From an uncultured Lachnospiraceae bacterium (GTDB taxonomy: Bacteria > Bacillota > Clostridia > Lachnospirales > Lachnospiraceae), in the NCBI GenBank assembly GCA_949484645.1, contig CASYOT010000002.1, positions 2,912 through 66,911 of the forward strand: 64,000 nucleotides of DNA, written 5' to 3'. Both the position numbers and the translations under genes were made by a program. Below are positions 1 to 64,000 of this stretch, one piece after another; positions within the stretch are counted from its first letter, which is position 1; each line of letters begins with the position of its first letter. The notes beneath the pieces were generated by a model that was not told where the DNA came from, searched no databases, and saw nothing but the letters and a program-made list of their open reading frames with translations.

Positions 1-2
1 AC

Positions 3-173
3 TTAGACAACGTATCTGAGAATACACAGGCAGCAGAATCCCGTATCCGTGATACAGATATGGCTTCTGAAATGGTAGAATACAGCAAGAACAACATTCT
101 TGCGCAGGCTGGACAGTCTATGTTAGCTCAGGCAAACCAGTCAAATCAGGGTGTATTATCATTGTTACAGTAA
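3..173 (+). CDS. flagellin, C-terminal fragment (gene starts upstream of window)
   Basis: Frame-3 translation ...[46 protein letters not shown] matches the conserved C-terminal D0 helix of Hag/FliC flagellins; stop at 171-173. Confidence 0.9.
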
Positions 174-192
174 TATTGAATTATTTAATAAA

Positions 193-222
193 AAAGAGCC
201 GGCGTTTGCCGGTTCTTTTTTA
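193..222 (+). terminator. rho-independent terminator of flagellin gene
   Basis: GC hairpin agagccggc-gttt-gccggttct followed by a T6 run, 20 nt after the flagellin stop. Confidence 0.8.
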
Positions 223-397
223 TATAAAATCTAAAGTTTTTGTATGTATGTCCGATATATACTATAATGAAATCAACATTTTTAAAATCTATTGTAGCAA
301 GGAAGCTGCGCCAAATTCAGGGAGGAAAATTCATGGCATTCAAAATCTGGAATTATTTTACCTAAGTATAATTGAACATTGAATAAGAAAAATATAG

Positions 398-426
398 GTT
401 GACAAATGTCAGCTTTTTATTATAAT
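398..426 (+). promoter_or_regulatory. sigma-A-like promoter (TTGACA-N16-TATAAT) driving the first island genes
   Basis: ttgacaaatgtcagctttttattataat: perfect -35 and -10 hexamers with 16-nt spacer, about 40 nt upstream of the RBS and ATG at 465. Confidence 0.6.
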
Positions 427-464
427 ACAAAAAAATATTGCTGGGCAATATGGAGGGGTATAGT

Positions 465-806
465 ATGGAGGAATTTTCAAATTTATTGTGGCACAATATT
501 GAAATTGTTCAGTGCATTTGTAATAAAATCGAGAATCAGGAAGCGTACATTGAGGATATTCGGGGATACCTTCCTTCTCTTAATCAAATGATTACATCAA
601 TATTTACAAATATGCAGCAAGGGCAAATTTCTTTGGAATTGAATCAAGGCTTTATTATTCAGGCGCTAAATGATATTCTATATGGAATAGAAAATGAAGA
701 TTCTGTATTTTTGCTTGATGTATTGCGATATGGGTTATTAGAAATTTATGGATACATAAGTAGTGAACTGCAAAGTGAGGGCTGTTATGAATCAGTTAAT
801 ATATAA
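465..806 (+). CDS. hypothetical small protein (113 aa), first gene of island
   Basis: ORF with GGAGGGG RBS 7 nt upstream of ATG 465; overlaps the Maf-like gene start by 20 nt, which suggests translational coupling; no recognisable domain. Confidence 0.45.
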   Translation: MEEFSNLLWHNIEIVQCICNKIENQEAYIEDIRGYLPSLNQMITSIFTNMQQGQISLELNQGFIIQALNDILYGIENEDSVFLLDVLRYGLLEIYGYISSELQSEGCYESVNI

Positions 807-2685
807 AAAAAATCTGGAGGCGTTAAATGCGAAATATCCTATATGGGCGGCTCTTATAGACGGGGTAAAACGTAAAAAACGAAATTTCAATGTTGAAGCA
901 GAGCAGAGTTTCATGGGAGAAACTATTTTGAAAGTAACTCAAGATGGGAAAATGCGTTACTTAAATGGAAAATATGCTCCTTCGGCAGTAGTGGAACGTT
1001 GGTTTGAAAAACAGGGAAAAATAGAAGAATACGCGCCAATTGTGATAATAGGCATTTCAAATGGAGAACATATACGACAAATTATAGAACGCTCCCCAAA
1101 GACTTCTAATATTTTAATTTATGAGCCATCTTTTGAATTATTCCGCAGGGCGATGCAAGAAGTGGATTTAACATTTCTTTTTGAGATGGATATTCCGGTA
1201 GGGATTATTGTTGAGGGATTAAATGAAGATGAGTTAGAAGCTTTCCTTTATTTATTTATATCTTATGACAATATGGCTTTTCTTCGGTGGTATATTTCAG
1301 GGAATTATCAGGAATTATTTCCAAAAGAAGTGGAAGAATTTGTAGGACGTTTAAAGAATCATGTGTCACAAATCCATATTGGCTGGAATACAAAATTACG
1401 TTATACAAATGTCAGGGCAGTAAATGTATTTGTCAATCTGCCATATTTAGCAGATGGATACAGCATTCGGGAATTGTATGGAATGCTTCCGGAAGACGTT
1501 CCGGTTATTGTCGTTTCAGCAGGCCCATCTTTAAATAAAAACATTATGGAATTGAAAAAAGCAGTCGGGAAAGCCTGTATTATTTCAACAGATACTGCGA
1601 TAAAGCCTCTCTTAAATGCAGGAATCGTGCCGAATTTCTTTATTATTATAGATGGGTTAAAGCCGGAAGTGCTATTTCAACATAAGGATATATCTAAAGT
1701 TCCTATGGTGACTATGACGGCGGTTTCCACAGAGCCGATGTCATGCCATAAAGGGAAAAAATTCTTTTATGGCGCGGAGTCTGCATTTGAAGATGAACTT
1801 ACGGGAGATATAAAGAGGAGCCGTGACGAAGACAGTGACAGAGTGATACCGTTTCTTGTAACTGGCGGTTCTGTTGCGACTTCGGCATATGCGCTGGGTT
1901 TAAATATGGGAGCTAAGACAGTGATATTAGTGGGTCAGGATCTTGCAATGACCGGGAATAAAACGCATGCAGACGGTACATTTCAGGCGCAGATGGATCA
2001 GATTGACAAAAATAGCGGCGAATACTTTGAAGTGGAAGCTATAGATGGCGGCAAGGTTTTGACGAGACTTGATTTTGATATGTACCGTAAATGGTTTGAA
2101 GACCATTTTAAGCAGTGGAATCATGTCACAGTCGTAGATGCGACAGAAGGCGGAGCATTAATTCATGGAACGAAAGTAATGACTTTAAAAAAGGCAGTTC
2201 AAAAATATTGTGTGCATGAATTTAATGTAAAGTGGCATACGGATCGCTGCAAAAAATTATTTCAAGATGAACAGCGGGAAGTTGTGTTGGATTATTTTGC
2301 AAATTCCCTAAAAAAATTACAGGAAGTGAAGAAAAAAGCGACAGAAGGGATTCGTTTCTATGAACGTCTGGAGAAGATGGCGAAAAAAAGCTCGGTATCA
2401 GATCAGGAGCTTGGAAAGGCTTTGAAAAAAATCAAGAAATTAAATCATTATATGGAAACTGACTATATGGCGCGCACTGTTATGGATAGTTTAGATGGTC
2501 TAAATTTTACGTTAAGGCCGCTTGCTTATCAATTAAGAGAGGATAAACGGAGCGAGCTTTTAGATGTGGCTAGTCAGGGAAAAGTGCTACTTTACGGGGT
2601 GGCAGTTGCAGTAGATGAAGTATCTGAGATAGCGGAAAAGACGATTGTGCAGTACGCCAATTCCAACAGGACGAAACGGAAATAA
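787..2685 (+). CDS. Maf-family (motility accessory factor, DUF115/MptE-like) putative flagellin nonulosonic-acid glycosyltransferase
   Basis: N-terminus MNQLIYKKNLEALNAKYP resembles the Maf N-terminal signature; VIVVSAGPSLNKN matches the DUF115 GPSL motif; about 630 aa, typical Maf length; located next to flagellin. Confidence 0.7.
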   Translation: MNQLIYKKNLEALNAKYPIWAALIDGVKRKKRNFNVEAEQSFMGETILKVTQDGKMRYLNGKYAPSAVVERWFEKQGKIEEYAPIVIIGISNGEHIRQIIERSPKTSNILIYEPSFELFRRAMQEVDLTFLFEMDIPVGIIVEGLNEDELEAFLYLFISYDNMAFLRWYISGNYQELFPKEVEEFVGRLKNHVSQIHIGWNTKLRYTNVRAVNVFVNLPYLADGYSIRELYGMLPEDVPVIVVSAGPSLNKNIMELKKAVGKACIISTDTAIKPLLNAGIVPNFFIIIDGLKPEVLFQHKDISKVPMVTMTAVSTEPMSCHKGKKFFYGAESAFEDELTGDIKRSRDEDSDRVIPFLVTGGSVATSAYALGLNMGAKTVILVGQDLAMTGNKTHADGTFQAQMDQIDKNSGEYFEVEAIDGGKVLTRLDFDMYRKWFEDHFKQWNHVTVVDATEGGALIHGTKVMTLKKAVQKYCVHEFNVKWHTDRCKKLFQDEQREVVLDYFANSLKKLQEVKKKATEGIRFYERLEKMAKKSSVSDQELGKALKKIKKLNHYMETDYMARTVMDSLDGLNFTLRPLAYQLREDKRSELLDVASQGKVLLYGVAVAVDEVSEIAEKTIVQYANSNRTKRK

Positions 2686-2715
2686 TAGGATCACATGATA
2701 CAGGGCATTACAAAA

Positions 2716-2756
2716 AGCAGCGGGCGGCTGAAAATCAAATTTCAGCCGCCCGCGTT
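2716..2756. terminator. bidirectional rho-independent terminator between convergent genes
   Basis: Long perfect hairpin gcgggcggctgaaa-atcaaa-tttcagccgcccgc flanked by A and T runs, between the Maf stop (2685) and the minus-strand gene end (2766). Confidence 0.75.
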
Positions 2757-2765
2757 ATGTATCTT

Positions 2766-3749
2766 TTATTTTAGGTACTTGAACCAATCTTCCGTGGCAT
2801 CGACAATGGTATCCGGCGTCCATACAGGAGCTTTCCGCCAATAGTCAATGTTTTCAAGGACTTTGCTAACGCCATCTTCAAATGAGATTTTAGGCTCCCA
2901 TCCCAGAACATCATGAATTTTTGAAGTGTCAGCAAATGTGCAGTCGGGTTCTCCGGGTCTTTTTGGGATATTTGTGATTTCACCGCCCAATAGTTCACAC
3001 AGCCTGTTTATAGAGTAGGTTCCTCCGCTTCCAACGTTGAATGTGTCTTGTTTGATATCCGACATAGCGGCTGTATAAAAAGCGTCGACAATATCTGTTA
3101 CATATGTAAAGTCCCTTGTTTGAGTTCCATCTCCTACAACGGTAAATGGTTTGTTGGCTAGTTTTTGGGCTAAAAATACGCCAAATACAGCCCCATAAGT
3201 GCCGGAAGTCCTCGATCTTGTGCCATATACGTTGAATAGTCTCAAAGTAATCACAGGAAGACCGTAGACTTGCCCCCAGTGCAAGATGGTTTCTTCCCCT
3301 AATCTTTTTGTAAGGGCATAAGGATACTGTGGCCTGATTTCGGCTGTTTCTCTGGTAGGGTATTGGTCAGGAATGCCATAACAGGAAGATGAAGCGGCAT
3401 AAAGCAGCTTTTTGATATTTGTGTTTTTCGCGCATTCCACTACATTAAACGTTCCTAGGACATTAGAGGAGTAATAATCTTGAGGCCTCTGAATAGATGG
3501 AACGATGTCGGCTAATGCCGCAAAGTGGAAAATGTAGTCCACATCTTTAAAAATAGGCTGGATTTCCTCCTTATTTCGAATGTCCATTTGATAGATGCTG
3601 AGATTTTTGTGGCCTTTGAGGTGATCTAGGTTTTCTAATCTTCCAGTGCTTAAATTATCAATTACGCGGACGTCATGCCCTTCAGATAAAAGCCTATCCA
3701 CCATATGGGAGCCAATAAATCCGCACCCGCCTGTAACCAGTGACGTCAT
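2766..3749 (-). CDS. NAD-dependent epimerase/dehydratase family (extended SDR) nucleotide-sugar modifying enzyme
   Basis: N-terminal TGGCGFIGSHMVDRL Rossmann motif, catalytic YxxxK (YPYALTK), 327 aa; last gene of a gmhA-gmhB operon, so possibly a heptose epimerase or reductase. Confidence 0.75.
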   Translation of the reverse strand: MTSLVTGGCGFIGSHMVDRLLSEGHDVRVIDNLSTGRLENLDHLKGHKNLSIYQMDIRNKEEIQPIFKDVDYIFHFAALADIVPSIQRPQDYYSSNVLGTFNVVECAKNTNIKKLLYAASSSCYGIPDQYPTRETAEIRPQYPYALTKRLGEETILHWGQVYGLPVITLRLFNVYGTRSRTSGTYGAVFGVFLAQKLANKPFTVVGDGTQTRDFTYVTDIVDAFYTAAMSDIKQDTFNVGSGGTYSINRLCELLGGEITNIPKRPGEPDCTFADTSKIHDVLGWEPKISFEDGVSKVLENIDYWRKAPVWTPDTIVDATEDWFKYLK

Positions 3750-4309
3750 ATACTGTTTCCTTCCTTTCTTTCTAATATTTTAATAAAGTCCCTCAAATCT
3801 TTCAATGTATAATCGGGAACTACTATTTCTTCTAGGCGCGCAACTCCATAACCGGAATCAAGCAATACCGTTTTTAAGTTCGCATTTTCGCCAAGCCGTA
3901 TATCACATGCGCGATCTCCAACTACATAAGAGCCATTCATAGTTATTTGAAAATCTGAACAGGCTTTTTCTAACATACCTATAGCGGGTTTGCGGCAATT
4001 ACAATTAAAGGCATAGCCTTGTATCACGCCTTTTTGATGATGTGGGCAGTAATACACAGCATCAACTCCTGTCTCTTGTATGAGATATTGATTCATGGAG
4101 AGAAGCGTTTCTTCCGTGAAATAACCGCGCGCAATCCCGCTTTGGTTAGAAACGACAATCGCATAGTAACCATAAGTATGTATTTTTTCTATACAGCTTT
4201 TGGAGTATGGGAAAATTTCCAGCTCATTTGTGGAACGGATATAGCTTTTTTCTTTAGTAAGAACGCCATCTCTATCAAGGAAAATAGCGGGTTTTGCTTT
4301 CTTTTTCAA
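3746..4309 (-). CDS. gmhB: D-glycero-D-manno-heptose 1,7-bisphosphate phosphatase-like HAD-IIIA phosphatase (GmhB-like)
   Basis: FLDRDGVL HAD motif I, SNQSGIARG motif, about 187 aa, same pattern as GmhB/histidinol-phosphatase family; overlaps gmhA by 4 nt. Confidence 0.75.
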   Translation of the reverse strand: MKKKAKPAIFLDRDGVLTKEKSYIRSTNELEIFPYSKSCIEKIHTYGYYAIVVSNQSGIARGYFTEETLLSMNQYLIQETGVDAVYYCPHHQKGVIQGYAFNCNCRKPAIGMLEKACSDFQITMNGSYVVGDRACDIRLGENANLKTVLLDSGYGVARLEEIVVPDYTLKDLRDFIKILERKEGNSI

Positions 4310-4887
4310 ATGGATGCCCCTTCACTTTCTAATATCATATCTACTATTTGTTGTAAAATTAAATTATGGGCTGATTCCACAATGCCATATTTACTGCAAG
4401 GAGTATAGACGTTAATATCGCCTAATTGCCTTGCCTTATTGTCAGGGCTAAAACCTGTAAATGTAATGACTTTTGCATTTTTTGCTTTGGCTGTTTGAAT
4501 TGCATTGATAATATTTTGTGAATTGCCTGAACTGCTGATTGCCACGACTAAATCATCTTTTTTTACAAGAAAATCCATTGGTTTTGAAAATATATATTCA
4601 TAACCATAATCGTTGCCAATGCAGGTTGTCAAAGCGTTATCATACAGGTTATATGCGTTCATTTTTCCGTTTTTCATAAAATCTGCCGCCATATGGCTGG
4701 CAATGGCAGCGCTGCCGCCGTTTCCTACGAAAAAGAGATTTGAGCAGAAACGTTTATGTTCAAGAAAAACATCAAAAAGCATTTGGATGCCTTCTGTGTA
4801 GGTTTCGTGGTATGAACCGTCTTTTTTTTGTATTTTCGTTGATTCTAATGTTTGTATAAATGTGTTAATATAATTATTTTGCAGCAT
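4306..4887 (-). CDS. gmhA: phosphoheptose (sedoheptulose-7-phosphate) isomerase, SIS domain (GmhA-like)
   Basis: SIS-domain signature FFVGNGGSAAIASHMAADF, 193 aa, typical GmhA size; 4-nt overlap with gmhB. Confidence 0.8.
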   Translation of the reverse strand: MLQNNYINTFIQTLESTKIQKKDGSYHETYTEGIQMLFDVFLEHKRFCSNLFFVGNGGSAAIASHMAADFMKNGKMNAYNLYDNALTTCIGNDYGYEYIFSKPMDFLVKKDDLVVAISSSGNSQNIINAIQTAKAKNAKVITFTGFSPDNKARQLGDINVYTPCSKYGIVESAHNLILQQIVDMILESEGASI

Positions 4888-5496
4888 AATAATCGCTTCT
4901 TTCTGATAATTATTTATAATGTATTAGTATATCACAGGAGTATAGCATGTAACAAGAATTTTTTGTAATGATTCCTGTTATTGATTTCTGTTATAAATAA
5001 TAGAAATGGTTAGAATGAAATAATTCGTAAATGATTGTATTTAATATGTATAAAGTTAAATTAAGGATAAGCCGATAAAAAGAATAAGAGTTAAATTGCG
5101 TTTTCTATCAGCATGGAAGCTGTATTTTATTCAGGGAGGAAGAAGAAATGACGAAAAGGAAAGACATGCAGCGAAAAATTGCATGGGGGGGGAAAATCAG
5201 AATCTACTAAAAAGTGGAAAAAAATTCAAACTTTATATGGATTATCTCAAGAGACGTTAGGGGCAATTTTTTTGTTGCCTTTTTTTTGGTGTCTGCCGTT
5301 TGATCCGGTTATGGCTTGTAAAGGATATAAGTGTGTTGGGATAAGAATGGATAAGAATTGTTGGAAGGACGCCTATGTTTGAAACAAAGACAGCATGGGA
5401 AACGCAGTGAATATACTACAATTCTTTTTTTGCGTTTTATAACATTTTTTGCAACAGAAGATAATATGCCAAAATAGCTGGGAAGAAGGAATTAAA

Positions 5497-7077
5497 ATGA
5501 ATTTAGAAGCTGAATTTGAACGGTTAAAAACATGTTCCCGTATTTTGATTTGGGGCGGCGGTTATCATACGAAAGAGGCGCTAAGGTTTTATAAATCTTT
5601 TTTTAGGGAACGGGACATACAGATTGTAGATAAGAATAAGGCAGGCCAAAGCATAGAAGGATATAAAATTATTGCTTCAGATGAAGCAGATTATTCGATT
5701 GATTATGTTGTGATTATGTCGTCAATATACCATGATGAAATTGAATATGCTTTGCGGAACAGACATGGTTATCAAGGGGCAGTGATAGGTTTATATGCGT
5801 TTCGGAGAGTTCTTTTAAAACTGGATTCATATGAAGAATGTATTGGGCATATGGAAGATTTTGTGTCTCATATGGAACAAGGCATAGCAAGTTATTCTTA
5901 CGACTATATATTTCAAGAAAACTATAGCGTATATAAAAAAATAAGGCTATATGCGTTTTGGGCGTCTTCTATTGGTGAATCAGTCCGGTATTTATCGGCA
6001 TATTATGAAACTGTTTTTAAGGATAAGGCAGAAGATGAATACTGCCTGTTAATTCCCTATATAAAAGGGAATGATTTCGCGAATGGGCAATTTATAGAGG
6101 TTGTTTCCCGTACAGTTCCTATGGTTACATATTGCAACTGTCATTTTTGGGAGTATGCGGTGAAAAAGTACAGAGAGCGTTTTGATTTGACGTCTTATAA
6201 TGAATTTAACGGTATTTTAGTGGATGCATATAATCAATTTGATGAACGGATTATAAACAGGACGTTTTGTGATAAAAAGTTTCCTTTGATTGCCTATACG
6301 CCGGAAGAACGTAAGATGGCGGAATATAAATTAAGGCAAATGGGCGTTTTTGGAGATTTCGTGTGTATATTTGCAAGAGATAACCACTATTTGCAGCATC
6401 AGTATGGACAGGCTTATGGAATTAATGAAATAAGAAATATGGATATCAATTCTTTTAAATCTGCAGTGGATTATTTGGAGGGACAGGGAGTAAAGGCAGT
6501 CCGCATGGGAAAAGTTGTCAACGGGCCGGTCAATCTGCCAAACTGCATAGATTATGCGGCGGATTTCCATAGCGACTTTATGGATTTATATTTATGCGGT
6601 AATTGCAAGTTTTATGCAGGGAGTTTGTCTGGGATTGTTGCGCTTGCCCAGCTTCAAAGCGCGCCTGTGGTTTTGCTCGGGGTGGTTCAGCTGGGGATTC
6701 ACAATTCAATACCATATAGGAGCAGAGATATTTACGTCCCAAAGAAAATATATGACAAAAATAAGAAACGTTTTTTAAATTTTACGGAAATATGGGATGC
6801 GGAAATGGCCGCTAAGGACAAAATATCAAAATATTATGGGGAACACGGGCTTGAGTTTATAGAGCTTGGCAAAGAAGAAATAAAAGAAGCGATAGTGGAG
6901 ATGAACGATAAATTAGATGGAGTGTATCAGGAAGACGAACAGGAAAAAGAACTTCAAAAGAAATATCATTTGCTGTTGGAAAACTGGATATTAGAGAATG
7001 GATACCAGTATTCTTATTTCTTGCATATTGACATAAGCGGCAGTTTTATTAAAAAGAATACATTTATGCTTGCATAG
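5497..7077 (+). CDS. hypothetical protein with PglD_N-like Rossmann N-domain and large uncharacterised C-terminal domain (possible transferase)
   Basis: Start chosen at MNLEAEF with GAAGGA RBS (track start 5449 also possible); N-terminal RILIWGGGYHTKEAL...IVDKN resembles the N-domain of paralogs at 26583, 28033 and 30528; no confident family. Confidence 0.4.
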   Translation: MNLEAEFERLKTCSRILIWGGGYHTKEALRFYKSFFRERDIQIVDKNKAGQSIEGYKIIASDEADYSIDYVVIMSSIYHDEIEYALRNRHGYQGAVIGLYAFRRVLLKLDSYEECIGHMEDFVSHMEQGIASYSYDYIFQENYSVYKKIRLYAFWASSIGESVRYLSAYYETVFKDKAEDEYCLLIPYIKGNDFANGQFIEVVSRTVPMVTYCNCHFWEYAVKKYRERFDLTSYNEFNGILVDAYNQFDERIINRTFCDKKFPLIAYTPEERKMAEYKLRQMGVFGDFVCIFARDNHYLQHQYGQAYGINEIRNMDINSFKSAVDYLEGQGVKAVRMGKVVNGPVNLPNCIDYAADFHSDFMDLYLCGNCKFYAGSLSGIVALAQLQSAPVVLLGVVQLGIHNSIPYRSRDIYVPKKIYDKNKKRFLNFTEIWDAEMAAKDKISKYYGEHGLEFIELGKEEIKEAIVEMNDKLDGVYQEDEQEKELQKKYHLLLENWILENGYQYSYFLHIDISGSFIKKNTFMLA

Positions 7078-7126
7078 CATTCTGGCGGGAACAAAATTTG
7101 ATGAATAAACAGGGGGAATTTGAATT

Positions 7127-8188
7127 ATGGCAGATAAAATCCGAATGGATTCGCACAAATTAATTTATCATCCAGAGAGGGTTGCGGCTTGGAAGCGTGG
7201 AGAAAATATATATCCGATTGAATTGGAAATAGGATTAACAAACGCCTGTAATCATAGATGCATTTTTTGCGCAGTGGATTATACAGGTTACAAACCGACA
7301 ATGCTTGAGGCGGATCTTTTAAAATTAAGGATCAGTGAGTTTGCAGAAAAAGGAGTGAAATCTATTATATATGCCGGAGAAGGGGAACCGCTTTTAAATA
7401 AAGACGCGGCAGATATTATTAATTTCACGAAAAAAAGCGGAATAGATGCGGCGTTATCTACAAATGGAGCATTGCTTACGCCGGAAGCATCGAGAGACTG
7501 TCTGGCTTCTTTGACATGGATTCGTTTTAGTACGGCCGCAATTAGAGAAAAAACGTATGAGAAAATCCATCAATGCCGGAAAGGAGAGCTTAAAACTGTT
7601 TTAAATAATATTCAGGAAGCAGTCCGGACGAAAAAAGATCAAGGGCTCAAAACGACGATTGGCGCGCAATTATTGCTTCTGCCGGATAATAAAGATGAAG
7701 TTGTGGAGATGGCGAAGGAAATGAAAAAAATAGGAGTGGATTATTTTACGGTAAAACCATTTTCGCAGCATCCGTCAAGCGGCAATATCTTGCAAGTGGA
7801 TTATCAGGAATTACTGGAATTGGAACGGGAATTAGAAGGAATTGGAACGGAAGAATTTAAAATATATTTCCGGGCGCATTCTATGAAGAAATTGGCATGT
7901 GAGCGCGGTTATAAGCAATGTCTGGCGCTGCCATTTATGGTATACATTGATGCGAAGGGGAATTTATGGCCCTGTATTGTGTTTATGGGGCAGGAACAGT
8001 TTAGTTATGGAAATTTATATAATGCATCATTTGAAGAAATATGGGAAGGAGAGCGGAGGAAGAAGCTGATTCAAGAGTTTTCCCAGATGGATTTAGAGAA
8101 AAATTGCAGGGAGTTGTGCAGGCTGGATGAAATGAATAAGTATCTCAATGATTTGAGAAATCCCGGACTTCATGTAAATTTTATATAG
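7127..8188 (+). CDS. radical SAM enzyme (paralog A) with Cys-rich C-terminal region
   Basis: CNHRCIFC (CxxxCxxC) 40 aa from N-terminus; GEGEPLL glycine-rich SAM motif; C-terminal cysteines suggest an auxiliary cluster; ends in ...HVNFI like the paralog at 9995. Confidence 0.8.
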   Translation: MADKIRMDSHKLIYHPERVAAWKRGENIYPIELEIGLTNACNHRCIFCAVDYTGYKPTMLEADLLKLRISEFAEKGVKSIIYAGEGEPLLNKDAADIINFTKKSGIDAALSTNGALLTPEASRDCLASLTWIRFSTAAIREKTYEKIHQCRKGELKTVLNNIQEAVRTKKDQGLKTTIGAQLLLLPDNKDEVVEMAKEMKKIGVDYFTVKPFSQHPSSGNILQVDYQELLELERELEGIGTEEFKIYFRAHSMKKLACERGYKQCLALPFMVYIDAKGNLWPCIVFMGQEQFSYGNLYNASFEEIWEGERRKKLIQEFSQMDLEKNCRELCRLDEMNKYLNDLRNPGLHVNFI

Positions 8189-8238
8189 TATCCGTTTATT
8201 CCAATAGGAGAATAAATTTTAAGAGTTAGGAGAGAACG

Positions 8239-9084
8239 ATGGATTTAAAAGAGCGGGCGGCTGAAATAAGAAAAATGATTTTTAAAATGGCATACCGGGG
8301 AGGGAGCGGGCATTTGGCATCGGCTTTTTCGATTGTGGAAATTTTAACGGTTTTATATTTTGGGGGAATTTTAAATATAGATCCGAAAAATCCGGATTGG
8401 GCGCAAAGGGATAAATTGATATTAAGCAAGGGACACGCGAGTTTGGCATTATATAGTGTATTGGGTATGAAGGGATTTTTTCCACAAAAAGAGTTACAGA
8501 CTTTTTGCAAGCCGGGTTCAGAATTCGGAGGAGAACCCAGAATGGGGCATATAACGGGCGTAGAGGCGACTACAGGCTCGCTTGGGCATGGGCTTTCATT
8601 TGGCGTGGGGATTGCAATGGCGCATAAGATGAATGGGGAAGCGAACAGGACATATGTGATAATTGGAGATGGCGAATGCCAAGAAGGAAGCATATGGGAA
8701 GCTGTAATAGCGGCGCCGCACCACAAACTAGACAATTTGACAGTGATTTTAGATAATAACAGGCTACAGGCAATGGGGAAAGTGGAGGATATTCTTGCGT
8801 TGCGCCGCCTGCGGGAAAGCTGGGAAAATTTCGGCTGGGGCATCGCAACAGTAGATGGGCACGATATAGAAAAGCTTTGTAAATGTCTGGATAAGGACAG
8901 ACAAACGGAGGATGGCAGACCGCATTTAATTTGTGCGGATACAGTGAAAGGAAAAGGCGTTTCCTTTATGGAAAGCGAGCCCATCTGGCATTATCGGATG
9001 CCGAATGAACAGGAATTAGAAATTGTATTGCAAGATTTGGGCATGACAAGAGAGGAGCTGATTCAATGCGAAATGAATATTTAG
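8239..9084 (+). CDS. transketolase, N-terminal (TPP-binding) subunit
   Basis: GGSGHLASAFS, GSLGHGLSFGVGIAMA and IIGDGECQEG motifs of the split transketolase N-subunit; 281 aa. Confidence 0.9.
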   Translation: MDLKERAAEIRKMIFKMAYRGGSGHLASAFSIVEILTVLYFGGILNIDPKNPDWAQRDKLILSKGHASLALYSVLGMKGFFPQKELQTFCKPGSEFGGEPRMGHITGVEATTGSLGHGLSFGVGIAMAHKMNGEANRTYVIIGDGECQEGSIWEAVIAAPHHKLDNLTVILDNNRLQAMGKVEDILALRRLRESWENFGWGIATVDGHDIEKLCKCLDKDRQTEDGRPHLICADTVKGKGVSFMESEPIWHYRMPNEQELEIVLQDLGMTREELIQCEMNI

Positions 9085-9989
9085 CGGAACTATATCATCT
9101 TGCAAAAAATGATCGGAATGTGCTTTCTTTAGTGTCCGATAATGGCATGATTGTATATGATGAATTTCGGGCGGCTTTTCCAGAGCAATATTTTAATTTT
9201 GGCATTTCAGAATGCCATATGATTGCGGCGGCGGCAGGAATGGCGACATGTGGGAAAATTCCTTTTGCATATACAATTAGTTCATTTTTGGCGTACCGGG
9301 CATACGAATTTTTAAGGCTGGACGTATGTCTGGAAAATTTGAATGTAAAGATAGTTGGAATAGGCACAGGCGTATCTTATGGCTATTTAGGCCCTACGCA
9401 TCATACGACAGAGGATTTGGCTCTTTTGCGATCACTGCCTAATTTGACTATATTTTCTCCGGCAAGCCCAATGGAAGCGCGCGAGGCGGTACGGGCTGCA
9501 TATCAAATAAAGGGACCTGTCTATATCCGGCTTGGCAGCAGCGGGGAACCGGAGGTTCATACGGAAAAATTTTCTTTTGAAATTGGGAAAGGGCAGGTCA
9601 TATTTGACGGGCATGACATTGCGCTGATAACTTCAGGGGCAATCACGGCTGAAGCGAAAATAGCGGCGGAGCGGCTTATGGAAGAAGGAATATCAGTTAA
9701 GCTGATTAGTATGCACACGATAAAGCCTTTTGATGAGGATCTTATAGCAAAAACGGCTGAAAAGGTTTCTAAATTAGCTGTAATAGAAGAACATAATATT
9801 ATCGGCGGGTTAGGAAGCGCAGTGGCTGAGACATTAGCAGACAGGCAGATTGCAATTCCTTTTTATAGAATTGGGTTATATGATCAATTTGCAAAAGGCT
9901 ATGGAACGGGACAACAGGTACGGATGCAAAATAGGCTGGACAGTGAAGGGATTTATCAACAAATCAGCCAATATGTAAAGGAAGGATGA
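9066..9989 (+). CDS. transketolase, C-terminal (pyrimidine-binding) subunit
   Basis: FNFGISECHMIAAAAGMA and PTHHTTEDLALLRSLPN motifs of the split transketolase C-subunit; overlaps the N-subunit gene by 19 nt. Confidence 0.9.
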   Translation: MRNEYLAELYHLAKNDRNVLSLVSDNGMIVYDEFRAAFPEQYFNFGISECHMIAAAAGMATCGKIPFAYTISSFLAYRAYEFLRLDVCLENLNVKIVGIGTGVSYGYLGPTHHTTEDLALLRSLPNLTIFSPASPMEAREAVRAAYQIKGPVYIRLGSSGEPEVHTEKFSFEIGKGQVIFDGHDIALITSGAITAEAKIAAERLMEEGISVKLISMHTIKPFDEDLIAKTAEKVSKLAVIEEHNIIGGLGSAVAETLADRQIAIPFYRIGLYDQFAKGYGTGQQVRMQNRLDSEGIYQQISQYVKEG

Positions 9990-9994
9990 CAAAA

Positions 9995-11104
9995 ATGGAG
10001 TCAGAAAAATTAATATTAGACGGCAGTAAAGTATTATGGCACAAAGATAGAATAGAGCAATGGAAAAGGGGGGAGCGTTTTGCGCCTGTTACGATTGATT
10101 GCGCGCTGACTACGAAATGCAGTTACCGCTGTGTGTATTGTTATGGAAAAATGCAGTGCATAAACCAGTCGGATAATCTTGACGAAGAAACAATTTTACG
10201 CTTTTTAGAGGATGCGGCGGAAATAGGAGTAAAAGCGGTTAGTTTTGTAAGCGATGGAGAAAGCACATGTAACCCACATTTGAAAAAAGCGGTTTTACAT
10301 GGCAAGAGCCTTGGATTAGATATGGCTCTTGGCACAAATGGCTTTTTGTTAAAAGATGAGGAATTAGAGGAAATTTTGCCGGCGCTTACTTATCTGCGTT
10401 TTAATATATCGGCTGGGGAGAGGGAACGATATGCCGAAATTCATGGCTGCGCCTTAAAATGCTATGATAAAGTAATTGAAACGATGAAAAAAGCGGTAGA
10501 TATTAGGGAGAAGAAAGATCTGGCGGTTACAATTGGAATGCAAATGGTTTTAATGCCGGATTTTGCAGATCAGATTCTTCCGCTTACAAAGTTAGGCAGA
10601 GAGATTGGCGTGGATTATCTCGTGATTAAACATTGTAGTGATGATGAGGAAGGCACGCTTGGCGTAAATTACGAAAAATATGATGCCGTGATTCCGGTTT
10701 TAAAGGAAGCGGAAACTTATTCTACGGATAAGTATCAGGTTTCGGCAAAATGGTCAAAGATTTTAAGCCATGGGAAGAAAAGTTACTGTAAGTGTTTTGG
10801 AGCCCCCTTTATTCTTCAAATGTCGGGTACGGGCCTTGTGGCTCCTTGTGGAATGTTTTTCAATGAGAAATACAGTAAATACCATATTGGAAATATTAAG
10901 GAAAAGAGATTTAAAGAGATATTTGAAAGCGACAGGTATTGGGAAGTTATGAAAATGATAACAGACGAAACTTTTGATCCAAACCGCGATTGCGGTACGC
11001 TCTGTCTTCAGCATAAAACAAATGAGGCATTGTGGAAGATCTATCAAACAGGGACAATTCCAAAGAGTCCGGAAATTGAACCGAATCATATTAATTTTAT
11101 ATAA
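9995..11104 (+). CDS. radical SAM enzyme (paralog B of 7127..8188)
   Basis: CSYRCVYC CxxxCxxC motif; aligns along its length with the 7127 protein (KRGE..P..IDCALT..C.YRC..C, shared C-terminal ...INFI); start set to ATG 9995 for better RBS spacing (track 9986). Confidence 0.8.
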   Translation: MESEKLILDGSKVLWHKDRIEQWKRGERFAPVTIDCALTTKCSYRCVYCYGKMQCINQSDNLDEETILRFLEDAAEIGVKAVSFVSDGESTCNPHLKKAVLHGKSLGLDMALGTNGFLLKDEELEEILPALTYLRFNISAGERERYAEIHGCALKCYDKVIETMKKAVDIREKKDLAVTIGMQMVLMPDFADQILPLTKLGREIGVDYLVIKHCSDDEEGTLGVNYEKYDAVIPVLKEAETYSTDKYQVSAKWSKILSHGKKSYCKCFGAPFILQMSGTGLVAPCGMFFNEKYSKYHIGNIKEKRFKEIFESDRYWEVMKMITDETFDPNRDCGTLCLQHKTNEALWKIYQTGTIPKSPEIEPNHINFI

Positions 11105-11143
11105 ATTTCAGAAATCTGGAAAAATAAGCATGGAGGCTGAAAA

Positions 11144-12673
11144 ATGGCACTTGTTGTGACAAAAGCGGAATTTAGGAATATAAGAAAGGAATTGCGGGCG
11201 GAAGGGAAGAAAGTGGTTCTCTGCCATGGCGTATTTGATTTAGTGCATCCCGGCCATATCATTCATTTTGAAGAAGCAAAAAAGATGGGGGACGTTTTAG
11301 TGGCGTCTGTCACGGCGGCAAAATATGTGAGAAAAGGTCCGGATAGGCCGTATTTTGGAGATGAGATGCGTCTGAAATTTTTATCTTCGATTGCGTATAT
11401 TGATTATATTCTTTTGTCAGAGGGCTTTACTGTAGATGATATTATTGAAGCGGCGGAGCCGGACTTGTATGTAAAAGGCTCGGAGTATCAGGCGCAAGAA
11501 GATGACATTACCGGAAAGATTGCCGGAGAAATAGAGCTGGTCCGTAAACATGGAGGGGAAATTGCTTATACAGGCGGGCAGGTGTTTAGTTCAACGAAAC
11601 TAATCAACCATGCTTTTCCATCACTTTCTGAGGAAGTGAAACAATTTATGAAATCATTTTCAGATAAGTATAGTTTATCTGAAATCAGAGCGCTGGCGGA
11701 AAAAATTTCGGGCTTTAAGATAGCGGTAATTGGAGACGTAATTATAGATGAATATATTTATTGCAATGTACAGGGGTTAATGTCGAAAGACAGGGGATAT
11801 TCTGCCCGTTATAGATATGTGGAGCAGTATTTAGGCGGTTCGTTAGCCGTGGCGAGGCATATTGCCTCATTTTGTGACGACGTCACTCTTTTGAGCGTTG
11901 TAGGGAAAGAGGAGGCGGTACATAGCCGGATGTTAGACGAACTTGGCGATAAGATGAGGATAGACGTAACGTTTAGCGATGTTTTTGAAACCATTATAAA
12001 AACACGGTACGTTTCCATGAATGAAAAACGGGAAGAGCTTGATAAAATTTTCGCTGTAAATAACCTTCCTGTATATATGCGCATTGATAAACCTGCATTA
12101 GATAAGTTTAAAGAAAAAATAAAAGAGAAAATAGAACAGTGTGACGTGGTTATTTTGTGTGATTTTGGGCATGGGCTGATAGATGAAGAAGTGATGGATT
12201 TGATTCAGTCTAAGGCGAAGTTTTTAGCGTTGAACTGCCAGACTAATTCATCGAATTATGGAAAAAATTTAATTACAAAATATAAACGGGCAGATGTATT
12301 TGCGATTGACCAGAAAGAATTGGGGCTGGCATTTGCGAATTACCGTTTAGATGAGCAAGAGCTTCTTCAGAAGTTAGAAAAACATTTGGACTGCCATGGG
12401 TGGCTGACACAGGGATCCCAAGGGGCAGTTTCGATTGAAGATGGAGAAATAAAACATTGTCCGGCATTTGTTTTAAAAGTGAAAGACACCATTGGAGCAG
12501 GGGATGCGTTCTTTTCCATTGCAAGCTTATTTGCGGCAGCAGGCGCTTCCATGGAGATGGGAACATTTATGGGAAATATTGCGGGGGCATTGGCGACAAA
12601 TATCGTAGGAAACAAAAAAGGCATTGATAAAGTAGATGTACTGAAGTACGCTTCTACTTTACTTAATATATGA
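11144..12673 (+). CDS. bifunctional sugar-phosphate nucleotidyltransferase / PfkB-family sugar kinase (HldE-like with reversed domain order)
   Basis: N-terminal cytidylyltransferase-fold domain with the HxGH motif (CHGVFDLVHPGHIIHF), as in RfaE domain II; C-terminal PfkB ribokinase-like domain ending with the GAGDAF anion-hole motif; GGAGG RBS. Confidence 0.7.
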   Translation: MALVVTKAEFRNIRKELRAEGKKVVLCHGVFDLVHPGHIIHFEEAKKMGDVLVASVTAAKYVRKGPDRPYFGDEMRLKFLSSIAYIDYILLSEGFTVDDIIEAAEPDLYVKGSEYQAQEDDITGKIAGEIELVRKHGGEIAYTGGQVFSSTKLINHAFPSLSEEVKQFMKSFSDKYSLSEIRALAEKISGFKIAVIGDVIIDEYIYCNVQGLMSKDRGYSARYRYVEQYLGGSLAVARHIASFCDDVTLLSVVGKEEAVHSRMLDELGDKMRIDVTFSDVFETIIKTRYVSMNEKREELDKIFAVNNLPVYMRIDKPALDKFKEKIKEKIEQCDVVILCDFGHGLIDEEVMDLIQSKAKFLALNCQTNSSNYGKNLITKYKRADVFAIDQKELGLAFANYRLDEQELLQKLEKHLDCHGWLTQGSQGAVSIEDGEIKHCPAFVLKVKDTIGAGDAFFSIASLFAAAGASMEMGTFMGNIAGALATNIVGNKKGIDKVDVLKYASTLLNI

Positions 12674-12711
12674 TGATTCTAAAGATATATTTATAAAATG
12701 GAGGGTAAGAA

Positions 12712-14352
12712 ATGAAGATTTTGTTGGTGGTTCCGCAATACTATAGCCGGAAAGAACGATATTATCAAATGCCATTAGGCTTAGCGTATGTGAATGCAGC
12801 TCTGCGGGAAGCAAATTTAGATGTGCAATGCCTGAATATGAACCATATTGAAGCAGAAGACGCCTATTCAGTTTTAGCTGAACGGGTAGTAAATTCCAAT
12901 ATTGACGTTGTCCTTTGCGGCGGAATAAGCCCGCTTTGGAAAACGATTGAAAAAGTGTTTGATACAGTTAAAAGGGCAAAAGCTTCCATAATTACTGTGG
13001 GGGGGGGTGGAGCCTTTACGTCGGAGCCTCTTATTTCAGCGGAACTTCTTGAAGTAGATTATGCTGTAATTGGAGAAGGGGAGATTACAGATGTAGAGCT
13101 TATTCAAACGTTGATGGCGAATCAGAATGTAAGCAATGTAAAAGGAATTGTATATAAAACGCCGGACGGATATAGGCAGACGGCTCCGAGGGAAGAAATT
13201 GCCGATGTGGATTCCATTCCATTTCCATGCTATGAGGGGTTTGACATGGATTTATATTTAGAAAATCAAATGGTGAGCGATGAATATTATTCTTTTTATT
13301 CGGACAAGCCGAGAATTATGCCGATGATTTTAGGCAGGTCATGCCCTTATCAATGCAAATTTTGTTTTCACCCTATAGGAAATAAATACAGGGTGCGAAG
13401 TCTGGATAATTTTTTTATGGAACTGGATCAATGGAAGAATAAGTATGCTCCAACCTGTATTTTGATATTAGATGAATTATTTAGCGCAAGCGTTGAAAGA
13501 GTGTATGAGTTTTGTGAAAGAATAAAAGGATATGAGATAAAATGGATTGTCCAAATGCGGGTGGATATTATCACGAAAGAGTTATTGCAGACAATGCGGG
13601 ACGCCGGATGCCTCAGCATCAGTTATGGACTTGAAAGTTTTAGCCCTGCAGTTTTGAAAAATATGAGAAAACATATCTCTTTAGCAGACATAGAAAACGC
13701 TTTAAAATTGACTTATGAAGCAAAAATAGACATTCAGGGCAATTTTATTTTTGGAGACGAGTTAGAAAATGAGCATACGATATATGAAACATTGCGGTTT
13801 TGGTTTCAGCATCCAGAATATAAAATTAATTTGGGGTGGATAGAGACATATCCGGGATGCGGCTATTATCAGGAATTATCAAAAAATTGGAGCGTTGAGG
13901 AGAAAAAAGCATTTTTAGAAATGAGTGAATGGCTGACAAATTTAACAAAGATGCCAGATGAAGAATATGGGAAATATAAAGTTGTGATTCAACTGCTTAC
14001 ATTTTATTATAACCCAGATTGTGTGAAAGAAAAAGAGACGCGGACAGACGAAAATGGCGATGGGATTATTGAAGCGAAGTGCGTGCATTGCGGTTCGGTA
14101 AATCGGTGGGCAGGAGTTAAAAAATATCTGCTAAATCAATCGTATTTTAAATTATGCTGCCGGAAATGCAATCATAGGAATGTGATTTACAGCAGGAAAG
14201 AAAGGTTAAAAAATTGGGATTTAATTCTGCCATTATGTGAGAAAATGGCTTTGGCAACAAAGGAAGATGAATTTATTAAAGCGGTAAACGCTTTATATGA
14301 GACGTATATGGTGACGCATGACCCAGAAAATCCATTTCCTGTTTTGTTTTAG
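12712..14352 (+). CDS. B12-binding (class B) radical SAM enzyme, putative sugar C-methyltransferase or related
   Basis: N-terminal B12-binding-like region (MKILLVVPQYY...PLGLAYVNAAL) followed by CPYQCKFC radical SAM motif; 546 aa; contains an in-frame G9 tract at 12999..13007. Confidence 0.75.
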   Translation: MKILLVVPQYYSRKERYYQMPLGLAYVNAALREANLDVQCLNMNHIEAEDAYSVLAERVVNSNIDVVLCGGISPLWKTIEKVFDTVKRAKASIITVGGGGAFTSEPLISAELLEVDYAVIGEGEITDVELIQTLMANQNVSNVKGIVYKTPDGYRQTAPREEIADVDSIPFPCYEGFDMDLYLENQMVSDEYYSFYSDKPRIMPMILGRSCPYQCKFCFHPIGNKYRVRSLDNFFMELDQWKNKYAPTCILILDELFSASVERVYEFCERIKGYEIKWIVQMRVDIITKELLQTMRDAGCLSISYGLESFSPAVLKNMRKHISLADIENALKLTYEAKIDIQGNFIFGDELENEHTIYETLRFWFQHPEYKINLGWIETYPGCGYYQELSKNWSVEEKKAFLEMSEWLTNLTKMPDEEYGKYKVVIQLLTFYYNPDCVKEKETRTDENGDGIIEAKCVHCGSVNRWAGVKKYLLNQSYFKLCCRKCNHRNVIYSRKERLKNWDLILPLCEKMALATKEDEFIKAVNALYETYMVTHDPENPFPVLF

Positions 14353-14369
14353 GAAAAGGATTTCCGCCA

Positions 14370-15068
14370 TTAAATTGTGACATTAAAGTATTGTTGGGCC
14401 TTACAGTATTTTTTCTGCCTGTTTCTGATTAAGACACTGCCGTCAGGGTTACGCAGCACAACGGAATCATCGGAGACCGGCTGTCCATATACAAACGCAT
14501 CTACTCCAATGGATACACGGTTTCCGATTGGTTCATTGCCTATAATTTTAGCTCCGGCGGCTAAGTAGAGCCCTTTTCCGAGTTTTGGGACAGTTTCGCC
14601 GACAGGGCTTTCACCGGTATTGATGGTGACATTTTGGCCTATTACAAGAAAATCACTGTAAGCTGCATTGCCAATTACGCTTCCTACCGGATGTGTAAGG
14701 AAGAATATTTCCGGCAGTTTGCCTTTGTAAGAGATAAAAAAACTATGTAAAGTTTTATTCAAGTAAATTAATTTGTCACAGACAGATTTGTTTGCGGAAA
14801 GCTCCCACAGTGAGTTAGCCCAAAAATATAAAAACTGGGCATACTGGTCAGAATGCAGATGCGAGAAAAATGTTTCGCCTTGGTTATCTGAATATGCGGA
14901 ATTTTTAATAAAACGGAAGCAATGCTCTGTCCGTTCTAAGGCGCGTTCAAAAGCGGCGTCAACGTCGCTGCCTTTTAGAGTATGAGTATTGCGATCCGGA
15001 AAAAAAAGCTCTAACTGATGCAGCGTATATGTTTGAAGTTCTTGTTTCGGTAATGATAGGTTCATTTC
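14370..15068 (-). CDS. hexapeptide-repeat (left-handed beta-helix) acetyltransferase, serine-acetyltransferase-like
   Basis: C-terminal LbH repeats (VIGQNVTINTG...AGAKIIGNEPIGNRVSIGVDAFV) preceded by a helical N-domain as in CysE-like O-acetyltransferases; start set to the internal MNLSL with GGAAG RBS (track start 15182). Confidence 0.65.
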   Translation of the reverse strand, partial: EMNLSLPKQELQTYTLHQLELFFPDRNTHTLKGSDVDAAFERALERTEHCFRFIKNSAYSDNQGETFFSHLHSDQYAQFLYFWANSLWELSANKSVCDKLIYLNKTLHSFFISYKGKLPEIFFLTHPVGSVIGNAAYSDFLVIGQNVTINTGESPVGETVPKLGKGLYLAAGAKIIGNEPIGNRVSIGVDAFVYGQPVSDDSVVLRNPDGSVLIRNRQKKYCKAQQYFNVTI

Positions 15069-16033
15069 TTCTTCCTTTTTTGAATATAAATTGGCTCTAA
15101 AATAAAACGTGGGAGAATTGCGTATGGCCATACATGGAACCATATCGTAGGATATTTGTATGTATTTAAAAATAATATCCATTTATCGTCCATATCATAC
15201 TGATTATCCTCTACGCTGTATTTTAGGATAGAATCTTTAATAAATCCTTTCATGTCAGTAAGAAAGATTTTTTTCATCTGGCTTTTTGGAAAACCGGCTT
15301 TTACGGCTGTTTGGAGCAAAAGTCTTTTATATTGCTTTACCCAGACTTCAAATAAATTAAATCCGCCGCTGTTATTATTTTTTGCGGCTAAATAGGGGGC
15401 TTTTGTCAGGATCATTTTAGTATTTTTGCCTGAGAGAATGTGAAATACGATATGCGCGTGTAGAAAATGGGTTCCAAAATATTTCTCAGGATGCTTTATT
15501 TGTTTAAATTTGCTCATTTTCAGAACGGTTGCAGATATATACGTTACATAAACGCCAATGTAATTCATCAGAAGGGTTTTATCGTAAGTAATCAGATCGT
15601 TTGTTTCCCTAAGTTTTATTCTTGGCGCTTTTCTAATGTCCGGATTGAATGTCTGTGTTGAATATGTAAAAGAATTTATATTAATATAGGCTGGTCTTTC
15701 TGTTTTTATCAGATATAATATTTTTTTTATCGCTCCGGGCAGCAATATGTCATCGTCCGAGAGAAACTGTATATATTCGCCGTTCGCTTTTTGGAAACAG
15801 TTAAAAAAATTTTTATCCATACCCAAATTTTTTGAATTACGATAATAACGTATCTTATGTTCTTTGCAATATTTTTTCATTACTTTTGGGGTCTCGTCTG
15901 TGGAAGCGTTATCTGATACAAGGATTTCAACGCCGTCTTCCAACTGCCCTAGCGCGCTTTCTAATGACTGGCATAATAAATGACAGCGGTTATAGGTAGG
16001 GATAGCGACTGTCAGTATAATTTTTTGTCCCAT
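15062..16033 (-). CDS. family 2 glycosyltransferase (GT-A fold)
   Basis: IPTYNRCHLLCQSLESALGQ...VSDNASTDET...DDD motifs typical of GT2; start set to MGQKIIL with RBS (track start 16138 overlaps the upstream gene). Confidence 0.8.
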   Translation of the reverse strand: MGQKIILTVAIPTYNRCHLLCQSLESALGQLEDGVEILVSDNASTDETPKVMKKYCKEHKIRYYRNSKNLGMDKNFFNCFQKANGEYIQFLSDDDILLPGAIKKILYLIKTERPAYININSFTYSTQTFNPDIRKAPRIKLRETNDLITYDKTLLMNYIGVYVTYISATVLKMSKFKQIKHPEKYFGTHFLHAHIVFHILSGKNTKMILTKAPYLAAKNNNSGGFNLFEVWVKQYKRLLLQTAVKAGFPKSQMKKIFLTDMKGFIKDSILKYSVEDNQYDMDDKWILFLNTYKYPTIWFHVWPYAILPRFILEPIYIQKRKKK

Positions 16034-16037
16034 GATC

Positions 16038-16970
16038 TTACCTCTTTCTTTTGGTTTCATAATACTGGATTGTTTTTTGGATGCCTTCTTCAAAGGGAAT
16101 TTCAGGCTTCCAGCCGGTATCTCTTGTAAGAGGTTCAATATTGATACAAGAACTTGGCATTATGCCGGGGGAGCTGATTTTTCTTTCGGGAGGGGGAGTT
16201 TTTTCTCCAATGCCTAAAGGAAGCGATGGGTTTATCATGTCCCGAATAGTTAAGACGTATTCCCGAAGTGTTTTGTGCGTTCCGCTTCCTATTCCATATG
16301 TAATATTATGCCTGCCTTTCTCTCCAATTTTAATAATTGCTTTTGCTACATCTGATACATAGACAAAATCCCAATTAGACTGGAGATTGCCATAGACAGG
16401 GTATTTGCCATCTAAAAGAGTGGTAATCGTATAAGTCAGGATATTGTCTTCTGTTCTTCCTTCCCCATATGTGCTTGGAAGAACAGTCCAAATCATATCC
16501 TGCCCTAATTGCGCGGCAACGGCTTCTAACAGATAGTGGACGGAAGTTTTTGTGGCTCCATAGATGTCAATGGGCGTCTGTTTCCTTGAAAAATCAATGA
16601 CGCATACATTATAAACATATTCTGCCACTGTGCCTGCGGCCAGAAATAGTTTGCATTTTAAATATTTAGAGAGACGTAACATATCCAGAGAAGTTTCGAT
16701 ATTGCTTAATTGCAAAGGAATGTTGTTTTTTTCTTTCCCAGAAACGCCTGCCCAGCCAAGATGATAAAATATATCATATGTTTTTCCAGACAGCCTTTGC
16801 GCCAGTTCTTTAAATTGATAGCCGGCAGTTATTGTTTTTACGGAAGAATTATGAAATGGCATAGAGGAGGGGGAGGAGGTCAGGACGGTTACGTTAGCGC
16901 CTGATTTTAATAATTCCGCAACAACATATCTGCCGATAAATCCGGTTCCTCCTGTAAGAATGGCTTTCAT
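16038..16970 (-). CDS. NAD-dependent epimerase/dehydratase family (SDR) sugar reductase/epimerase
   Basis: MKAILTGGTGFIGRYVVAELL Rossmann motif; YGATK catalytic YxxxK; 310 aa. Confidence 0.75.
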   Translation of the reverse strand: MKAILTGGTGFIGRYVVAELLKSGANVTVLTSSPSSMPFHNSSVKTITAGYQFKELAQRLSGKTYDIFYHLGWAGVSGKEKNNIPLQLSNIETSLDMLRLSKYLKCKLFLAAGTVAEYVYNVCVIDFSRKQTPIDIYGATKTSVHYLLEAVAAQLGQDMIWTVLPSTYGEGRTEDNILTYTITTLLDGKYPVYGNLQSNWDFVYVSDVAKAIIKIGEKGRHNITYGIGSGTHKTLREYVLTIRDMINPSLPLGIGEKTPPPERKISSPGIMPSSCINIEPLTRDTGWKPEIPFEEGIQKTIQYYETKRKR

Positions 16971-16980
16971 ATTCTTCCTC

Positions 16981-17994
16981 CTACTGTTCCATGCGTTTTA
17001 GAATGATGTCTGCATAGCTGTCTATATCGTCGGTTGTATTCGCCGACAGGCTTTCGCAATGTCTGCAGATTGGTATATCGTCTTTCCTCTTTTTTAAGTG
17101 GAGTTTTTGGTACTGGCAAAGTTTTTCGCCATTCCAAATATCCGCAATTTTTTCGGTTTTTAAATCGCCTAAAATATATTCTGTTTTCCAGTCTACACAG
17201 CACAGATGCGCAATGCCGGAATGGTTTATTACCATCGTAGTAAATAAAAATGGGCAGACTTCTTTTGGTTGTAGCTCCTGGCCGTAAGTGCCTTTATGGG
17301 CGTTGTTTATTTTTGCGCCGATATTTGTGTCCTGCCAAAGGGTGGAAGAAATGGTTTCTACAAATATTTCGTCAGACACTTTTTCAAATGTCTGGTAAAA
17401 ATTCTGTTTTTCTGTTTCGGTATAACCAATATCGCTGTATTTAATAAAGATTTTACAATTCTGTTTATTTTTATAGAAAAACTCGATTTTTTTATAGAAA
17501 TCCTGAAAGTCCATTTCGTATTGGCATACGTCTTTGTACTGTTGTTCATTAATTCCATTTACTGAAATATTTAATATGTCAAGACCTGCCTCAATAAGCT
17601 CAAGGCTGAGCGTTTCGTTTAGAAGCGTGCCGTTGGTCGTGATTTCAATACATTCTGCGGCCTCTGCTTTTTTGGCATAGGCTGCCATTTGGGCAATCTT
17701 GGGATTCATCAAGGGCTCTCCGATTTTAAACAGCCTTAATTTTTTGATTTTTTGTCTGCCCCAGCAAGAGACAATGTCGTCTATGATTTTTTGGAAAAGT
17801 TCCAAAGACATTGCGCCAAATGTTACATTAGATTTTTTTATGGTTTCCATGTCTGAGTGGAAACAAAAATTGCATTTTAAATTACAGGCGCTGCATACGT
17901 CAATTTGAATTGCAAAGGGCGCGGAAAGCGGCAGAACTTCCTGTAACGGGGTTCTTTCCCTTGCGTAAATTTTGGCTCTTCTTATTGCGCTCAT
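16981..17994 (-). CDS. radical SAM enzyme with C-terminal SPASM/twitch-like Cys cluster
   Basis: CNLKCNFC motif near N-terminus; C-terminal CPFLFTTMVINHSGIAHLCCVDW...C cysteine cluster; GGAGGT RBS; paralogous to 29444..30469. Confidence 0.75.
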   Translation of the reverse strand: MSAIRRAKIYARERTPLQEVLPLSAPFAIQIDVCSACNLKCNFCFHSDMETIKKSNVTFGAMSLELFQKIIDDIVSCWGRQKIKKLRLFKIGEPLMNPKIAQMAAYAKKAEAAECIEITTNGTLLNETLSLELIEAGLDILNISVNGINEQQYKDVCQYEMDFQDFYKKIEFFYKNKQNCKIFIKYSDIGYTETEKQNFYQTFEKVSDEIFVETISSTLWQDTNIGAKINNAHKGTYGQELQPKEVCPFLFTTMVINHSGIAHLCCVDWKTEYILGDLKTEKIADIWNGEKLCQYQKLHLKKRKDDIPICRHCESLSANTTDDIDSYADIILKRMEQ

Positions 17995-18020
17995 CGTTGT
18001 ACCTCCGTGTGGTCTGCTTT

Positions 18021-19805
18021 TTAAGGCAGCATAAGTTTTTTTATTTCATCTTCTTCTAAGAAAGGATACATATCATGTAAAGCGGGAGTTTTCATTTTGC
18101 CGTTTTCATCTATGCGTGACATGACTTTTGGAATAACAGGATCGTCAAATGCCTGCAATACTTCCAGTATCATATGCTTTGTTGTCTGCATAAAAGCATG
18201 TAAGCAGGAATCCACTTCGCCATTATTATGGCAGCAAAGATATTTAAACCCGAATGTGTCTGCAATTTTTTTAAAATCAGGGAAACTTACTCCGGTATCC
18301 GGCGTACAGCCAATGTATTCTCCTTGAAAGAAGTTTTTTGAAGTCTGCCGGATTGCCCCATAACCTTCATTTGAAAAGATAACGATTGAAATTGGAAGAT
18401 CGTACTGGGCAATCGTTTGAAGTTCTTGTAGGTTCATCATTATGCTTCCGTTTCCTGTAATGCAGTATACGCCGGATTTGGAGGAGATGGCGGCGCCTAT
18501 GGCCGCGGGAATATCGTATCCCATAGATCCGCAAGTATAATTTGTAAGAATCCGTTGGTTTCTCTTTTGGGTTCCAATTTGTAATTTTGCAGTATTTGCG
18601 CTGTTGTTGCCAAGCGCTAAAATGCTGTTATCCGGTTCATGTGAATGGAACTGTTTCCAAAAATAGTAGGAAGAAACCCTGTCTGACAAATGAACGCCAT
18701 GCCGGATTGCTTCATATGGAGAAAAGCGTTCTTTTAGGTTTTGGCAGTAGGAAAGCCATTCTTTATGCGGCATACAGGGGATGACGCTCTGTCTGGCAGT
18801 TTCAAAAAACTGATTTAGGTCTATATGGAGGCTCTTTTGGATTTTAAGCCCCGGTTTTAGGGCTTCGTTTTTGTCAGCGTCTATCATATAGATTTTTGCA
18901 TTTGGGGCGAAGCCGTCTTGGTTAAACCCTGTCTGCCGGAATCCCAAACTATTTCCTAAAGTTAAGATTGCATCTGCGTTTTGCAAAATAAAATTTCCGG
19001 ATCTTGATCCCACATTTCCGGAGGAGCCGAAATAAAGGGGATGCTCCATATAGAGGTTATCGGCTACCCATGCGCCTCCAATTACAGGGAGCCGCATAGA
19101 ATCAATAAAACTTAAAAACGCTTCCATACAGTTTCCGCTTCTAATGCCGGAGCCTGCAAGGATGCAAGGGCGTTTTGCAGACTGGAATTGTTGCAGAACA
19201 GATTCTATATCTTCTTTGGGAAGATGAGGGAGGGCGCTTTGATATTCTTCCGGTTCATATAATTCGCTTTCTTCGATATTTGCGCTCTGGATATCCTGTG
19301 GGACGTCTAACCAAACGGGTCCCCGCCTTCCGTCCATAGCGATATGAATTGCTTTAACCAATTCTCTCTTTACGGCGTATGGATTAGTCAGCATTGTGGC
19401 ATATTTAGTCATATTTTGAACAGATGGGATAATTTCAAATTCTTGCAAGCCACGATAACGTAAAGGAAGGCCTGATTTTGGGACGGAAATTTCATAACGG
19501 ACTTGTCCAGACAACACAATCATGGGCAGACTGTCCTGCCATGCTCCCATCACGCCTGTTATGGCGTTGGTGGAACCGGGGCCAGAGGTGACGCAGACCG
19601 CCGCCATTTTTCCGCTGTATCTTGCATAGGCTTCTGCCGCCATGGCGCACGCCTGTTCGTGGTGGTTAAAGTATTTATTCATTTTCGGACATTTTAGCAA
19701 AGCGTTGTCTAAAAACATCGCGCCTCCGCCAACGACAGCAAAACAGTCTATAATTCCGTATTCTGTCAGTGTGTCCATAATGATGTCAGCCACTCGTTTT
19801 AACAT
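18021..19805 (-). CDS. ThDP-dependent acetolactate-synthase-like enzyme (YerE-like two-carbon branching enzyme candidate)
   Basis: 594 aa with ALS/POX family architecture; ThDP-binding GDG...N-type region in the C-terminal third (CITGNGSIMMNLQEL); N-terminal VGGGAMFL...VCVTSGPGSTNAITG; GGAGGGG RBS. Confidence 0.75.
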   Translation of the reverse strand: MLKRVADIIMDTLTEYGIIDCFAVVGGGAMFLDNALLKCPKMNKYFNHHEQACAMAAEAYARYSGKMAAVCVTSGPGSTNAITGVMGAWQDSLPMIVLSGQVRYEISVPKSGLPLRYRGLQEFEIIPSVQNMTKYATMLTNPYAVKRELVKAIHIAMDGRRGPVWLDVPQDIQSANIEESELYEPEEYQSALPHLPKEDIESVLQQFQSAKRPCILAGSGIRSGNCMEAFLSFIDSMRLPVIGGAWVADNLYMEHPLYFGSSGNVGSRSGNFILQNADAILTLGNSLGFRQTGFNQDGFAPNAKIYMIDADKNEALKPGLKIQKSLHIDLNQFFETARQSVIPCMPHKEWLSYCQNLKERFSPYEAIRHGVHLSDRVSSYYFWKQFHSHEPDNSILALGNNSANTAKLQIGTQKRNQRILTNYTCGSMGYDIPAAIGAAISSKSGVYCITGNGSIMMNLQELQTIAQYDLPISIVIFSNEGYGAIRQTSKNFFQGEYIGCTPDTGVSFPDFKKIADTFGFKYLCCHNNGEVDSCLHAFMQTTKHMILEVLQAFDDPVIPKVMSRIDENGKMKTPALHDMYPFLEEDEIKKLMLP

Positions 19806-19897
19806 CTTAACGCCCCTCCAAATTTAGCTTTCGATAATTCATAACATAATTTTATATTGTTATATGGGAATTGTAAATATATATTTCTGAAAATTGT

Positions 19898-20785
19898 TTA
19901 ATAGAGTAACTGGAATAAATCTATTTCATCTTCATGTTCCAAATACCATTGATATAACTGGCGGACGGAATCTTCTATAGGCGTATATTCAAAACCGGTA
20001 AGTTCTTCCATTAAACGGGCGTTTGAAGCGGTATATTCTTTTGCCAGCCCTTCTTTACAAATGTAAATGGGGAGCTCTTTTCCGCTGATTTTTAGGACAA
20101 GGCGGCAGAGCTTTTCTAAACTGATTTTCTTTCCCGAGACGGCGTTATAGGTATGGCGGGTTGGGGCGTGATGCAAAAAATATTCTATGATCCGGCAAAA
20201 GTCTTCTACCCAGATGTAATCGAAATACACATTCTGCCGTATAGATAACGGCAGGTTTTTTATCGCTTTACAGCAGATATTTGAAATGAACTTCACGGGA
20301 TAATATTCATATTTCCCGAATATTCCGAAAAGCCGGAAGTTATAAACGTTGTCTGATTTTTCAATTAATTCCCCTATTGTATATTTCATCAAACCGTATT
20401 GGTCAGTCGGAAGGCTTTTGCCTAAATCTGTTTCCGCTACATTGGCAATGTCGAACCGTTTGTCATATTCTGCGCCTGAGCCAGAATAATACATCCTGCC
20501 AAAGAGATGGGAATTTTTATAGAAATTAAAAAAGATCCGCATATTATATTCAAATATTTTCGAACCGTCTTTCGATTTGTCTATGCTGTCGCCATATGAG
20601 GCAAAATGGAGGATGTAATCAAATCTGTGGGCTTTTAAATATTGTAATGTTTCCGTTTCTTCTATGCAGTTTAGCTCTTTGCTTGACGGAGTGTATATAT
20701 CATAATTACGGTCGTTTTTCTGGAGATATTCTTTTACGTTTCTGCCAACAAAACCGCTGGCTCCGGTAATTAATATTTTTGGCAT
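19898..20785 (-). CDS. short NAD(P)-dependent epimerase/reductase (SDR, RmlD/GDP-fucose-synthase-like size)
   Basis: MPKILITGASGFVGRNV Rossmann motif; 295 aa; paralog of 24661..25542 (shared ISNCCCKAIK...YFDY.W.EDFCRI segments). Confidence 0.7.
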   Translation of the reverse strand: MPKILITGASGFVGRNVKEYLQKNDRNYDIYTPSSKELNCIEETETLQYLKAHRFDYILHFASYGDSIDKSKDGSKIFEYNMRIFFNFYKNSHLFGRMYYSGSGAEYDKRFDIANVAETDLGKSLPTDQYGLMKYTIGELIEKSDNVYNFRLFGIFGKYEYYPVKFISNICCKAIKNLPLSIRQNVYFDYIWVEDFCRIIEYFLHHAPTRHTYNAVSGKKISLEKLCRLVLKISGKELPIYICKEGLAKEYTASNARLMEELTGFEYTPIEDSVRQLYQWYLEHEDEIDLFQLLY

Positions 20786-20955
20786 AATGTCCTCTTTTCC
20801 GAATATACAATTTTAGTTACATTTAGGGGGATGCAGCAATTAAAAAACCCTAATACTATATCGGCAATTTTTGGGGAAACATGAGAAGCGGTTGTTACGG
20901 AAAAGTTATATTTGTCCGATATAAAAATAAAGTATGGGAAAGGATGAGGGGGAAA

Positions 20956-22641
20956 ATGAGAGAAGATGAGCTTTTAGAATATGGAATACAGCAGTTTGAG
21001 AAAGAAATATACGAGGAAGCTTTAGAAGCGTTCGTTTTATTACATATGAGAGAATATAACCAAGAGGAAATCTTAAAGAATATCTATTCGTGTTATATGG
21101 AAGGGAATGAGGGGCAGTTTCGGGAGACATATGGACGTTGTAGTATTTTTAAGGAGATTCCCTATGAAGAATGTTTGCTCGATTTTGTTCCATATAAAGA
21201 AGGGGAATATTTTATTTATGATAAATTAAAAAGGGGGTTTTTGGGAACTCTTTCTTTGCCTGAAATTGAGCGTGAAAAAGAGCTGAATAGAGAATTTGAT
21301 GATATTGCGGTAGAACTTGACTGGGACTGGCGGTTGTTTAAGCCTGCTTTGAAGTGGACGGGCAAACATAAACTATACGCCATATGCCATGACAAACGGC
21401 GCTCGGTTTCATTCTGTAAGATCCCTGAAATGGAAAAATATTTTCAGAAGGTGTTTGCGTTTGGGGATCGAGAAGAATACCGGCAATATTTCCATACAAA
21501 TACCAGCGTATTTTTGCCACGTTTTTTTTGGGGGAATCAGGATGACAAACTTGCTTTGGCGCATATATGGGAGGAGGAGCACGCTTACCGTCTTACGCCT
21601 CAGGGAAGGAATACAGAGAATGTTGTGTTGTCAATCGGGATACCGACGCATGACCGTGGGAATTTAGCTTTGGAAAAAGTGGTAAATTTGCTGACGATGT
21701 GTTATGACGCAGAAATAGAAATACTGGTTTCTAAAAATGGTATGGCGTTATATCAAGAGGAATATCGTAAAATTGCCGCAATTTCTGATGCGAGGCTTCG
21801 TTATGTGGATCATAATAAGGAACTGACGGCGGATATTTCATGGATAAAAACGGTTGAGCTGTCGAAAGGACGGTTTACGTTGCTGGTCAGTGATGAGGAT
21901 AGTGTGATTATTGAAGCGCTTGATCACTATCTTTCAATGCTTTTGGAAAATCCGGAATTGATTTTTGTAAGGGCAAAAACGGCGCTGCAATATAGTTTTA
22001 TCACGACAAAGGAGATGAAAAAAGGAATAGACGCCTTTTCTCAGGTTTTTCTCCAGAATAATTATTTATCCGGCGCAATTTTAAGACGGGAGGCTTTTAT
22101 GCGGCTTCCATTTGAAAAAATTAAAGAGGAGGCCAAAAGCAATGCGTATTATATTTCATATACGCATGAATGGTGGTTTTGCTTTTTAAGTTTCGAAGGA
22201 GATTGCCGTTTGGATGGAGAATGTCTTGTTGAAGAAGGAGACTCTGTACGGGAGAAACAGGGGGAGCAGTACAAAAAACGGGGAGAAGACGCATTGTCTG
22301 CCGGATATGATTCAGATGGGGGCCTGCAAAGTTATGCCACATATGAGAGCAGGCTGGAACAATTTAAAGGATACATTGAGTTTATTCACTATATAGAGGG
22401 AAAAGGCGGGGGAAATCTGGCGCAAAAAGGGGTTAAACTTGCAATCAACAAAACAATCAGTCTGATTAAATTGGCGTATTTTGGATTTCATTATAAGACA
22501 GATGAGATTATGGAAGTGTTGGACAAGTTTAGCAGGCTTTGCATATCAGCAGTGGAAGAATTTGCTTTTACTGCGGAGGAGAAAGAGTCGCTGCTTCGGA
22601 TATTGCTTCATCAAATTCAAAATGGTGGATGGGAAATATAA
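20956..22641 (+). CDS. large GT2-domain protein with helical N-terminal domain (paralog 1), candidate glycosyltransferase
   Basis: Central VVLSIGIPTHDRGNLALEKV...LLVSDED segment resembles a GT2 Rossmann/DxD region; start set to M26 (ATG 20956) with GGATGAGGGGG RBS; 562 aa. Confidence 0.55.
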   Translation: MREDELLEYGIQQFEKEIYEEALEAFVLLHMREYNQEEILKNIYSCYMEGNEGQFRETYGRCSIFKEIPYEECLLDFVPYKEGEYFIYDKLKRGFLGTLSLPEIEREKELNREFDDIAVELDWDWRLFKPALKWTGKHKLYAICHDKRRSVSFCKIPEMEKYFQKVFAFGDREEYRQYFHTNTSVFLPRFFWGNQDDKLALAHIWEEEHAYRLTPQGRNTENVVLSIGIPTHDRGNLALEKVVNLLTMCYDAEIEILVSKNGMALYQEEYRKIAAISDARLRYVDHNKELTADISWIKTVELSKGRFTLLVSDEDSVIIEALDHYLSMLLENPELIFVRAKTALQYSFITTKEMKKGIDAFSQVFLQNNYLSGAILRREAFMRLPFEKIKEEAKSNAYYISYTHEWWFCFLSFEGDCRLDGECLVEEGDSVREKQGEQYKKRGEDALSAGYDSDGGLQSYATYESRLEQFKGYIEFIHYIEGKGGGNLAQKGVKLAINKTISLIKLAYFGFHYKTDEIMEVLDKFSRLCISAVEEFAFTAEEKESLLRILLHQIQNGGWEI

Positions 22642-22938
22642 CATTTTATTTTGTTCTAAAGTTTCTATAGGAAATATCCGATATATATTTATAGCAGTGA
22701 TTTCGGGCGTATTGTAAAAACCCAAAAATCATGGGGGGGGGGGGTAAACAGAATGAATAATTTTGTTTTGGATCGTTTTTCCAATTATATAAATAAAGAG
22801 TTTTGTATTGCCCTTCCGGGTGGTTTTTCAAAGAATTATTACTGGGCATCTATGATGCGTAAATAAAAAGTTGACATTTGCCAACTTTTTTGTTTTATAG
22901 AACACAAGTAAAATTAAGAAGGGGATGAAGGGCTTTTA

Positions 22939-24654
22939 ATGGGAAATAGAATATTAGATTATGCTTGTGAACAGTTTGAGAGCCGTAATTATTGTGAAGC
23001 GTTGGAAGCGTTTGTTTTAGCTTATATGAAAGGTTATGAGCCGGAATGGGTGATTGAAAACATTTATAATTGTTATGTGGCTTGTAATGAGCCGGAATTT
23101 CGCAATGCTTATGGAAAGTGTGGGGCAGAGGTAAGCTATGAGGATTGCGTGTTGGACTTTATGCCTTATAAAGAAGGGGAATATTATATTTTTGATAAAG
23201 AGCGAAAGCAATTTATTGGAAAGTTCTTAGTTTCAGAACTAAAGATGGTTTCATCAGAGGAAGCATTAAATGAAATCGAGTTTGGCGCGGTGGCGGAAGC
23301 GTTCCATTGGAATCTGAAGGAAGAATATCAACTGCTTGCGGCGGCAAAAGACAAGAAAGTGTATGCAGTCTGCCATGAAATCAATTATATTTCTTCCTTT
23401 TATAAAATACCGGAGTTAGAAGAATATAATAAAAATGTGAAATTGTTTCAGGATTTCAGTCAGTTTCAGCAATATTTCCATAAAAATACGGGAGTTTATC
23501 TGCCCCGGATTTTGTCAGGGGATTTAGAGAGTGTAAAAGAATTAAATGAAATAGTTGAAGCGGAACATCAATTTAGATTAACTCCGGAGGGACGCAATAC
23601 AGATCACGTATTGCTTACGATTGGGATACCTTCACGGAATAGAGGGAATCTTTTGTTAAAACGGCTGGAAAATCTGCGGAACATAAAACTGGATGCGGAA
23701 ATTGAAATTGCAATTTCGAAAAACGGCGTGGATTTCTATCAGGAAGAATATGATCAAGTGAATCAGGCGCAGGATTCCAGAATTTGTTATTATGATCATC
23801 ATAAGGATTTGGTGGCGCCTGAGAATTGGCATTTTGTGGTAGAAATGGCGCATGGGAAGTTTGTATTGCTGGTTTCGGATGAAGATGACATTATTTTAGA
23901 TTCTTTAGGGCATTATCTAAAGCTGATAACGGAGTATCCGCAAGCGAGTGTGATAAGGGCAAAGTCCTGCATATTTTATTCACGTTTATCGGAAAGATTG
24001 TATGCGGAAGGGACGGATGCATTAAAAAAAGGATTTTTGAAGCAAAATTATTTGTCAGGGTTGATTTTTAACAGGGAAAAGTTTCTAAAGCAAAATTTGC
24101 TGCGGTTAGAAAAATTCCGGGAAGATAATTTATATTATTGCCTGTATCCGCATGAGTGGTGGTGCGCCATTTTGTCAAAAAACGGCGTTTATATGGAAGA
24201 ACCGTTTTTGTTGGTTCAGGAACGTGAGTCTGTGATTCAGGAAGAAAACTCAAAATATATTGAAAAAGGAGTGATAGAAGAAGGAGAGCATATTGCAAAG
24301 GGAACAAGTCTGCCGGCGTATTCCACATATGAAAGCCGCTTACAGCAGTTTTTGGGCATGATGGAATTTGTGCGTTGGATTGCAGATGGGGATAAGGAGC
24401 TTGCTTTTTTTTGCGTTGCAAGTTGTATAAGTAAAATTTTATTTCTATTGCTGCTGGCAAGGGAGAGGGGGTATGAAGTCTCAAACTTTATGAATATAGT
24501 TGATAAATTTTGCAAAATGTCTATTGAAGCAATCCGTGAGTTTGATTTTTCTGAGGAACAGCAAGTGAAGTTATTATCAATATTAAAAACAAGCGCAATA
24601 GAAACATATGGGCAAGAGAGGGAGATTTTTGAAAAAGAACAGAATGCAGGATAG
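22939..24654 (+). CDS. large GT2-domain protein (paralog 2 of 20956..22641)
   Basis: Aligns with paralog 1 over its whole length (EALEAFVL..M..Y...I.NIY.CY......F...YG.C; GIP..NRGNL; LLVSDED; HEWW); AAGGGGATGAAGGG RBS. Confidence 0.55.
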   Translation: MGNRILDYACEQFESRNYCEALEAFVLAYMKGYEPEWVIENIYNCYVACNEPEFRNAYGKCGAEVSYEDCVLDFMPYKEGEYYIFDKERKQFIGKFLVSELKMVSSEEALNEIEFGAVAEAFHWNLKEEYQLLAAAKDKKVYAVCHEINYISSFYKIPELEEYNKNVKLFQDFSQFQQYFHKNTGVYLPRILSGDLESVKELNEIVEAEHQFRLTPEGRNTDHVLLTIGIPSRNRGNLLLKRLENLRNIKLDAEIEIAISKNGVDFYQEEYDQVNQAQDSRICYYDHHKDLVAPENWHFVVEMAHGKFVLLVSDEDDIILDSLGHYLKLITEYPQASVIRAKSCIFYSRLSERLYAEGTDALKKGFLKQNYLSGLIFNREKFLKQNLLRLEKFREDNLYYCLYPHEWWCAILSKNGVYMEEPFLLVQERESVIQEENSKYIEKGVIEEGEHIAKGTSLPAYSTYESRLQQFLGMMEFVRWIADGDKELAFFCVASCISKILFLLLLARERGYEVSNFMNIVDKFCKMSIEAIREFDFSEEQQVKLLSILKTSAIETYGQEREIFEKEQNAG

Positions 24655-24660
24655 GAAGAT

Positions 24661-25542
24661 ATGAAAACGATATTAATTTTAGGATCAACCGGATTTATAG
24701 GGAGAAATTTAAAGGAATGGTTTGAGAAAAAGAAACAGTACACAGTTTTATGTCCTAATCGCAAAGAACTGGATTTGCTCGATGAAAATATGGCAGATTC
24801 CTTTTTGGCGGCGCATAAAATAGATGTGGTTTTTAATTGCGCAATATTTTCTCCAAAGTCGGAAATGGAAGAATTGGAAGTGATTGAAAAGGATTTGCGT
24901 ATGTTTCTGAACCTTGAAAAAAATAAAGATAAATTTGGCAAAATGTTTTATTTTGGCTCTGGGGCGGAATATGATAAGACAAAGCCTATTGTACAAGTGA
25001 AAGAGACGGATATTGGGAAAAGCATTCCGAAAAGCAGATATGGCATGGTAAAATATGTAATTGGACAAATGATAGATGGATCGGATAATATCTATAATAT
25101 ACGGATATGGGGTCTGTTTGGGAAGTATGAAGACTGGTGGACGACATTTATATCGAATTGCTGTTGTAAAGCAATTAAGGATTACCCAATTTCCATTCGA
25201 AAAGACACGTATTTTGATTATCTTTGGATAGAGGATTTTTGCAGAATTGCCGAATGGGCAGTTGGACATGAATTTGAGAGCCATACATACCATGCAGGGA
25301 GCGGACGGCGTATCTTACTGTCAGAAATTGCAAAAATAGTAAGGGACGTCAGCGGCAGGGAATTAGACATTGTTATTTGCAATGAGGGGTTGGGCAATGA
25401 ATATACGGCGGACAGCTCACGTCTGATGAAGGAATATGGAAAAGACTATGTTACCCCTATGGAAACGGCAATCAGGGAATTGTATACATGGTATGAAACG
25501 CATCCGGAAATTATCAGTATGCAGAAATTAATATATGGTTAA
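24661..25542 (+). CDS. short NAD(P)-dependent epimerase/reductase (SDR), paralog of 19898..20785
   Basis: MKTILILGSTGFIGRNLKEW Rossmann motif; 293 aa; conserved blocks shared with the minus-strand paralog. Confidence 0.7.
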   Translation: MKTILILGSTGFIGRNLKEWFEKKKQYTVLCPNRKELDLLDENMADSFLAAHKIDVVFNCAIFSPKSEMEELEVIEKDLRMFLNLEKNKDKFGKMFYFGSGAEYDKTKPIVQVKETDIGKSIPKSRYGMVKYVIGQMIDGSDNIYNIRIWGLFGKYEDWWTTFISNCCCKAIKDYPISIRKDTYFDYLWIEDFCRIAEWAVGHEFESHTYHAGSGRRILLSEIAKIVRDVSGRELDIVICNEGLGNEYTADSSRLMKEYGKDYVTPMETAIRELYTWYETHPEIISMQKLIYG

Positions 25543-25570
25543 AACTTTTAGAGATTGAGAGGAATTTAAA

Positions 25571-26572
25571 ATGAACGATATTTTTGAAAACAAGTCAGTG
25601 CTGATTACCGGAGGGACGGGTTCTTTGGGAAAGTATTTTACAAGATACATTCTGACGCATTTTAATCCGCATCGGGTAGTGATATTTTCGCGTGATGAAT
25701 ATAAACAGAGCATGATGAAACAGGAATTTGCGCAGTATGGGGATAAGCTGAGATTTTTTATCGGTGACGTGAGGGATAAAGACAGGCTTCTAAGGGCGTT
25801 CGACAGAGTGCAGATTGTAATTCATGCAGCAGCGATTAAACAGGTGCCGACTTGTGAATATAACCCGATAGAGGCTATTAGGACGAATATTAATGGGGCG
25901 ATGAATGTCATTGACGCCGCGATTGACCGGAAGGTGGAGTGTGTTGTGGCGTTGTCAACGGACAAAGCGGTGAACCCGGTAAACTTATATGGCGGAACAA
26001 AATTAGTTTCGGACAAGCTTTTTGTGGCGGCGAATGCCTATGCAAAAATTTCAGGGACAAAATTTAGCGTTGTCCGGTATGGAAATGTGGCGGGCAGCAG
26101 GGGAAGCGTGATCCCGTTTTTTGAGAAACTTATGGCGGAAGGAAAGACAACGCTTCCGGTGACGGACGTGCGCATGACGCGGTTTTGGATTGATTTGGAG
26201 CAAGGGGTTAAATTAATTTTAAAAGCTTTATATACGGCTGTTGGCGGCGAAGTTTTCGTTTCTAAAATACCTTCTTTTAAAGTGACGGATTTGGTAAAAG
26301 CCATGAATCCGGATGGTTCCATTGAGGAAGTCGGTATCCGTGAAGGGGAAAAGCTGCATGAAGTAATGATTACAGATGTAGATTCAAGAAGGACGGTTGA
26401 ATTAGGGGACTGTTATGTGATTATGCCGGAATTTTCATGGTATAAGCCAAATGAAGAAATAAAAGCGGGGAAAAAGCTTCCAGATGAATTTGTTTATAGT
26501 TCAGATAAAAATACGAGCTGGCTTTCTGTGGAACAGCTTCAGGAAAAATTAAAATTATATCGAAAGAAATAG
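25571..26572 (+). CDS. pseB: UDP-N-acetylglucosamine 4,6-dehydratase (inverting), PseB/FlaA1/CapD family
   Basis: VLITGGTGSLGKYFTRYIL...HPHRVVIFSRDEYKQ...FFIGDVRD signature of the PseB/FlaA1 polysaccharide-biosynthesis family; 333 aa. Confidence 0.85.
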   Translation: MNDIFENKSVLITGGTGSLGKYFTRYILTHFNPHRVVIFSRDEYKQSMMKQEFAQYGDKLRFFIGDVRDKDRLLRAFDRVQIVIHAAAIKQVPTCEYNPIEAIRTNINGAMNVIDAAIDRKVECVVALSTDKAVNPVNLYGGTKLVSDKLFVAANAYAKISGTKFSVVRYGNVAGSRGSVIPFFEKLMAEGKTTLPVTDVRMTRFWIDLEQGVKLILKALYTAVGGEVFVSKIPSFKVTDLVKAMNPDGSIEEVGIREGEKLHEVMITDVDSRRTVELGDCYVIMPEFSWYKPNEEIKAGKKLPDEFVYSSDKNTSWLSVEQLQEKLKLYRKK

Positions 26573-26582
26573 AGGGATTCAT

Positions 26583-28040
26583 TTGGAACGGTTTGAATTA
26601 ACGGAAAAAACTAAACTATGGATTTACGGGGCAGCTTTTGGAGGGACGCTCTTATATGAAAAACTGCATAAGAATCATTATCAGGTGGAAGGGTTTATAG
26701 ATAAAAGGGCAGAGGAAATAGAGAGTTTATGCGGGCTTTCCGTCTATAGCGTAAAACAAGCCAAAGAACGTATGGGACGTGGGCAGCTAACAGTCATTAT
26801 TTCAGTGAAAAATGTGTTTGAACATAGCGGCATTGCCAGAGAGTTAATAAAAAATGGAATTACAAACATCATTTATAAGCCATATGCGGCTCTGAAAGGA
26901 TTTGCAGACGAATCAGCAAAAGAAATGTTTGAGCTTCATAATCAGTTGATTGATTGCGGCTTTTGTAAGGGCGGCAGGTTTTGCAGGGCGGACGAAATAG
27001 AAAAGAATTGGGAAATCCCAAAAGAATATCTGCTGGCCAAAGATTCCAAAATGCAGACAGTTTTTCTGCCTCTGCCTATGCTGTTTGAAAACCAAAGCGT
27101 TACGGGCGGATATAAGGAACGGAATGTTTGTTTTTTATATCCGCACATACAATTCTTCCGGTATCTTCAAGGAGAAGCCGGCGCTTCCTGCCAGCGCTAT
27201 CTGGAGTATTGTGAGATGGCAGTGGAAGAATTGGATTCTTTTCAAGTTACGGAAGCGTGGAAAGAAAATGTGATCCGAAACAGGGCAGATGTGTTTTACC
27301 AGATGAACCATGCGTTTTTGTTCCAGAAAGATTTTTTTGTCAGAAATTCGCCAGAGGCGGAATGGAATGAGGACGGATACTTTAACTTGAAAAGCGGGAA
27401 GCACAGAGCGGCATTTTTTGCCGCCCGCCGTCAGATGTATATTCCCGTAAAGATCACTCATTCGGATGCAGAAAAATGGATTTCTGAGGATAGGGCAAAT
27501 GAGGTGAAAAAAGAGCTTTTACAACAGGGCGTATTTGAATTAAAAGCTCCGGTTGAGCATCCATTTTTTTATCAGATGCCATGTACGGCAGAGAATTTTT
27601 TCTATGGCGTATGCTGTGCGTTGGCAGATGAACTCGGCGGGTTGTATTATCAAACGCCAATGGATCATGTACTGAAAGGCAAAAAGATATATTTGAATGT
27701 AGATGATTATGGGTTTGTCAGCCGTTTTTTCAGGAGAAGCGGGGCTATGGCATACGATGCCGATGAGAGGGACCGGAAATTGAAAGAAGCGTTAGAAAGG
27801 TTGTTTTCGCTTCGTTTTGGGAGGCTTGTCGCCGCTCAGGAACATTACGACTTGGCGGTGTTCAAAACAGACTGCCCGCAAAATTTGAAGCAATGTCTGG
27901 AAACTATTTTTGCGGATCATTATTTTATCCTTGCCCCAGAGAGTATTTTGTTGGAAACTGAGCGGATAAAAAGAGTTTATTGCGGGGCTGCGTGGGGAAA
28001 AAGCATGGTTTTGTGGCATTTGGAGAAATGTAATGTTTGA
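26583..28040 (+). CDS. uncharacterised protein family member 1 (PglD_N-like Rossmann N-domain + central DGHHR-type motif)
   Basis: TTG start after AGAGGGA RBS; N-domain KLWIYGAAFGGTLLYEKL...VEGFIDKRAEEI; central YFNLKSGKHRAAFFAARRQMYIPVKI; paralogs at 28033 and 30528. Confidence 0.5.
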   Translation: MERFELTEKTKLWIYGAAFGGTLLYEKLHKNHYQVEGFIDKRAEEIESLCGLSVYSVKQAKERMGRGQLTVIISVKNVFEHSGIARELIKNGITNIIYKPYAALKGFADESAKEMFELHNQLIDCGFCKGGRFCRADEIEKNWEIPKEYLLAKDSKMQTVFLPLPMLFENQSVTGGYKERNVCFLYPHIQFFRYLQGEAGASCQRYLEYCEMAVEELDSFQVTEAWKENVIRNRADVFYQMNHAFLFQKDFFVRNSPEAEWNEDGYFNLKSGKHRAAFFAARRQMYIPVKITHSDAEKWISEDRANEVKKELLQQGVFELKAPVEHPFFYQMPCTAENFFYGVCCALADELGGLYYQTPMDHVLKGKKIYLNVDDYGFVSRFFRRSGAMAYDADERDRKLKEALERLFSLRFGRLVAAQEHYDLAVFKTDCPQNLKQCLETIFADHYFILAPESILLETERIKRVYCGAAWGKSMVLWHLEKCNV

Positions 28041-29463
28041 CATTCAAAAAGAGAGCAGGATAGTCCTTTACGGGCATTCGCAATTTGACATTGTGAAAGA
28101 TAAATTCCGGGAACTAAAAGAACGTGGATATCAGGTGCTTGGATATATAGATCAAAGGGCAAAAGAGATTGAAACGTATGTACAGGCGCCTTGTTGGACA
28201 GTAGAAGATTTTCCAGTTGGGCTAAAAGAACGCCAAGACATCGTAATTATACTGTTATTGCAAAATGCGCGGATGCATGAGTCCGTTGTATCTTCACTTT
28301 GCGGCAGGGGATTTAAAAAATTTTTATTTATACCAGAAAAAGCGGATACATCTGAGAAAACATGTATGGTGCAAAAGTACAATGCCTTTATACGGTCAGA
28401 ATATGATGAGTTGATGGGGATTCCTGAATGGGACAGCTTGTGTTTAAATTCTGTAAAAGGTGGAAAGCGGTTTTTGAAATGTGGAAAAGAACGCTGTACG
28501 CTTTTGGTTCCGGTGGAAATGCTGTTTCTTTATGAACAGGAGCAGTCTTTAGAAGAAAACATCGCGTTTGCAGAGGATTATCTGGAGTTATTTGCGGTAT
28601 TGGAAGGAAAGGCATTTGAATGCGGCCGTTATTTTGATTTCATGGGAGCGGTGGAGAAGGAAGAAAAAGAAAAATTACTGGCTGACCGTTTGGCGTTATA
28701 TTGTTTGTGGGAACATTACAGACACTGCGATATAAATTATTTTATAGAAGCGGCTGCGCTTGTTTCATGGAACCGGAGAGGATATTTTAATATTATTGAC
28801 GGGCATCATAGAGTGATTTATCTGATGGCAAAGGGGTATAAGAAGATTCCCGTATCCATGCCGCTTAAAGATTATGATAAGTGGATAGGAGAGGCAGATC
28901 AGGCATTGTCCGCTGCGCTGCGCAGATTGCGCGTCCCAATTCCACATCCGTTTTTTTTGAATGAAGAATGTATCTATGAAACGCACTGGCAGAAAGTGAT
29001 TCATTATTTATATGCGGCAGGACAAAGCAGGGACTGCAGGTTTGTGGAAATAGATACTTATATGGGATATTATGCGGGGGCTTTCCAGAGAATTGTAAAA
29101 AAAGAAGCTCTGATAGTTTTAGAGAATGAGACGGATAAACGCTTATGTGAAAGTATGCAAAGGCTCATGCATCAAAAAATACCCATTTTGAACTATCCAG
29201 AAATTATGTTTCGCGAAACCGATCTTGTCTATCTGAAATTGGCTGGAAATGAGGAAGCGTCTTTTATGCGTTTTATAAAGGACGTAACTGGACAGTGTAT
29301 TTTGCTGGATATTCCTTGGGAAGAAGAAGGGAAGACGTTAAAAGAGGCTGTCCGCATTCTTGGGGGAGATTTGAAACAGATAGGCAGTTATCATAGAGAT
29401 AAGGCGTATGGAATTTATGTGATTGAAAGGAGTGTTGGCAATTATGGCAGAGGTGACGACTAG
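28033..29463 (+). CDS. uncharacterised protein family member 2
   Basis: RIVLYGHSQFDIV...VLGYIDQRAKEIE N-domain; YFNIIDGHHRVIYLMAKGYKKIPVSM motif (ParB/sulfiredoxin-like DGHHR); 8-nt overlap with member 1. Confidence 0.5.
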   Translation: MFDIQKESRIVLYGHSQFDIVKDKFRELKERGYQVLGYIDQRAKEIETYVQAPCWTVEDFPVGLKERQDIVIILLLQNARMHESVVSSLCGRGFKKFLFIPEKADTSEKTCMVQKYNAFIRSEYDELMGIPEWDSLCLNSVKGGKRFLKCGKERCTLLVPVEMLFLYEQEQSLEENIAFAEDYLELFAVLEGKAFECGRYFDFMGAVEKEEKEKLLADRLALYCLWEHYRHCDINYFIEAAALVSWNRRGYFNIIDGHHRVIYLMAKGYKKIPVSMPLKDYDKWIGEADQALSAALRRLRVPIPHPFFLNEECIYETHWQKVIHYLYAAGQSRDCRFVEIDTYMGYYAGAFQRIVKKEALIVLENETDKRLCESMQRLMHQKIPILNYPEIMFRETDLVYLKLAGNEEASFMRFIKDVTGQCILLDIPWEEEGKTLKEAVRILGGDLKQIGSYHRDKAYGIYVIERSVGNYGRGDD

Positions 29464-30469
29464 AAGCCTTAAAAATGAAAGGACAATACTGCGGGACGTT
29501 GTCCCGGTGGACACGCCTTTTTTATTAGGCATATTTTTAGGCGATATATGTAATTTTAAATGTAAATACTGCATTCAGTCTGCAGATGAATCCGTTGAGG
29601 AGAAAAAACAGTTAGTAAGGAAATTTTTAGAGTGGGAAACATTTCTTAAAATTGCAGATTCTGCAAAACAATTTCCGAAGAAAATTAAAACGGTATTGCT
29701 GACAAGCATCGGGGAGCCTTTACTGCATCCGGAAATTGTAAAGATGTTAGAGTATATGAACCGGATTGGGCTGGCGGATAACTATGAAATCATTACAAAT
29801 GCATCTATGCTTTCTGTAGATTTGGGAAGACAATTAGTGGATGCAGGGCTTACAAGATTATGCGTTTCGCTTCAGGGGCTGACGGCGGAAAAATATAAAG
29901 ACGTCTGCGGTGTAGAGATAGACTATGATGCATTTTACCAAAATTTAAAGAGTTTTTACGAATACAGCAGGGGAAAGTGCAGCGTACATATTAAGACAGT
30001 GGATCTTTCGTTAGAGGACGGTGAAGAAGACGCATTTCTAAAACTCTATGGTCCGGTATGCGACACGATTTACATTGATAAAGTCGCTCCGGTGTTTAAA
30101 GGCGTAGATTATAGCGGCATTGTGCTTGACGGGGAGCCTTATACAGAAGATAAATACAGGCAAAATGCGGCTGTGTGCTGTAGTTCTATTTTTTATACAT
30201 TGTATACGCTTGCGGACGGACGGATCGCTCCTTGTTGTGACCATCCGCAGCCGGTTATTTATGGGGACATTAACCAGACTGGGCTTGTGGAAGCATGGTC
30301 TTCTGAAAATAGAAAACGGTTTTTAAGACAGCATTTGACCCATAAAAGATGCGAAAACGGCATTTGCGCACAGTGCGCCGCGCCGCTTGTAAGAGAGTTT
30401 GACAGTGATAAGTTAGATGGCTGTGAGGAAGCAATCTTGGCCCGTTTAGAGGGGGGTATTTTTCATTAA
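29444..30469 (+). CDS. radical SAM enzyme with SPASM/twitch-like C-terminal Cys cluster (paralog of 16981..17994)
   Basis: CNFKCKYC motif; C-terminal CCSSIF...CCDHPQ...C...C cysteines; start set to ATG 29444 after GAAAGGAG (track TTG 29423). Confidence 0.75.
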   Translation: MAEVTTRSLKNERTILRDVVPVDTPFLLGIFLGDICNFKCKYCIQSADESVEEKKQLVRKFLEWETFLKIADSAKQFPKKIKTVLLTSIGEPLLHPEIVKMLEYMNRIGLADNYEIITNASMLSVDLGRQLVDAGLTRLCVSLQGLTAEKYKDVCGVEIDYDAFYQNLKSFYEYSRGKCSVHIKTVDLSLEDGEEDAFLKLYGPVCDTIYIDKVAPVFKGVDYSGIVLDGEPYTEDKYRQNAAVCCSSIFYTLYTLADGRIAPCCDHPQPVIYGDINQTGLVEAWSSENRKRFLRQHLTHKRCENGICAQCAAPLVREFDSDKLDGCEEAILARLEGGIFH

Positions 30470-30527
30470 CGAGAAGAAATTTAGTTTTCAAGATGCAGAA
30501 GAAGTTTATATATATGGCGCATCTTAT

Positions 30528-31757
30528 ATGGGTTCCGTCACAGGAAAAGCTTTGTTGGAAAATGGAAAGCGGATATGTGGGTTTATAGACAAACGGGCAA
30601 AGGACATACGACAATGCATCGGGTATCCGGTCTATGACATTGAGACATTGAAAAAGAAAGCGGGCAGACACGCTGTGATTTTTGTGGCGGTGAAAAATGT
30701 TTTTTATCATATGGACATTGCAGTGGAATTGTACGCAAATGGCTTTGAGAGAATTATATATAAGTCATGCCATGCCATTCATGGAACGATGTCAGGGGAA
30801 GAACAGTTATTAGATAAGGCGTATGAACTGATATATAAAACAGGGGACATTCCGGATTTTGAGATACCTATTGTACTGCCAAAACAGGAATTTCAATGGA
30901 CGCCAAGCAGGATTCTTTTAGAAACAGAGGAATATGTGACATTGAACGCGCCGTTAGAACAGATTTATACGGGAGTGACTGCGGCGAAATGGACAAATAC
31001 GCCCGTTTTGTCATTAATTCCGTATATTGAACTGTTCCGTTATTTTGAAGGGGACAGCCAGTGCAGGCCAGATGATTATATTGCGCTTTGTGAGGAAGGG
31101 GCGCGGAGTGAACAGATTGAAATAACGGATAGTTGGAAGCAATATGCGCTCGAAAACCGGTTTCATATTTTCGGGCAAATGCGGTGGCAGTATGAACATG
31201 AACCTGAGTTTTTTACCGTACAGGCGCCAGAGGCGGCATGGGACAAAAGGGGATATTTCCGCCTGCTGACCGGCAAGCACAGGATTTGTTTTTTGATTGC
31301 GATGGGAAAGACAAGCGCGCCGCTGAAAATTCGCAAAGACACGTGGAGGGCGATCTGTGAAGATCCTAAATTACATGAAATCCGCCAGATCTTAGAACGC
31401 AGCCCAAATGCGCAAATGCCGCTTCCGCATGTTTATTTTCAGGGAAACCGGCAGTTTCATTGTATATTCTATCAAAAAAAGCTGAGAGAACTTTATTGGC
31501 AGATGTACAAAACCGGAAAAATGTGTGGGCAGGAAAGAGAAACTTTAGAAATTCTCGATCAGACGCAGGACAGCGGATATTTTTCCCTGATATTTTCACA
31601 GATGGGCTTTTGCGTCTACAGGGATTTCAGACTGTCTTCTGATAAGAATGAAATTTATCAGAAATTGGGAATGAAAATTTCAGAACGGGCAAATAGCGCT
31701 TCAAAAACGCGGATAAGGCTGGATGGGGAGGGGAATTTTCAAAATGAAAACGACTGA
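30528..31757 (+). CDS. uncharacterised protein family member 3 (annotated start probably N-terminally truncated)
   Basis: YFRLLTGKHRICFLIAMGKTSAPLKI motif and GFIDKRAKDI N-domain; the conserved N-terminal segment ...AEEVYIYGASY is in frame upstream of ATG 30528 with no in-frame ATG, GTG or TTG before it. Confidence 0.45.
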   Translation: MGSVTGKALLENGKRICGFIDKRAKDIRQCIGYPVYDIETLKKKAGRHAVIFVAVKNVFYHMDIAVELYANGFERIIYKSCHAIHGTMSGEEQLLDKAYELIYKTGDIPDFEIPIVLPKQEFQWTPSRILLETEEYVTLNAPLEQIYTGVTAAKWTNTPVLSLIPYIELFRYFEGDSQCRPDDYIALCEEGARSEQIEITDSWKQYALENRFHIFGQMRWQYEHEPEFFTVQAPEAAWDKRGYFRLLTGKHRICFLIAMGKTSAPLKIRKDTWRAICEDPKLHEIRQILERSPNAQMPLPHVYFQGNRQFHCIFYQKKLRELYWQMYKTGKMCGQERETLEILDQTQDSGYFSLIFSQMGFCVYRDFRLSSDKNEIYQKLGMKISERANSASKTRIRLDGEGNFQNEND

Positions 31758-33288
31758 TTTAGAGTTTGAATACAATGAGCGGGCAGACGGCTATATTTAT
31801 GTGAATGAAGACAAGTTAGAAACAGAGGTAAAAGAATTGCTCCGGTCGGGAAAAGACGTTGAAGCGCTGCGCATGAACGAAGAAATTTCAAGGGAGGCCT
31901 ATCTGTGCCTTACAAAAAAACGGGAAGCTGTTTTAAAGTGGTACCATTTCAAAGAAGAATCTGAGATTTTAGAGATTGGAGCCGGATACGGGGAACTGAC
32001 AGAATATCTTTGCCGCCACAGCAGGCATGTGACGAGTTATGAGAGGAAAACCGAGCGCGCCGACATTATTAAAATGCGCTGCCAGCCATATGGGAATTTG
32101 GACTGCCATTCCGGTTTATTACAAGATATGCGTTGGCAAAAGACATATGATTATATATTTTTGCATGATATTTTAGCATTATCCCGAAAGTTTTTTAAAG
32201 GGGAAGATGCAAGCGTAGAGATGCTTAAGTTTTTGCTTCCATATCTTAAAGAAGACGGAAAATTTATCATAACGGTTGAAAACCGTCTTGGGCTTAAGTA
32301 TTTTGCCGGGGCGGCAGAAGAAATTTCCTCACAGTTTTTTTGGGGGCTTAATCTTTTTGACGAAGATGAAAGAGGCAGGACATTTTCAAGAAAAGAATTG
32401 GAACGGGTTCTGCAAAAAAGTGGTTTAGAAAATATAAATTGGTTTTATCCGTATCCTGATTTGGCATATCCGTTAGAGATTTATACAGATGAAGTCATGG
32501 ATAAAATGGGATATGGGATCTCTATGCCGGATTATGAAATTGTTTCAGACCGTTATCAGTTTTTTGATGAGCAGAGAATGTTTTGGGCTTTAAGGAACGA
32601 GGGGATTGCAAATCGGTTTGTGAATGCGTTTTTTGTGGAATGTTCCAGAAAAGAATCCGGCAAACAGCTTTTATTTGCGGATTTAAAAAATGGATTTACC
32701 ATAAAGGAACAGACAGAACAAGGCTTTATAGACGGGAGTGGGAATCTTCTTCCTAAAGGGGAACGTCTCGATGTGTATCTGGCAGGAAAACTTCAGGAAA
32801 CCGTGAATTGCAATCTGGGCGGCAAGAATCCATTTATATCTGAAATTTATGATGTGTTCCGTGAAATATATTTGTATTTACAGAAGTCTTTTTGCAGGAT
32901 ACAGGATTTCTATTATTCAGACGGCAAGATTGCGCTGCATGAACAAAAGCAAGAGAAAAAACCGGCGTCGGAGTATTGGCGCTGGGAATTGGTTTATGAA
33001 TGGTATTTCAGGCATGTCATGTTTTACAGAAACGCAAAAAGAAGAATTTTGCTGGAAGATTTGCTGGAGATTGTACAGGTAAACACCGGGCATATTGCAG
33101 AATATTTGAAGGTTTGGAAAGATAAGTCAGAGAAGCATTATATTACGCCGAGATTGTCGCAGAATATGTTTGATTTTGAAGCGGAAGCGGCAAAGGATGC
33201 GAGGTATTTTGGGCAGGAACTAATAAATAAAAGGACATTAAAAGATAAATTGGAAAGTATGTGGAGCATAGGCGGGGAAACGGAATGA
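31744..33288 (+). CDS. class I SAM-dependent methyltransferase domain protein with large C-terminal extension
   Basis: ILEIGAGYGELTEYL methyltransferase motif I; start set to MKTTDLEF with GGAGGGGAA RBS; 514 aa. Confidence 0.65.
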   Translation: MKTTDLEFEYNERADGYIYVNEDKLETEVKELLRSGKDVEALRMNEEISREAYLCLTKKREAVLKWYHFKEESEILEIGAGYGELTEYLCRHSRHVTSYERKTERADIIKMRCQPYGNLDCHSGLLQDMRWQKTYDYIFLHDILALSRKFFKGEDASVEMLKFLLPYLKEDGKFIITVENRLGLKYFAGAAEEISSQFFWGLNLFDEDERGRTFSRKELERVLQKSGLENINWFYPYPDLAYPLEIYTDEVMDKMGYGISMPDYEIVSDRYQFFDEQRMFWALRNEGIANRFVNAFFVECSRKESGKQLLFADLKNGFTIKEQTEQGFIDGSGNLLPKGERLDVYLAGKLQETVNCNLGGKNPFISEIYDVFREIYLYLQKSFCRIQDFYYSDGKIALHEQKQEKKPASEYWRWELVYEWYFRHVMFYRNAKRRILLEDLLEIVQVNTGHIAEYLKVWKDKSEKHYITPRLSQNMFDFEAEAAKDARYFGQELINKRTLKDKLESMWSIGGETE

Positions 33289-34151
33289 AAGAGTTGACAA
33301 AGGAGATTATCCAATATATCGGCGCGGTCAAAAAGGAGTATGAAAAGAGGTATCATATCCAGATTTTAATGTGGACAGTGAGAAAATCATTTCTGAGGGG
33401 CTTGGAACGAAAGACAAGTGATTTGGACGTTGTGTTTGTGTTCCAAAATTTAGATTCAAAGAAGAAAAAAATTATCTTTGAGCGCGCAGACCGCAGAATT
33501 GAGCTGCAATGCTGGGACATACAGGATATATTGGAAATCATTGCTGAGAATAAAAGGCGATCTTTACAGGAAAAGAAGTTTTTCCCATACTATAAAAGCA
33601 ATGAGTTGAAACATTATATTTTGGATTATTACCATGGCTTTTATGCCGGCTGGGATTCTGCGCTGATGAAAGATGAGTATGGATTTTGCCAAAATTGCGG
33701 GAAACATATCTTTCATCTTTATGAACCGTTTGTTGTGGCAAATATGTTGTATTTGGATTTAAAAGGGCAGTGTAAACGCGTCGAAATGGGGTATTGGTTG
33801 TCTTTAAATGAATACATTAATGCTATCTGGTCAGGGTTAGCGGGGCTTCATGCGCTTTCAAATGGCAGGCCTTCCGATACGCAGATACGGTTTTTGGCGG
33901 AAACGTATCTGAACGGGGAGGAGGCCAAAATGCTACTAAGCTATGTTGCGCATTTTAAACAGACAGTCCAAAAGCAGAGTAATTACTGCAATATGGAAGC
34001 GTTAAACCAAATGCTTTTGGATCTTAAGCTTAGGCTGGAGAAAAAAATGAAACAGTTTAACATACAAGAGATTGACATAGAAAAAGAACTTTTGGATATC
34101 CAAGGTCAATTAAAGGAAATGAGGAATGTTTATGAAAATTCAAGTTGCTGA
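33285..34151 (+). CDS. putative nucleotidyltransferase-fold (Pol-beta-like) protein
   Basis: RGLERKTSDLDVVFVF resembles the GS-x(n)-DxD minimal nucleotidyltransferase motif; ATGA overlap with the upstream stop; otherwise unrecognised. Confidence 0.35.
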   Translation: MKELTKEIIQYIGAVKKEYEKRYHIQILMWTVRKSFLRGLERKTSDLDVVFVFQNLDSKKKKIIFERADRRIELQCWDIQDILEIIAENKRRSLQEKKFFPYYKSNELKHYILDYYHGFYAGWDSALMKDEYGFCQNCGKHIFHLYEPFVVANMLYLDLKGQCKRVEMGYWLSLNEYINAIWSGLAGLHALSNGRPSDTQIRFLAETYLNGEEAKMLLSYVAHFKQTVQKQSNYCNMEALNQMLLDLKLRLEKKMKQFNIQEIDIEKELLDIQGQLKEMRNVYENSSC

Positions 34152-35937
34152 TTATGTTGCGCAGTTTTTAATGGAAAAAGGAATTACGGATCTTTTTTCA
34201 GTAGTAGGCGGCGGCTCGATGTTTCTAAATGATGCGTTTGGGAGGGCAAAAGGCATACGCTGTATTTATAACCATCATGAGCAGGCCTGCGCCATGGCGG
34301 CAGAAGCTTATTTTAAGTATAAAAACCAAATGGCGGCTGTCTGCGTGACGTCAGGGCCGGGCGGGACAAATGCTCTGACAGGGGTTCTTGGCGCATGGCA
34401 GGATAGCATCCCGTTATTTATTATTTCCGGACAGGTTCGTTATGAGACAACGGTAGACAGTGCAGGACTTCCTTTGCGGCAGTTTGGGGGACAGGAGCAC
34501 CAAATTGTGGATACTGTCAAAAATATAACGAAGTATGCGGCAATGGTGAAAAAAGCGGAAGACGTCAGATGGCATTTGGAAAAAGCGTATGATATGGCAA
34601 TGGATGGAAGACGGGGTCCGGTTTGGCTGGATATTCCATTAAATGTGCAGAGCGCTGAAATTGAAACGGAATCGTTAAAAGGGTTTCAGAAACCTGAGAA
34701 AGACAGAGAAAAGGTTAGAGGGTATGCAGACTCTATTTTGGAGGAAGTAAAGAAGGCGGAACGGCCGTTAATCATAGCTGGTTCCGCAGTACGGTCTTCA
34801 GGCGCGCAAGACGTTTTTCTCAGGCTGTTGGAACGGCTGCATATTCCGGTGACATATCCTCTGGTCGTGTCTGATTTGGTAAGCAATGAGAATCGTCAGG
34901 CGGTAGGCTGTTTTGGAGGGGCAGGGACGAGAGCCGGAAATTTTGCAGTCCAAAATGCGGATCTACTGCTTGTGTTTGGATGCAGAATGGCATTTTCCCA
35001 TATTGGGTTTAATTATGAAAAATTTTCTCCGGCTTCCAGAAAGATTGTAGTAGACATAGATGAGGCGGAACAGTCAAAACCCACGATGAAACGCGATATA
35101 AAAATATTGGCAGACGTACGGGATATACTTGAAGAAATGGAAAAGCGTGATTTATGCGGTATGCCTTCCTATCCAAAATGGAATGCGTATTGTCAGGAAT
35201 TAAAGAAAAGATTTCCGATCTATCAAAAGCATCATGAAACAAGCGAAGATGGAAGGGTCAATCCTTATTTTATGGCAAAAGCATTGTCGGATCGTATGGA
35301 TGAACATGGCATTATCGCGCTTGGCAATAGTTCGGGATTAGATCCAAAACTTCAGTATGGCATAGAGAAACAAGGGGAACGGGTTATTTTAAATTGTAAC
35401 TGCGGTTCTATGGGATACTGCCTTCCGGCAGGCATTGGCGCCGCGGCGGCTTCGGGCAGACGGGTGGTTGTATATACAGGGGACGGATGTATGCAGATGA
35501 ATATACAGGAGCTTTTAACCATTTCTCACAATAAACTTCCGGTAAAAATCATTGTGCTGAATAATAAAGGATATGGCGGAGTGGTCGCTACGCAGACTAA
35601 TTTTTTCGATGGGCATCTGTGCGGCTGTACGGAGGAATCCGGCATCAGTATGCCGGACTTTGAAAAGCTTGCGTATGCGTATGGATTTCAATATGTCAGG
35701 GCCGAGAACCATGAGCAGGTAGAAAAGGCTTTGGATGCATTATTATGTGATGACGCCCCGGCAATATGTGAGGTGTATCAAGATATGATTCAGGGGATTG
35801 AACCTAGGGTTTCAAGCAGGAAGTTAGAAGATGGGACATTGGTTTCAACCGGAATTGATGACTTAGCCCCATTCCTTCCTTTAGAAGAATATGAAGCCTG
35901 CCAATATGAGAATTGGGTGAAAGGCGGAAAAGAATGA
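34132..35937 (+). CDS. ThDP-dependent acetolactate-synthase-like enzyme (second YerE-like paralog)
   Basis: Aligns with the 18021..19805 protein (DLFSVVGGGSMFLNDAF, HHEQACAMAAEAY, VCVTSGPGGTNALTG, GRRGPVWLDIP, C-terminal ThDP motif YTGDGCMQMNIQEL); start at ATG 34132 after GAGGA. Confidence 0.75.
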   Translation: MKIQVADYVAQFLMEKGITDLFSVVGGGSMFLNDAFGRAKGIRCIYNHHEQACAMAAEAYFKYKNQMAAVCVTSGPGGTNALTGVLGAWQDSIPLFIISGQVRYETTVDSAGLPLRQFGGQEHQIVDTVKNITKYAAMVKKAEDVRWHLEKAYDMAMDGRRGPVWLDIPLNVQSAEIETESLKGFQKPEKDREKVRGYADSILEEVKKAERPLIIAGSAVRSSGAQDVFLRLLERLHIPVTYPLVVSDLVSNENRQAVGCFGGAGTRAGNFAVQNADLLLVFGCRMAFSHIGFNYEKFSPASRKIVVDIDEAEQSKPTMKRDIKILADVRDILEEMEKRDLCGMPSYPKWNAYCQELKKRFPIYQKHHETSEDGRVNPYFMAKALSDRMDEHGIIALGNSSGLDPKLQYGIEKQGERVILNCNCGSMGYCLPAGIGAAAASGRRVVVYTGDGCMQMNIQELLTISHNKLPVKIIVLNNKGYGGVVATQTNFFDGHLCGCTEESGISMPDFEKLAYAYGFQYVRAENHEQVEKALDALLCDDAPAICEVYQDMIQGIEPRVSSRKLEDGTLVSTGIDDLAPFLPLEEYEACQYENWVKGGKE

Positions 35938-36845
35938 AACTTTGTTTAGGGACTGTCCAACAGGGATTGGAATATGGGATTAATAATAAGTATGGAAAGC
36001 CTTCAAAAGAGTATAGCCAAAAAATCTTTTACGAAGCGGTAAAGCATGGGATTACAATGTTTGATACGGCAAGGGCATATGGAGATGCAGAATTGCTTTT
36101 GGGGGAATATTTAAAAGAACATGGGAATCGAAATGAAATCAAGATCATATCAAAACTCCGTCCGAACATACTAGAAGGTTGTAAGGATATATACGATACG
36201 ATATGCCGGGAATGTGAAGGCACTTTAAAGCGGATAGGCGTAGAATCCTTAGACGGATATTTGCTCCATACGCCGGAGTACATCCGAGATCCCAAAGTCG
36301 TTTCGGCTCTTTTAAAATTAAAGGAGGAGGGATATGCTTCGCATATAGGCGTATCCATTTACAATATAGAAGACGGGGACGTTGCAATCAATACGGGGGC
36401 AGTTGACTATATACAGCTTCCTTTTAGCATATTTGACCAGCGCGGAAAAAACAGCGGATTTCTCCGGCGGGCAAAAGAAGCCAAAATTACGGTATTTGCA
36501 AGAAGCATATTTTTGCAGGGATTGTATTTTATGGATGCGGGCAGTCTGCCGGAAAAAGTGAAACGGGCAGAGCCTATGCTGCGGAACTGGGAGCTGATTT
36601 TAGAGGAGCGTCACGCCAATCGGGAAGAAGTCTTAATTGAATTTGTGAAACAGTCCAAAGAGATTGATTATCTTGTGTTTGGAGTAGACACAGTGGAACA
36701 GTTACAAAGAGATATTTCTGTATTCGAAAGCGAAAGTAAATTAGATGAAACTATTTGGAACATAATCGGAGAAAAATTTTCCGATGTGGAGGAAAGCATT
36801 ATAATACCAAGTTTATGGGCGAAACAAGAAAGGAAGGGAAAATGA
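35934..36845 (+). CDS. aldo/keto reductase family oxidoreductase
   Basis: MKLCLGTVQQG...FDTARAYGDAELLLGEYL and IGVSIYN AKR signatures; ATGA overlap with the upstream stop. Confidence 0.75.
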   Translation: MKLCLGTVQQGLEYGINNKYGKPSKEYSQKIFYEAVKHGITMFDTARAYGDAELLLGEYLKEHGNRNEIKIISKLRPNILEGCKDIYDTICRECEGTLKRIGVESLDGYLLHTPEYIRDPKVVSALLKLKEEGYASHIGVSIYNIEDGDVAINTGAVDYIQLPFSIFDQRGKNSGFLRRAKEAKITVFARSIFLQGLYFMDAGSLPEKVKRAEPMLRNWELILEERHANREEVLIEFVKQSKEIDYLVFGVDTVEQLQRDISVFESESKLDETIWNIIGEKFSDVEESIIIPSLWAKQERKGK

Positions 36846-37544
36846 TGGGAGCAAAAAACATTTTTTTAACGACAGAAGGGGACGCATGGTATAGGAGAAA
36901 CCGTGAAAAGTTAGAAGAAGAAAGTGGATTTTCGGCGGTGGATTTAATGATTGATTTTCTAAATAGACAAAAAAAATCTCTGGGGGGGGGTAAATGGCTT
37001 TTCGTGGGATAAGCTGAATATTTTGGAAATCGGGTGTAGTTATGGATATAATCTGGCAAAGTTTTGCGAATCATTTTCTTGTCAATGTTATGGAATTGAA
37101 CCGTCAAAAGAAGCGGTAGAAGATGGAAATAGAAGATATAAGGATCTGCCAATTCAATTAACTCAGGGAACAGGGGATCTTTTGCCGTATGAGGCGGAAT
37201 CTATGGATGTGGTTATAATGGGATTTTGCATGTTGTGGATGGAGCGGAAAGACATATTGCAGGCATACGCGCAAGCAGACAGAGTTTTGAAAACAAATGG
37301 GATTATGATGGTTTATGATTTTGATGCGAAAATGCCATATCTTAGGGATAATATCCATAATAGAGAAGTGTTTACATATAAAATGGATTATGCGCAGCCG
37401 TTCATGGCTTTTCCAAACTATTATTTAATGGATAAGACCGTATTTTGCCATATGGGAAATTTTTTTGACAAAAGAATACAGGAAAGAATATCTTTGCAGA
37501 TTTTATATAAAGAGTCTTTGGAGGATGCGTATAGGAAAGGATAA
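36842..37544 (+). pseudogene. SAM-dependent methyltransferase, frameshifted at an A8-G9 homopolymer (candidate phase-OFF copy)
   Basis: Two consecutive ORFs (36842..37006 and 37023..37544) together align to the intact paralog 37571..38266 (about 85% nt identity); the reading frame breaks at the G9 tract 36982..36990; an 8-G version restores ...SLGGVNGFSWDKLNILEIGCSYGY.... Confidence 0.7.
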
Positions 37545-37570
37545 AGGACCAGAGAAAGGCAGGCGGTAAA

Positions 37571-38266
37571 GTGGAGGCAAAGGAGATATTCTTAACGACA
37601 GAAGGGGACGCATGGTATAGAAGAAATCGTGAAAAACTGGAAGAAACAAAAAATTTTATTGCGGCAGAGATAATCATAGAATTTTTAAACAGACAAAAGA
37701 GCGGTATGGGAATGAATGGCTTTGCATGGGAGCGTTTTAAGATTTTAGAAGTCGGATGCAGTTATGGTTATCATTTGGCAAAGTTTTGTGAAGCGTTTCC
37801 CTGCCAGTGCTATGGAATTGAGCCGTCAAAAGAAGCGGTGGAAGACGGCAGTCATAAATATAAAGGCCTGCCTATGCAGTTAGTTCAGGGGACAGGTGAT
37901 TCTCTGCCATATGAAGCGGAATCTATGGATATTGTCATTATGGGGTTTTGTATGTTTTGGATGGATAGAAATCATCTGCTGCAGGCGTATGCGGAAGCGG
38001 ACAGGGTCTTAAAACCAAAGGGATTGCTTATAATTTATGATTTTGACACGAAGCTTCCCTATGTCAGAGACAATGCGCACAGTAAAGATGTGGATACATT
38101 TAAAATGGATTATGCAAAAGCGTTGACGGCTCTGCCGCATTATTACTTAATGGATAAAACGGTGTTTTGCCATAAAGGAAATTATTTTGATGAAGATATA
38201 CAGGAAAGGATTTCCATGCAGATTCTTTATAAGGAGGATTTCAAAGATGCATATATCAGAGGGTGA
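37571..38266 (+). CDS. class I SAM-dependent methyltransferase (intact tandem paralog)
   Basis: ILEVGCSYGYHLAKF motif I and VIMGFCMFWMD; 231 aa; GTG start at 37571 as in the track, with no in-frame ATG before it. Confidence 0.65.
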   Translation: MEAKEIFLTTEGDAWYRRNREKLEETKNFIAAEIIIEFLNRQKSGMGMNGFAWERFKILEVGCSYGYHLAKFCEAFPCQCYGIEPSKEAVEDGSHKYKGLPMQLVQGTGDSLPYEAESMDIVIMGFCMFWMDRNHLLQAYAEADRVLKPKGLLIIYDFDTKLPYVRDNAHSKDVDTFKMDYAKALTALPHYYLMDKTVFCHKGNYFDEDIQERISMQILYKEDFKDAYIRG

Positions 38267-39038
38267 ACGGCCGGATGTTTTGATTATGATACAGGCGAGG
38301 ACGGGGTCTTCTAGGCTGGCGAATAAAGTTCTGCATAAAATAAAAGGAATCACGGTATTGGAACATGTGATTAACCGGATGCAAAAGTGTGAAAATGCGG
38401 ACGAAGTGATTGTTGCGACAACTGTTGAACAAAATGATTTAGAGATTGTAAAAATTTGCGCAGAAAAAGGCGTGCGGGTTTATTGCGGTTCAGAACAGGA
38501 TGTGCTTGACAGGTATTATCAGGCGGCGCGTTTATTTGGACGAGACGGGGAAAAACATATTGTAAGAATTACGGCGGATTGCCCTATGCACGATTTTAGG
38601 ATTGTAGACAGAGTAATTAAAGAGCATTTTGCCCATCATGCAGATTATACCTCTAATGCTGAGAGTGAGACATTCCCAGATGGGTTAGATGTGGAAGTCT
38701 TTCGGTTTGAGGCATTAGAACAGGCATGGCGGGAAGCTAAATTGGCATCGGATCGTGAGCATGTGACGCAATATATCAGAAGATGTGAAACAATGACGAA
38801 ATATTCCGTAGAAAGCGCGGTTAATTACAGAGAGGAACGCTGGACGCTTGATGAGCCGGAAGACGAAGCGTTTATAAAAGAAATTTTTGACAGGTTATAT
38901 GAGAAAGACCCATTCTTTGGAATGGAGCAGGTATTGGAGACGGAACGAAAAGAGCCGGAATTAAAGAAAATAAATGCCGCTTTAATTCGAAATGAAGGGT
39001 TATTGAAATCATTAGACCGGGATTATATTGTGAAATAA
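38247..39038 (+). CDS. SpsF/CMP-sugar cytidylyltransferase family (CTP_transf_3), putative CMP-pseudaminic acid synthetase
   Basis: IMIQARTGSSRLANKVL motif typical of SpsF/KdsB-type cytidylyltransferases; start at MHISEG with AAGGAGGA RBS; upstream of pseI/G/C/H. Confidence 0.6.
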   Translation: MHISEGERPDVLIMIQARTGSSRLANKVLHKIKGITVLEHVINRMQKCENADEVIVATTVEQNDLEIVKICAEKGVRVYCGSEQDVLDRYYQAARLFGRDGEKHIVRITADCPMHDFRIVDRVIKEHFAHHADYTSNAESETFPDGLDVEVFRFEALEQAWREAKLASDREHVTQYIRRCETMTKYSVESAVNYREERWTLDEPEDEAFIKEIFDRLYEKDPFFGMEQVLETERKEPELKKINAALIRNEGLLKSLDRDYIVK

Positions 39039-39051
39039 GGAGGGGTAAAGT

Positions 39052-40362
39052 ATGGGAAAATCCCAAAAACTTTATCAAAGGGCGAAATCAATGATTCCGG
39101 GCGGGACGCAGTTATTGAGCAAGCGCCCTGAAATGTTTTTGCCGGAATACTGGCCGGCATATTATAAGAAGGCAAAAGGATGCTATGTATGGGATCTGGA
39201 TGACCGTAAATATATGGATGCAAGTTATATGGGAATAGGCGCGAATGTCCTTGGATATGCAGATGAGGATATAGATCTTGCCGTTAAATGGGCCATTTCT
39301 AACGGGAGTATGTGTACATTAAATGCGCCGGAAGAAGTGGCTTTGGCGGAAAAAATTATAGAATTACATCCGTGGGCAACGCAGGTCAGATATGCAAAAA
39401 CAGGCGGTGAAGCATTGGCGGTTGCAGTCCGCATTGCGCGGGCATATGCAAAAAAGGACATGATTCTATTTTGTGGGTACCATGGCTGGAGTGATTGGTA
39501 TCTGGCTGCAAATTTAAGTGAGGATTCGGCGCTGGACGGTCATTTGATTCAGGGATTAGAGCCGGCGGGCGTACCGCGGGGATTGGCGCAGACAGCGTTT
39601 CCATTCCGTTATAATGACATAAACAATTTTTTAGAGCTTATTGAAGCATACAAAGGGAGGATTGCGGCAGTCGTTTTAGAGCCGATTCGGAATATTTATC
39701 CGAAAAATGATTTCTTGCAGACTGTCCGGGAAGTGACGAAAAGAGAGGATATTGTCTTGATAGCGGACGAGGTGTCTGCCGGATTCCGTTTGAATTGCGG
39801 AGGGGCGCATCTTACATTAGGATTTGAACCGGATATGGCAGTGTTGGCGAAGGCGTTAGGCAACGGGTATCCGATGTCTGTTATTTTTGGGAAAGCCGGA
39901 TATATGGAATCTGCGCAGAGCACATTTATCAGCAGCACTTACTGGACGGAACGGACGGGACTTTGCGCGGCGCTGGCCGTTATCAAAAAATACCAAACAG
40001 AGCATGTAGAAAAACATCTTGACAGAATAGGGAAGATGGTTTTAGGGGGCTGGAAAGATGCGGCCAACCAATATGGGGTAAAGATAAAGCTTTCCGGCAT
40101 ACCGCCGCTGGCCCACTTTGAATTTGAATTGGACAGCCCGCTTGCATACAATACTTACTTTACGCAAGAAATGTTGAAAAAAGGATTTTTGGCAACGAAT
40201 GCGTTTTATGCGTCGTATGCGCATAAGGAAACGGATATTTTGGAATATTTGAATGCGGCAAACCAAGTGTTTCGGCAAATATCGGAAATTACAGCATCGT
40301 CAGATATTATGCGGCATTTAGACGGCCCATTGCGCCAGACCGGATTTCAAAGGCTTACCTGA
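39052..40362 (+). CDS. class III (glutamate-1-semialdehyde aminomutase-like) PLP aminotransferase
   Basis: N-terminus SQKLYQRAKSMIPGGTQLLSKRP... and internal ...EPI...NDFLQ..REV...IVLIADEV..GFR resemble HemL-family enzymes; AAGGAGGGG RBS. Confidence 0.7.
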   Translation: MGKSQKLYQRAKSMIPGGTQLLSKRPEMFLPEYWPAYYKKAKGCYVWDLDDRKYMDASYMGIGANVLGYADEDIDLAVKWAISNGSMCTLNAPEEVALAEKIIELHPWATQVRYAKTGGEALAVAVRIARAYAKKDMILFCGYHGWSDWYLAANLSEDSALDGHLIQGLEPAGVPRGLAQTAFPFRYNDINNFLELIEAYKGRIAAVVLEPIRNIYPKNDFLQTVREVTKREDIVLIADEVSAGFRLNCGGAHLTLGFEPDMAVLAKALGNGYPMSVIFGKAGYMESAQSTFISSTYWTERTGLCAALAVIKKYQTEHVEKHLDRIGKMVLGGWKDAANQYGVKIKLSGIPPLAHFEFELDSPLAYNTYFTQEMLKKGFLATNAFYASYAHKETDILEYLNAANQVFRQISEITASSDIMRHLDGPLRQTGFQRLT

Positions 40363-40386
40363 CACTGGAAGTAGGAGAAAGGGAAT

Positions 40387-41427
40387 ATGGAAATGAAAAT
40401 GTATCAGCTTATGAAAGAGCGCGCCTATGTAATTGCGGAAATGTCGGCAAATCATGCGGGCTCGAAAGAAACCGCGGTAAAACTAATTCATGCAGCGAAA
40501 ATGGCGGGAGCGGACTGTGTGAAAATACAGACTTACACGGCGGATACGATGACGTTAGATTGTGATAACGCATATTTTCATATTGGAGATGGGACATGGA
40601 AAGGCGATACACTGTATTCTTTGTATGAAAAAGCGTATATGCCATGGGAATGGCAGGCGGAATTAAAGGAGGTCACAGAGACATTAGGCATGGATTTTTT
40701 GTCCACTCCATTTGATAAGACGTCGGTGGATTTTTTGGAAAGCCTTGACGTGGCGGCGTATAAGATTGCATCGTTTGAGCTGACAGATCTTCCGCTGATT
40801 CAGTATGTGGCATCGAAAGGAAAACCGGTGATTCTGTCGACGGGCATGGCGGAGTTGTATGAAATAGACGAAGCTGTAAAAACAATCCAGAGGGAACATA
40901 ATTCTCAAATTATTTTAATGCACTGCGCAAGCGCGTATCCGGCGATTACAGAGGATATGAATTTGTATACAATGCAAAATCTAAAAGAGGTTTATCAAGT
41001 TCCGGTCGGGCTGTCCGATCATTCCATGGGTTCTGTCGGAGCCATTACAGCGGTGGCGTTAGGCGCGCAAATTATTGAAAAACATTTTTGCCTTGACCGG
41101 GCCATTGAAACGCCGGATTCCTCATTTTCCATGAACCCTGCTGAGTTTCGGCAGATGGTATGTGACATACGGCAGGCGGAAAAAGCGTTAGGATCGGTCC
41201 GGTATGGGGTGAAAAGCCAAGAAAATCCAAATCTTGGCTTTAGGAGGTCTATTTTTGTCACCCAAGACATTAAAAAGGGGCAGAAGCTGACAGAAGAAAA
41301 TATCCGGGTGATTCGGCCGGGATATGGGGCGCCGCCTAAATTTTATGGGGAAGCCTTGGGACAGACGGCTTTAAGTGACCTGAAAAGAGGCACACCTCTT
41401 AAGATTTCGGATATAGGAAGTGTGTAA
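40387..41427 (+). CDS. pseI: nonulosonic acid synthase, NeuB family (pseudaminic acid synthase candidate)
   Basis: YVIAEMSANHAGSKETAVKLIHAAKMAGADCVKIQTY NeuB N-terminal TIM-barrel signature and C-terminal SAF domain (IFVTQDIKKGQKLTEENIRVIRPG); syntenic with pseG/C/H. Confidence 0.8.
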   Translation: MEMKMYQLMKERAYVIAEMSANHAGSKETAVKLIHAAKMAGADCVKIQTYTADTMTLDCDNAYFHIGDGTWKGDTLYSLYEKAYMPWEWQAELKEVTETLGMDFLSTPFDKTSVDFLESLDVAAYKIASFELTDLPLIQYVASKGKPVILSTGMAELYEIDEAVKTIQREHNSQIILMHCASAYPAITEDMNLYTMQNLKEVYQVPVGLSDHSMGSVGAITAVALGAQIIEKHFCLDRAIETPDSSFSMNPAEFRQMVCDIRQAEKALGSVRYGVKSQENPNLGFRRSIFVTQDIKKGQKLTEENIRVIRPGYGAPPKFYGEALGQTALSDLKRGTPLKISDIGSV

Positions 41428-41442
41428 AAAGAGGGGCGGCTT

Positions 41443-42447
41443 ATGAAAAAAAGAGTGTATATCCGGGCGGACATGAACCCTCAAATAGCGACCGGCCATA
41501 TCAGGCGCTGCCTTGCAATTTCAGACGCGGTCAGGGAACTTGGGGGAGAGGCGGTTTTTTTGACGGCGGATTTTAATGCAAAACGGCTGTTAGAAGAACA
41601 TGGGCTAAGATATTATGTTTTAAACAGCAGATGGGATAGGATGCAAGATGAATTAGAGACATTGTATCAGATAATCCAGAAAGAAAATATAGATACATTA
41701 TTAATTGACAGTTATCAGGTTACAAAAAAGTATTTGGAAAATCTTAAGAAAGCTGTTAAAATTGTATTGCTGGATGATTTATTTTTGTTTGATTATCCGG
41801 CAGACGAAATCATATGTTACGCAAATTACTGCCATCAGTTTCCCTATGATAAAAAAAGATATGAAAACTTATATTTGGGCATGGACTATACACCCCTGCG
41901 GCGTGTGTTTTGGAAGCCCGAAAAGAAGGAAATCCGAAAAGAAATCAGGCGGGTTTTGGTCTGTTCCGGTGGCAGTGATATGTTTGGGGCGATAGAAACG
42001 ATAGTGGGGAAATTAAAAGATCGGTATGAGTGTATCGATGCAGTTTGCGGATTGTATTCTGATTCGTATGAAAAGCTGTTGGAAACTTATGGAGGATATA
42101 AAAATATCCGAATCGTAAAAGACGTAAAAGATATTGAAACTTATATGCTTCAGGCAGATGTGGCAATTTCTGCGGGCGGGACTGCGTTGTATGAATTATG
42201 CGCAGTTGGCGCGCCGGCCATTTCTTATGCAATAGCGGACAACCAGCTTAAAAATGTTATGCAGTTTGAAAAAGACGGTCTCATTTCATATGCCGGGGAC
42301 ATACGGCGGGAAGATATTAGTGAAAACGTTTTAACTTATTTAGAGAAATATGAGAGCCAAACGACGCGCAGCGAATTGTCACGGAAAATGCAAAGCGCTG
42401 TTGATGGAAAGGGCGCGGTTAGGATTGCAAAGGCTCTCATGGAATAG
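41443..42447 (+). CDS. pseG: UDP-2,4-diacetamido-2,4,6-trideoxy-beta-L-altropyranose hydrolase (PseG, GT-B/MurG-like)
   Basis: RADMNPQIATGHIRRCLAISDAV matches the PseG N-terminal signature (R.D.s..iG.GH..R.L.La); 334 aa. Confidence 0.75.
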   Translation: MKKRVYIRADMNPQIATGHIRRCLAISDAVRELGGEAVFLTADFNAKRLLEEHGLRYYVLNSRWDRMQDELETLYQIIQKENIDTLLIDSYQVTKKYLENLKKAVKIVLLDDLFLFDYPADEIICYANYCHQFPYDKKRYENLYLGMDYTPLRRVFWKPEKKEIRKEIRRVLVCSGGSDMFGAIETIVGKLKDRYECIDAVCGLYSDSYEKLLETYGGYKNIRIVKDVKDIETYMLQADVAISAGGTALYELCAVGAPAISYAIADNQLKNVMQFEKDGLISYAGDIRREDISENVLTYLEKYESQTTRSELSRKMQSAVDGKGAVRIAKALME

Positions 42448-42453
42448 AAGCAG

Positions 42454-43584
42454 GTGATGAAAATGTATATTCCATATGGAAAGCAGTTTATAGATGAAGA
42501 AGATATAGCGGCAGTGGTTGAGACGCTGAAAAGCGATTGCATTACGACAGGCCCTAGGATAGCGGAGTTTGAGCAGGCTGTGTGTGAGTATACAGGGGCG
42601 AAATACGCGGTGGCGGTTTCGAGTGGAACGGCGGCTCTGCATATTGCCTGTCTGGCGGCAGGCATAGGAAAAGATGACGAAGCAGTTACGTCTCCGATGA
42701 CATTTGCGGCATCTGCAAATTGTGTGTTGTATTGTGGGGGAAGGCCTGTTTTTGCGGACATTAAACCAGATACCTATAACTTAGATCCGAATGACGTTAG
42801 AAGGAAAATAACGAATAAGACGAAAGCGGTCATTGCGGTAGATTATACAGGGCAGCCGTGTGAGTTGGAAGAATTAAAACAAATTGCAAAAGAACGTCAG
42901 TTGTATTTGATTGAAGATGCGGCTCATGCCATAGGGGCGGAATACAAGGGCAGGCGGGTAGGCTCAATTTCTGATATGACGACATTCAGTCTGCATCCGG
43001 TTAAACATATTACGAGCGGAGAGGGCGGCATTGTAACGACAAATAATAAGGAACTCTATAAAAAATTGATTTTATTCCGGAATCATGGTATAACAAGAGA
43101 GAGAGAAGCTATGACGAAAATGGAAGGCGGCTGGTATTACGAACAGTTAGATTTGGGGTATAATTACCGGATTACTGATTTTCAGTGCGCGCTTGCCGCA
43201 TCACAGCTTAAAAAATTAGATCGGTTTATACAAAAAAGGACGGAACTTGCCGGACGCTATGAGTATGCGTTTCAAGATATGGAAGATGTCGTTTGCCCGT
43301 ATCAAAAAGAAGGATGCAAAAACAGTTGGCATTTATATGTGATACAGGTGAAAAACAGGGCAGAGACATTCCGGAAAATGAGAGAAGCCGGGATTGGCGT
43401 AAATGTGCACTATATTCCGGTTTATAAGCATCCGTATTATCAGAGCCTTGGATATGGAAATGTAGAATGTAAAAATGCAGAATCGCTATATCAGCATATT
43501 ATCAGTTTGCCTCTCTATTATATGCTTACATATGAACAGCAGGATTATGTGATTGGGCAGTTAAAGAAAATTTTAATGGGATAA
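42454..43584 (+). CDS. pseC: DegT/DnrJ/EryC1-family PLP aminotransferase (PseC-like UDP-4-keto-6-deoxy sugar aminotransferase)
   Basis: IPYGKQFIDEEDIAAVVETLKSDCITTGPRIAEFEQAV...AVSSGTAALHIA typical of PseC/DegT; 376 aa. Confidence 0.8.
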   Translation: MMKMYIPYGKQFIDEEDIAAVVETLKSDCITTGPRIAEFEQAVCEYTGAKYAVAVSSGTAALHIACLAAGIGKDDEAVTSPMTFAASANCVLYCGGRPVFADIKPDTYNLDPNDVRRKITNKTKAVIAVDYTGQPCELEELKQIAKERQLYLIEDAAHAIGAEYKGRRVGSISDMTTFSLHPVKHITSGEGGIVTTNNKELYKKLILFRNHGITREREAMTKMEGGWYYEQLDLGYNYRITDFQCALAASQLKKLDRFIQKRTELAGRYEYAFQDMEDVVCPYQKEGCKNSWHLYVIQVKNRAETFRKMREAGIGVNVHYIPVYKHPYYQSLGYGNVECKNAESLYQHIISLPLYYMLTYEQQDYVIGQLKKILMG

Positions 43585-43594
43585 GGGGCATTTT

Positions 43595-44047
43595 ATGGAA
43601 GGTTATTTGAAAGCGGCGGAAGAATCAGATATGGATATTTTGTTTGAATGGGCGAATGACCCCATTGTCCGCCAAAATTCTTTCCATTCAGAAAGAATAC
43701 TTTATGAGGATCATAAGAAATGGTTTTATGGCATATTAGAGGGCAGTGGATGCAGGCAATATATTTATATTTGTAATAATGAAAAAATCGGACAGGCGCG
43801 TATTACAGTAAACGGATTTGAAGCAGAAATTTCGTATAGCATATGTCCGCAAAAAAGAAATCAGGGGCATGGGGCAAAGTTATTACAGTTAATCTATCGG
43901 CAAGTGAAAGAGGAGTTTCCTCAGATTCGGAAATTGATAGGAAAAGTCAAACCAGAAAATATTGCGTCTGCCAAAGCGTTTCTTCACGCAGGTTATGGGG
44001 AGCAGTATTCTGTTTATGAAAGGCAGATGGAGTTACAGGCAGAGTAA
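43595..44047 (+). CDS. pseH: GNAT-family N-acetyltransferase (PseH-like)
   Basis: 150 aa; ILFEWANDPIVRQNSF N-terminus and GNAT core (RNQGHGAKLL); position directly after pseC. Confidence 0.65.
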   Translation: MEGYLKAAEESDMDILFEWANDPIVRQNSFHSERILYEDHKKWFYGILEGSGCRQYIYICNNEKIGQARITVNGFEAEISYSICPQKRNQGHGAKLLQLIYRQVKEEFPQIRKLIGKVKPENIASAKAFLHAGYGEQYSVYERQMELQAE

Positions 44048-44128
44048 AATATTGGAAAAACGGAACCGTTTTCGGCAAATATGTGGTAAGGTGAGAGACG
44101 AAAATAGGAGAAAAGCAGAGGTGTCTAA

Positions 44129-44908
44129 ATGAAAGTGATTATTTTGGCAGGCGGGCTGCCAAGCACATTAATTGAAGAAGATGAAAAAATGCCGAAACCT
44201 ATGGCGGAAATTGGCGGAAGGCCGATGCTTTGGCACATTATGAAACAATATTCGTATTATGGCTACAATGAATTTATTATTTGCACCGGTTATAAGGGTG
44301 ACGTGATCAAAGAGTATTTTATGAATTTTTATATCTATCAATCGGACATCACGGTGGATTTACAGACGAATGCCGTTAAACTGCATAGAAAACAAACGGA
44401 AGATTGGAAAGTGTCTATTATAGATACGGGATTGTCTTCTTCTATTATTGACCGCTTGTATATGATACGGGACTATATTGAGCAGGAAGCCGCTCTGGTT
44501 TCTTATGGAGACTGCCTTTCAGATATCAACATTGCGAAAATGGCAGAAGAACATAAAAGACACAAAAAAGCCGCGACATTTGCCGCCGCGCATCCAACTG
44601 GGAGAAATGAGATTCTGCCGATGAATGACATTGGGGAATATCACAGTTTACAGCAAAGCGGGATAAAGGAAGATGCGTGGGTAAACGCCTGCAATATGAT
44701 TTTAGAGCCACAGGCGTTTGATTCTATAGGAAACAGCATAAAACAGTCTATGCCCCTGCCCTTGATTGACTGTCTGGCGACTCAAGGGGGGATACATATG
44801 TACCGCCATAGTGGTTTTTGGTCTCCGGTTGAGACGGTAAGGGATAAAACTTGGCTGGAAGGTTTGTGGGCTCAGGGACAAGCACCGTGGAAGGTTTGGG
44901 AAGACTAG
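44129..44908 (+). CDS. glucose-1-phosphate cytidylyltransferase-like protein with degenerate nucleotide-binding loop
   Basis: Aligns with the RfbF-like protein at 46012 (MKVIILAGG...KPMAEIGGRPMLWHIMKQYSYYG..EFIICTGYKG..IKEYF.N.Y) but the G-loop reads GGLPSTL instead of GGKGTRI. Confidence 0.6.
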   Translation: MKVIILAGGLPSTLIEEDEKMPKPMAEIGGRPMLWHIMKQYSYYGYNEFIICTGYKGDVIKEYFMNFYIYQSDITVDLQTNAVKLHRKQTEDWKVSIIDTGLSSSIIDRLYMIRDYIEQEAALVSYGDCLSDINIAKMAEEHKRHKKAATFAAAHPTGRNEILPMNDIGEYHSLQQSGIKEDAWVNACNMILEPQAFDSIGNSIKQSMPLPLIDCLATQGGIHMYRHSGFWSPVETVRDKTWLEGLWAQGQAPWKVWED

Positions 44909-44953
44909 CCCAAGGTTAGTTTTATGCACAATACATAAAAGGAGGGCTGAAAA

Positions 44954-46015
44954 TTGAGTATATTGGATTTTTACCGGGATAAAACTGTTTTAGTCACGGG
45001 CCATACCGGATTTAAAGGAAGCTGGCTGTGCGTGATGCTTCAAATGGCAGGCGCAAATGTAGTAGGTTATGCGTTAAAGCCGGAAAGGGAATCACTGTAT
45101 GCGTTATCAAAAGCGGGCAGGCAGATGGAGTCCGTTGAAGGAGATGTCCGTGATTTAAACCATTTAAAGTCTGTATTCCGGCAATATCAGCCGGAGCTGG
45201 TATTTCATTTAGCGGCTCAGCCTATTGTACGGACAAGTTATGAAGATCCTGTCTTTACCTATGAAACAAACGTAATGGGAACGGTCAATCTGTTAGAGAG
45301 CGTAAGAACAGTTTCAAGCGTTGCCGCAATTTTAAATGTCACAACCGATAAAGTTTATGAAAACAGGGAATGGGAGTGGGGCTACCGTGAAACAGATCCG
45401 TTAGACGGATATGATCCTTACTCAAACAGCAAATCCTGTTCGGAATTGGTAACGCACAGCTACAAGAAATCTTTTTTCGATTCCATGGGAACCGCAGTTT
45501 CTACGGCAAGGGCAGGAAATGTCATTGGCGGCGGGGATTTTGCAAAAGACCGGATTATTCCGGACTGCATACGGGCGGCAATGGAAGGGAAAGAAATTGT
45601 AATCCGCAACCCATACTCGATACGGCCGTTCCAGCATGTGTTAGAGCCGCTTGGCGCCTATTTAATGATTATGCAACAGCAGGCGCGTTTTCCGGAAAAA
45701 CAGGGATATTATAATGTGGGGCCAGAGGAAGGAGACTGCATTACGGTAGGCGCATTAGCGGATTTGTTTTGTGAAGAATGGAAAGACGGCGCTTCTTGGA
45801 AAAATATTTGTGACGAAGGCCCTCACGAAGCGGCCTATTTAAAACTGGACTGTTCTCACATAAAACATAACATCGGCTGGAAACCCCGCTGGAATATCCA
45901 AAAGGCAGTGGAAAAAACGGTGGAATGGACAAAGGCATACCAGTCGCATGGAGACGTCAGGGCGTGTATGGAACGCCAGATTCATGAATTTTACAAAGGA
46001 AGAACAACGATATGA
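44954..46015 (+). CDS. rfbG: CDP-glucose 4,6-dehydratase (RfbG/DdhB-like)
   Basis: FYRDKTVLVTGHTGFKGSWL signature of CDP-glucose 4,6-dehydratase; TTG start after AAAGGAGGG RBS; 353 aa. Confidence 0.8.
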   Translation: MSILDFYRDKTVLVTGHTGFKGSWLCVMLQMAGANVVGYALKPERESLYALSKAGRQMESVEGDVRDLNHLKSVFRQYQPELVFHLAAQPIVRTSYEDPVFTYETNVMGTVNLLESVRTVSSVAAILNVTTDKVYENREWEWGYRETDPLDGYDPYSNSKSCSELVTHSYKKSFFDSMGTAVSTARAGNVIGGGDFAKDRIIPDCIRAAMEGKEIVIRNPYSIRPFQHVLEPLGAYLMIMQQQARFPEKQGYYNVGPEEGDCITVGALADLFCEEWKDGASWKNICDEGPHEAAYLKLDCSHIKHNIGWKPRWNIQKAVEKTVEWTKAYQSHGDVRACMERQIHEFYKGRTTI

Positions 46016-46785
46016 AAGTAGTCATTTTAGCGGGCGGAAAAGGGACGAGAATCAGTGAGGAGTCAAGGCTGCGTCCAAAACCAATGGTGGAAATTGGCGG
46101 AAAACCAATCCTTTGGCACATTATGCGCCAATATGCCGCATATGGATTTTGCGAGTTTATTATTTGCTGTGGCTATAAAGGGCATATGATAAAAGAATAT
46201 TTTGTCAATTATTACCGGAATAACAGCCAAATCGAAATTAGCCTGAAAAACCAGCAAGCACAGGTGTTAGTGAAAAACAGCGAGCCATGGAAAGTGACAT
46301 TGGTGGATACGGGACTTGAAACGCTGACCGCCGGCAGGATATTAAAGGTGAGGGACTATATCGGAGACGAGCCGTTTTTTCTGACGTATGGAGACGGCGT
46401 GTCCAATGTAAATATCCATGAGTTGTTGAAATTCCATAAGGAGCAAAAGAAAACCGTAACGATATCAACGACACAGCCGGAAGGCAGGTTTGGGGCATTA
46501 CAGCTCGATGGATCGGGGACGCAGATTCTTGGGTTTAAGGAAAAAGCAAGGGCGGATCAAGCTTGGGTCAACATTGGTTTTATGGCGTTAGAGCCGTCCG
46601 TTTACCCATATTTGGGAGATGGAAACGCAATGTTAGAAGCCCTTCCGTTTGAGCGGTTAGCCAGAGACGGACAAATGGCGGCATATAAACATACCGGATT
46701 TTGGTCTCCGATGGACAATATCCATGACAGGGAATATTTGGAAAAACTATGGAACAGCGGCAGCGCGCCTTGGAGAGTAGGATAG
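46012..46785 (+). CDS. rfbF: glucose-1-phosphate cytidylyltransferase (RfbF/DdhA-like)
   Basis: MKVVILAGGKGTRISEESRLRPKPMVEIGGKPILWHIM signature; 257 aa; 4-nt overlap with rfbG. Confidence 0.85.
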   Translation: MKVVILAGGKGTRISEESRLRPKPMVEIGGKPILWHIMRQYAAYGFCEFIICCGYKGHMIKEYFVNYYRNNSQIEISLKNQQAQVLVKNSEPWKVTLVDTGLETLTAGRILKVRDYIGDEPFFLTYGDGVSNVNIHELLKFHKEQKKTVTISTTQPEGRFGALQLDGSGTQILGFKEKARADQAWVNIGFMALEPSVYPYLGDGNAMLEALPFERLARDGQMAAYKHTGFWSPMDNIHDREYLEKLWNSGSAPWRVG

Positions 46786-46801
46786 AAAGGATAGGGGTAT
46801 T

Positions 46802-48145
46802 ATGTTTGAACAGAAAACAGAAGCAGAGGCAAGGGAAGAAATTCTTACAATGGTGACAGAGTATTGCAAAACATTTCATATGACGAAAAAGGAATATCAG
46901 GAAGGAGACAGGATTTCGTATGCCTCCCGCGTATATGATGAAGCGGAAATGTGGAATCTTGCAGACAGCGCATTGGAATTTTGGCTGACTTCCGGCAGGT
47001 ATACCGAGCGGTTTGAAAAAGAATTCGCAGAGTATATCGGCGTATCTTACTGTTCTCTCGTTAATTCCGGCTCGTCCGCGAATCTGCTTGCGTTTATGGC
47101 TCTTACGTCTCCGTTATTAAAAGAAAGGCGCATATGCCGCGGCGATGAAATTATTACGGTGGCGGCAGGATTCCCGACGACGGTCACGCCCTATCTGCAA
47201 TATGGCGCAGTCCCTGTTTTTTTGGATTTAACGGTTCCGCAGTATAATATCGATACGGAACAATTAGAGCGGGCATTGTCAGATAAGACAAAGGCAGTGA
47301 TGATTGCGCATACACTTGGGAATCCATTTGATTTAAAAACGGTAAAAGAATTTTGTGAGAAACATACGCTATGGCTGATAGAGGACAACTGCGATGCGCT
47401 GGGAAGCGAATATTGTTTGGATGGAGTTTGGAAAAAAACAGGCAGTGTGGGGGATATAGGAACCAGCAGTTTTTACCCGCCGCATCATATGACGATGGGG
47501 GAAGGCGGGGCGGTTTATACTGACAACCCGCTTTTACATAAAATTATCCGTTCGATGCGCGATTGGGGGCGGGATTGTATGTGCCCGTCCGGTCAGGATA
47601 ATCTATGTGGGCATCGGTTTGATAAACAGTATGGCGAATTGCCATTAGGCTATGACCATAAATATGTATATTCCCATTTTGGCTATAATTTAAAAGCGAC
47701 TGATATGCAGGCGGCAATCGGCTGCGCCCAGCTTCAAAAACTGCCGGAATTTACGAAACAAAGGAGAGCAAATTTTAAGCGGTTAAAGGAGCGGTTATCG
47801 GATTTGCAGGATAAACTGATTTTGCCGGAAGCGTGTCCGGATTCAAACCCGTCATGGTTTGGTTTTTTAATTACCTGTAAAGAAGGCGTGGATAAAAATC
47901 AAATCGTTTCTTATTTAGAAGAACATGGCGTACAGACCAGAATGTTATTTTCCGGAAACTTAACGAAACAGCCTTGTTTTGATGAATTGCGTAAGTCAAA
48001 AGAGGGCTACCGGATTGTGGATACGCTGAAACAGACAGACATTATTATGGAAAGAAGTTTTTGGATTGGCGTATATCCCGGAATGACGGATAAGAAGATT
48101 GACGCTATGGCAAAACTGTTAAAGGAAGCGGTGGCGTCCATTTGA
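46802..48145 (+). CDS. rfbH: CDP-6-deoxy-D-xylo-4-hexulose-3-dehydrase (E1, RfbH/DdhC-like, PMP-dependent)
   Basis: 447 aa DegT-fold protein with the RfbH-type N-terminus (...YASRVYDEAEMWNLADSALEFWLTSGRY...EFAEYIGVSYCSLVNSGSSANLLAF). Confidence 0.8.
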   Translation: MFEQKTEAEAREEILTMVTEYCKTFHMTKKEYQEGDRISYASRVYDEAEMWNLADSALEFWLTSGRYTERFEKEFAEYIGVSYCSLVNSGSSANLLAFMALTSPLLKERRICRGDEIITVAAGFPTTVTPYLQYGAVPVFLDLTVPQYNIDTEQLERALSDKTKAVMIAHTLGNPFDLKTVKEFCEKHTLWLIEDNCDALGSEYCLDGVWKKTGSVGDIGTSSFYPPHHMTMGEGGAVYTDNPLLHKIIRSMRDWGRDCMCPSGQDNLCGHRFDKQYGELPLGYDHKYVYSHFGYNLKATDMQAAIGCAQLQKLPEFTKQRRANFKRLKERLSDLQDKLILPEACPDSNPSWFGFLITCKEGVDKNQIVSYLEEHGVQTRMLFSGNLTKQPCFDELRKSKEGYRIVDTLKQTDIIMERSFWIGVYPGMTDKKIDAMAKLLKEAVASI

Positions 48146-48185
48146 CAGGCATTCTATCCATAGGCGGGAAGGAATTAAAAGAAAA

Positions 48186-48845
48186 ATGAATGATATTATC
48201 CTAATCGGCTCTGGAGGCTGTATGCGGGAGCTGGTCTGGCAGATACAGCAGTTGAACGGGGAATGCCGTGTATGGAATATTTTAGGCTATGTTGACAAAG
48301 CCGATCGGTCCGGCGTTTCCGACATAAAAGTTTCCGGCCAGAGCATTCCCTATCTTGGCGGAGATGACTTCCTTTTACGCCGGACCGAACAGACGAATGC
48401 CGCTATATGTGTCGGGAATCCTTCCTTACGGAAAAAAATTGCCAAGAACATACAGAAAAACCCGCATATCTGTTTTCCTAATTTAATTTTAGGCAATGTA
48501 AAAATCTGCTCTGACGTACAAATCGGGAAAGGCTGTATTATCAGTATGGACGCCCGTATTTCTACGAATGTTGCATTGGGGGATTTTGTTTTTTTAAATA
48601 TGGGAAGCGGGATCTGCCATGACGGAAAAATTGGAAATTATGTCACATTAAGCCCAGATGTGCGTCTTGCCGGAAACGTAACCGTGGAAGAAGGCTGTGA
48701 CATTGGCATGGGAGCAAAGATTATACAGGGCAGGCATATCGGCGCAAATGCAGTGATCGGGGCAGGAAGCGTCGTCATCACTGACATAGCGGCTGGCTGC
48801 ATGGCGGCCGGCGCGCCGGCAAAGGAGAAGAAGAAAAAAATATGA
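48186..48845 (+). CDS. NeuD/PglD-family hexapeptide sugar N-acetyltransferase (LegH-like)
   Basis: N-terminal Rossmann-like ILIGSGGCMRELVWQI...LGYVDKAD followed by LbH repeats (GNYVTLSPDVRLAGNVTVEEGCDIGMGAKI). Confidence 0.75.
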   Translation: MNDIILIGSGGCMRELVWQIQQLNGECRVWNILGYVDKADRSGVSDIKVSGQSIPYLGGDDFLLRRTEQTNAAICVGNPSLRKKIAKNIQKNPHICFPNLILGNVKICSDVQIGKGCIISMDARISTNVALGDFVFLNMGSGICHDGKIGNYVTLSPDVRLAGNVTVEEGCDIGMGAKIIQGRHIGANAVIGAGSVVITDIAAGCMAAGAPAKEKKKKI

Positions 48846-49831
48846 GCGTCACTATTATCGCCGAAGCAGGCGTAAACCATAATGGCAGTTTCACGCTTGC
48901 GAAGAAAATGGCAAAAGCCGCAAAAGATTCCGGAGCGGATTATGTCAAGTTCCAGACATTTAAACCGGAAAATTTAGTTTCAAAATATGCCGCAAAAGCT
49001 GATTACCAAAAAGCATCTGGCAGTCAGGACGAAAACCAGTTGCAAATGTTAAAAAAGCTTGCCTTAACGGAACAGGATTTTTTGGCATTAAAGCGGTACT
49101 GTGAAAGCATCGGGATCGGATTTTTGTCTACACCGTTTGATTTGGACAGCATAGAATTTCTAGATACCATAGGCATGGATTTCTGGAAATTGCCGTCTGG
49201 GGAAATTACAAATTATCTTTATTTAGAAAAAATTGCAAAGACGAAGAAAAAAATCGTTTTGTCCACGGGCATGTGTGAGATTTCAGAAATTCGGGACGCT
49301 ATAACTGTTTTGAATAAAAACGGCGCAGCGGATCTTACGCTTTTGCATTGCAATACGGAATACCCGACGCCTTTTGCAGACGTAAATTTGCTCGCTATGC
49401 ATCATTTAAAACGGGAATTTCAAATGCCTGTCGGATATTCTGACCATACGATTGGCATTGAAGTCCCCATTGCCGCCGCCGCGCTTGGCGCAGTTGTAAT
49501 AGAAAAGCATTTTACGCTTGACAGAAATATGGAAGGCCCGGATCAGAAAGCCAGCTTAGAGCCCAAAGGGCTTCGTCAAATGATACGCGCAATCCGCAAT
49601 ATAGAACTCAGCATGGGCGATGGTTATAAACGCCGCTCGCCTTCCGAAGAAAAAAACCTTGCCGCCGCCAGAAAAAGTCTTGTCGCAAAACGCGCGATCC
49701 GCAAAGGAGAGCTTTTTACAGCGGAGAACCTGACTGCAAAACGTCCGGGAAATGGGATAAGCCCGATGAAATGGAACGAAGTTTTAGGCATGGCGGCCGA
49801 AAAAGATTATGAGGTGGACGAACTGATATGA
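48842..49831 (+). CDS. legI: nonulosonic acid synthase, NeuB family (legionaminic acid synthase candidate)
   Basis: TIIAEAGVNHNGSFTLAKKMAKAAKDSGADYVKFQTF NeuB signature plus C-terminal SAF domain; adjacent to the NeuC- and NeuA-like genes. Confidence 0.8.
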   Translation: MSVTIIAEAGVNHNGSFTLAKKMAKAAKDSGADYVKFQTFKPENLVSKYAAKADYQKASGSQDENQLQMLKKLALTEQDFLALKRYCESIGIGFLSTPFDLDSIEFLDTIGMDFWKLPSGEITNYLYLEKIAKTKKKIVLSTGMCEISEIRDAITVLNKNGAADLTLLHCNTEYPTPFADVNLLAMHHLKREFQMPVGYSDHTIGIEVPIAAAALGAVVIEKHFTLDRNMEGPDQKASLEPKGLRQMIRAIRNIELSMGDGYKRRSPSEEKNLAAARKSLVAKRAIRKGELFTAENLTAKRPGNGISPMKWNEVLGMAAEKDYEVDELI

Positions 49832-50979
49832 AAAAAATTGCAGTGGTTACAGCGACGCGGGCAGAATATGGGATCTTGCGGCCTTTACTGGAACGTTTGG
49901 AAAAAGAGCCGGAATTTCAGCTTTTACTTTATGTAACGGGAACCCATCTGGTTTCCCAATACGGAAATACACAGACAGAAATAGAAGCTGACGGCATAGC
50001 GGTTCACAGAAAAATCCCAATCTTAGAAAGCGGGAACACGCCATATGCGGTGTCCCTGACAATGGCAAACGCAATCCGTGGATTTGCGGATGCGTTTGCG
50101 CAGGATAAACCCGATTTTTTAGTGGTCTTAGGAGACCGTACAGAATTGCTTGGGATATGCAGCGCGGCTATGAACGAACGAATCCCAATCGCCCATCTGC
50201 ATGGCGGGGAATTGACCGAAGGGGCTGTAGACGATTGCGTCCGCCATGCCGTCACGAAAATGAGTTACCTGCATTTTGCGGCGGCGGAGCCTTACCGGCA
50301 GCGGATTATCCAGATGGGGGAAGCGCCGGAACGCGTATTTAACGTTGGCGCGCTTGGCGTGGAAAATACATTAAACGTTCCGCTTTTCAGCCGTGAAGAA
50401 CTTTGTGAAGAAATCGGGATTCCTGCTAATCTCAGGTATGCAGTCGTTACCTTTCACCCAGTTACATTAGAAGCGGAATGCGCCGTTGAACAGACGAAAG
50501 CATTGTTAGATGCGATTCAGGAAGAAAACCAATTTTTCTATCTGATTACAAAAGCGAACGCAGACGTCGGCGGTGAAATAGTCAATACATTGTGTGAACA
50601 GTTCGCAAAACAAAACAGCCATGTGAAACTGACTGCTTCGCTTGGCATGAAGCGTTATTTAAGCGCAGTCAAATACAGCGCATTCGTACTGGGCAATTCA
50701 TCAAGTGGAATTATTGAAGCTCCCGCGCTTGGCGCGCCTGCCGTCAACATTGGGAACCGCCAGAAAGGAAGGCTTATGGCGGATACTGTAATTTCCTGTG
50801 GAAATACAAAAGATGAAATAGCGGCCGCTATGAAAAAAGCCATTCGGACGGAACGGAAAAAATCCATTCTCTATGGAAGCGGGGGAACTTCTGAGAAAAT
50901 AATAAAAACGCTTAAAGAAGTGTTACAGGGCGGGAACATAAATCTGGAAAAACAGTTTTACGATTGGAGAATGAAATGA
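49828..50979 (+). CDS. legG: hydrolysing NDP-N-acetylhexosamine 2-epimerase (NeuC/LegG-like)
   Basis: KIAVVTATRAEYGILRPLLERL N-terminus typical of NeuC-type 2-epimerases; 383 aa. Confidence 0.8.
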   Translation: MKKIAVVTATRAEYGILRPLLERLEKEPEFQLLLYVTGTHLVSQYGNTQTEIEADGIAVHRKIPILESGNTPYAVSLTMANAIRGFADAFAQDKPDFLVVLGDRTELLGICSAAMNERIPIAHLHGGELTEGAVDDCVRHAVTKMSYLHFAAAEPYRQRIIQMGEAPERVFNVGALGVENTLNVPLFSREELCEEIGIPANLRYAVVTFHPVTLEAECAVEQTKALLDAIQEENQFFYLITKANADVGGEIVNTLCEQFAKQNSHVKLTASLGMKRYLSAVKYSAFVLGNSSSGIIEAPALGAPAVNIGNRQKGRLMADTVISCGNTKDEIAAAMKKAIRTERKKSILYGSGGTSEKIIKTLKEVLQGGNINLEKQFYDWRMK

Positions 50980-51662
50980 AGCAAATCGCAGTCATTCCGG
51001 CAAGAAGCGGCTCGAAGGGATTGAAAGATAAAAACATTAAAGTCTTAAACGGAAAACCAATGATGGCGTATACCATAGAGGCGGCATTAAACTCCAAATT
51101 ATTTGACTGCGTCCACGTTTCTACAGACAGCGCGCAGTACGCTTCCATAGCAAAACAGTATGGCGCAGACGTTCCTTTTTTACGGGATAAGGAGCTGGCA
51201 GATTCAAAAGCCAGCACATGGGACGCCCTTCGGGATGTCATTCAAAAGTATAAAGAAGCAGGGCGGGAATTTGACGCTGTGACGCTGTTACAGCCTACGT
51301 CTCCGTTAAGGAGCGCTGCAGACATTAGGGAAGCACACTGCATTTTTCAGGAGAAAAACGCTGATTCCGTCGTAAGCGTCTGTCAAATGGAGCACCCAAT
51401 ACAGATTTGCAATACACTTGGAGAAAACGGCTCTCTCTATCAGTTTCTTGACAGCAACCGAATCGGAGCAAGGCAGGATCAGGCTGTTTACTACCGTATC
51501 AATGGCGCAATTTATATTTTGAAATTATGGATGCTTTTGGAAAAAGAAAATATTTATAATAAAAACTCATACGCATATATTATGAGTAAAGCGCATTCGG
51601 TCGATATTGATGATTATTTAGATTTTAAATTGGCGGAAATTCTGGCAAAGGAAAATTTCTAA
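50976..51662 (+). CDS. legF: CMP-nonulosonic acid synthetase, NeuA family (LegF-like)
   Basis: IAVIPARSGSKGLKDKNI motif of acylneuraminate cytidylyltransferases; start at MKQIAV (ATGA overlap with the legG stop). Confidence 0.8.
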   Translation: MKQIAVIPARSGSKGLKDKNIKVLNGKPMMAYTIEAALNSKLFDCVHVSTDSAQYASIAKQYGADVPFLRDKELADSKASTWDALRDVIQKYKEAGREFDAVTLLQPTSPLRSAADIREAHCIFQEKNADSVVSVCQMEHPIQICNTLGENGSLYQFLDSNRIGARQDQAVYYRINGAIYILKLWMLLEKENIYNKNSYAYIMSKAHSVDIDDYLDFKLAEILAKENF

Positions 51663-51739
51663 GAGAATCGAGCGCGTATGCCGATATAAAAGGCAGAGAC
51701 CTATCAGGGAGGATATGGAACAAACATGGAGGTTGCCCT

Positions 51740-52813
51740 ATGAATGCAGAAAAATTGACGTCATTTTTAATCTCCCCCGATCATACTGTGGTAGAAGCTA
51801 TGCAGAAAATCGACAGTAACGCGAGGGGAATTTTATTTGCGGCAGATGAGAGCCGGAAATTATTAGGCGTTGTGACGGATGGAGATATCCGCAGATGGCT
51901 GATTAAAACGGGAGAATTAAAAGGTTCTATAGAAAGCGTGATGAACCGCAGCCCGAAAACCATACGTCCGGATAAAGTTTCCGCTTCCAGAGAATACATG
52001 GAAAAATTAGTGATTACGGCGTTGCCTGTCGTAAACGAAAGCGGGATTATCTGCGATATTATATTTCGGGAGCCAAAGGAAGGCAGATGCATCAAACGGA
52101 AAGGCCATTTGGATAGCGTTTCCGTTGTAATTATGGCGGGAGGAAAAGGGACAAGGCTGTATCCTTTTACAAAAATACTTCCGAAACCGCTTATTCCGAT
52201 CGGGGATATTCCAATAATGGAACGTATTATAAATAAATTCCGCGAGTTTGACGTCAAAGATTTCTATGTTACGGTGAATTACAGGAAAAATATGATTAAA
52301 TCATATTTTTCGGAAATCAGCTCGGACTATTCGATCTCTTATGTAGAAGAAGACAAGCCGCTTGGAACGGCGGGAAGCCTTGGGCTGATTCCGGCAAATT
52401 TTGAAAAACCGTTTCTGATTACAAATTGCGATATTTTAATCCATGCGGATTATAGCGATATATACCGCCATCACATAGAATCTGGAAATGAACTTACAAT
52501 AGTAACTGCTTTAAAAAATATTGTAGTTCCATATGGCGTGATACATTCAGGAGAAAATGGAGGAATCGAGCGGCTTGAAGAAAAGCCGAAGCTTTCTTAT
52601 TTTGTTAATACCGGAATGTATATTTTAAATCCGGATATACAACATGAAATTCCGCAAGAAACATTTTTCCATATGACTGATTTGGCGGATAAATTGTTAA
52701 AAGAAAACCGGAAAGTGGGTATGTACCCTATCAGCGAAGATTCCTTTTTGGATATGGGGGAATTTGAGGAAATGCGCCGTATGGAAGAAAAATTAAATAT
52801 GAAGACGGAATAA
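51740..52813 (+). CDS. CBS-domain sugar-phosphate nucleotidyltransferase (PtmE-like GlcN-1-P guanylyltransferase candidate)
   Basis: N-terminal CBS pair (VVEAMQKIDSNARGILFAADESRKLLGVVTDGDIRR) fused to an NTP-transferase domain (VVIMAGGKGTRLYPFTKILPKPLIPI). Confidence 0.7.
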   Translation: MNAEKLTSFLISPDHTVVEAMQKIDSNARGILFAADESRKLLGVVTDGDIRRWLIKTGELKGSIESVMNRSPKTIRPDKVSASREYMEKLVITALPVVNESGIICDIIFREPKEGRCIKRKGHLDSVSVVIMAGGKGTRLYPFTKILPKPLIPIGDIPIMERIINKFREFDVKDFYVTVNYRKNMIKSYFSEISSDYSISYVEEDKPLGTAGSLGLIPANFEKPFLITNCDILIHADYSDIYRHHIESGNELTIVTALKNIVVPYGVIHSGENGGIERLEEKPKLSYFVNTGMYILNPDIQHEIPQETFFHMTDLADKLLKENRKVGMYPISEDSFLDMGEFEEMRRMEEKLNMKTE

Positions 52814-52839
52814 GCAGGAGGAAAAAGGAGGCATTTAAT

Positions 52840-53820
52840 ATGAAGAAAGCGCTTGTAACAGGTGCGGACGGGTTTATCGGGAGCCATTTGACGGAAAGCC
52901 TTTTAGAAAAAGGCTATCAGGTAAAAGCATTTGTTTATTATAATTCATTTAATAACTGGGGGTGGCTGGATACGCTGCCCAAAGAGAAGTTAAGCCAGAT
53001 TGAAATTTTTTCAGGCGACGTCAGAGATCCGAATGGCGTGCGGGAAGCGATGAAAGGCGTAGATTTGGTATTTCATTTAGCAGCGCTTATCGCAATCCCA
53101 TTTAGCTACCATTCTCCGGATTCTTATGTGGATACGAATATTAAGGGGACACTAAACGTTTTGCAGGCGGCAAGGGAGCTAAACACGGAGCGTCTGCTTG
53201 TCACGTCCACTTCAGAAGTGTATGGAACTGCGCAGTATGTTCCTATTGACGAAAAGCATCCGTATCAGGGGCAGTCGCCATATTCCGCGACCAAAATTGG
53301 GGCAGACCGTCTGGCAGAGAGTTTTTACCGCAGTTTTAAGCTTCCGGTGACGATTGTGCGCCCATTTAACACATACGGGCCAAGACAGTCTGCAAGAGCG
53401 GTGATCCCAACGATTATTACCCAGCTTTTGGCGGGGAAAGATGAGATCAAACTGGGTTCTTTGGCCCCGACAAGAGATTTCAACTATGTCAAAGACACTG
53501 CGGCAGGCTTTCTTGCAATCGCTAAATCCCAAAAAACGATCGGCGAAGAAATCAATATAGCGACGCAACAGGAGATTTCCATTGGAGATTTGGCAAACGA
53601 AATTATTTCTCAAATCCGTCCGTCCGCTAAAATCATTTGCGATGAAGCAAGGCTGCGGCCTGAAAAAAGCGAAGTCAACCGTTTGCTTGGCTCAAATGAA
53701 AAAATTATGCGGCTCACGGACTGGAAACAGCAATACACGTTTGCCCAAGGGATTTCCGAAACCATTGAATGGCTCCGCCATCATATGGATGCTTATAAAA
53801 CAGATATTTATAATGTATAG
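52840..53820 (+). CDS. legB: NDP-N-acetylglucosamine 4,6-dehydratase, retaining (LegB-like SDR)
   Basis: KALVTGADGFIGSHLTESLL Rossmann motif; YSATK catalytic motif; 326 aa; position in the leg-like block. Confidence 0.7.
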   Translation: MKKALVTGADGFIGSHLTESLLEKGYQVKAFVYYNSFNNWGWLDTLPKEKLSQIEIFSGDVRDPNGVREAMKGVDLVFHLAALIAIPFSYHSPDSYVDTNIKGTLNVLQAARELNTERLLVTSTSEVYGTAQYVPIDEKHPYQGQSPYSATKIGADRLAESFYRSFKLPVTIVRPFNTYGPRQSARAVIPTIITQLLAGKDEIKLGSLAPTRDFNYVKDTAAGFLAIAKSQKTIGEEINIATQQEISIGDLANEIISQIRPSAKIICDEARLRPEKSEVNRLLGSNEKIMRLTDWKQQYTFAQGISETIEWLRHHMDAYKTDIYNV

Positions 53821-53832
53821 GGGAGAAATGTT

Positions 53833-55020
53833 ATGAGCCGTTATATACCATTGTCTATTCCGAATTTTGAAGGAAATGAAAAAAAATATGTTCTCGATGC
53901 AGTTGAACAAGGCTGGGTTTCTACGGGAGGGGCGTATATTACAAAACTTGAACGGATGCTGGCGGATTATCTGCATACGGAGGAGGCTGCCGCCTGTCAA
54001 AGCGGCACAAGCGGGATACATCTTGCGTTAATAGAATGTGGGGTTTTGCCGGGCGACATGGTTTTAGTTCCGACTCTAACATTTATTGCGGCTGTGAATC
54101 CGGTGCGTTACCAGTTTGCAGAGCCTGTGTTTTTGGACTGTGATAAGAGTCTGTGCGTCGACCCTGTCAAACTGCGTCAATTTTGCGAACAAGAGTGTAC
54201 GTTAAAAGAAAACCGCCTTGTCCATAATCTGACCCAAAAAACCGTAAAAGCGCTGATCGTTGTGCATGTTTTTGGAAATTTTGCCGATATGGAAGCGATT
54301 ATGGAAATAGCGGAAACGTACCATATTAAAGTGATTGAAGATGCGACGGAAAGTTTGGGAAGCCGGTACGAAAAGGGGCGTTTTGCCGGAAAGTATGCTG
54401 GCGCGATAGGGGATTTCGGTGTATTCTCCTTCAATGGAAATAAAATTATTACAACGGGCGGGGGCGGCGCAGTCACTGCAAAAAATGCGGAAACAGTCCG
54501 CCATATCCGCTATCTGTCCACACAGGCAAAAGATGATCCGCATTTTTATATACATGATGAAGTCGGTTATAACTACCGCATGACGAACTTACAAGCGGCG
54601 CTTGGAGTGGCGCAAATGGAAAAATTAGAAGAATTTATTGAGCGGAAGCATAAAAATTATGAGCTGTACCGTGAATTGTTTTCTGATTTTGCATATGGGA
54701 AACTGCTTGGGTTCCGTGAAGACACGTATTCCAATCAGTGGTTTTATGCGTTAGAGTTAAATGGAAAACTAAAGTTTCCGCTTCGGAATCTGATTGAACG
54801 GCTGGAGACTTTCGGCGTGCAGACAAGAGCAGTCTGGGGGCTGATTCACAGGCAAAAGCCGTATCAGAATTGCCTTGCCTATGAAATGGAACGGGCGCCT
54901 TATTATAGCGGCTGTATTTTAAATCTGCCTTGCAGTACGCAAATTACAGAAGAAGAAATCCGTTATGCGGCGCAGACCATACAAAGAGAAATAGAATCAT
55001 GGAGGATAACAGATGATTGA
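53833..55020 (+). CDS. legC: DegT/DnrJ/EryC1-family aminotransferase (LegC-like)
   Basis: IPLSIPNFEGNEKKYVLDAVEQGWVSTGG...FNGNKIITTGGGGAV DegT-family signatures; 395 aa. Confidence 0.75.
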   Translation: MSRYIPLSIPNFEGNEKKYVLDAVEQGWVSTGGAYITKLERMLADYLHTEEAAACQSGTSGIHLALIECGVLPGDMVLVPTLTFIAAVNPVRYQFAEPVFLDCDKSLCVDPVKLRQFCEQECTLKENRLVHNLTQKTVKALIVVHVFGNFADMEAIMEIAETYHIKVIEDATESLGSRYEKGRFAGKYAGAIGDFGVFSFNGNKIITTGGGGAVTAKNAETVRHIRYLSTQAKDDPHFYIHDEVGYNYRMTNLQAALGVAQMEKLEEFIERKHKNYELYRELFSDFAYGKLLGFREDTYSNQWFYALELNGKLKFPLRNLIERLETFGVQTRAVWGLIHRQKPYQNCLAYEMERAPYYSGCILNLPCSTQITEEEIRYAAQTIQREIESWRITDD

Positions 55021-55375
55021 AAATAGAGATGAGCAAAAAGAGGCATTGGAAGTTTTGCTTGGGTTTAATGAACGTTTGGTGAAAAACATGAAATTAGTTG
55101 CAAAGGAGTTAAAAGACGGAAGGTTAGACGATACCGAAGCGTTTTTAAATGACATTACGCAAGCGATGAATTGGGAGATTCAAGTTGTCAATGGGACGTT
55201 GGATTTGCTGAATGAAGGAAAAGAGCGTCTGGATAAAGTAAGATTTAATGAGAAGATCCAAGCGTTAAGCGGCGCAATCGCATCCAAAGACGACAAACAA
55301 ATGGCGGAAACGTTTCTGGAGGCTGTTTCTGTGTTTGAGGAGCTTGGCGCTGCGGCGAAAGAGGTTGTTTCCTAA
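55013..55375 (+). CDS. hypothetical small acidic helical protein, last gene of the island operon
   Basis: 120-aa ORF overlapping the legC stop by 8 nt; no recognisable motif. Confidence 0.4.
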   Translation: MIENRDEQKEALEVLLGFNERLVKNMKLVAKELKDGRLDDTEAFLNDITQAMNWEIQVVNGTLDLLNEGKERLDKVRFNEKIQALSGAIASKDDKQMAETFLEAVSVFEELGAAAKEVVS

Positions 55376-55408
55376 GTAAATAATGATAGAATCGGATAAG
55401 TATTAGAA

Positions 55409-55458
55409 ATAGCGTATTTTATTTATATTTTGATAAATAAAATACGCTATTTTTTTCT
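55409..55458 (+). terminator. rho-independent terminator ending the island operon
   Basis: Inverted repeat aaatagcgtattttattta / taaataaaatacgctattt followed by T7. Confidence 0.7.
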
Positions 55459-55629
55459 CGTGATTTAGAAAAGTTTAAAAATGTTTTCTGAAATTTATAG
55501 AATACAACTTACAGTTTTCTTAATTCTTTAAAAAAAACGAAATATTTTACCATATATGGAAGTATATATTAAGTTAAAAATAGTAAAATTATGCTAAAAA
55601 AATATATTGAATACGAAAGGATAATCAGT

Positions 55630-55872
55630 ATGAAAGAACAAAAGATAGTGGCTGAAAGAATTAAGTATCTGTGTGAACAGGAAGGGATTTCTTATTACGA
55701 ATTGTCTTATAAAGCTGCAGTGCCGATTACAACATTGATACATATTATTAATTGTTCCACAAAAAATCCCGGAATATTTACAATTATCAAAGTGTGCAAT
55801 GGATTAAATGTAACGATACAGGAGTTTTTCAATTCGAAAGAATTTATTGATATTGAGTATGAACCGGAATAA
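55630..55872 (+). CDS. XRE-family helix-turn-helix transcriptional regulator (small)
   Basis: IKYLCEQEGISYYELSYKAAVPITTLIHII fits the Cro/C1-type HTH pattern; start chosen at MKEQ with GAAAGGA RBS. Confidence 0.6.
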   Translation: MKEQKIVAERIKYLCEQEGISYYELSYKAAVPITTLIHIINCSTKNPGIFTIIKVCNGLNVTIQEFFNSKEFIDIEYEPE

Positions 55873-55974
55873 TGTGTTCGGGAAAGGGAAGTTTTTAAGT
55901 CGTTTTTATTGTATTTGACAGATGTTTTGGCATATGCTATTCTTGTCATAGAAAAACTGCATAAGAATCTTCAG

Positions 55975-56140
55975 GGCAGGGTGACTTTGCAAAGCAGGGG
56001 ATTCCCTACCGGTGGTAAAGCCCACGAGCCGCAAGGCATGATTCGGTGACTCTTATCAAACGGCAAAAGTCGGATAAGCGGGATTCCGAAGCCGACAGTA
56101 TAGTCTGGATGAAAGAAGGTAAATGTCGTATCGTTTTTAG
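55975..56140 (+). ncRNA. FMN riboswitch (RFN element) aptamer
   Basis: Conserved RFN blocks: cagggcagggtga...ggattccctaccggtggtaaagcccacgagcc...gattcggtga...cggcaaaagtcggata...gggattccgaagccgacagtatagtctggatgaaagaagg; lies upstream of ribD. Confidence 0.85.
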
Positions 56141-56207
56141 GCGCTTCCTGTATGCCATTTGGCTTTAAAAGACGGCATATATAAGACGAGGGACATGGTT
56201 TGCATTG

Positions 56208-56245
56208 TGGGAGAACCGGCTCTGAAATAGATTGTTTCAGCGCCG
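56208..56245 (+). terminator. riboswitch expression-platform terminator
   Basis: Hairpin ccggctctgaaa-tagattg-tttcagcgccgg followed by T6, between the aptamer and ribD. Confidence 0.65.
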
Positions 56246-56354
56246 GTTTTTTGATGGCAGAGTTTTTGCGCAAGCCAGAGTTTTTGCGCAAGCCAGAGTT
56301 TTTTTGACAGGGCAGTGTTTTTTGGGGATTGAAAAAGGGAAGGGAAGTGACAAG

Positions 56355-57455
56355 ATGGAAGATAGGGACTATATGCGGATTGCAATAAAAGAAGCAAAAA
56401 AGGGAGAAGGCTTTACGAATCCAAATCCGATGGTTGGGGCCGCGCTTGTGAAAGACGGGCGGGTAATTGGCAAGGATTTCCACCATAGATACGGTGGATT
56501 CCATGCTGAGCGGAATGTAATTTTAAATTGCAGGGAGCCTGTGGAGGGAGCAAAACTTTATGTGACATTAGAGCCATGCTGTCATTATGGAAAAACGCCG
56601 CCCTGTACGGATATTATCATTGAAAGTGGCATTCGGGAGGTATATATTGGCTCAATGGACCCAAATCCGCTTGTCGCGGGAAAAGGCGTAAAGCAGTTAA
56701 AAAAGCATGGCATAAAAGTTGTGACGGGCGTTTGCGAAGCGGAGTGCCTAGAACTTAACCGCGTGTTTTTTCATTATATAAAACATAAAACGCCCTATGT
56801 TATCATGAAATATGCGATGACGGCTGATGGGAAAATTGCGACGCGGACGGGAAAGTCAAAGTGGATTACTTCAGAAGCTGCCAGAGGACGCGTTCAGGAA
56901 AGCCGCCATAAATATATGGGGATTATGGCAGGGGTTGGCACTGTGCTTTTGGACAATCCGAGATTAACGTGCAGATTGGAAGGGAAAAGAAGTCCGGCGC
57001 GGATTATTTGCGATACGCATCTGCGGACGCCGCTTACGGCAGAAGTGGTACAGACGGCGCGTGAGATTCCGACAATTCTTGCAACGGCAGAAACAGACAG
57101 TAAAAAGATGGAGCCTTATCATGCAAAGGGGGTTCAGATGCTTGCCGTTCCCTTAGAAGGGGAAAGACTGGATTTAAAAATCTTAATGCAAAAATTGGGC
57201 GAACAGGGGATCGACAGTATATTGTTGGAAGGCGGGGCAATACTGAATTATAGCGCATTAAAAAGCGGGATTGTCCATGCGGTTGAGATGTACATTGCGC
57301 CGAAACTGTTTGGCGGGACACAAGCGAAAACGCCCGTGGAAGGGCTTGGCGTAGAACTGCCGGATCAGGCGTTTCAACTGTGTGATCCAAAGATTTCCCA
57401 GATCGGGGAGGATATTTTAATTGAATGGAAGGTGGGTGTATGTTTACAGGAATAA
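56355..57455 (+). CDS. ribD: bifunctional riboflavin biosynthesis deaminase/reductase RibD
   Basis: MEDRDYMRIAIKEAKKGEGFTNPNPMVGAALVKDG...HAERNVILNC...TLEPCCHYGKTPPC deaminase zinc motifs, then reductase domain; start set to ATG 56355 (the track start 56232 would run through the terminator). Confidence 0.9.
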   Translation: MEDRDYMRIAIKEAKKGEGFTNPNPMVGAALVKDGRVIGKDFHHRYGGFHAERNVILNCREPVEGAKLYVTLEPCCHYGKTPPCTDIIIESGIREVYIGSMDPNPLVAGKGVKQLKKHGIKVVTGVCEAECLELNRVFFHYIKHKTPYVIMKYAMTADGKIATRTGKSKWITSEAARGRVQESRHKYMGIMAGVGTVLLDNPRLTCRLEGKRSPARIICDTHLRTPLTAEVVQTAREIPTILATAETDSKKMEPYHAKGVQMLAVPLEGERLDLKILMQKLGEQGIDSILLEGGAILNYSALKSGIVHAVEMYIAPKLFGGTQAKTPVEGLGVELPDQAFQLCDPKISQIGEDILIEWKVGVCLQE

Positions 57456-58078
57456 TAGAAGAAATCGGCACAGTGCGGAGGATTGGATCGGGCAGAATCC
57501 ATATTCGGGCAAAAACGGTTTTAGAAGGCGTGAAAATTGGGGACAGTATTGCCGTTAATGGGGTTTGCCTGACGGTGACGGAATTGGGCGCGGATTTTTT
57601 TGCCGCAGACGTTATGCCGGAGACTTTTCAGAGAAGCTCTTTGGGAAAGCTTAAGACGGGAAGCGGCGTGAATTTAGAGCGGGCGATGGCGGCGGACGGA
57701 CGGTTTGGCGGGCATATTGTTTCCGGACATATTGATGGGACGGGGAAAATCCAGTCTATTACAAAAGACGGGAATGCGGTCCGTTACCGGATTGACACAT
57801 CGAAAGAGCTTTTGCGTGGGATTGTGGAAAAAGGGTCGGTGGCTGTAGACGGCATTAGCTTAACAGTTGCCGCAGTGGCATCGGATTGGTTTGAACTTTC
57901 GGTGATTCCCCATACGCTTCATGAGACGGTTTTGGAGAAGAAACGGATAGGGGAAATTGTGAATCTGGAAAATGATATGATCGGAAAATATGTAGAGCGG
58001 CTGTTGTCTTTGAATCAGGAAGAAGAAAAAAAGCCGTCTGCGTTGACAAAAGAATTTTTGCTTCGGGCAGGATTTTAG
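57440..58078 (+). CDS. ribE: riboflavin synthase alpha subunit
   Basis: [12 protein letters not shown]...two lumazine-binding repeats ([13 protein letters not shown] / [12 protein letters not shown]). Confidence 0.9.
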
Positions 58079-58089
58079 GAGGGAAAAAC

Positions 58090-59295
58090 ATGCAGGCATT
58101 TAGTTCGGTGAAAGAAGCGTTAGAAGATTTAAGGCAGGGAAAAATTATTCTTGTCACAGATGATGAGGATAGGGAAAATGAAGGGGATTTTATTTGCGCG
58201 GCGGAATTTGCGACGACGGAAAATGTTAATTTTATGGCGATGCATGGCAAAGGGCTGATTTGTATGCCGATGGGGAAGGCGCTTGTGGAAAAATTAATGC
58301 TTCCGCAAATGGTTTCGAATAACACGGATAACCATGAAACGGCGTTTACGGTTTCGATTGATGCGGTGGAAACGACGACAGGGATTTCAGCGAAAGAGCG
58401 TGGGATTACCGCCAGAAAGTGCGTCGATGAAAACGCCGTTCCTGAGGATTTCAGAAGGCCGGGGCACATGTTTCCGCTTTTAGCGAAAAAGAACGGCGTG
58501 CTGGAGCGTAACGGGCATACGGAAGCGACAGTCGATTTGATGCGGCTTGCGGGATTAAAGGAATGCGGCTTGTGCTGTGAAATTATGCGGGAAGACGGAA
58601 CGATGATGCGGACAGAGGAATTGATGGGTCTTGCGAAAGAATTTCAAATTAAGATGATTACGATTCAGGCAATTCAGGAATACAGGAAAGTGCATGAAAA
58701 GCTGGTAGAGGAAGTTGCAATTACGAAAATGCCGACGCGTTATGGGGAGTTTTTGGCGCATGGGTATGTCAACCGCTTAAATGGAGAGCATCATGTGGCA
58801 TTGGTAAAAGGAGAGATTGGAGACGGAGAGCATTTGCTTTGCCGCGTCCATTCGGAGTGCTTGACGGGCGATGCGTTTGGCTCGATGAAGTGTGACTGTG
58901 GGCAGCAGCTTCAATCGGCGATGAAGCAAATTGAAAAAGAAGGCCGTGGGATTTTGCTTTATCTGCGGCAGGAGGGCCGCGGGATTGGGCTTATCAATAA
59001 ACTTCGGGCGTATGAATTGCAGGATCGGGGAATGGATACGGTGGAAGCGAATTTGGCGCTGGGCTTTGAGGAGGATTTGCGGGAGTATTATATTGGGGCG
59101 CAGATTCTCAGGGATTTGGGCGTAAAAAGTTTGCGGCTTTTGACAAATAATCCGAAGAAGATTGACGGCCTTTCGGAGTTTGGGCTTAGCATTGAACAAA
59201 GAGTGCCGATTCAGATGGAGCTGACGCCGTTTGATGCGTATTATATGAGGACGAAGAAGAAGAAGATGGGGCATATGTTGGAGGGGGAGTTTTAG
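58090..59295 (+). CDS. ribBA: bifunctional 3,4-dihydroxy-2-butanone-4-phosphate synthase / GTP cyclohydrolase II
   Basis: [16 protein letters not shown] synthase motif; C-terminal GTP cyclohydrolase II with [21 protein letters not shown] zinc motif. Confidence 0.9.
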
Positions 59296-59678
59296 CGGAC
59301 GCTGCCCAGCAGATACAATTTTCCGCTGGGAGCGCTTTTGCTTGTTGACGCTCGCAGCGGCGCTAAGACGCCAAAATACGGCGTCTAAGAGCCGGCGGCG
59401 TCAAGAATCCCTGCGGCTAATTGTATCTGCTGTTCATCTGGCATTGGGGGACGGTAGGTTTGGTGGGCATTAATGGGTATTGGGTTAGGGAGGAATTTCA
59501 TGTTGGAAAGCGGGGGCTTGTGTTTGAAGCGCAGTGTAGTGGGGGTTGAATAATGGAGAATTGGACTATGGCAGGTTTAGTTTTGGGAAACTGGCTGGTT
59601 TTATCTGCTGTTTAACGGGGGATTGACGGACGGTAGGTTTAGGCGGCTGTAAAATAATAGTTAAGGAGATGGAATGAG

Positions 59679-60146
59679 ATGAATGTATTTGAGGGAAAGA
59701 TTGTTGCGAAGGATATTAGAATTGGGATTGTGGTGGCTAGGTTTAATGAGTTTATTACGGATAAGCTTCTGGGGGGAGCGGTTGACGGGCTTAAGAGGCA
59801 TGAAGTGTCTGAGGATTTGATTGATGTGGCTTGGGTTCCGGGAGCGTTTGAGATTCCGTTGGCGGCGAAGGCTATGGCGGAAAGTGGAAAGTATGATGCG
59901 GTGATTTGTCTTGGCGCGGTGATTCGGGGGGCGACTTCACATTATGATTATGTTTGTAGTGAGGTTTCGAAGGGAGTCGCTCAGGTGGCGCTTCAGTCGG
60001 GGCTTCCGGTGATGTTTGGCGTGTTGACGACGGATACGATTGAGCAGGCGATTGAGCGCGCAGGAAGCAAGGCTGGCAATAAGGGATTTGACTGTGCGAC
60101 GGGCGCGATTGAGATGATTAATTTGCTGCGGGGGATTCGCGGTTAG
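59679..60146 (+). CDS. ribH: 6,7-dimethyl-8-ribityllumazine synthase
   Basis: [33 protein letters not shown]...VPGAFEIP lumazine synthase signature; 155 aa. Confidence 0.9.
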
Positions 60147-60321
60147 TGGGTGTTTGGAAATGAAATCAGGCATTCTTTTGCTTTTGGGCAGGAGGATGCC
60201 TGATTTATTTTTGGGTTTATTGTAAACTTATTTTTGTGATTGGTTGACAATCTGGAAGGGGTATTATAGAATTGGAAATGGATATTATGGAGGGGAGGGG
60301 TATGGGACGATGGGTTTATCG

Positions 60322-62229
60322 TTTTATAGTGTGAAAATGAGGGCAAGTGAACAGGGAAAGCATATTTCAGGGGCGGAGCGTCTTGTTTTGGAGCGGGAAG
60401 TGGACGTTTGCGTGGAGCAGATGCTTGGGCGTGGGCGGAATCATTCGAAGGGGAAGGCGGATTTGCTGAATATTAAAATGGAAAAGATTGAGGAGAATGA
60501 GATTTTATATTTGGATACACTTCCGGTTTCTACGGTTGAAGTGAAGGATTTCAGAGACGGGCTTAAGGAAGTCAGAAATTGTTTGTTGGAATTGGGGATT
60601 GTGAACGTAGAGGGGATCTTGGGGCGTTTGCCGGAAACGTATGCGATGCGTGGGGCTATGTTGTTAGATGTGGATACGCTGAAACGGTTAGAGCCGGACA
60701 GGGAGCGTGGGGTTAGGGCTACTTATATGGACGGAGTAAGGACGGGGGAAGCTGTTTTTACGAAGGGGAAACATCATTTTCAAGAGGCGGTTGTGCTGGC
60801 GGCGAAGGTGGCGAATGCGCCGAATATTATTGGGGAAATTTGTATTTCGGACGATCCGGATTATGTGGCGGGGTATGTCGCATCGAAGGTGTTTGGGTAT
60901 CGGCGGATTACGAAAGTGAAGGAAGCTGGAAGTGAATTGGGCGGGAGGATTTTTTTGTATCGGGGGCGGGAGGAGGATGTGGCGGAGACGGTTGGCTTTT
61001 TGGAGCATCAGGCTGTGCTTGTGAGGAATGCGCCGGAACTTTTTTCGAGGAACCATAGCGAGGGGAAGTTTGGGTTTCTTAATGAGGAGCTTAAACGTCT
61101 GCGGGAGGATTTTTTATTTCGGAGTATGAAGACTATGCAGTCTGCGCAGTCCTCGTCGGTTTTATGTGATGGAAGGCGTGTGCTTTTGCTTGCTTCAAAT
61201 CATTATTTGGATTTGGCCCGCCGTAAGGATGTGAAGGAGTCTGCGGAGCGGGCGCTTGACTTGTATGGAACGGGTTCGGGAGGTTCGCGGCTTACGACGG
61301 GCAATACGGTTCTGCATGAAAAATTGGAAAGCAGGATTGCAGAGTTTAAAGGGGAGGAGTCTGCGCTGCTGTTTAATTCGGGTTATGTTGCGAATCTTGC
61401 CGCAATTTCTGCGCTTATGGGAAAAGGGGACGTGATTTTCAGTGATGAATTAAATCATGCGAGCATTATTGACGGCTGCCGTCTAAGCGGGGCGGAGATT
61501 GTAATATACCGGCATAATGATATGAGGGATTTGGAGCAAAAGCTGGCCAAGTGTCCGTTTCGGAGGGGGCTTGTGGTGAGTGATGCGGTGTTTAGCATGG
61601 ACGGGGATATTTTAAATCTGCCGGAGTTTGCGCAGCTTGCGGATCGGCATCAGGCGTTGTCGATGGTAGATGAGGCGCATTCGACGGGAGTGATTGGAAG
61701 GACGGGGCGTGGGATTGTGGAGCATTATCATGGCGTATGCAGGCCGGATATTTTGATGGGGACGCTTAGTAAGGCGATTGGCAGTGAAGGCGGGTTTGTT
61801 TGTGGGAGCAGGGCGCTGACGGAATTTTTAAGGCACAAGGCTCGGGGGTTTGTCTTTTCCACTTCACTTTCTCCGGCTGTGGCGGCGGCTTCAATTCAGG
61901 CGCTTGAGGCATTGGAGGAGAATCCGCAGTTGGTTTTAAGGCTTAGGGAAAATGTGTTGTTTTTTTGTGGCTGTTTACGCGAGGGAGGGATTTTGGCTGA
62001 TTCAAAAAGCGCGGTGATACCGATTATGATTGGAGACGAGAAAAAGGCGATTGAGATTTCGGAGGAGCTTTTTTCGGAAGGGTATTTTATCCCTGCAATT
62101 CGTTACCCTACAGTGAAAAGAGGGAGCGCAAGATTGCGGGCGGCGCTTATGTCGGAACATTCGAAAAAAGATCTTAGGGAAGCGGCAGAAGCAATTTTGA
62201 GAGTGTGCGGAAAATATGGGATTGTATGA
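60322..62229 (+). CDS. bioWF: fused 6-carboxyhexanoate-CoA ligase (BioW) / 8-amino-7-oxononanoate synthase (BioF)
   Basis: N-terminal about 250 aa FYSVKMRASEQGKHISGAERL...SDDPDYVAGYVASKVFGYRRITKVKE matches BioW; C-terminal about 390 aa LLLASNHYLDL...GSGGSRLTTGN...FNSGYVANLAAIS...TLSKA matches BioF; single uninterrupted ORF. Confidence 0.75.
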   Translation, partial: FYSVKMRASEQGKHISGAERLVLEREVDVCVEQMLGRGRNHSKGKADLLNIKMEKIEENEILYLDTLPVSTVEVKDFRDGLKEVRNCLLELGIVNVEGILGRLPETYAMRGAMLLDVDTLKRLEPDRERGVRATYMDGVRTGEAVFTKGKHHFQEAVVLAAKVANAPNIIGEICISDDPDYVAGYVASKVFGYRRITKVKEAGSELGGRIFLYRGREEDVAETVGFLEHQAVLVRNAPELFSRNHSEGKFGFLNEELKRLREDFLFRSMKTMQSAQSSSVLCDGRRVLLLASNHYLDLARRKDVKESAERALDLYGTGSGGSRLTTGNTVLHEKLESRIAEFKGEESALLFNSGYVANLAAISALMGKGDVIFSDELNHASIIDGCRLSGAEIVIYRHNDMRDLEQKLAKCPFRRGLVVSDAVFSMDGDILNLPEFAQLADRHQALSMVDEAHSTGVIGRTGRGIVEHYHGVCRPDILMGTLSKAIGSEGGFVCGSRALTEFLRHKARGFVFSTSLSPAVAAASIQALEALEENPQLVLRLRENVLFFCGCLREGGILADSKSAVIPIMIGDEKKAIEISEELFSEGYFIPAIRYPTVKRGSARLRAALMSEHSKKDLREAAEAILRVCGKYGIV

Positions 62230-62248
62230 TTAGAAAGGGTGTGAAACT

Positions 62249-62929
62249 ATGGGGAAAGGGCTTTTTATTACGGGCACTGGCACAGATGTTGGAAAGACAT
62301 ATGTTTCCGCTTTGATTGTAAAAAAACTGCGGGACGCTGGTTTTCGCAGTGGCTATTTTAAAGCGGCGGCCAGCGGCAGCCAAAGAACCCAAAGTGGTCT
62401 GGCGCCGGAAGATGCGGAATATGTAAAGGCTGTTGCGGGGATTGGCGGGAAGCTGTCTGAAATGGTTCCATATGCGTATGAACATGCGTATTCTCCGCAT
62501 TTGGCGGCTCAGATTGAGGGGAATCCGGTGGAAATGGACGTTGTCTGTGGGAAATATGAAGCTATGTTGGAACGGTATGAGTATGTGACTGTGGAAGGCA
62601 GTGGAGGAATTGTCTGTCCGATTCGTTTTGACACGCAGGTGATTTTACTGGAAGATGTGATAAAGAAACTGAACCTTGGCGTTTTGGCTGTTGCAGATTC
62701 AGGGCTTGGGGCGATTAATCGGAGTGTCTTGACGGTGAGTTATTTAAGGAGCAGGGAAATAGAGGTGAAGGGGATTGTATTGAATCGTTTTCGGGACAGC
62801 ATTGTGGAAATGGATAATAGGAAGATGATCGAGTATCTGACAGGCGTTCCGGTAGTGGCTGCCTTGCGTGAAGGTGAAATGTGTCTGGATATTGGGATAG
62901 AGAGGCTGGCGGGATTTTATGACGAATGA
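62249..62929 (+). CDS. bioD: dethiobiotin synthetase
   Basis: MGKGLFITGTGTDVGKTYVSA P-loop signature of BioD; 226 aa. Confidence 0.85.
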   Translation: MGKGLFITGTGTDVGKTYVSALIVKKLRDAGFRSGYFKAAASGSQRTQSGLAPEDAEYVKAVAGIGGKLSEMVPYAYEHAYSPHLAAQIEGNPVEMDVVCGKYEAMLERYEYVTVEGSGGIVCPIRFDTQVILLEDVIKKLNLGVLAVADSGLGAINRSVLTVSYLRSREIEVKGIVLNRFRDSIVEMDNRKMIEYLTGVPVVAALREGEMCLDIGIERLAGFYDE

Positions 62930-63395
62930 ACGGGGGGATTCGGTTAAAAAACTTGTAACGGACGGTATGCTGGCGGCGGTTCTGCTGGTTACGGGAATGT
63001 TTAAAATCCCATCGTTTCTACCGGGCGCGGAATTTCAGATTTCGGCTCCGTTTGCGGTGGCGGTTGCAAAGATTTTGGGATTTAAAAGGTATCTTATGAT
63101 TGGCCTTGCGGCAAGTGTCTGTGGGTTTGCGGTTGGCGCGCAAAATTTGTTAAATATCATGGTTGCCATGGTTTACAGAGTTGTAGTTGGACTTTTGCTG
63201 GATCTGTTTCCAGACAGCAAAGCCGCGGTGGCGCTTTGCGGGCCTTGCGGCACGTTTGTTTCCAGACTTTTGCTGGCGCAGGTTTTGGGCGTTGACTGGG
63301 TTCTGTTGGTTTTGTATGCGCTTCCGGGCATGGCGTTTACGGCGGTTTTGGCTCCGGTGTTTATAAAAGCGGGAAGGAGGTTTGGTTTGCAATGA
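62919..63395 (+). CDS. bioY: biotin transporter substrate-binding component BioY (ECF-type)
   Basis: 158-aa hydrophobic protein with 4-5 predicted TM helices and BioY-like GMLAAVLLVTGMFKIP N-terminal pattern; located inside the bio operon. Confidence 0.6.
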   Translation: MTNERGDSVKKLVTDGMLAAVLLVTGMFKIPSFLPGAEFQISAPFAVAVAKILGFKRYLMIGLAASVCGFAVGAQNLLNIMVAMVYRVVVGLLLDLFPDSKAAVALCGPCGTFVSRLLLAQVLGVDWVLLVLYALPGMAFTAVLAPVFIKAGRRFGLQ

Positions 63396-64000
63396 AGATG
63401 CAAGAGGATTTTGCAAAGAGGGATTTAAGGCATATTTGGCATCCATGTTCGCAGATGAAGGATTATGAAGAACTTCCCCCAATGATTATTGATCATGGGA
63501 AGGGCGTTTATTTATACGATGTGAACGGAAAGGAGTATATGGATATTGTAAGCTCTTGGTGGTGTAATCTGCTGGGGCATTGTAATCCTAAGATAAATGA
63601 AAGCATAAAACGGCAGTTGGACAAGTTAGAGCATGTGATTTTCGCAAATTTTTCACATGAACCGGCGATCCGGCTTTGTGAGGAATTAAAAGAGGAGCTT
63701 CCGGAAGGATTAGAAAAATTCCATTTTTCGGACAATGGTTCTGGGGCGGTGGAGTGCGCGCTTAAGATGGCGTTTCAATACCAGTATCAGACGGGGAATC
63801 CGCAGAAGAAAAAGTTTATGTGCTTTACGGATGCGTATCATGGAGAGACGATTGGGGCGCTGTCTGTCGGATGCATGGATTTGTATGCAAAAATTTATCA
63901 GCCGATGCTTATGGATACGATTCGGGTACAGGCGCCGGACTGTTACCGCTGCCCTTTTGGGTTAAACAGGGATTGTTGTAATGCGGAGTGTTTTGTATAT
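63392..64000 (+). CDS. bioA: adenosylmethionine-8-amino-7-oxononanoate aminotransferase, N-terminal part (runs off window)
   Basis: MKMQEDFAKRDLRHIWHPCSQMKDYEELPPMIIDHGKGVYLYDVNGKEYMDIVSSWWCNLLGH matches the BioA N-terminus; open to the end of the window. Confidence 0.8.
   Translation, partial: MKMQEDFAKRDLRHIWHPCSQMKDYEELPPMIIDHGKGVYLYDVNGKEYMDIVSSWWCNLLGHCNPKINESIKRQLDKLEHVIFANFSHEPAIRLCEELKEELPEGLEKFHFSDNGSGAVECALKMAFQYQYQTGNPQKKKFMCFTDAYHGETIGALSVGCMDLYAKIYQPMLMDTIRVQAPDCYRCPFGLNRDCCNAECFVY

Follow-up and report, generated by a model that had tools for sequence, protein, structure and literature searches.

What do two large, neighbouring glycosyltransferase-like proteins do in a sugar gene island of an uncultured Lachnospiraceae bacterium, and how did they come to lie side by side? 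The flagellins of Lachnospiraceae count among the major antigens of the gut microbiota and are recognized by innate immune receptors. To our knowledge, their glycosylation is essentially unstudied, and our literature search found no work on it. We analyzed the whole 64,000-nt stretch that carries the pair (the window) together with related loci from other genomes.

A pair of glycosyltransferases bracketed by two SDRs

The central genes are given below (GT-A and GT-B name the two proteins; the folds are always written as GT-A fold and GT-B fold).

19898-20785, minus strand: SDR-1, a 295-aa extended SDR, first gene of cassette 1, divergent from GT-A
20956-22641, plus strand: GT-A, 561 aa (ORF spanning 20881-22641, called start ATG 20956)
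22642-22938: GT-A/GT-B spacer, 297 bp, holding a G12 homopolymer (22733-22744)
22939-24654, plus strand: GT-B, 571 aa, same family of N-domain plus GT-A fold
24661-25542, plus strand: SDR-2, 293 aa, paralogous to SDR-1; it opens cassette 2, runs in the direction of GT-B and has PseB after it

The preliminary description had reported two colinear, head-to-tail paralogs of about 570 aa between paralogous SDRs on opposite strands, and this arrangement was confirmed. GT-A and GT-B are 41% identical over 551 aa (E 2e-145; 52.5% at the DNA level), and SDR-1 and SDR-2 are 46% identical over their full length (E 2e-103; 54.6% at the DNA level), both far beyond chance. A public 561-aa protein (P0269) is an exact match to GT-A.

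In a set of 1.84 billion representative proteins, the glycosyltransferase family forms 253 clusters at 50% identity, and the source names of its members are all "hypothetical protein" or "glycosyltransferase". In some members the module of N-domain and GT2 domain is fused to further GT domains, to an SDR or to DUF2920, and these fusions point to multi-step glycan work. The SDR fused in P0217 is not of the SDR-1/SDR-2 type, as it is more similar to the cassette-1 SDR at 16038 (E 9e-12) than to SDR-2 (E 0.056).

Domain organization and conserved motifs

nt 21892-21900 and 22168-22179, plus strand: DED and HEWW motifs of GT-A, which carries every invariant residue of the 25-member alignment A1
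aa 1-222 (nt 22939-23604), plus strand: N-domain of GT-B
aa 223-430 (nt 23605-24228), plus strand: catalytic GT-A fold of GT-B
nt 23878-23886 and 24151-24162, plus strand: DED and HEWW motifs of GT-B
about aa 461-571 (nt 24319-24651), plus strand: C-terminal helical bundle of GT-B

In the structure model and the alignment, the catalytic domain has a Rossmann-like GT-A fold with the DxD motif after beta-4, in agreement with the central GT2-like Rossmann region with a DED motif proposed earlier. Among 25 family members including both window copies, D314 and D316 of this motif (D314-E315-D316 in GT-B) are invariant and E315 is conserved in at least 90%. H405 and W408 of the HEWW motif are invariant as well, and about 70 further columns show no variation. 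The HEWW had been described as a conserved motif of a C-terminal domain. Its histidine and last tryptophan bear out the conservation, but some members have G, D or M in place of E406, and the motif lies within the GT-A-fold catalytic domain (model helix 404-414) rather than in the bundle at about 461-571.

E428 is conserved in about 90% of the members, and E406 lies at about the distance from the DxD motif expected of a catalytic base. Because position 406 varies, we make no firm call on this residue as the base. Among the observations that count against the reading favored below are these: no conserved acidic catalytic base was identified after the DED in the 25-member alignment, SKNG stands where the canonical DDGS motif for nucleotide binding would be expected, and GT-A has no Pfam match at E<0.01 and does not reach the GT2 score. 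GT-B scores 28.9 bits with PF00535 (cut-off 23.3), and a precomputed match to this domain exists for about half of the homologs. The NCBIfam equivalogs gave weak scores that miss their cut-offs (TIGR04440, 22-25 bits against 70; WcaA, 16-23 against 382-496).

The N-domain, previously described as helical, indeed contains three helices, but also a beta-meander and a four-stranded alpha/beta subdomain. Its resemblance to TPR proteins amounts to one repeat-sized unit, after which the beta-meander and the alpha/beta subdomain follow, and no TPR match was found in these proteins with Pfam. Foldseek searches of the PDB with the N-domain gave only insignificant COMT-like Rossmann matches (E at least 0.027, TM about 0.3), with no PDB counterpart for the alpha/beta subdomain. 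A relationship of the N- or C-terminal domains to Maf, to the GlfM-like small ORF or to FliS was rejected (hhalign probability only 0.1-1.9%). Likewise, no MptE-like or Maf_flag10_N domain was detected in the glycosyltransferases with Pfam, and the profile-profile probability against Maf was 0.2-0.4%.

SDRs and sugar cassettes

Both SDRs match the Pfam family Epimerase (PF01370; 76.4 bits for SDR-1 and 64.3 for SDR-2, cut-off 20.9) as well as RmlD_sub_bind. Their translations show the motifs GASGFVG/GSTGFIG (GxxGxxG), GSGAEY and YGLMK/YGMVK (S...YxxxK). In the PDB, the two SDRs match dTDP-4-dehydrorhamnose reductases best by sequence (8g22 for SDR-2, E 1.8e-9), and SDR-1 looks like an NDP-sugar 4-ketoreductase of the RmlD/GDP-fucose synthase type. 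With these enzymes the SDRs share the extended-SDR fold, the GxxGxxG and YxxxK motifs and a length of about 290 aa. They score far below the RmlD equivalog cut-off (TIGR01214; 30.7 and 29.6 bits against 224), a resemblance at the superfamily level only. In contrast to RmlD, their neighbors are TPP enzymes, rSAM proteins and PseB rather than RmlABC, and the substrate is therefore probably different.

The remaining genes of the two cassettes are as follows.

14370-19805, minus strand: remainder of cassette 1 (by Pfam, TPP enzyme, rSAM/SPASM, SDR, GT2 and one further ORF)
18021-19805, minus strand: cassette-1 TPP enzyme
16981-17994, minus strand: cassette-1 rSAM/SPASM
16038-16970, minus strand: cassette-1 SDR
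about 15062-16138, minus strand: cassette-1 conventional GT2
25571-36845, plus strand: remainder of cassette 2, with PseB first and including a methyltransferase, an NTP_transf_2-like ORF and an aldo/keto reductase
29423-30469, plus strand: cassette-2 rSAM/SPASM
34126-35937, plus strand: cassette-2 TPP enzyme

The preliminary description treated SDR plus transferase as the repeated unit. The paralogy is wider, since beside the glycosyltransferases (41%) and the SDRs (46%) it takes in the TPP enzymes (18021 vs 34126, 42%) and the rSAM/SPASM proteins (16981 vs 29423, 29%). The window carries two modules, each with a glycosyltransferase, an SDR, a TPP enzyme and an rSAM/SPASM protein, and each occurring singly in other genomes. 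The six genes of cassette 1 follow the glycosyltransferase co-directionally in three related loci (L007, L010 and L015), and the divergent pair of SDR-1 and GT-A recurs in L022 and L034/L035. L004/L005 keep the gene order of cassette 2, including the succession glycosyltransferase, SDR-2 and PseB, and L017 and L023 keep part of it. Cassette 2 also contains three paralogs (485, 476 and 409 aa). No membrane, flippase, polymerase or priming-transferase genes were found in the island.

Poly-G tracts and the spacer

Poly-G tracts differ in length among nearly identical strains. The tract of the spacer has 12 G in the window, 10 in L029 and L030 and 11 in L031 (99.7-99.8% overall identity), and contig L026 begins directly after it. 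Two further tracts of G9 lie in a B12-rSAM gene and in a methyltransferase gene. In a commensal Firmicute, such length variation hints at flagellar glycoforms under phase variation.

No promoter or terminator signal above chance was found in the spacer. A sigma-70-like promoter before GT-B and a SigD -10 box before SDR-1, both picked by eye, were discarded: the consensus scan of 20700-23000 did not exceed the shuffled expectation, and the TAAA-spacer-GCCGATA pattern has no match at 20859. The small ORF of the spacer has relatives in none of the fetched loci except those of the same strain.

Flagellar context and proposed function

438-806, plus strand: small conserved ORF, candidate GlfM-type Maf cofactor, 42-68% identity in related loci
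763-2685, plus strand: Maf, MptE-like (Pfam, 1.3e-34)

No flagellin gene lies inside the 64,000-nt window, and the flagellar link comes from synteny with relatives. In related loci the order is flagellin, small ORF, Maf, a glycosyltransferase of this family and then sugar genes, and distant homologs are encoded beside flagellin or flaG-fliD-fliS in C. kluyveri, Lysinibacillus and Paenibacillus. This supports the earlier assignment of the island to flagellin glycosylation, and across the Firmicute loci the family nearly always adjoins flagellar filament genes. The small ORF has no match to Pfam DUF8042 or another family; GlfM, the cofactor type to which we compare it, was described in bioRxiv 10.1101/2023.12.03.569772. 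In the 30 related loci, Maf is located directly upstream of the glycosyltransferase in 20 and within 10 kb in 24, a TPP enzyme within 10 kb in 22, and an adjoining SDR in only six. The family is thus linked to Maf and TPP enzymes and not obligatorily to SDRs. In the window itself, Maf and the two glycosyltransferases lie about 18-20 kb apart, with rearranged sugar genes in between.

We consider it fairly probable that both GT-A and GT-B are active, soluble enzymes of the cytoplasm, namely GT2-like glycosyltransferases with a GT-A fold, members of a Firmicute family of flagellar loci, and presumably inverting and metal-dependent. That they transfer sugars to flagellin is credible from their gene context. 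The DED motif would bind a divalent metal and the NDP-sugar, a chemistry predicted from the observed fold and motif. By analogy with the TPR domain of FlmG, the N-terminal module with its single TPR-like unit and novel alpha/beta subdomain may position the acceptor, which synteny suggests could be flagellin, either unfolded or bound to a chaperone ahead of export, or already carrying a Maf modification. More speculatively, the donor would probably be a branched or otherwise modified deoxy-sugar, made from an NDP-4-keto-6-deoxyhexose by the enzymes that the neighboring TPP-enzyme, SDR and rSAM genes encode. The 295-aa SDRs would then be NDP-sugar ketoreductases of the donor pathway rather than partners of the transferases. 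With two such modules in one strain, two different non-nonulosonate sugars could be added besides the Pse/Leg-type sugars handled by Maf, and it is plausible that GT-A and GT-B differ in donor or acceptor specificity. In a neighbor-joining tree, indicative only given its short internal branches, the glycosyltransferase clades follow the genome and not the downstream cassette. Clades tracking the cassette were rejected (cassette-1 glycosyltransferases are spread over three separate clades, and copies within one genome tend to cluster even when their cassettes differ), which weakens the idea that the adjacent cassette feeds each enzyme its donor.

A broader claim seems unlikely to us: that the family is a Firmicute-wide, previously unrecognized class of flagellin O-glycosyltransferases whose novel N-module docks flagellin or a Maf-GlfM-flagellin complex, with two representatives here, each having its own TPP/rSAM branched-sugar pathway and switched by hypermutable poly-G tracts (G12, G9 and G9). 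If it were true, the glycan coat on the immunodominant flagellin of a gut commensal would be phase-variable, as it is in Campylobacter.

The close association with Maf would also suit enzymes that extend a glycan, adding a second sugar to the nonulosonic acid that Maf attaches to flagellin Ser/Thr, as obligate partners of Maf. In the 20 loci with Maf directly upstream, the two genes are on the same strand and their stop and start codons often overlap or abut; Maf and glycosyltransferase occur at roughly 1:1 in genomes with two islands; clades that follow the genome thereby follow its Maf; and members fused to other GT domains hint at chain building. However, the homologs of C. kluyveri and Lysinibacillus lie by flagellar genes with no Maf within ±10 kb, which fits a flagellin-directed transferase for non-nonulosonate sugars. 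Moreover, neither window glycosyltransferase adjoins Maf, L034 has a TPP enzyme after Maf and the glycosyltransferase 6.5 kb away, and the two proteins share neither sequence relationship nor detectable domain (hhalign probability below 1%). We regard chain extension as doubtful.

The top structural matches (RmlT, TarS and TarP) are teichoic-acid glycosyltransferases and not protein-glycosylating enzymes. Together with the failure to identify a catalytic base and the sub-threshold score of GT-A, they would agree with an acceptor outside the flagellum (wall teichoic acid, an S-layer or some other surface polymer) or with non-catalytic scaffolds for Maf. We judge this quite improbable, as genes of the family are found together with flagellin, fliD, fliS and Maf in Clostridia as well as Bacilli, the island has no teichoic-acid or polysaccharide export genes, and the DED is invariant with many further invariant residues inside the catalytic domain.

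Age and origin of the pair

The picture of a duplicated SDR plus transferase unit that then rearranged was not borne out in this form, given the old paralogs, the modules that occur singly elsewhere and the rarity of an SDR adjoining the glycosyltransferase. With the low DNA identities given above and third codon positions at saturation (about 40% for the glycosyltransferases and 37% for the SDRs), the pair is not a recent tandem duplication. More probably, two old paralogous modules were joined when mosaic glycosylation islands recombined, and SDR-1 and the remainder of cassette 1 became inverted. A recent local duplication of SDR and glycosyltransferase, with one SDR inverted and the copies diverging in place, would explain the head-to-tail glycosyltransferases, the SDRs on both sides and the clear paralogy, but is very improbable in view of this divergence, of GT-B being closer to glycosyltransferases of other genomes (44-52%) than to GT-A (41%), of the small divergent subclade of GT-A (51-71% identical orthologs, three with the divergent SDR-1 arrangement, against 40-46% to the main family), and of a current tree that does not make GT-A and GT-B exclusive sisters.

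Comparison with known systems

The family is compact and conserved, and we consider it the strongest candidate for linking non-nonulosonate sugars to the flagellins of Gram-positive bacteria. Tractable relatives that carry it include C. kluyveri, Lysinibacillus, Paenibacillus and Roseburia faecis JCM 17581 (L019).

Maf and GlfM, cytoplasmic components of flagellin glycosylation, are encoded in the same islands side by side with the family. Maf differs in using CMP-nonulosonates and in its fold class. RmlT, TarS and TarP of Listeria and Staphylococcus are only 10-11% identical to the window proteins, have their catalytic domain at the N-terminus without the 222-aa N-domain, and are found in a teichoic-acid rather than a flagellar gene context.

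The flagellin O-glycosyltransferase FlmG of Caulobacter crescentus (596 aa) binds flagellin through an N-terminal TPR domain and acts in the cytoplasm before export (PMC7591256). It is about the same size as the window proteins and has the same succession of N-terminal module and C-terminal catalytic domain, with no sequence homology. FlmG transfers pseudaminic acid with a GT-B fold, whereas the window proteins have a GT-A/GT2 domain with a DED motif, so that a different donor class (NDP-sugar) is expected.

A matching setting is that of C. sporogenes, for which a 2026 survey predicts flagellin glycosyltransferases described as "GT2 domains with TPR repeats" beside a single maf and a 3,6-dideoxyhexose pathway (PMC13317340). 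The island of strain NCIMB 10696 combines a single maf, two GT2-type candidate flagellin glycosyltransferases and pathways for Pse and a dideoxyhexose in a flagellar hypervariable region (PMC13317340). The window proteins differ in having a single TPR-like unit and not a multi-repeat array. Both sets of glycosyltransferases are predicted from sequence only.

Organization of the glycosyltransferase and SDR genes

The four ORFs of the preliminary description, two large glycosyltransferases (GT-A and GT-B) and two extended SDRs, were all recovered in the window:

19898-20785, - strand: SDR-1 (295 aa), ORF read in the window
From 20881 (longest ORF): GT-A; the public gene call starts at ATG 20956 (561 aa) and exactly matches public protein P0269
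22939-24654, + strand: GT-B, ORF read in the window
24661-25542, + strand: SDR-2 (293 aa), ORF read in the window

GT-A and GT-B can be aligned over their whole lengths with 41% identity (E 2e-145), in line with the colinearity described earlier, and the SDRs, rightly taken for paralogs, align with 46% identity (E 2e-103). DNA identity is 52.5% for the GT pair and 54.6% for the SDR pair, identity at third codon positions is 40% and 37%, and exact shared words are nearly absent. Both pairs are old paralogs, and paralogy inside the window reaches further (TPP enzymes, 42%; rSAM/SPASM proteins, 29%).

The related contigs share a gene order of flagellin, small ORF, Maf, family GT and variable sugar genes, and fliD and fliS frequently precede these genes; this linkage supports the flagellar-glycosylation setting proposed earlier. 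Cassette 1, the sugar-gene set headed by SDR-1 (SDR-1, TPP, rSAM, SDR, GT2, unknown), is co-directional after the GT in L007, L010 and L015, and cassette 2 (SDR-2, PseB and further genes) follows the GT in L004/L005, so other genomes carry each module of the window on its own. The divergent SDR-1/GT-A layout recurs in L022, with a GT 71% identical to GT-A, and in L034/L035 (64%), where the remainder of cassette 1 is oppositely oriented. Over 30 non-redundant family genes, Maf is immediately upstream of the GT in 20 and within 10 kb in 24, a TPP enzyme is within 10 kb in 22, and the 295-aa SDR is adjacent in six and within 10 kb in nine; the usual partner of the family is Maf or a TPP enzyme, not the SDR. 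In a neighbour-joining tree, GT-B is placed with GTs of other genomes, GT-A belongs to a separate small subclade, and clades track the genome, not the downstream cassette. Two old modules have merged in the mosaic island of the window, which replaces the earlier picture of a duplicated SDR plus transferase unit that then rearranged.

The sugar island

Pfam and NCBIfam annotation outlined an island of sugar genes, about 55 kb long, that encodes soluble enzymes only, each with at most one hydrophobic segment. No flippase, polymerase or priming transferase was found in the island, and no flagellin gene within the 64-kb window.

438-2685: small ORF and Maf
2766-14352: heptose genes, split transketolase, rSAM genes and B12-rSAM gene
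14370-20785, - strand: cassette 1
Between cassettes 1 and 2: GT-A and GT-B
24661-36845: cassette 2
After cassette 2: methyltransferases
38187-44047: Pse pathway (PseF, I, G, C, H), with PseB apart at 25571
44129-48145: CDP-hexose-type genes
48186-55020: Leg-type pathway

The pseudaminic-acid-type and legionaminic-acid-type pathways are both present, with two NeuB homologs and two CMP-transferases, yet there is one Maf in the window. The small ORF (438-806), directly upstream of and overlapping Maf, has 122 aa as longest ORF (104-109 aa in relatives), is kept in nearly all related loci at 42-68% identity and has no Pfam match; its equivalent in a distant relative carries DUF8042. Its size and its place next to Maf make it a candidate for GlfM, a helical-bundle protein that some Mafs require as specificity factor (bioRxiv 10.1101/2023.12.03.569772).

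The 2766-14352 block (GmhA, GmhB, SDR, HldE-like kinase/cytidylyltransferase, split transketolase, two rSAM/SPASM proteins and the B12-binding rSAM) recurs in L010 and L034 and points to an extensively modified heptose or higher-carbon sugar for attachment to flagellin. A 542-aa ORF (5449-7077) heads its heptose/transketolase/rSAM genes, and upstream of it lies a sigma-28/SigD-like promoter consensus (TAAA-N16-GCCGATA, 5051-5077, + strand), which occurs twice in the window where 0.23 occurrences are expected. Three mutually paralogous proteins (26583-28040, 28033-29463 and 30528-31757; 485, 476 and 409 aa; 23-28% identity) have at most faint PglD_N/NeuD-like N-termini, and their counterparts are retained in cassette 2 of both L004 and L017.

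Domains of the glycosyltransferase family

Residues 227-339 of GT-B clear the Pfam GT2 threshold (28.9 versus 23.3 bits), and GT-A has weak NCBIfam matches only (WcaA and TIGR04440, far under cut-off). When 5.8 billion proteins were searched, over 240 full-length relatives came up (550-590 aa, 44-52% identity), none with an informative name; where the source organism is named, it is in every case a member of the Lachnospiraceae. Conservation is family-wide: an alignment of 25 members has about 70 invariant columns (GT-B numbering), including I228/P231/R235/G236 of the first strand ('IPxxNRG'), S260/N262 ('SKNG', at the place where GT2 enzymes usually carry 'DDGS') and D314/D316 of an intact DED motif. 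The large proteins have the GT-A fold (the structural class) that the earlier reading of a central GT2-like region implied. HEWW, previously described as a conserved motif of the C-terminal domain, lies on helix 404-414 within the catalytic domain; its H405/W408 are invariant but its E406 is not, and E406 is therefore not assigned as catalytic base. Over the last 110 residues the chain forms a helical bundle in which conservation is lower than in the catalytic domain (mean majority-residue frequency 0.47 versus 0.67).

With a profile of the N-terminal domain, 1.84 billion representative proteins yielded only 253 clusters, most with the same layout (~570-630 aa), and the domain directly precedes the GT2 domain in every longer protein. 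Fusions add GT-B-type domains (P0122, P0126, P0127, P0197), a second GT2 (P0222), DUF2920 (P0178), TPR plus a sulfatase-like region (P0180) or an SDR (P0217); the last resembles the cassette-1 SDR at 16038 and not SDR-1/2. P0178 (936 aa; L028 2433-5243) is encoded between NeuB/NeuC-like and NTP-transferase/DegT genes, and DUF2920 proteins also occur in the Campylobacter flagellar glycosylation locus. The N-terminal domain showed no detectable relationship to Maf, to FliS or to the small ORF that precedes Maf.

Homopolymer tracts

The window has four G tracts of at least 8 nt, all on the + strand of an island of ~40% GC, and no A or T run of at least 10:

5185-5192, +: G8
12999-13007, +: G9, inside the B12-rSAM gene
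22733-22744, +: G12, in the 297-bp GT-A/GT-B spacer
36982-36990, +: G9, in a methyltransferase gene

Three contigs from other samples (L029-L031) share 99.7-99.8% identity with the window; exactly three indels set them apart from it, each in a homopolymer.

Homopolymer lengths in the window and related contigs
12999, B12-rSAM: window G9 (gene intact); L029 G10, L030 G10, L031 G11 (gene split in all three)
22733, GT-A/GT-B spacer: window G12; L029 G10; L030 G10; L031 G11
15803, cassette-1 GT2: window A7; L029 A6; L030 A6; L031 A6

The split B12-rSAM is visible in the gene calls, and L039 matches the window (G9 and A7); the intact 546-aa protein is indexed in 134 blocks of the collection. At the A-run (15803-15810, - strand), the conventional cassette-1 GT2 is intact with A7 (window, L039) and split into 101 + 227 aa with A6 (L029-L031); public calls there are 231 and 323 aa, and the overlapping longest-ORF models (270 and 358 aa) are probably over-called. 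The methyltransferase gene (36845-37544) is frameshifted at its G9, and G8 or G11 would give a 232-aa read-through product that aligns colinearly with the neighbouring paralog (37571-38266; about 72% identity), where a G tract is absent at the equivalent position. The G-tract differences look like phase variation, with B12-rSAM toggled between intact and split, and resemble that of Campylobacter flagellar glycosylation loci, but tract-length differences may also be homopolymer sequencing or assembly errors.

Proposed function and comparison with known systems

The flagellar-locus linkage spans the Firmicutes. The family extends, at ~30% identity, to more distant members in Mobilitalea, Clostridium kluyveri, Paenibacillus, Psychrobacillus and Lysinibacillus. 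The family gene precedes RmlA/C/B/D-like genes and a flagellin gene in C. kluyveri, and is located between flaG-fliD-fliT-fliS and a TPP/SDR/NTP-transferase/DegT set in Lysinibacillus and between a Maf-Leg cluster and flaG-fliD-fliS-fliT in Paenibacillus. There is no Maf within ±10 kb of the gene in C. kluyveri or Lysinibacillus, and this is the chief reason to think that family members can modify flagellin itself, and not only a sugar installed by Maf. The acceptor would be flagellin, either directly or after priming by Maf.

The C. kluyveri flagellin beside the GT homolog (L036 17459-18928, CP110856.1) has a VWA domain between Flagellin_N and Flagellin_C.

SDR-1 and SDR-2, closest in sequence to RmlD and GDP-fucose synthase, are predicted ketoreductases in donor synthesis. 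The donor itself might, speculatively, be a TPP-dependent branched deoxy-sugar, an idea modelled on YerE/YerF in yersiniose synthesis. By analogy with the TPR domain of FlmG (PMC7591256), the N-terminal domain may serve in acceptor docking. A very similar set-up, with one maf, two GT2+TPR candidates, Pse and a 3,6-dideoxyhexose pathway, was predicted for C. sporogenes in a 2026 Clostridium survey (PMC13317340), and this kind of system had thus already been anticipated, as a prediction.

Follow-up and report, generated by a model that had tools for sequence, protein, structure and literature searches.

A length-variable, non-coding poly-G tract between two paralogous genes of a Lachnospiraceae flagellin glycosylation island

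The DNA considered here, a window of 64,000 nucleotides from an uncultured Lachnospiraceae bacterium, contains an island for flagellin glycosylation of ~55 kb. Positions 1-172 of the window are the 3' end of a flagellin gene, whose terminator comes next (the full flagellin gene is present in contig L063); farther downstream is a Maf/PseD-like flagellin glycosyltransferase. The sugar-pathway genes comprise PseB-, PseC-, PseG-, PseH-, PseI- and PseF-like members and a second NeuB with a Leg-type gene set (making two NeuB in total), and the island also contains many radical SAM/SPASM enzymes, TPP enzymes, methyltransferases and nucleotidyltransferases. It ends near 55.4 kb, ahead of the riboflavin genes; the FMN riboswitch that precedes the riboflavin operon and marks this boundary (55963-56124, 82 bits) is the only Rfam match over the window and is unrelated to the tract with which we are concerned. 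Several of the carrier samples are mouse-gut metagenomes, and one carrier is labelled 'Eubacterium sp.' MAG in NCBI.

The tract lies between two genes on the + strand: paralog 1 (20956-22641; 561 aa as gene-called, with a GT-A-like central domain) and paralog 2 (22939-24654; 571 aa, with a weak GT2 domain). At 41% identity over 551 aa the two proteins are, on sequence comparison, true paralogs. The original prediction spoke of two large GT2-domain paralogs, and the paralogy stands; the GT-A/GT2-like matches in both proteins are weak (residues ~220-350), with paralog 2 reaching 28.9 bits against Pfam GT2 (cut-off 23.3 bits) and paralog 1 giving only sub-threshold NCBIfam matches. A PDB sequence search with paralog 2 returned no match. 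Behind paralog 2 runs a long series of same-strand sugar-biosynthesis ORFs with short gaps, which are assumed to be co-transcribed with it.

Within the spacer, twelve consecutive G residues occupy positions 22733-22744 of the + strand; the paralog 1 stop (22641) lies 92 nt before the tract and the paralog 2 start (22939) 195 nt after it. Position, length, both distances and the rank of the tract as the longest homopolymer of the 64-kb window had all been given correctly. It had also been written as ATG-G12-TAA: the run and the TAA are right, but the ATG is not separate from the run, because its G is the first G of the tract, so that the true string is AT-G12-TAA (in context, aaaaatcat-GGGGGGGGGGGG-taaacagaATG; flanks in the window, cccaaaaatcat-G12-taaacagaATGaataat). 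The next longest homopolymers are likewise runs of G, at 36982-36990 (G9), 12999-13007 (G9) and 5185-5192 (G8). All of the long tracts are G on the + strand, on which G far exceeds C (16600 vs 10106) and the longest C run is at most 5. The distribution of G runs is discontinuous, with 46 G5, 6 G6 and no G7, followed by single lengths of 8, 9, 9 and 12; the four long tracts all lie within the first 37 kb, which is the variable part of the island, and none lies in the remaining 27 kb. A run of at least 12 G in 64 kb has a chance expectation of 0.004 for independent bases and 0.017 for a first-order Markov sequence. The G12 tract is real and far beyond chance.

The position of the tract between the paralogs is the one thing that speaks for the suggestion, made with the original prediction, that it is a remnant of the duplication that generated them. 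The remaining evidence runs the other way. Identity of 41% bespeaks ancient or separately acquired copies; the relatives of the two proteins at 41-51% identity, all from Lachnospiraceae (Roseburia, Lachnobacterium, Eubacterium sp. 14-2), are about equally distant from both and mostly single-copy within the stretch compared; three other tracts of the same kind are located far from any duplication junction; and the spacer around the tract evolves at a neutral rate, so no junction scar could have survived. The suggestion finds no support, and we regard a duplication scar as hardly credible.

Eight spacer haplotypes are available for comparison, and they partition the spacer into three parts. No variation is found in the 48 nt that follow the paralog 1 stop. 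At the other end, the 46 nt leading up to the paralog 2 ATG (22893-22938, + strand), which include the ribosome-binding site GAAGGG at a distance of 6 nt from the ATG, differ by a single AG/GA dinucleotide. The middle ~215 nt, comprising the tract and a small ORF, have ~22 variable sites and two indels beside the tract.

The invariant upstream block contains a candidate SigD (sigma-28)-type promoter at 22657-22685 of the + strand, TAAAGTTT-N13-CCGATATA (cTAAAGTTT-N13-CCGATATA with its leading nucleotide). The motif TAAAGTT-N13-16-CGATAWA is found three times in the window, as against 0.00 times in shuffled sequence, and all three copies are intergenic and on the + strand: at 232, before a small-gene/Maf pair; at 5051, before the G8 tract and a TIGR04372 glycosyltransferase; and at 22657. 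The organism's own flagellin gene (in L063) has cTAAAGTTT-N13-CGATATA ~140 nt upstream of its start. The form of the motif (TAAA, 17 nt, CCGATA(A/T)), including the 17-nt spacing from TAAA to CCGATA, is that of the C. difficile fliC SigD promoter, which has been mapped by RACE in an organism whose flagellar glycosylation genes are strongly SigD-dependent (PMC3865298). The conservation of the motif, its presence at the flagellin gene and the C. difficile match together are the grounds for reading 22657-22685 as a SigD-type promoter. The predicted transcription start lies near 22692, which would place the tract at ~+41 of the leader; the -10 element ends 48 nt upstream of the tract.

No sigma-70-like -35/-10 pair brackets the tract on either strand, and a role as a promoter spacer is thereby ruled out. 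In this respect the tract differs from the intergenic G/C homopolymers of N. meningitidis porA, opc and fetA, which lie between -35 and -10 with variable effect; the likeness extends to an intergenic G homopolymer near a surface-related gene. The original prediction had proposed that the tract modulates transcriptional read-through or the promoter of paralog 2. The notion of a variable regulatory element survives and gains some support from the placement of the tract downstream of the invariant SigD-type promoter and upstream of paralog 2.

Downstream of the tract, directly after the stop of the small ORF, lies an A/T-rich palindrome (22866-22892, + strand; AAAAAGTTGACA..TG(C/T)CAACTTTTTT), which holds a perfect TTGACA (22871) and could be a weak hairpin with a U-run (a leaky terminator) or an operator. 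Folding energies of -8.0 kcal/mol (window) and -12.6 kcal/mol (other haplotypes) are predicted for it, as against -23.3 for the flagellin terminator, and a terminator scan made no call at 22866-22892. Taken whole, the spacer is only slightly more prone to fold than shuffled sequence (z -1.66). An RNA switch is rejected, since the folds predicted for leaders with G6 to G16 are similar in energy and in accessibility of the paralog 2 ribosome-binding site.

The length of the tract is not fixed. Exact protein sequence look-ups retrieved 24 further conspecific contigs with the spacer, which together with the window make 25. The run is uninterrupted in every one of them and takes seven lengths, G9 to G15 (G9 in three contigs, G10 and G11 in eight each, G12 and G13 in two each, G14 and G15 in one each); an uninterrupted run of at least G9 is present in all eight spacer haplotypes. 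A single haplotype with identical flanks, h7 (nine contigs from four studies), spans G9 to G14, and the tract is therefore a hypermutable repeat. Four samples of one study that share haplotype h5 all have G11, so the length measurement is reproducible and not noise. The length-polymorphism analysis that had been proposed as a check thus refutes a fixed length, and the idea of a variable regulatory element survives because the length is not fixed. Lengths are spread over the three reading-frame classes without bias (6/10/9 in the 25 contigs). When JGI metagenomes were scanned for exact copies of the sequence flanking the tract, there were no matches; a protein-based scan found two near-identical contigs that do not include the spacer, along with distant relatives.

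Long G runs are error-prone, and in three cases (L003, L047, L059) the contig breaks off 1-80 nt from the tract, as would be expected if the length differences were errors of homopolymer sequencing or assembly and not biology. Against this, the spread from 9 to 15 is far wider than +/-1, the four samples of one study agree on G11, and the coding sibling tracts described below vary alike, with exact protein products on tens to hundreds of contigs (NCBI, ENA, JGI, Logan). An artefact is very improbable. The contig ends also fit assembly trouble at a heterogeneous repeat, or switching within a population, of which they are a weak hint.

The tract is non-coding. A 37-codon ORF (22753-22866, + strand; gene-called in >330 contigs) starts 8 nt after it, and the tract therefore fills the Shine-Dalgarno position of this ORF. 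The ORF probably does not specify a functional protein. Its homologs among 5.8 billion proteins are confined to its own cluster, and the loci of relatives hold no match to it. Essentially all of its ~11 variable nucleotide positions in the eight haplotypes change an amino acid, and its pN of 0.06 is about equal to the pS of 0.05-0.07 of both paralogs and of the two genes that follow, for which pN is ~0.009; by this comparison it evolves at a neutral rate. The ORF as a real gene or a gene remnant is rejected on the same two counts, its want of homologs and its neutral evolution. An ATG overlaps the tract (22731) in three of the eight haplotypes (h0, h1, h4) and is AAG in the other five, and no ATG-extended product of 43-46 aa is on record in any public assembly; an ATG-Gn start-codon switch is rejected on these grounds. 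A test for an intragenic frameshift switch also failed, as the tract lies in no conserved ORF and its lengths have no mod-3 bias.

In a broader form, a small-protein switch would have the tract move the ATG at 22731 in and out of frame with the 37-codon ORF, yielding 44 aa at G11 or G14, or serve as a variable Shine-Dalgarno sequence, the regulated product being the peptide itself or translation up to the hairpin. Several features accommodate such a switch: the ATG reads into the ORF at G8, G11 and G14, and contigs L001 and L002 have G11; in the haplotypes examined, 7-9 nt separate the tract from the ATG of the ORF itself; the hairpin begins right at the ORF stop; and the ORF is open in all eight haplotypes. 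These are outweighed by the AAG of five haplotypes, by the missing 43-46-aa form, by the nonsynonymous substitutions at a neutral rate in an ORF that has no homolog, by an in-frame length in only two of the six ATG-carrying contigs, and by the consideration that slippage leaves the spacing between the tract's 3' end and the ATG of the ORF itself as it is. A switch of this kind is improbable.

The G12 tract is not alone. The island contains at least four poly-G tracts, all of them length-polymorphic in public assemblies; the original prediction, which had seen the G12 run, missed both the three further variable tracts and the glycosylation-island context. For the siblings, the protein product was predicted for each tract length and looked up as an exact sequence in public assemblies. 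At two of them, length changes bring an enzyme gene into or out of frame. The G9 tract at 12999-13007 (+ strand) lies in frame (ON) in a B12-binding radical SAM gene (12712-14352); the 546-aa product is found on ~300 contigs and 5'-truncated calls of 413 aa on ~105 (about a quarter), and the loci compared at the DNA level have G9 in ten cases, G10 in three and G8 in one. The G9 tract at 36982-36990 (+ strand) puts a SAM-methyltransferase gene (36842-37544) out of frame (OFF): the corresponding 56-aa product is on 220 contigs, the 233-aa (ON) product of G8 on 39, the 50-aa (OFF) product of G10 on 30 and the 234-aa (ON) product of G11 on 7. Directly after this gene comes a tandem methyltransferase paralog without a tract (37571-38266, ~74% DNA identity).

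The third sibling, G8 at 5185-5192 (+ strand), lies in a small leader ORF ~100 nt downstream of the second SigD-type promoter (5051-5079) and ahead of the TIGR04372 glycosyltransferase gene (5500-7077). Its products are those of G10 on 186 contigs, G9 on >120, G7 on 3, G13 on 2 and G12 on 1, and L063 has G11. In the region from 5051 to 5500 the promoter precedes a strong ribosome-binding site and a small ORF that is shorter or longer according to the tract, with 20 aa at the G8 of the window and 78 aa, a putative hydrophobic product, at G10, the commonest form. The leaders that carry the G8 and G12 tracts are not homologous, since only the promoter motif aligns.

The island shows the birth of a new variable tract as well. 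In haplotypes h6 and h7 a single A-to-G change converts GGGAGGGGGAG (window ~16186-16196) to G9 within a minus-strand epimerase gene (16038-16970); the new run (at ~3436 in L052-L057) now varies between G8 and G9, with G8 in L056 and L057 and a truncated gene call in L057. Poly-G runs are also found in the islands of more distant Lachnospiraceae. In a Roseburia sp. MAG (L010, 15676-15695) the string is G9-TAAAATA-ATG, with the G run closing the ORF before it while standing where the Shine-Dalgarno site of a GT2 gene would be, and L011 has G8-TAAAGG at 21597-21604; a 'Gn-TAAA' motif recurs at four tracts.

These facts suffice for the construction of a provisional model of the G12 tract, one that draws on analogy with uspA1 of Moraxella catarrhalis and that we advance tentatively, at a little short of an even chance: the tract would be of the contingency type, lie in the transcribed leader of paralog 2 and tune expression gradually. 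It tests as slip-prone, being a homopolymer above the threshold of ~8 nt whose length differs among close relatives, and a further feature of a contingency locus is also present, in that the associated genes modify a surface structure, the flagellin. Replication slippage would change the tract length (G9-G15 among conspecific assemblies). The SigD-type promoter between the paralogs would transcribe a leader bearing the tract at ~+41 and running through the small ORF and the A/U-rich hairpin with its U-run to the ribosome-binding site of paralog 2. Tract length would then set the amount of paralog 2 mRNA or protein in a graded manner and not ON/OFF, unlike the frame-switching siblings. Two routes can be envisaged: length-dependent pausing or slippage of the polymerase on a C template, or altered ribosome loading or leader stability, the G run mimicking a Shine-Dalgarno site. 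That the promoter fires, that its transcripts reach paralog 2 and that tract length alters expression is what we infer. What makes the leader model more than a guess is the repetition of the architecture at 5185, where a SigD-type promoter, a leader with a G run and a glycosyltransferase gene follow one another, and the Roseburia MAG in which a G9 run sits at the Shine-Dalgarno position of a GT2 gene.

Several observations count against the leader model. The flanks are unconstrained, and the neutral rate with indels beside the tract means that there is no conserved partner element; predicted folds barely change between G6 and G16; and the tract lies outside a promoter spacer. The presence of the hairpin with its U-run and of TTGACA between the tract and paralog 2 makes it possible that paralog 2 has a promoter of its own and that SigD transcripts end short of it. 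Neither the SigD motif nor a tract was found ahead of distant homologs of paralog 2.

Some of the same evidence is also accommodated if the tract truly slips but affects no gene, having arisen from a G-rich stretch such as the Shine-Dalgarno-like GGGAGGGG on a G-rich leading strand and persisting by mutational dynamics alone. In Campylobacter, short tracts tend to lengthen and long ones to shorten; if the same tendency applies here, a neutral tract could stay at 9-11 G with no selection acting on it. The neutral rate of the flanks and of the orphan small ORF, the indels, the lack of frame bias among lengths, and predicted RNA structures that do not vary with length are consistent with such a tract. 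All of the tracts are G on the G-rich + strand whatever the orientation of the gene, which, with the excess of G over C, points to a mutational origin on that strand, and the single A-to-G change that made a G9 from GGGAGGGGGAG in h7 provides an example of how one is born. Mutational dynamics do less well with the confinement of the four long tracts to the first 37 kb and the absence of any G7 from the window, with the exact placement of the G12 tract, like that of the 5185 tract, in the interval from a conserved flagellar-type promoter to a glycosyltransferase gene, and with the uninterrupted persistence of the G12 tract at G9 or more in all eight haplotypes. A neutral by-product is a quite substantial possibility, nearly as likely as a leader rheostat.

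Among systems with which the island can be compared, the flagellar glycosylation locus of C. jejuni is close in content, having several variable G/C tracts, intragenic and intergenic, that switch frames (PMC3068675, PMC8355987). Campylobacter-type islands have Maf and Pse/Leg genes beside the flagellin, and so does this one, with four polymorphic poly-G tracts; flagellin O-glycosylation, the pseudaminic/legionaminic acid pathways, modifying enzymes and variable poly-G are shared with the C. jejuni locus (Cj1295, maf family). The differences are that C. jejuni is an epsilonproteobacterial pathogen, whereas the host here is a Gram-positive Lachnospiraceae gut commensal of 42% GC; that the promoters here are SigD-type and the G12 tract is non-coding; and that the phase-variable genes are those of the B12-radical SAM enzyme and the SAM-methyltransferase, not maf. 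The leader model has its precedent in uspA1, where G(n) upstream of the gene gives graded amounts of mRNA, low at G8-10 and high at G11-12, with a 21-fold difference between G10 and G12 (PMC7302503). Both tracts are poly-G of similar length (~8-12 in uspA1) upstream of an ORF and not in a frame-switching position; unlike the uspA1 tract, which is 29 bp from the start codon and has a measured effect, the tract here is 195 nt away, with an unconstrained ORF and a hairpin between, and its effect is an inferred one. The poly-T tract of Helicobacter pylori sabA and the distal repeats of Neisseria nadA are described as non-coding, outside the core promoter and acting stepwise on transcription (PMC4081817, PMC2791445); they lie upstream of the promoter and work through DNA geometry or repressor operators, unlike the present tract, which is downstream of the predicted start. 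Flagellar expression in C. difficile is reported to vary by an invertible DNA switch (PMC5386303) and not, as would be the case here, by homopolymeric tracts. Full-text literature searches found no paper linking homopolymeric tracts or slipped-strand variation with Lachnospiraceae flagellar glycosylation, and a 2026 survey of flagellar glycosylation in Clostridium names C. jejuni alone in connection with phase variation.

Simple-sequence contingency loci and phase-variable flagellin glycosylation are known; the Lachnospiraceae host is new. Phase variation by homopolymeric tracts is textbook matter for mucosal pathogens (Campylobacter, Neisseria, Haemophilus, Helicobacter, Moraxella), and in gut commensals phase variation has been described mainly through invertible promoters. 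Among the major targets of TLR5, IgA and T cells are flagellins of Lachnospiraceae from mouse and human, the CBir1-type antigens in colitis included. It is conceivable, if on balance doubtful, that a mouse Lachnospiraceae commensal runs a Campylobacter-like multi-tract system in which frame-switching tracts are combined with non-coding G runs in leaders that serve as expression dials; within that reading, and with the same reserve, the dials would be the G12 tract before paralog 2 and the G7-G13 tract before the TIGR04372 transferase, each lying between a SigD promoter and its gene. Such a system would generate combinatorial flagellin glycoforms in a commensal. A glycan coat that switches stochastically would offer a commensal a route to immune or phage evasion, and the switching would entail strain-level heterogeneity hidden in metagenomes. 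The least certain member of the system is the G12 tract, which is also a test case for non-coding leader tracts as dials in Firmicutes; a single, ordinary-looking contingency repeat nevertheless exposes multi-tract variation in a commensal Firmicute. On the practical side, variable tracts cause split or 'pseudogene' calls and contig breaks in MAGs.

A few further observations concern the same DNA. A T8 run (A8 on the coding strand; 15721-15728) in a minus-strand GT2 gene is T7 in L042, where the gene is truncated, an isolated homopolymer frameshift that does not belong to the poly-G set. CCGATAWA occurs 16 times in the window, as against 5.7 expected. Additional CCGATATA boxes, intergenic and facing downstream genes, are found at 20857-20864 (- strand), 20916-20923 (+ strand) and 51681-51688 (+ strand); they (paralog 1 being among the genes so preceded) have no canonical TAAA at the right distance and are possibly SigD-type promoters of lesser strength. 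After the promoter at 232 comes a near-copy of the flagellin leader (window 232-365; L063 4105-4280), with a GCAGC-AAGGAA-GCUGC hairpin and AGGAGG, which we take to resemble a CsrA-type binding site, and then a truncated ATGGCA... start. The segment 232-365 appears to be a partial duplicate of the flagellin promoter and leader, placed ahead of the Maf operon.

Follow-up and report, generated by a model that had tools for sequence, protein, structure and literature searches.

To our knowledge, the only small-molecule enzymes known to have the ParB/sulfiredoxin (Srx) fold are SerK, SbnI, and Srx. The H-R form of the P-motif, which SbnI carries, is also found in SerK and Srx, phosphotransferases of the fold. 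In this fold, the P-motif is GxxR, the Arg of which is needed for NTP binding (PMC12704722), and SbnI and SerK are metabolic enzymes rather than DNA-binding proteins (PMC5120207; PMC12704722). A 2025 survey of ParB-fold fusions was based on PF02195 and lists no architecture like that of the proteins described here, which would be a novel form of an established fold, used in sugar tailoring, a context to which the fold had not been linked before.

The window (the whole 64,000-nucleotide stretch analyzed, from an uncultured Lachnospiraceae bacterium) begins inside a flagellin gene, of which it includes the 3' end, and Maf comes next; it also holds complete pseudaminic acid-type and legionaminic acid-type pathways together with a CDP-3,6-dideoxyhexose pathway. 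We infer that it is a flagellin sugar decoration locus and that P1, P2, and P3 (Table 1) encode glycan-tailoring proteins. Pairwise BLASTP relates P1 to P3 (28% identity across 383 aa, E = 5e-39), P1 to P2 (24% across 416 aa, E = 3e-27), and P2 to P3 (23% across 332 aa, E = 4e-16). The three are thus paralogs, homologous well beyond chance, and their ORFs are present as given in a preliminary description of the sequence. That description also placed two members on either side of a radical-SAM/SPASM gene, as P2 and P3 indeed are. The likely start of this gene is ATG 29444, overlapping the end of P2 by 20 nt, and the gene call agrees with that in a near-identical contig (L039). Overlapping genes run throughout P1, P2, the radical-SAM gene, P3, and the methyltransferase gene, the likely start of which (31744) overlaps the end of P3 by 14 nt. 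Synteny is kept in two other loci (L001 and L005).

Table 1. Positions in the window of the three paralogs, their domains and motifs, and other genes discussed in the text
Feature	Position	Strand	Description
Supposed fourth member	5449-7077	+	Weak PglD_N/C2185-like N-domain fused to TIGR04372 glycosyltransferase
PseB	25571-26572	+	UDP-GlcNAc 4,6-dehydratase (inverting); TIGR03589, 508 bits vs cut-off 408; directly upstream of P1
P1	26583-28040	+	485 aa; canonical type A member; from ORF list
P1 N-domain	26583-26897	+	Residues 1-105; PglD_N/Rex/CoA-binding-like Rossmann module
P1 Gly loop IYGAAFGG	26622-26645	+	N-domain
P1 GFIDKRA	26691-26711	+	N-domain
P1 VKNVFEH	26805-26825	+	N-domain
P1 helical subdomain and ParB/Srx-like core	27138-27587	+	Residues 186-335
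P1 P-motif S-G-K-H-R	27393-27407	+	ParB/Srx-like core
P1 class-I methyltransferase-like fold	27588-28037	+	C-terminal, residues 336-485; SAM-binding motifs degenerate
P2	28033-29463	+	476 aa; divergent type B partner; start overlaps P1 stop by 8 nt
P2 P-motif D-G-H-H-R	28798-28812	+	ParB/Srx-like core
Radical-SAM/SPASM gene	29423-30469	+	Between P2 and P3; Pfam Radical_SAM 7e-18, SPASM 3e-8
P3	30465-31757 (listed 30528-31757)	+	A-derived member; 409 aa from ATG 30528, probably 430 aa from ATT 30465
P3 P-motif T-G-K-H-R	31269-31283	+	ParB/Srx-like core
SAM-dependent methyltransferase	31723-33288	+	Long C-terminal extension; Pfam Methyltransf_23 2.4e-7; functional partner
Pol-beta-superfamily nucleotidyltransferase	33261-34151	+	NTP_transf_2/weak RlaP; sub-threshold Pfam
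PseH-like GNAT	43595-44047		TIGR03585 E 1e-9, below cut-off
PglD-type LegH	48186-48845		

As listed, P3 seems to lack the IYG loop of the N-domain, a consequence of start codon calling only. Its upstream frame is open and encodes ...EEVYIYGASY, and with the in-frame upstream peptide INEKKFSFQDAEEVYIYGASY, P3 regains beta-1 and the Gly loop. Extension to the ATT start, which overlaps the radical-SAM stop codon, raises the family HMM score from 390.0 to 414.5 bits, with an alignment from profile position 3. The N-domain motifs described for all three ORFs are therefore present, although P3 gains its IYG only with this earlier start. A short (TA)n run lies at 30507 to 30515, within the extended P3.

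The family was previously regarded as uncharacterized, and this remains accurate: P1 to P3 score below threshold with every Pfam and NCBIfam model, and the source records name all members “hypothetical protein.” It is a small one, with about 700 clusters at the 50% identity level, occurs mostly in Lachnospiraceae, and is present in a Treponema metagenome-assembled genome (MAG); 253 homologs were found at E ≤ 1e-3, every one of them closest to P1. A fourth member had been proposed at position 5497, which is an internal Met of a longer ORF (5449 to 7077). The C-terminal part of this ORF is a TIGR04372 glycosyltransferase (E = 2.4e-51), and its N-domain has sub-threshold matches to PglD_N/C2185-like_N. 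The family HMM does not match it even at E ≤ 10, and its N-terminus and that of P1 gave no BLASTP match to each other. The ORF was thus removed from the family, to which a common N-domain could link it at most at the superfamily level.

An AlphaFold2 model of P1 (pLDDT, 91.8; pTM, 0.89) shows four predicted parts: a Rossmann domain, a helical or beta/helical subdomain, a ParB/Srx core, and a C-terminal methyltransferase-like domain. The two-domain layout proposed earlier captured the N-domain and the G-x-H-R domain and missed the last of these. In Foldseek searches, the best ~37 matches are almost all to PadC, Srx, Noc, KorB, SbnI, ParB, or Osa. The B-type profile matches SbnI (5uje; E = 4.1e-4) in an alignment in which DGxHR and the next beta-strand coincide, and PFIN and ParBc_2 are matched by 17/24 and 6/24 B-type members, respectively; P2 alone gives weak single-sequence matches to SbnI, SerK, and PFIN (Osa) at residues 235 to 276. 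These results support the earlier suggestion that DGHHR/GKHR is a ParB/Srx-type element, the G-x-H-R block being the P-motif of the fold. PF02195 (ParB-CTPase fold) does not match P1 to P3, Box I and Box III of the ParB fold could not be located confidently, and no family residue could be equated with the catalytic Glu of SerK/SbnI. The N-domain is not followed by hexapeptide repeats in P1 to P3, as had been stated, and its weak matches to Rex, succinyl-CoA ligase, and GFO_IDH_MocA mean that it could equally bind NAD(H) or CoA.

The motifs quoted in the preliminary description are the most conserved columns of the family. Invariant in the 62-sequence alignment (P1 numbering) are D40, R42, N77, H81, F252, G272, H274, and R275, and ~48 columns are at least 90% conserved. 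Among the latter are many polar residues of the N-domain, helical subdomain, and core (D40, R42, E45, K76, N77, E80, H81, H188, Y206, C210, T223, N229, N233, R234, N262, N268, K273, H274, and R275), which suggests enzyme-like conservation. In the family, G272 and R275 are invariant and H274 is nearly so; some members replace the His and keep the Arg (SGRNR, SGKSR, DGHNR, and DGMTR). A uniform catalytic mechanism is not guaranteed, because of these replacements and because type A members have Ser, not Asp, before the P-motif Gly. In the C-terminal domain, GxGxG occurs in 0/62 sequences, beta-2 is not followed by a conserved acidic residue, and none of the columns reaches 90% conservation, so that, to judge from the alignment, the domain is catalytically degenerate, its SAM motifs lost. 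It is thus very improbable that these proteins are ordinary SAM-dependent methyltransferases with a catalytic C-terminal domain and an incidental resemblance to ParB. The conserved positions cluster in the N-domain and the ParB-like core, no methyltransferase model in Pfam or NCBIfam matches P1 or P3 at E ≤ 1, and several B-type members (~300 to 320 aa) lack the domain. Nor were the proteins assigned to a methyltransferase or FkbM-type family devoid of a ParB-like domain.

Two subtypes can be distinguished, A (SGKHR) and B (DG[HLM]HR). Among 36 nonredundant loci, the window included, 34 are informative and two lie on contigs too short to judge. An A+B pair is present in 31/34, and in 27 of these loci A and B are immediate neighbors, with a spacing of -74 to +63 nt; a 4-nt overlap of start and stop codons is frequent. 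B lies upstream of A in 24 adjacent pairs and downstream of it in 3; the A-then-B order is that of the triple loci (the window, L001, and L005) and also of L018. Type A stands alone within ±10 kb in two loci (L024 and L028). A and B are ancient subtypes and P3 is an A-derived extra copy, which replaces the earlier picture of a recent triplication with diversified specificity. The recurrent pairing suggests that A and B act as a heteromer or that their steps are obligatorily coupled.

We propose, with a probability of roughly 40%, that A and B proteins of the family together form an NTP-dependent enzyme of the phosphotransfer type, a heteromer acting on nucleotide-linked sugars as intermediates of the flagellin glycan. 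The ParB/Srx core, with its G-x-H-R P-motif, would be the nucleotide-binding part, catalytic or ligand binding, and the inactivated methyltransferase-like domain would be a scaffold. Gene adjacency makes a heteromer of type A (P1, with P3 as an extra copy) and type B (P2) the most likely working unit. It would bind ATP, ADP, or CTP and phosphorylate the sugar intermediate on a hydroxyl or acidic group; phosphotransfer is proposed because of the analogy with SerK, SbnI, and Srx. The ligand of the Rossmann-like module probably contains a nucleotide (an NDP- or CMP-sugar, for example), and a substrate-holding role is supported by fusions of this type of N-domain to other enzymes in family loci (radical SAM, FkbM methyltransferase, GT2, and, in the window, the TIGR04372 glycosyltransferase) and, recognized by eye only, to a hexapeptide-repeat (LbH-type) C-terminal region in L006_7374.

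The enzyme would act in concert with a Pol-beta/RlaP-type nucleotidyltransferase, a SAM methyltransferase, and a radical-SAM/SPASM enzyme. Of the partner classes, the nucleotidyltransferase shows the tightest linkage, and the A+B pair usually has such a gene next to it: 19 loci contain a bona fide RlaP-type cluster (PF10127, E = 1.4e-12), with a median distance of 1.3 kb from the type A gene, and the type encoded in the window (NTP_transf_2, E = 7e-4, 20.3 bits versus a cut-off of 21; RlaP, E = 0.6) occurs in 8. Radical-SAM/SPASM homologs are found in 15/36 loci and the methyltransferase type in 9/36. A homolog of the latter is fused N-terminally to type A in P0201 and P0210 (E = 2e-27), and a polysaccharide pyruvyl-transferase is fused to a member in L010. 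Such fusions would also suit a somewhat unlikely reading, that of a noncatalytic, nucleotide-gated scaffold, in which the A and B ParB/Srx domains dimerize on NTP and, with the pseudo-methyltransferase domains, assemble or regulate a tailoring complex of the three partners while the N-domain holds the nucleotide-sugar. The obligate A/B pairing, the degenerate C-terminal fold, and the loss of the P-motif His in several lineages with retention of Arg are consistent with this, as is the behavior of canonical members of the fold as NTP-dependent dimerizing switches (PMC12704722). However, the many invariant polar residues outside the P-motif, in the N-domain and helical subdomain, are more typical of active sites, the H-R variant is the form of the enzymatic members of the fold, and the short B-type partners have no pseudo-methyltransferase domain at all.

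Other genes of these loci bear on two further readings. A TPP enzyme is encoded in 25/36 loci, which would fit a carboxylate-activating ligase whose ParB/Srx domain phosphorylates a carboxylic acid for attack by an amine or thiol held by the N-domain, yielding an N-acyl nonulosonate or acyl-CoA. The acid would be an unusual acyl donor from the ALS/YerE-like TPP enzyme, aldo-keto reductase, and methyltransferases, or a sugar carboxylate. Srx chemistry proceeds via a sulfinic phosphoryl ester (reference 54 in PMC12704722), the N-domain module is used by PglD/NeuD N-acyltransferases and resembles CoA-binding domains, and the pseudaminic-type sugar of Treponema denticola flagellin bears a 2-methoxy-4,5,6-trihydroxyhexanoyl group (PMC13439194), the family being present in the Treponema MAG. 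This ligase is nevertheless improbable: the TPP gene is linked to the locus, not adjacent (median, 8.3 kb), some loci encode conventional AMP-binding ligases, acyl-phosphate formation by the fold is without precedent, and the standard N-acetylations are covered in the window, since it has its own PseH-like GNAT and LegH. Quite improbable, too, is a new glycosyl- or phosphosugar-transferase, in which an NDP- or CMP-sugar would occupy the ParB/Srx pocket, its sugar lying where kinases place the gamma-phosphate. The ParB fold does bind CTP or CDP (PDB matches 6sdk and 7bm8), genes for CDP-3,6-dideoxyhexose (RfbF/G/H) and CMP-nonulosonate occur in ~17/36 and ~14 loci, respectively, and glycosyltransferases elsewhere in these loci carry a fused N-domain of this kind. 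Such a transferase has no precedent, however; the window already encodes conventional glycosyltransferases (GT2, Maf, and TIGR04372), and the H-R variant is typical of ATP/ADP-using enzymes of the fold.

Compared with the free L-serine kinases SbnI (Staphylococcus) and SerK (Thermococcus), type B shares D-G-x-H-R (DGHHR in P2), followed by the same helix and “iPV” strand, whereas the type A motif is S/T-G-K-H-R. The NCBIfam models for SbnI and SerK give only 14 and 12 bits (cut-offs, 350 and 380), and the type of C-terminal domain found in these kinases is absent from the family, which adds the N-terminal Rossmann module, a large helical insertion, and the pseudo-methyltransferase domain, in a context of glycan rather than cysteine/siderophore biosynthesis. 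Srx is a single domain of ~100 residues with a protein sulfinic acid as its substrate, and the catalytic Cys of its G-C-H-R is Lys or His in the family. Canonical ParB, Noc, KorB, and PadC have GERR in place of G-x-H-R, and P1 to P3 have no HTH domain, ParA partner, or parS context. Unlike PglD, NeuD, and LegH, they also lack a left-handed beta-helix/hexapeptide domain, and the score for TIGR03570 is 17 bits (cut-off, 160.8). WbdD, a bifunctional kinase-methyltransferase, caps O-antigen chains with an active methyltransferase and a kinase of protein kinase-like fold; P1 to P3, by contrast, have a degenerate methyltransferase-like domain, and their putative phosphotransfer module adopts the ParB/Srx fold.

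The three tandem open reading frames of the preliminary description are present as P1, P2, and P3 (485, 476, and 409 amino acids, the last as listed), and BLASTP shows clear homology among them: P1 and P3 share 28% identity over 383 aa (E = 5e-39), P1 and P2 24% over 416 aa (E = 3e-27), and P2 and P3 23% over 332 aa (E = 4e-16). The blocks quoted there are the best-conserved segments of a 62-sequence family alignment, which has invariant residues D40, R42, N77, H81, F252, G272, H274, and R275 (numbered as in P1) and about 40 further columns conserved at 90% or more. P1, P2, and P3 score below threshold with every Pfam and NCBIfam model, and in public records every family name is "hypothetical protein" (e.g., in a Eubacterium sp. 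MAG), in agreement with the family's description as uncharacterized. P2 and P3 indeed lie on either side of a radical SAM/SPASM gene. The overlaps between successive genes (P1/P2, 8 nt; P2/radical SAM, 20 nt; radical SAM/P3, 3 nt; P3/methyltransferase, 14 nt) suggest cotranslation. The proposed fourth member did not hold up, as it is a TIGR04372 glycosyltransferase (E = 2.4e-51) with a weak PglD_N/C2185-like N terminus; it was rejected from the family, being undetected by the family HMM and giving no BLASTP match to the P1 N-domain.

The annotated ATG of P3 at 30528 is probably not the true start; the frame is open from 30450 (region 30450-30530), and the in-frame extension encodes INEKKFSFQDAEEVYIYGASY, which supplies the missing β1 strand and Gly loop. 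This extension adds 24.5 bits to the family HMM score. An ATT at 30465-30467 is the sole plausible start; it overlaps the TAA stop codon of the radical SAM gene, and the same ATT/TAA overlap is found in another family locus, L005 (~7870-7930). In the related locus L001 (~13880-13940), an ATG (TAATG) at this position is out of frame through a (TA)8 tract, and 9 or 6 units would restore the frame. The arrangement could reflect translational coupling with initiation at AUU, phase variation through a (TA)n tract prone to slippage, or an error in the assembly.

The family is small: an exhaustive profile search of 1.84 billion representatives yielded 719 clusters (E ≤ 1e-3), of which 613 reach E ≤ 1e-10. 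A short B-type profile found no match in a 5.8-billion-protein database, and with P2 alone as the query only 8 clusters, all without a name, were obtained. Among 185,579 species genomes, 34 loci contain the family, almost all of them in Lachnospiraceae, with isolates represented by Eubacterium plexicaudatum ASF492, Lachnospiraceae bacterium 10-1, and CE91-St56; carriers among MAGs include one Treponema, one Victivallales, and one Selenomonadales. Alignment of all members of the loci reveals two ancient subtypes. In type A (P1-like), the Gly loop is intact, and V-K-N-V-F-E-H, H188/Y206/C210, and S-G-K-H-R are present; type B (P2-like) combines an N-domain that is degenerate with the classical D-G-[HLM]-H-R. 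P3 is A-derived, with T-G-K-H-R.

Pairing of the subtypes was counted in 36 loci (the window included and three duplicate loci removed), two of which lie on contigs whose short length precludes a call. Of the other 34, 31 have an A+B pair, and in 27 of these 31 the two genes are directly adjacent, mostly with B before A, at a spacing of -74 to +63 nt and often with a 4-nt overlap. The order found in the window (A, B, radical SAM, and an A-derived gene) is kept in related loci L001/L002 and L005. The three copies are therefore not the product of a recent triplication but a conserved, putatively multisubunit set.

A divergent branch in Lachnospiraceae bacterium 10-1 and relatives (loci L034 to L037) has type A proteins with S-G-R-N-R, in which His is replaced by Asn, and a 769-aa fusion member that carries a second PglD_N-like (C2185-like_N) module and a C-terminal domain. 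The idea that this C terminus resembles the window nucleotidyltransferase was dropped, as BLASTP found no similarity and Pfam only the second C2185-like_N module. Next to the branch lie genes for an AMP-binding enzyme resembling DltA and for a protein that weakly matches DltD, a hint of amino acid esterification chemistry in these loci.

AlphaFold2, run on the family alignment, gave a confident four-part model of P1 (pLDDT 91.8, pTM 0.89). Following the N-domain, residues ~106 to 250 comprise a linker helix together with a small β unit and a conserved helical subdomain (H188, Y206, C210, T-x-x-W-K-x-N-V-x-x-N-R), and residues ~251 to 335 contain the block F-F-x-R-N-A-P...W-N-x-x-G-Y-F-N-L-x-S-G-K-H-R...Y-I-P-V. 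The latter region has the β-β-[P-motif]-helix-β fold of the ParB/Srx core. Its strands are preceded by a long conserved helix (residues 224 to 247, TxxWKxNVxxNR) and the loop FFxRNAP, which may correspond to Box I of the fold, a C-motif helix with a loop that contacts the base. Foldseek E-values against the PDB are weak (0.04 to 1), and the top ~37 matches are almost uniformly PadC, Srx, Noc, KorB, SbnI, ParB, and Osa. The P2 sequence alone gives weak matches to SbnI, SerK, and PFIN (Osa) precisely at D-G-H-H-R, and a 24-sequence P2-type profile matches SbnI in the PDB (E = 4.1e-4), the P-motif and the next strand being aligned in register. Among these 24 B-type members, PFIN is a subthreshold match in 17 (best E = 1.6e-4) and ParBc_2 in 6. 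The Box II P-motif of the ParB-CTPase fold is G-x-x-R, its Arg being required for NTP binding, and Box III is often missing from noncanonical members (PMC12704722). All three window paralogs have the P-motif (SGKHR in P1, DGHHR in P2, and TGKHR in P3), and its Gly and Arg (G272, R275) are invariant in the 62 sequences. Thus, the predicted ParB/sulfiredoxin-like domain of the preliminary description is supported by both structure and sequence, although the relationship is remote and PF02195 (ParBc) has no match in the family in a Pfam scan.

The C-terminal domain has the Rossmann-like fold of class I methyltransferases. The METHYLTRANSFERASE-like domain is degenerate, with no column reaching 90% conservation in the 62 sequences. 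GxGxG is found in 0 of the 62 when the last 170 residues are searched, motif I instead reads D-D-x-G-[FY]-x-x-R-x-x-x-R-x-G, and no acidic residue is conserved after β2. Several partner paralogs of ~300 to 320 aa lack the domain entirely. An active methyltransferase was rejected for this domain on the loss of its SAM motifs, a true methyltransferase is a highly improbable reading of the family, and the domain is best read as a scaffold.

The neighbors of the family were surveyed by clustering all ORFs of the 36 nonredundant loci and scanning cluster representatives against Pfam. The commonest close neighbor is an RlaP-family Pol-β nucleotidyltransferase (19 loci; median distance, 1.3 kb; PF10127 E = 1.4e-12), and the window-type nucleotidyltransferase occurs in 8 further loci. 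A TPP enzyme is present in 25 loci, but at a median distance of 8.3 kb. SDRs are recurrent, as are PglD_N+FkbM methyltransferases (18 loci), CDP-sugar genes (17), SPASM radical SAM enzymes (15), NeuB (14), methyltransferases of the type that follows P3 (9), and polysaccharide pyruvyl transferases (8). Direct functional links are given by gene fusions: in P0201 and P0210 (1,064 to 1,068 aa), the window methyltransferase has a homolog (E = 2e-27) fused to a type A protein, and in L010_5328 a pyruvyl transferase is fused to a type B protein. The PglD_N/C2185-like module is itself fused to radical SAM, FkbM methyltransferase, GT2, and pyruvyl transferase domains in family loci (L022_7213, L028_3700, L026_8965, L038_13253, L024_6136, and L010_5328) and, in the window, to the TIGR04372 glycosyltransferase. 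In L006_7374 it is fused to a C-terminal region of putative hexapeptide (LbH-type) repeats, recognized by eye. Such varied fusions are consistent with a module that holds a nucleotide-linked substrate shared by these proteins, and the module behaves like a portable substrate-binding handle.

Features of the window and their positions (strand where reported)
Feature	Position	Strand	Remark
Flagellin, 3' end	3-170		Last 56 residues; 98% identical to flagellin of locus L001
Maf-type flagellin glycosyltransferase	763-2685		Downstream of flagellin 3' end
TIGR04372 glycosyltransferase	5449-7077		Proposed fourth member
Radical SAM, SPASM type	7127-8188
Radical SAM, SPASM type	9986-11104
Radical SAM, B12 binding	12712-14352
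Radical SAM, SPASM type	16981-17994
Acetolactate synthase/YerE-like TPP enzyme	18021-19805	-
~580-aa protein, first paralog	20881-22641
~580-aa protein, second paralog	22939-24654		GT2 Pfam match
PseB	25571		Pseudaminic acid-type pathway
P1	26583-28040		Type A
P2	28033-29463		Type B
Radical SAM, SPASM type	29423-30469
P3	30528-31757		A-derived; as listed
Methyltransferase	31723-33288 (likely start, 31744)
Nucleotidyltransferase	33261-34151
Acetolactate synthase/YerE-like TPP enzyme	34126-35937	+
SAM methyltransferase, upstream copy	36755-37544		ORFs 36755-37012 and 37023-37544
SAM methyltransferase, downstream copy	37571-38266
PseF-like	38187		Pseudaminic acid-type pathway
PseI	40387		Pseudaminic acid-type pathway
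PseG	41443		Pseudaminic acid-type pathway
PseC	42454		Pseudaminic acid-type pathway
PseH-like GNAT	43595-44047		Pseudaminic acid-type pathway
CDP-3,6-dideoxyhexose genes	44129-48145		RfbF/RfbG/RfbH type; RfbH, 710 bits
PglD-type LegH	48186-48845
Legionaminic-type pathway	48186-55020
Riboflavin genes	56232-59295
Biotin genes	60244-62929		bioW-bioF fusion and bioD

The flagellin 3' end followed by a Maf-type gene identifies the ~54-kb sugar island as a flagellin glycosylation island, which ends near 55 kb and is followed by riboflavin and biotin genes. Besides the pathways listed in the table, it contains heptose genes. The combination of TPP enzymes with RfbF/RfbG/RfbH-type genes resembles YerE-type branched-chain sugar (yersiniose-like) biosynthesis and recurs in most family loci. 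The possibility that the family replaces the PseH N-acetyltransferase was rejected, as a PseH-like GNAT and a PglD-type LegH are both present. The four SPASM-type radical SAM enzymes are paralogous, and the fifth radical SAM enzyme is B12 dependent (methylase-like). A ~230-aa SAM methyltransferase is also present in the island as two tandem copies; the split of the upstream copy into two ORFs points to a pseudogene with a frameshift or to an error in the sequence. Of the two paralogous ~580-aa proteins, the first has no Pfam or NCBIfam match and may thus be a divergent or inactivated glycosyltransferase-like protein.

The known small-molecule enzymes with a ParB/Srx fold are limited to SerK, SbnI, and sulfiredoxin, in which the pocket binds ATP or ADP and transfers phosphoryl (PMC5120207, PMC12704722). 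The H-R form of the P-motif is common to all three and the family. By analogy, the best explanation, to which we assign a probability of about 0.4, is that type A and type B proteins act as a heteromer that would modify a nucleotide-linked sugar of the flagellin glycan in an NTP-dependent step of the phosphotransfer type, coupled to the nucleotidyltransferase, methyltransferase, and radical SAM enzyme. The architecture and a glycan-tailoring role are very probable, the A/B heteromer has roughly even odds, and phosphotransfer is a tentative assignment. Type A has S in place of D, and some lineages have N, S, or T in place of H; not every subunit need therefore be catalytic. A noncatalytic, NTP-gated scaffold is an unlikely reading of the family. 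Sulfiredoxin-like activation of a carboxylate, yielding an amide or thioester, is improbable. The loci with CDP-sugar genes and NeuB also bring to mind a new kind of transferase with an NDP- or CMP-sugar bound in its ParB pocket, which we consider very doubtful. The boldest reading is a long shot: the A and B proteins would form a heterodimer, the first ParB/Srx-fold enzyme system of glycobiology, with a nucleotide pocket for a sugar linked to cytidine or uridine (or for NTP plus such a sugar), and would add a substituent, phosphate-linked or activated in another way, to a flagellin nonulosonic or branched-chain sugar.

If an A/B pair does handle sugars, it would represent a catalytic fold hitherto unrecognized in sugar tailoring or transfer, and the pair, with the Pol-β nucleotidyltransferase, would help to determine the surface chemistry of Lachnospiraceae flagella. 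The family, with its four-part architecture and conserved two-subunit pair, places the ParB/Srx fold in sugar/glycan tailoring and opens a concrete path toward discovery of a new reaction there; the P-motif Arg/His and the N-domain D40/N77/H81 cluster are targets toward such a reaction on nonulosonic acids or branched sugars. Carriers are mainly gut Lachnospiraceae, whose flagellins are TLR5 ligands and antigens prominent in immune responses (e.g., in Crohn's disease), so enzymes that determine their decoration matter beyond enzymology.

The ParB/Srx fold is known from DNA segregation clamps, sulfiredoxin, and two serine kinases. Canonical ParB/Noc/KorB clamps have an HTH, a C-terminal dimerization domain, and ParA/parS, whereas the family lacks such Pfam domains and its genes neighbor sugar biosynthesis genes rather than ParA/parS. 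The family is also distinct from sulfiredoxin: the catalytic Cys in G-C-H-R corresponds to Lys in type A and to His, Leu, or Met in type B. SAM methyltransferases share the C-terminal fold, but the family is without their motif I (E/DxGxGxG) and β2 acidic residue. The NeuD/PglD/PglB acetyltransferases (TIGR03570) match the N-domain below threshold (17.2 versus 160.8 bits; PglD_N E = 0.19). The hexapeptide left-handed β-helix of PglD/NeuD has no counterpart among Pfam Hexapep matches, as anticipated from the sequence, and the C-terminal architecture of the P1 model is unlike that of these enzymes. The family would work most like SbnI and SerK, although full-length matches fall far short (SerK, NF053625, 12.4 bits versus a cutoff of 380; SbnI, NF033589, 14.4 versus 350); only ~40 residues around DGHHR match, and the architecture differs, with no match to a SerK/SbnI-type C-terminal domain. 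A literature search for links between ParB-like proteins and flagellin glycosylation or nonulosonic acids found nothing relevant. A 2025 survey of ParB-CTPase-fold fusions, which searched with PF02195, a model that the family does not match, lists no such architecture and argues that the functional range of the fold is still largely unexplored (PMC12704722). The family combines a known fold with a new architecture and a new biological context.

Follow-up and report, generated by a model that had tools for sequence, protein, structure and literature searches.

Two methyltransferase genes lie in tandem in a gut bacterium of the Clostridia, and the reading frame of the upstream one breaks at a run of nine guanines, raising the question of whether this gene is broken, misread or switched off. 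The window, a 64,000-nt stretch of contig CASYOT010000002.1 analysed here as a whole, comes from a MAG that NCBI names "Eubacterium sp.", and the assignment of the locus to a Firmicute follows from that name. A sequence-only reading had taken the gene for the OFF state of a slipped-strand phase-variable switch. Our analysis makes it quite probable that the run of G's (36982..36990) forms a hypermutable homopolymer, that is, a simple-sequence contingency locus in the 5' part of the upstream copy, as it combines a mutable tract of at least 7 nt, a toggle between full-length and truncated products, and length variation among clonal genomes. The features of the pair and its surroundings are as follows.

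36842..37544, + strand: methyltransferase copy A, class I SAM-dependent, OFF here and 233 aa long at G8
36969..36976, + strand: A8 run, 5 nt 5' of tract T4 and separated from it by TCTCT; a stable internal control
36982..36990, + strand: tract T4, G9, codons 47-50 of copy A, 5' of SAM-binding motif I (LEIGCSYG)
37571..38266, + strand: copy B, intact methyltransferase paralog of 231 aa, without a homopolymer tract
38247..39038, + strand: CTP_transf_3 cytidylyltransferase (SpsF/PseF-like), directly 3' of the methyltransferase pair

Copy A begins with the ATG at 36842, which forms an ATGA overlap with the stop of the preceding aldo-keto reductase gene, and it is out of frame in the window because T4 is G9. 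At this length it reads MMGAK...NRQKKSLGGGKWLFVG up to a stop codon at 37010..37012, and its remainder stays open to 37544 in a different frame, which places the break exactly where it had first been seen. Removing one G yields, as anticipated, an unbroken 233-aa ORF with ...NRQKKSLGGVNGFSWDKLNILEIGCSYGY... that is colinear with copy B, and this repaired gene matches exactly the intact one called in another public locus, L001; G11 also restores the frame and G10 does not. Copy B has the codons AGC GGT ATG GGA at the tract-equivalent position, and 959 indexed blocks of public assemblies contain exactly its protein. The copies agree at 73.8% of nucleotides (516/699) and 70% of amino acids, less than the roughly 85% nucleotide identity first estimated, and with dS at about 1.5 (dN/dS 0.126) the duplication is old rather than recent. 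Pfam places both in the class I SAM methyltransferases (Methyltransf_11/25, E 1e-15 to 1e-17), with PF08241 scores of 56.9 bits for repaired copy A and 64.7 bits for copy B against a Pfam gathering cut-off of 21.2. Neither could be assigned to a named nonulosonate methyltransferase family: their best NCBIfam match, to the DVU_1556 family, scores 46-53 bits where the cut-off is 155, no Pse- or Leg-specific NCBIfam model is among the matches listed, and a PDB search with the copies returned generic class I enzymes only.

A G9 stably fixed at T4 would have refuted the switch, an outcome that the public assemblies contradict. By frame, G8 and G11 are ON (233/234 aa), and G6, G7, G9 and G10 are OFF (49-56 aa); exact-sequence look-ups matched the predicted products of G6, G8, G9, G10 and G11. 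In contigs that are not independent, as one run may recur in ENA, Logan and NCBI, we counted about 1 with G6, 59 with G8 (39 + 20), 327 with G9 (220 + 101 + 6), 45 with G10 (30 + 15) and 7 with G11. Full-length states (G8 and G11) thus make up about 15% of contigs and OFF states about 85%, G9 being the commonest; about a quarter of contigs carry a length other than G9. G8 (59) and G10 (45) are near-equal in frequency, so there is no sign of a favoured ON state. In the DNA itself, G8 was checked, G11 was seen in 4 samples, G7 in 1, and G10 in 5 contigs, the longest of 231 kb; the source data include SRR27310958 for G7, the runs of ERZ14651291 for G8, SRR10078235 for G10, and SRR27312937 and SRR15129807 for G11. 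A further 16 contigs first counted as G7 from a 49-aa product were dropped, as four of the five loci returned were contigs ending inside T4, and the only verified G7 is locus L019. Such contigs breaking off within the tract are only suggestive of mixed lengths per sample. Sample names that mention mouse gut are, with the NCBI MAG labels, the basis of the taxonomy. A variable-gap scan with the T4 flanks gave 0 matches in genome_contigs and 0 in metagenome_contigs, and no relatives of copy B were found in genome_contigs.

These lengths vary on clonal backgrounds. The 12.8-kb flank falls into two haplotypes only, 73 SNPs apart. The 7 contigs of haplotype 1 differ by 0 SNPs and have G8, G10 or G11 at T4, with G7 added when the comparison is limited to 2 kb, and haplotype 2 carries G9 and G10; copy A itself has 0 SNPs between the two. 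Variation of T4 on SNP-identical flanks of 2 to 12.8 kb supports the slipped-strand interpretation. Moreover, when the window is compared with seven loci at 99.3-99.85% identity, indels are confined to homopolymer runs, mostly G tracts; two T8 runs also differ in length in a few loci, so homopolymer instability is not exclusive to G runs. The A8 run had been placed directly before the G run and made part of the switch, but TCTCT lies between them, and A8 shows no length variant and plays no visible part: products of A7 or A9, on G8 or G9 backgrounds, were absent among the public assemblies looked up.

T4 is not the only long G run in the window, and the methyltransferase pair lies among glycosylation genes. 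The features outside the pair that matter here are the following.

763..2685, + strand: Maf-type flagellin glycosyltransferase, with an MptE-like domain and a weak Maf_flag10_N match
5185..5192, + strand: tract T1, G8, in a short leader ORF (ATG 5148, RBS GGAGG)
12712..14352, + strand: B12-binding radical SAM gene of 546 aa that holds T2, in frame (ON) in the window
12999..13007, + strand: tract T2, G9, part of VGGGG in the B12-binding domain
22733..22744, + strand: tract T3, intergenic G12, between tandem paralogous glycosyltransferase genes 20881..22641 and 22939..24654

With the Maf gene as marker, we identify the region as a flagellin glycosylation island. This gene is the sole Maf gene in the window and is free of G or C runs of at least 7 nt. 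Nonulosonate genes of the window include PseB/C/G/H/I-like and Leg-pathway-like ones, and flagellin, FliD, FliS, FlaG, CsrA and FliW lie immediately 5' of the window, as seen in loci L027 and L028. The analogy with Campylobacter flagellar loci therefore fits its context: flagellin adjoins an island with Maf and Pse/Leg genes and with three variable poly-G tracts in addition to T4. By family assignment, the tract-bearing genes, namely a class I methyltransferase, the B12-radical-SAM gene and glycosyltransferase leaders, fall outside the maf/1318, 617 and Cj1295 families.

All four tracts, T1 to T4, are length-polymorphic. T1, about 300 nt 5' of a TIGR04372-family glycosyltransferase gene (5497..7077), ranges from G8 to G11 across other contigs. 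A terminator-like hairpin found by a consensus terminator scan lies 3' of T1 at 5259..5282 and is noted as a lead only. T2 truncates its protein to 112-115 aa at G7, G8, G10 and G11; contigs number about 23 for G7, 52 for G8, 300 for G9, 86 for G10 and 9 for G11, with length variants recurring on two allelic backgrounds (E80, K80) and G8 confirmed in DNA. T3 ranges from G10 to G17 across other contigs and is followed on its 3' side by a 37-aa ORF (22753..22866). A role for T3 as a start-codon tract was rejected, the commoner allele having AAG in place of ATG 5' of the tract. Promoter scans near T1 and T3 did no better than on shuffled sequence. In total, the window has six G6 runs, zero G7, and then G8, G9, G9 and G12, and its C runs are of 5 or fewer. 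Under an order-3 Markov model fitted to the window, tracts included, which is conservative, the probability of at least four runs of G8 or longer is 0.04 and that of a run of at least 12 is 0.007, and three runs of at least G9 occurred in 0 of 300 replicates.

A gene that is mostly OFF next to an intact paralog could be an unstable tract in a redundant copy, with ON and OFF states as noise and gene loss at its first stage. The majority OFF state, lengths roughly symmetrical about G9 with no excess of in-frame ones, the adjoining copy B, and related species in which one methyltransferase copy suffices are all what such a neutral hotspot would give. However, dN/dS between copies A and B is 0.13 over an old duplication, so copy A is no decaying pseudogene but a gene under purifying selection. 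Its 173-aa downstream frame remains open on 345 contigs, a second disabling mutation is absent across hundreds of contigs, and about 15% of contigs are in frame. Furthermore, a lineage at 2.2% divergence retains an uninterrupted G9 in T4, and four long G tracts sit in one surface-glycan island of a window with zero G7, a clustering that resembles maintained mutability rather than decay. We therefore regard the neutral account as unlikely. Somewhat less likely still is a leaky switch, in which RNA polymerase slippage or ribosomal frameshifting at G9 yields some full-length enzyme and tract length tunes its amount. Transcriptional slippage is known to occur on long homopolymers, chiefly A/T runs of at least 9, but slippage on G/C runs is weaker than on A/T runs, and here the stop comes 22 nt after T4; such leakage would be compatible with the contingency locus rather than replace it. 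That the differences are homopolymer errors of short-read assemblies around a fixed true length is very improbable, for although homopolymers are prone to error, several contigs end inside T4, and loci L023 and L025 look error-rich (12-16 extra gap columns), G11 comes from four separate samples and G10 from five contigs, lengths differ by as much as 4 nt, roughly one contig in four departs from G9, the nearby A8 run is invariant, and all tracts are below typical assembly k-mer length.

For the favoured contingency locus, we propose that replication strand slippage gains or loses G's at T4. With G8 or G11, copy A would be translated in frame into its 233/234-aa enzyme, and with G6, G7, G9 or G10 translation would end after 49-56 residues, ahead of the catalytic domain; the window shows the commonest state, G9, which is OFF. 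Switching would be reversible within one lineage, and copy B, being tract-free, is presumably always made. Since the pair lies directly 5' of a pseF-like cytidylyltransferase in a pseudaminic-acid cassette, copy A switching may add or remove one methyl (±14 Da) on the flagellin nonulosonate glycan, its putative substrate. The three further tracts, one in the methylase-like B12-radical-SAM gene and two 5' of glycosyltransferase genes, may join in, and T1 to T4 together would then produce mixed flagellar glycoforms within a population, and escape from antibody or phage is one possible benefit.

For Campylobacter, homopolymer contingency loci that act on flagellar glycosylation are textbook knowledge, and C. 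jejuni is not known to have mismatch repair. Its poly-G/C flagellin-glycosylation contingency genes include cj1295/cj1296, cj1305c/1306c/1310c and the maf genes cj1318/cj1335, together with an intergenic tract at cj1321; the tracts are G8-G10 and occupy intergenic positions or the 5' part of reading frames (PMC4965091), and frameshifting between ON and OFF changes glycan decoration (PMC3068675). As in C. jejuni, the tracts described here lie 5' in ORFs or between genes, cluster in a Maf and Pse/Leg flagellin island, and go with tandem paralog pairs. Unlike that epsilonproteobacterial pathogen, the host here is a Gram-positive-type mouse-gut commensal of the Clostridia, and the tracts are in methyltransferase and B12-radical-SAM genes and in glycosyltransferase leaders, with the Maf gene tract-free. 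Cj1325/6, a candidate poly-G methyltransferase parallel, is absent from the 28 loci in PMC4965091 and is not used here.

A second comparison is with the flagellin glycosylation islands of Clostridium, described for C. butyricum CDC_51208, C. botulinum and C. beijerinckii (PMC13317340). They share with the present one Pse and Leg genes, Maf glycosyltransferases, sps-like pseF/pseG/pseC, and a methyltransferase directly 5' of pseF that is conserved with the CMP-Pse genes (PMC13317340), an order with which the placement of the cytidylyltransferase at 38247..39038 agrees. The methyltransferase upstream of pseF in Clostridium is described as non-homologous to PtmH (PMC13317340). No homopolymer tracts or phase variation are reported for the Clostridium islands in that 2026 survey, which mentions phase variation for C. 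jejuni only (PMC13317340). In contrast to the Clostridium islands, the methyltransferase gene is present twice here, with a variable G tract in one of the two copies. MAGs related to this one have the same cassette with a single, tract-free copy; in relatives of other species, there is a single methyltransferase gene, its Gly-Gly is encoded as GGC GGC, and no G run of at least 7 was found in 20 kb.

T1 alone may also resemble the leader-peptide attenuation switch of the Streptococcus gallolyticus Pil1 pilus (PMC3894217): a repeat in a leader ORF lies 5' of a terminator-like hairpin and of a surface-structure gene, and repeat length would set the leader-ORF stop relative to the hairpin. Unlike in Pil1, the T1 repeat is a homopolymer, and the likeness draws on the consensus terminator scan.

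A full-text literature search returned no report of such loci in Clostridia or other gut-commensal Firmicutes. The mechanism is known, and the host and the genes are new. Hundreds of public mouse-gut assemblies here serve as a natural experiment in which one strain shows different lengths at four island sites. More tentatively, and as a view we hold at somewhat under even confidence, a non-pathogenic mouse-gut Clostridia commensal may maintain a Campylobacter-like set of at least four poly-G tracts concentrated in its flagellin glycosylation island, stochastically giving up to about 16 glycoform combinations per clone, a convergent "phasome" for evading anti-flagellin IgA, innate recognition or flagellotropic phage. 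Commensal flagellin is among the major targets of mucosal IgA and of TLR5. If the switches alter the glycan, the commensal flagellin of a single strain would vary antigenically, MAG gene calls for such islands would vary from sample to sample, and the locus would make a tractable Gram-positive model of multi-locus phase variation outside pathogens.

Two tandem class I SAM-dependent methyltransferase genes lie at 36842..38266 on the forward strand (+; Pfam Methyltransf_11/25, E 1e-15 to 1e-17), and the upstream one, copy A, carries one of four long poly-G tracts, T1 to T4.

Methyltransferase genes and poly-G tracts
36842..37544, +: copy A; its start codon at 36842 shares the bases ATGA with the stop codon of the aldo-keto reductase gene before it
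37571..38266, +: copy B, intact ORF of 231 aa
5185..5192: T1, G8, in a short leader ORF (start 5148) with a strong GGAGG ribosome-binding site
12999..13007: T2, G9, in ORF 12712..14352 (+), which encodes a 546-aa radical-SAM enzyme; the tract supplies part of VGGGG in its B12-binding domain
22733..22744: T3, G12, between glycosyltransferase genes 20881..22641 and 22939..24654
36982..36990: T4, G9, in copy A

Copy A meets the G9 tract exactly at 36982..36990, as the sequence-only reading had claimed, and stops 22 nt further (product end ...NRQKKSLGGGKWLFVG*), and beyond that stop a different frame stays open up to 37544. Deleting one G gives a 233-aa ORF colinear with copy B, the repair that reading had proposed; G11 is also in frame and G10 is out of frame. 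Its other particulars need correction: the copies share 73.8% (516/699) rather than about 85% nucleotide identity (70% in protein), and the A8 run said to precede the G run directly lies at 36969..36976, with TCTCT in between. T4 forms codons 47-50, in a linker of variable length across the methyltransferase family. Since the tract precedes SAM motif I (LEIGCSYG), the N-terminal TEGDAWYRRN block is conserved, and no ribosome-binding site is seen before the internal TTG at 37023, the truncated OFF product should be inactive.

Public assemblies contain the exact copy B protein in 959 indexed blocks, with sample names that include mouse gut metagenome and XIAO15 mouse scaffolds. A 231-kb contig, L001, matches the window at 99.3% identity across 20.7 kb, and its sole indel is G8 for G9, which leaves copy A intact. 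We counted T4 lengths by exact-sequence look-ups of the product predicted for each length.

Contigs per T4 length (ON, in frame; OFF, out of frame)
G5, ON: 0
G6, OFF: 1
G8, ON: 39, and 20 more whose start was called further upstream
G9, OFF: 220 + 101 + 6
G10, OFF: 30 + 15
G11, ON: 7
G12, OFF: 0

The commonest state is OFF, and about 15% of contigs have T4 in frame. Contigs are not independent samples, since one run can occur in ENA, Logan and NCBI. Direct inspection of the DNA found G11 in 4 samples, G10 in 5 contigs and G7 in 1. The 49-aa product expected for G7 (16 contigs) is mostly an artefact and its count is not used for G7, because four of the five loci returned are contigs ending inside the tract. 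Assemblies L017, L018, L020 and L021 end exactly inside the G tract of copy A, as would be expected if tract lengths were mixed or coverage there were poor; such ends yield spurious 49-aa "proteins" in the protein collection.

The 12.8 kb flanking T4 fall into just two haplotypes, which differ by 73 SNPs. The seven contigs of haplotype 1 show 0 SNPs among them and carry G8, G10 and G11 (also G7 when the comparison is 2 kb), and haplotype 2 carries G9, as in the window, and G10. Thus, T4 is a homopolymer that changes length on clonal backgrounds without base substitution, so that the predicted product of copy A is either full-length or truncated. A stably fixed G9, one of two outcomes that the sequence-only reading named as fatal to it, is contradicted by the three lengths on one SNP-free haplotype. 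The other, sequencing or assembly error, is very unlikely, because the lengths span as much as 4 nt and separate samples yield the same variants. As a control, the A8 run 5 nt upstream shows no length change: the protein collection contains no product predicted for A7 or A9, whether combined with G8 or with G9. Between the window and seven loci (99.3-99.85% identity), all indels fall in homopolymers, mostly G tracts. Two T8 runs are also altered, one in two loci and the other in one; therefore, instability is strongest at G runs and not exclusive to them. A T8 run at about 15714..15721 (A8 on the coding strand) lies in a minus-strand GT2 gene (15062..16138) and is T7 in L002 and L006, truncating the glycosyltransferase to 107 aa; a poly-A switch would explain this, as would one lesion inherited by both.

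Copy A is kept under purifying selection. With the frame repaired, dN/dS between the copies is 0.126 at a dS of about 1.5, so the duplication is old and both copies have been constrained. Copy A has 0 SNPs between the two haplotypes, 345 contigs preserve its downstream frame of 173 aa, and a third lineage, with 2.2% divergence across 20 kb, retains the tandem pair with an uninterrupted G9. A dying gene is ruled out by the dN/dS, the intact downstream frame and the G9 kept in the diverged lineage. In related species, the surrounding cassette comprises MT_23, a 288-aa protein, TPP enzyme, aldo-keto reductase, methyltransferase, CTP_transf_3, class-III aminotransferase and NeuB; judging from its TPP enzyme and reductase, the nonulosonate may bear an unusual acyl or side-chain substituent. 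These relatives (L008-L012, other Clostridia MAGs sharing the cassette) have a single methyltransferase copy with Gly-Gly codons GGC GGC, and no G run of at least 7 occurs in 20 kb of their loci; thus, T4 is a lineage-specific feature.

The other three tracts vary as well, so that the phase-variation reading first proposed for copy A, now supported by clonal T4 variation and purifying selection, extends to a set of four tracts. T2 is in frame in the window, and its full-length product is found on about 300 contigs; truncated products of G7 (about 23), G8 (about 52), G10 (about 86) and G11 (about 9) total about 170 contigs, and the variant set is common to two allelic backgrounds, E80 and K80. 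T1, which is G8, G9, G10 or G11 across contigs, precedes a glycosyltransferase gene of the TIGR04372 family (5497..7077) by about 300 nt, with a terminator-like hairpin in between (5259..5282). The leader ORF stops at 5208 with G8, at 5258, exactly at the foot of the hairpin, with G9, and at 5381, through the hairpin, with G10. Because the stop shifts relative to the hairpin with tract length, this layout suggests, speculatively, an attenuation-like control of the glycosyltransferase gene; in outline it resembles the Pil1 switch of S. gallolyticus (PMC3894217). T3, flanked by tandem glycosyltransferase paralogs (41% aa identity) and followed by a conserved 37-aa ORF (22753..22866), has 10 to 17 G's elsewhere, and is intergenic because the commoner allele has AAG, not ATG, ahead of the tract. 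Individual contigs show free combinations of tract states: T2 is ON and T4 OFF in the window, contig NODE_17 has both ON, and L002-L007 have T2 OFF with varied T1 and T3.

The window has a G+C of 41.7%, with G exceeding C on the given strand. It holds 46 G5 runs, six G6 runs and no G7, then G8 (5185), G9 (12999), G12 (22733) and G9 (36982), and no C run longer than 5. Under an order-3 Markov model, conservatively trained on the window including the tracts, the mean is 1.3 runs of at least G8, P(at least 4) = 0.04 and P(run of at least 12) = 0.007, and three runs of at least G9 appear in 0/300 replicates. These run counts are moderate evidence; the population data are decisive.

Copy A lies within a flagellin glycosylation island. 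The island (about 760 to 55,400) encodes a Maf glycosyltransferase (763..2685), PseB-, PseC-, PseG-, PseH- and PseI-like proteins, heptose-type genes, several radical-SAM/SPASM and TPP enzymes, and a second NeuB with NeuC-like epimerase, cytidylyltransferase, PglD-like acetyltransferase, dehydratase and aminotransferase genes, a set typical of the legionaminic pathway. Riboflavin and biotin genes follow it, and in other contigs FliW, CsrA, FlaG, FliD, FliS, one or two flagellins and a 113-aa gene directly precede Maf. Flagellin number varies between similar contigs, with one in L027 (13577..14689) and two in L028 (13577..16035). Three large ORFs (485, 476 and 409 aa; 26583..29463 and 30528..31757) match no Pfam family above threshold.

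Replication slippage probably changes T4 length, reversibly within a lineage. The methyltransferase pair lies immediately upstream of a pseF-like gene, the position of the "second MTase" in Clostridium islands (PMC13317340), and this position points to a pseudaminic-acid-type sugar or its substituent as a putative substrate of copy A. If copy A methylates this sugar, switching would alter the flagellin glycan by one methyl group, with copy B presumably constitutive. Premature termination in OFF copy A might also lower downstream gene expression. The pair matches no characterised nonulosonate methylase model, and a PDB search returned only generic class I enzymes.

The closest known system is the C. 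jejuni poly-G/C phasome, with 29 tracts, typically G8-G10, of which 23 interrupt reading frames and 3 are intergenic; paralog pairs in its flagellar glycosylation locus contain several of them, such as the 9G tract of cj1295 at nt +143 (PMC4965091, PMC3068675). The Campylobacter analogy drawn from the sequence holds for tract behaviour and flagellin glycosylation context but not for gene families, since Maf carries no tract here and the tract-bearing genes belong to other families. In our literature search, SSR phase variation was not reported for flagellin glycosylation islands of Clostridia or for Lachnospiraceae-type commensals, and a 2026 Clostridium survey cites phase variation for C. jejuni alone (PMC13317340). 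We conclude that the mechanism is a known one, here in genes and a phylum new to it. Specialists in phase variation would be surprised by a Campylobacter-like poly-G set in commensal Clostridia, and its clonal tract variation is already visible across public metagenomes.
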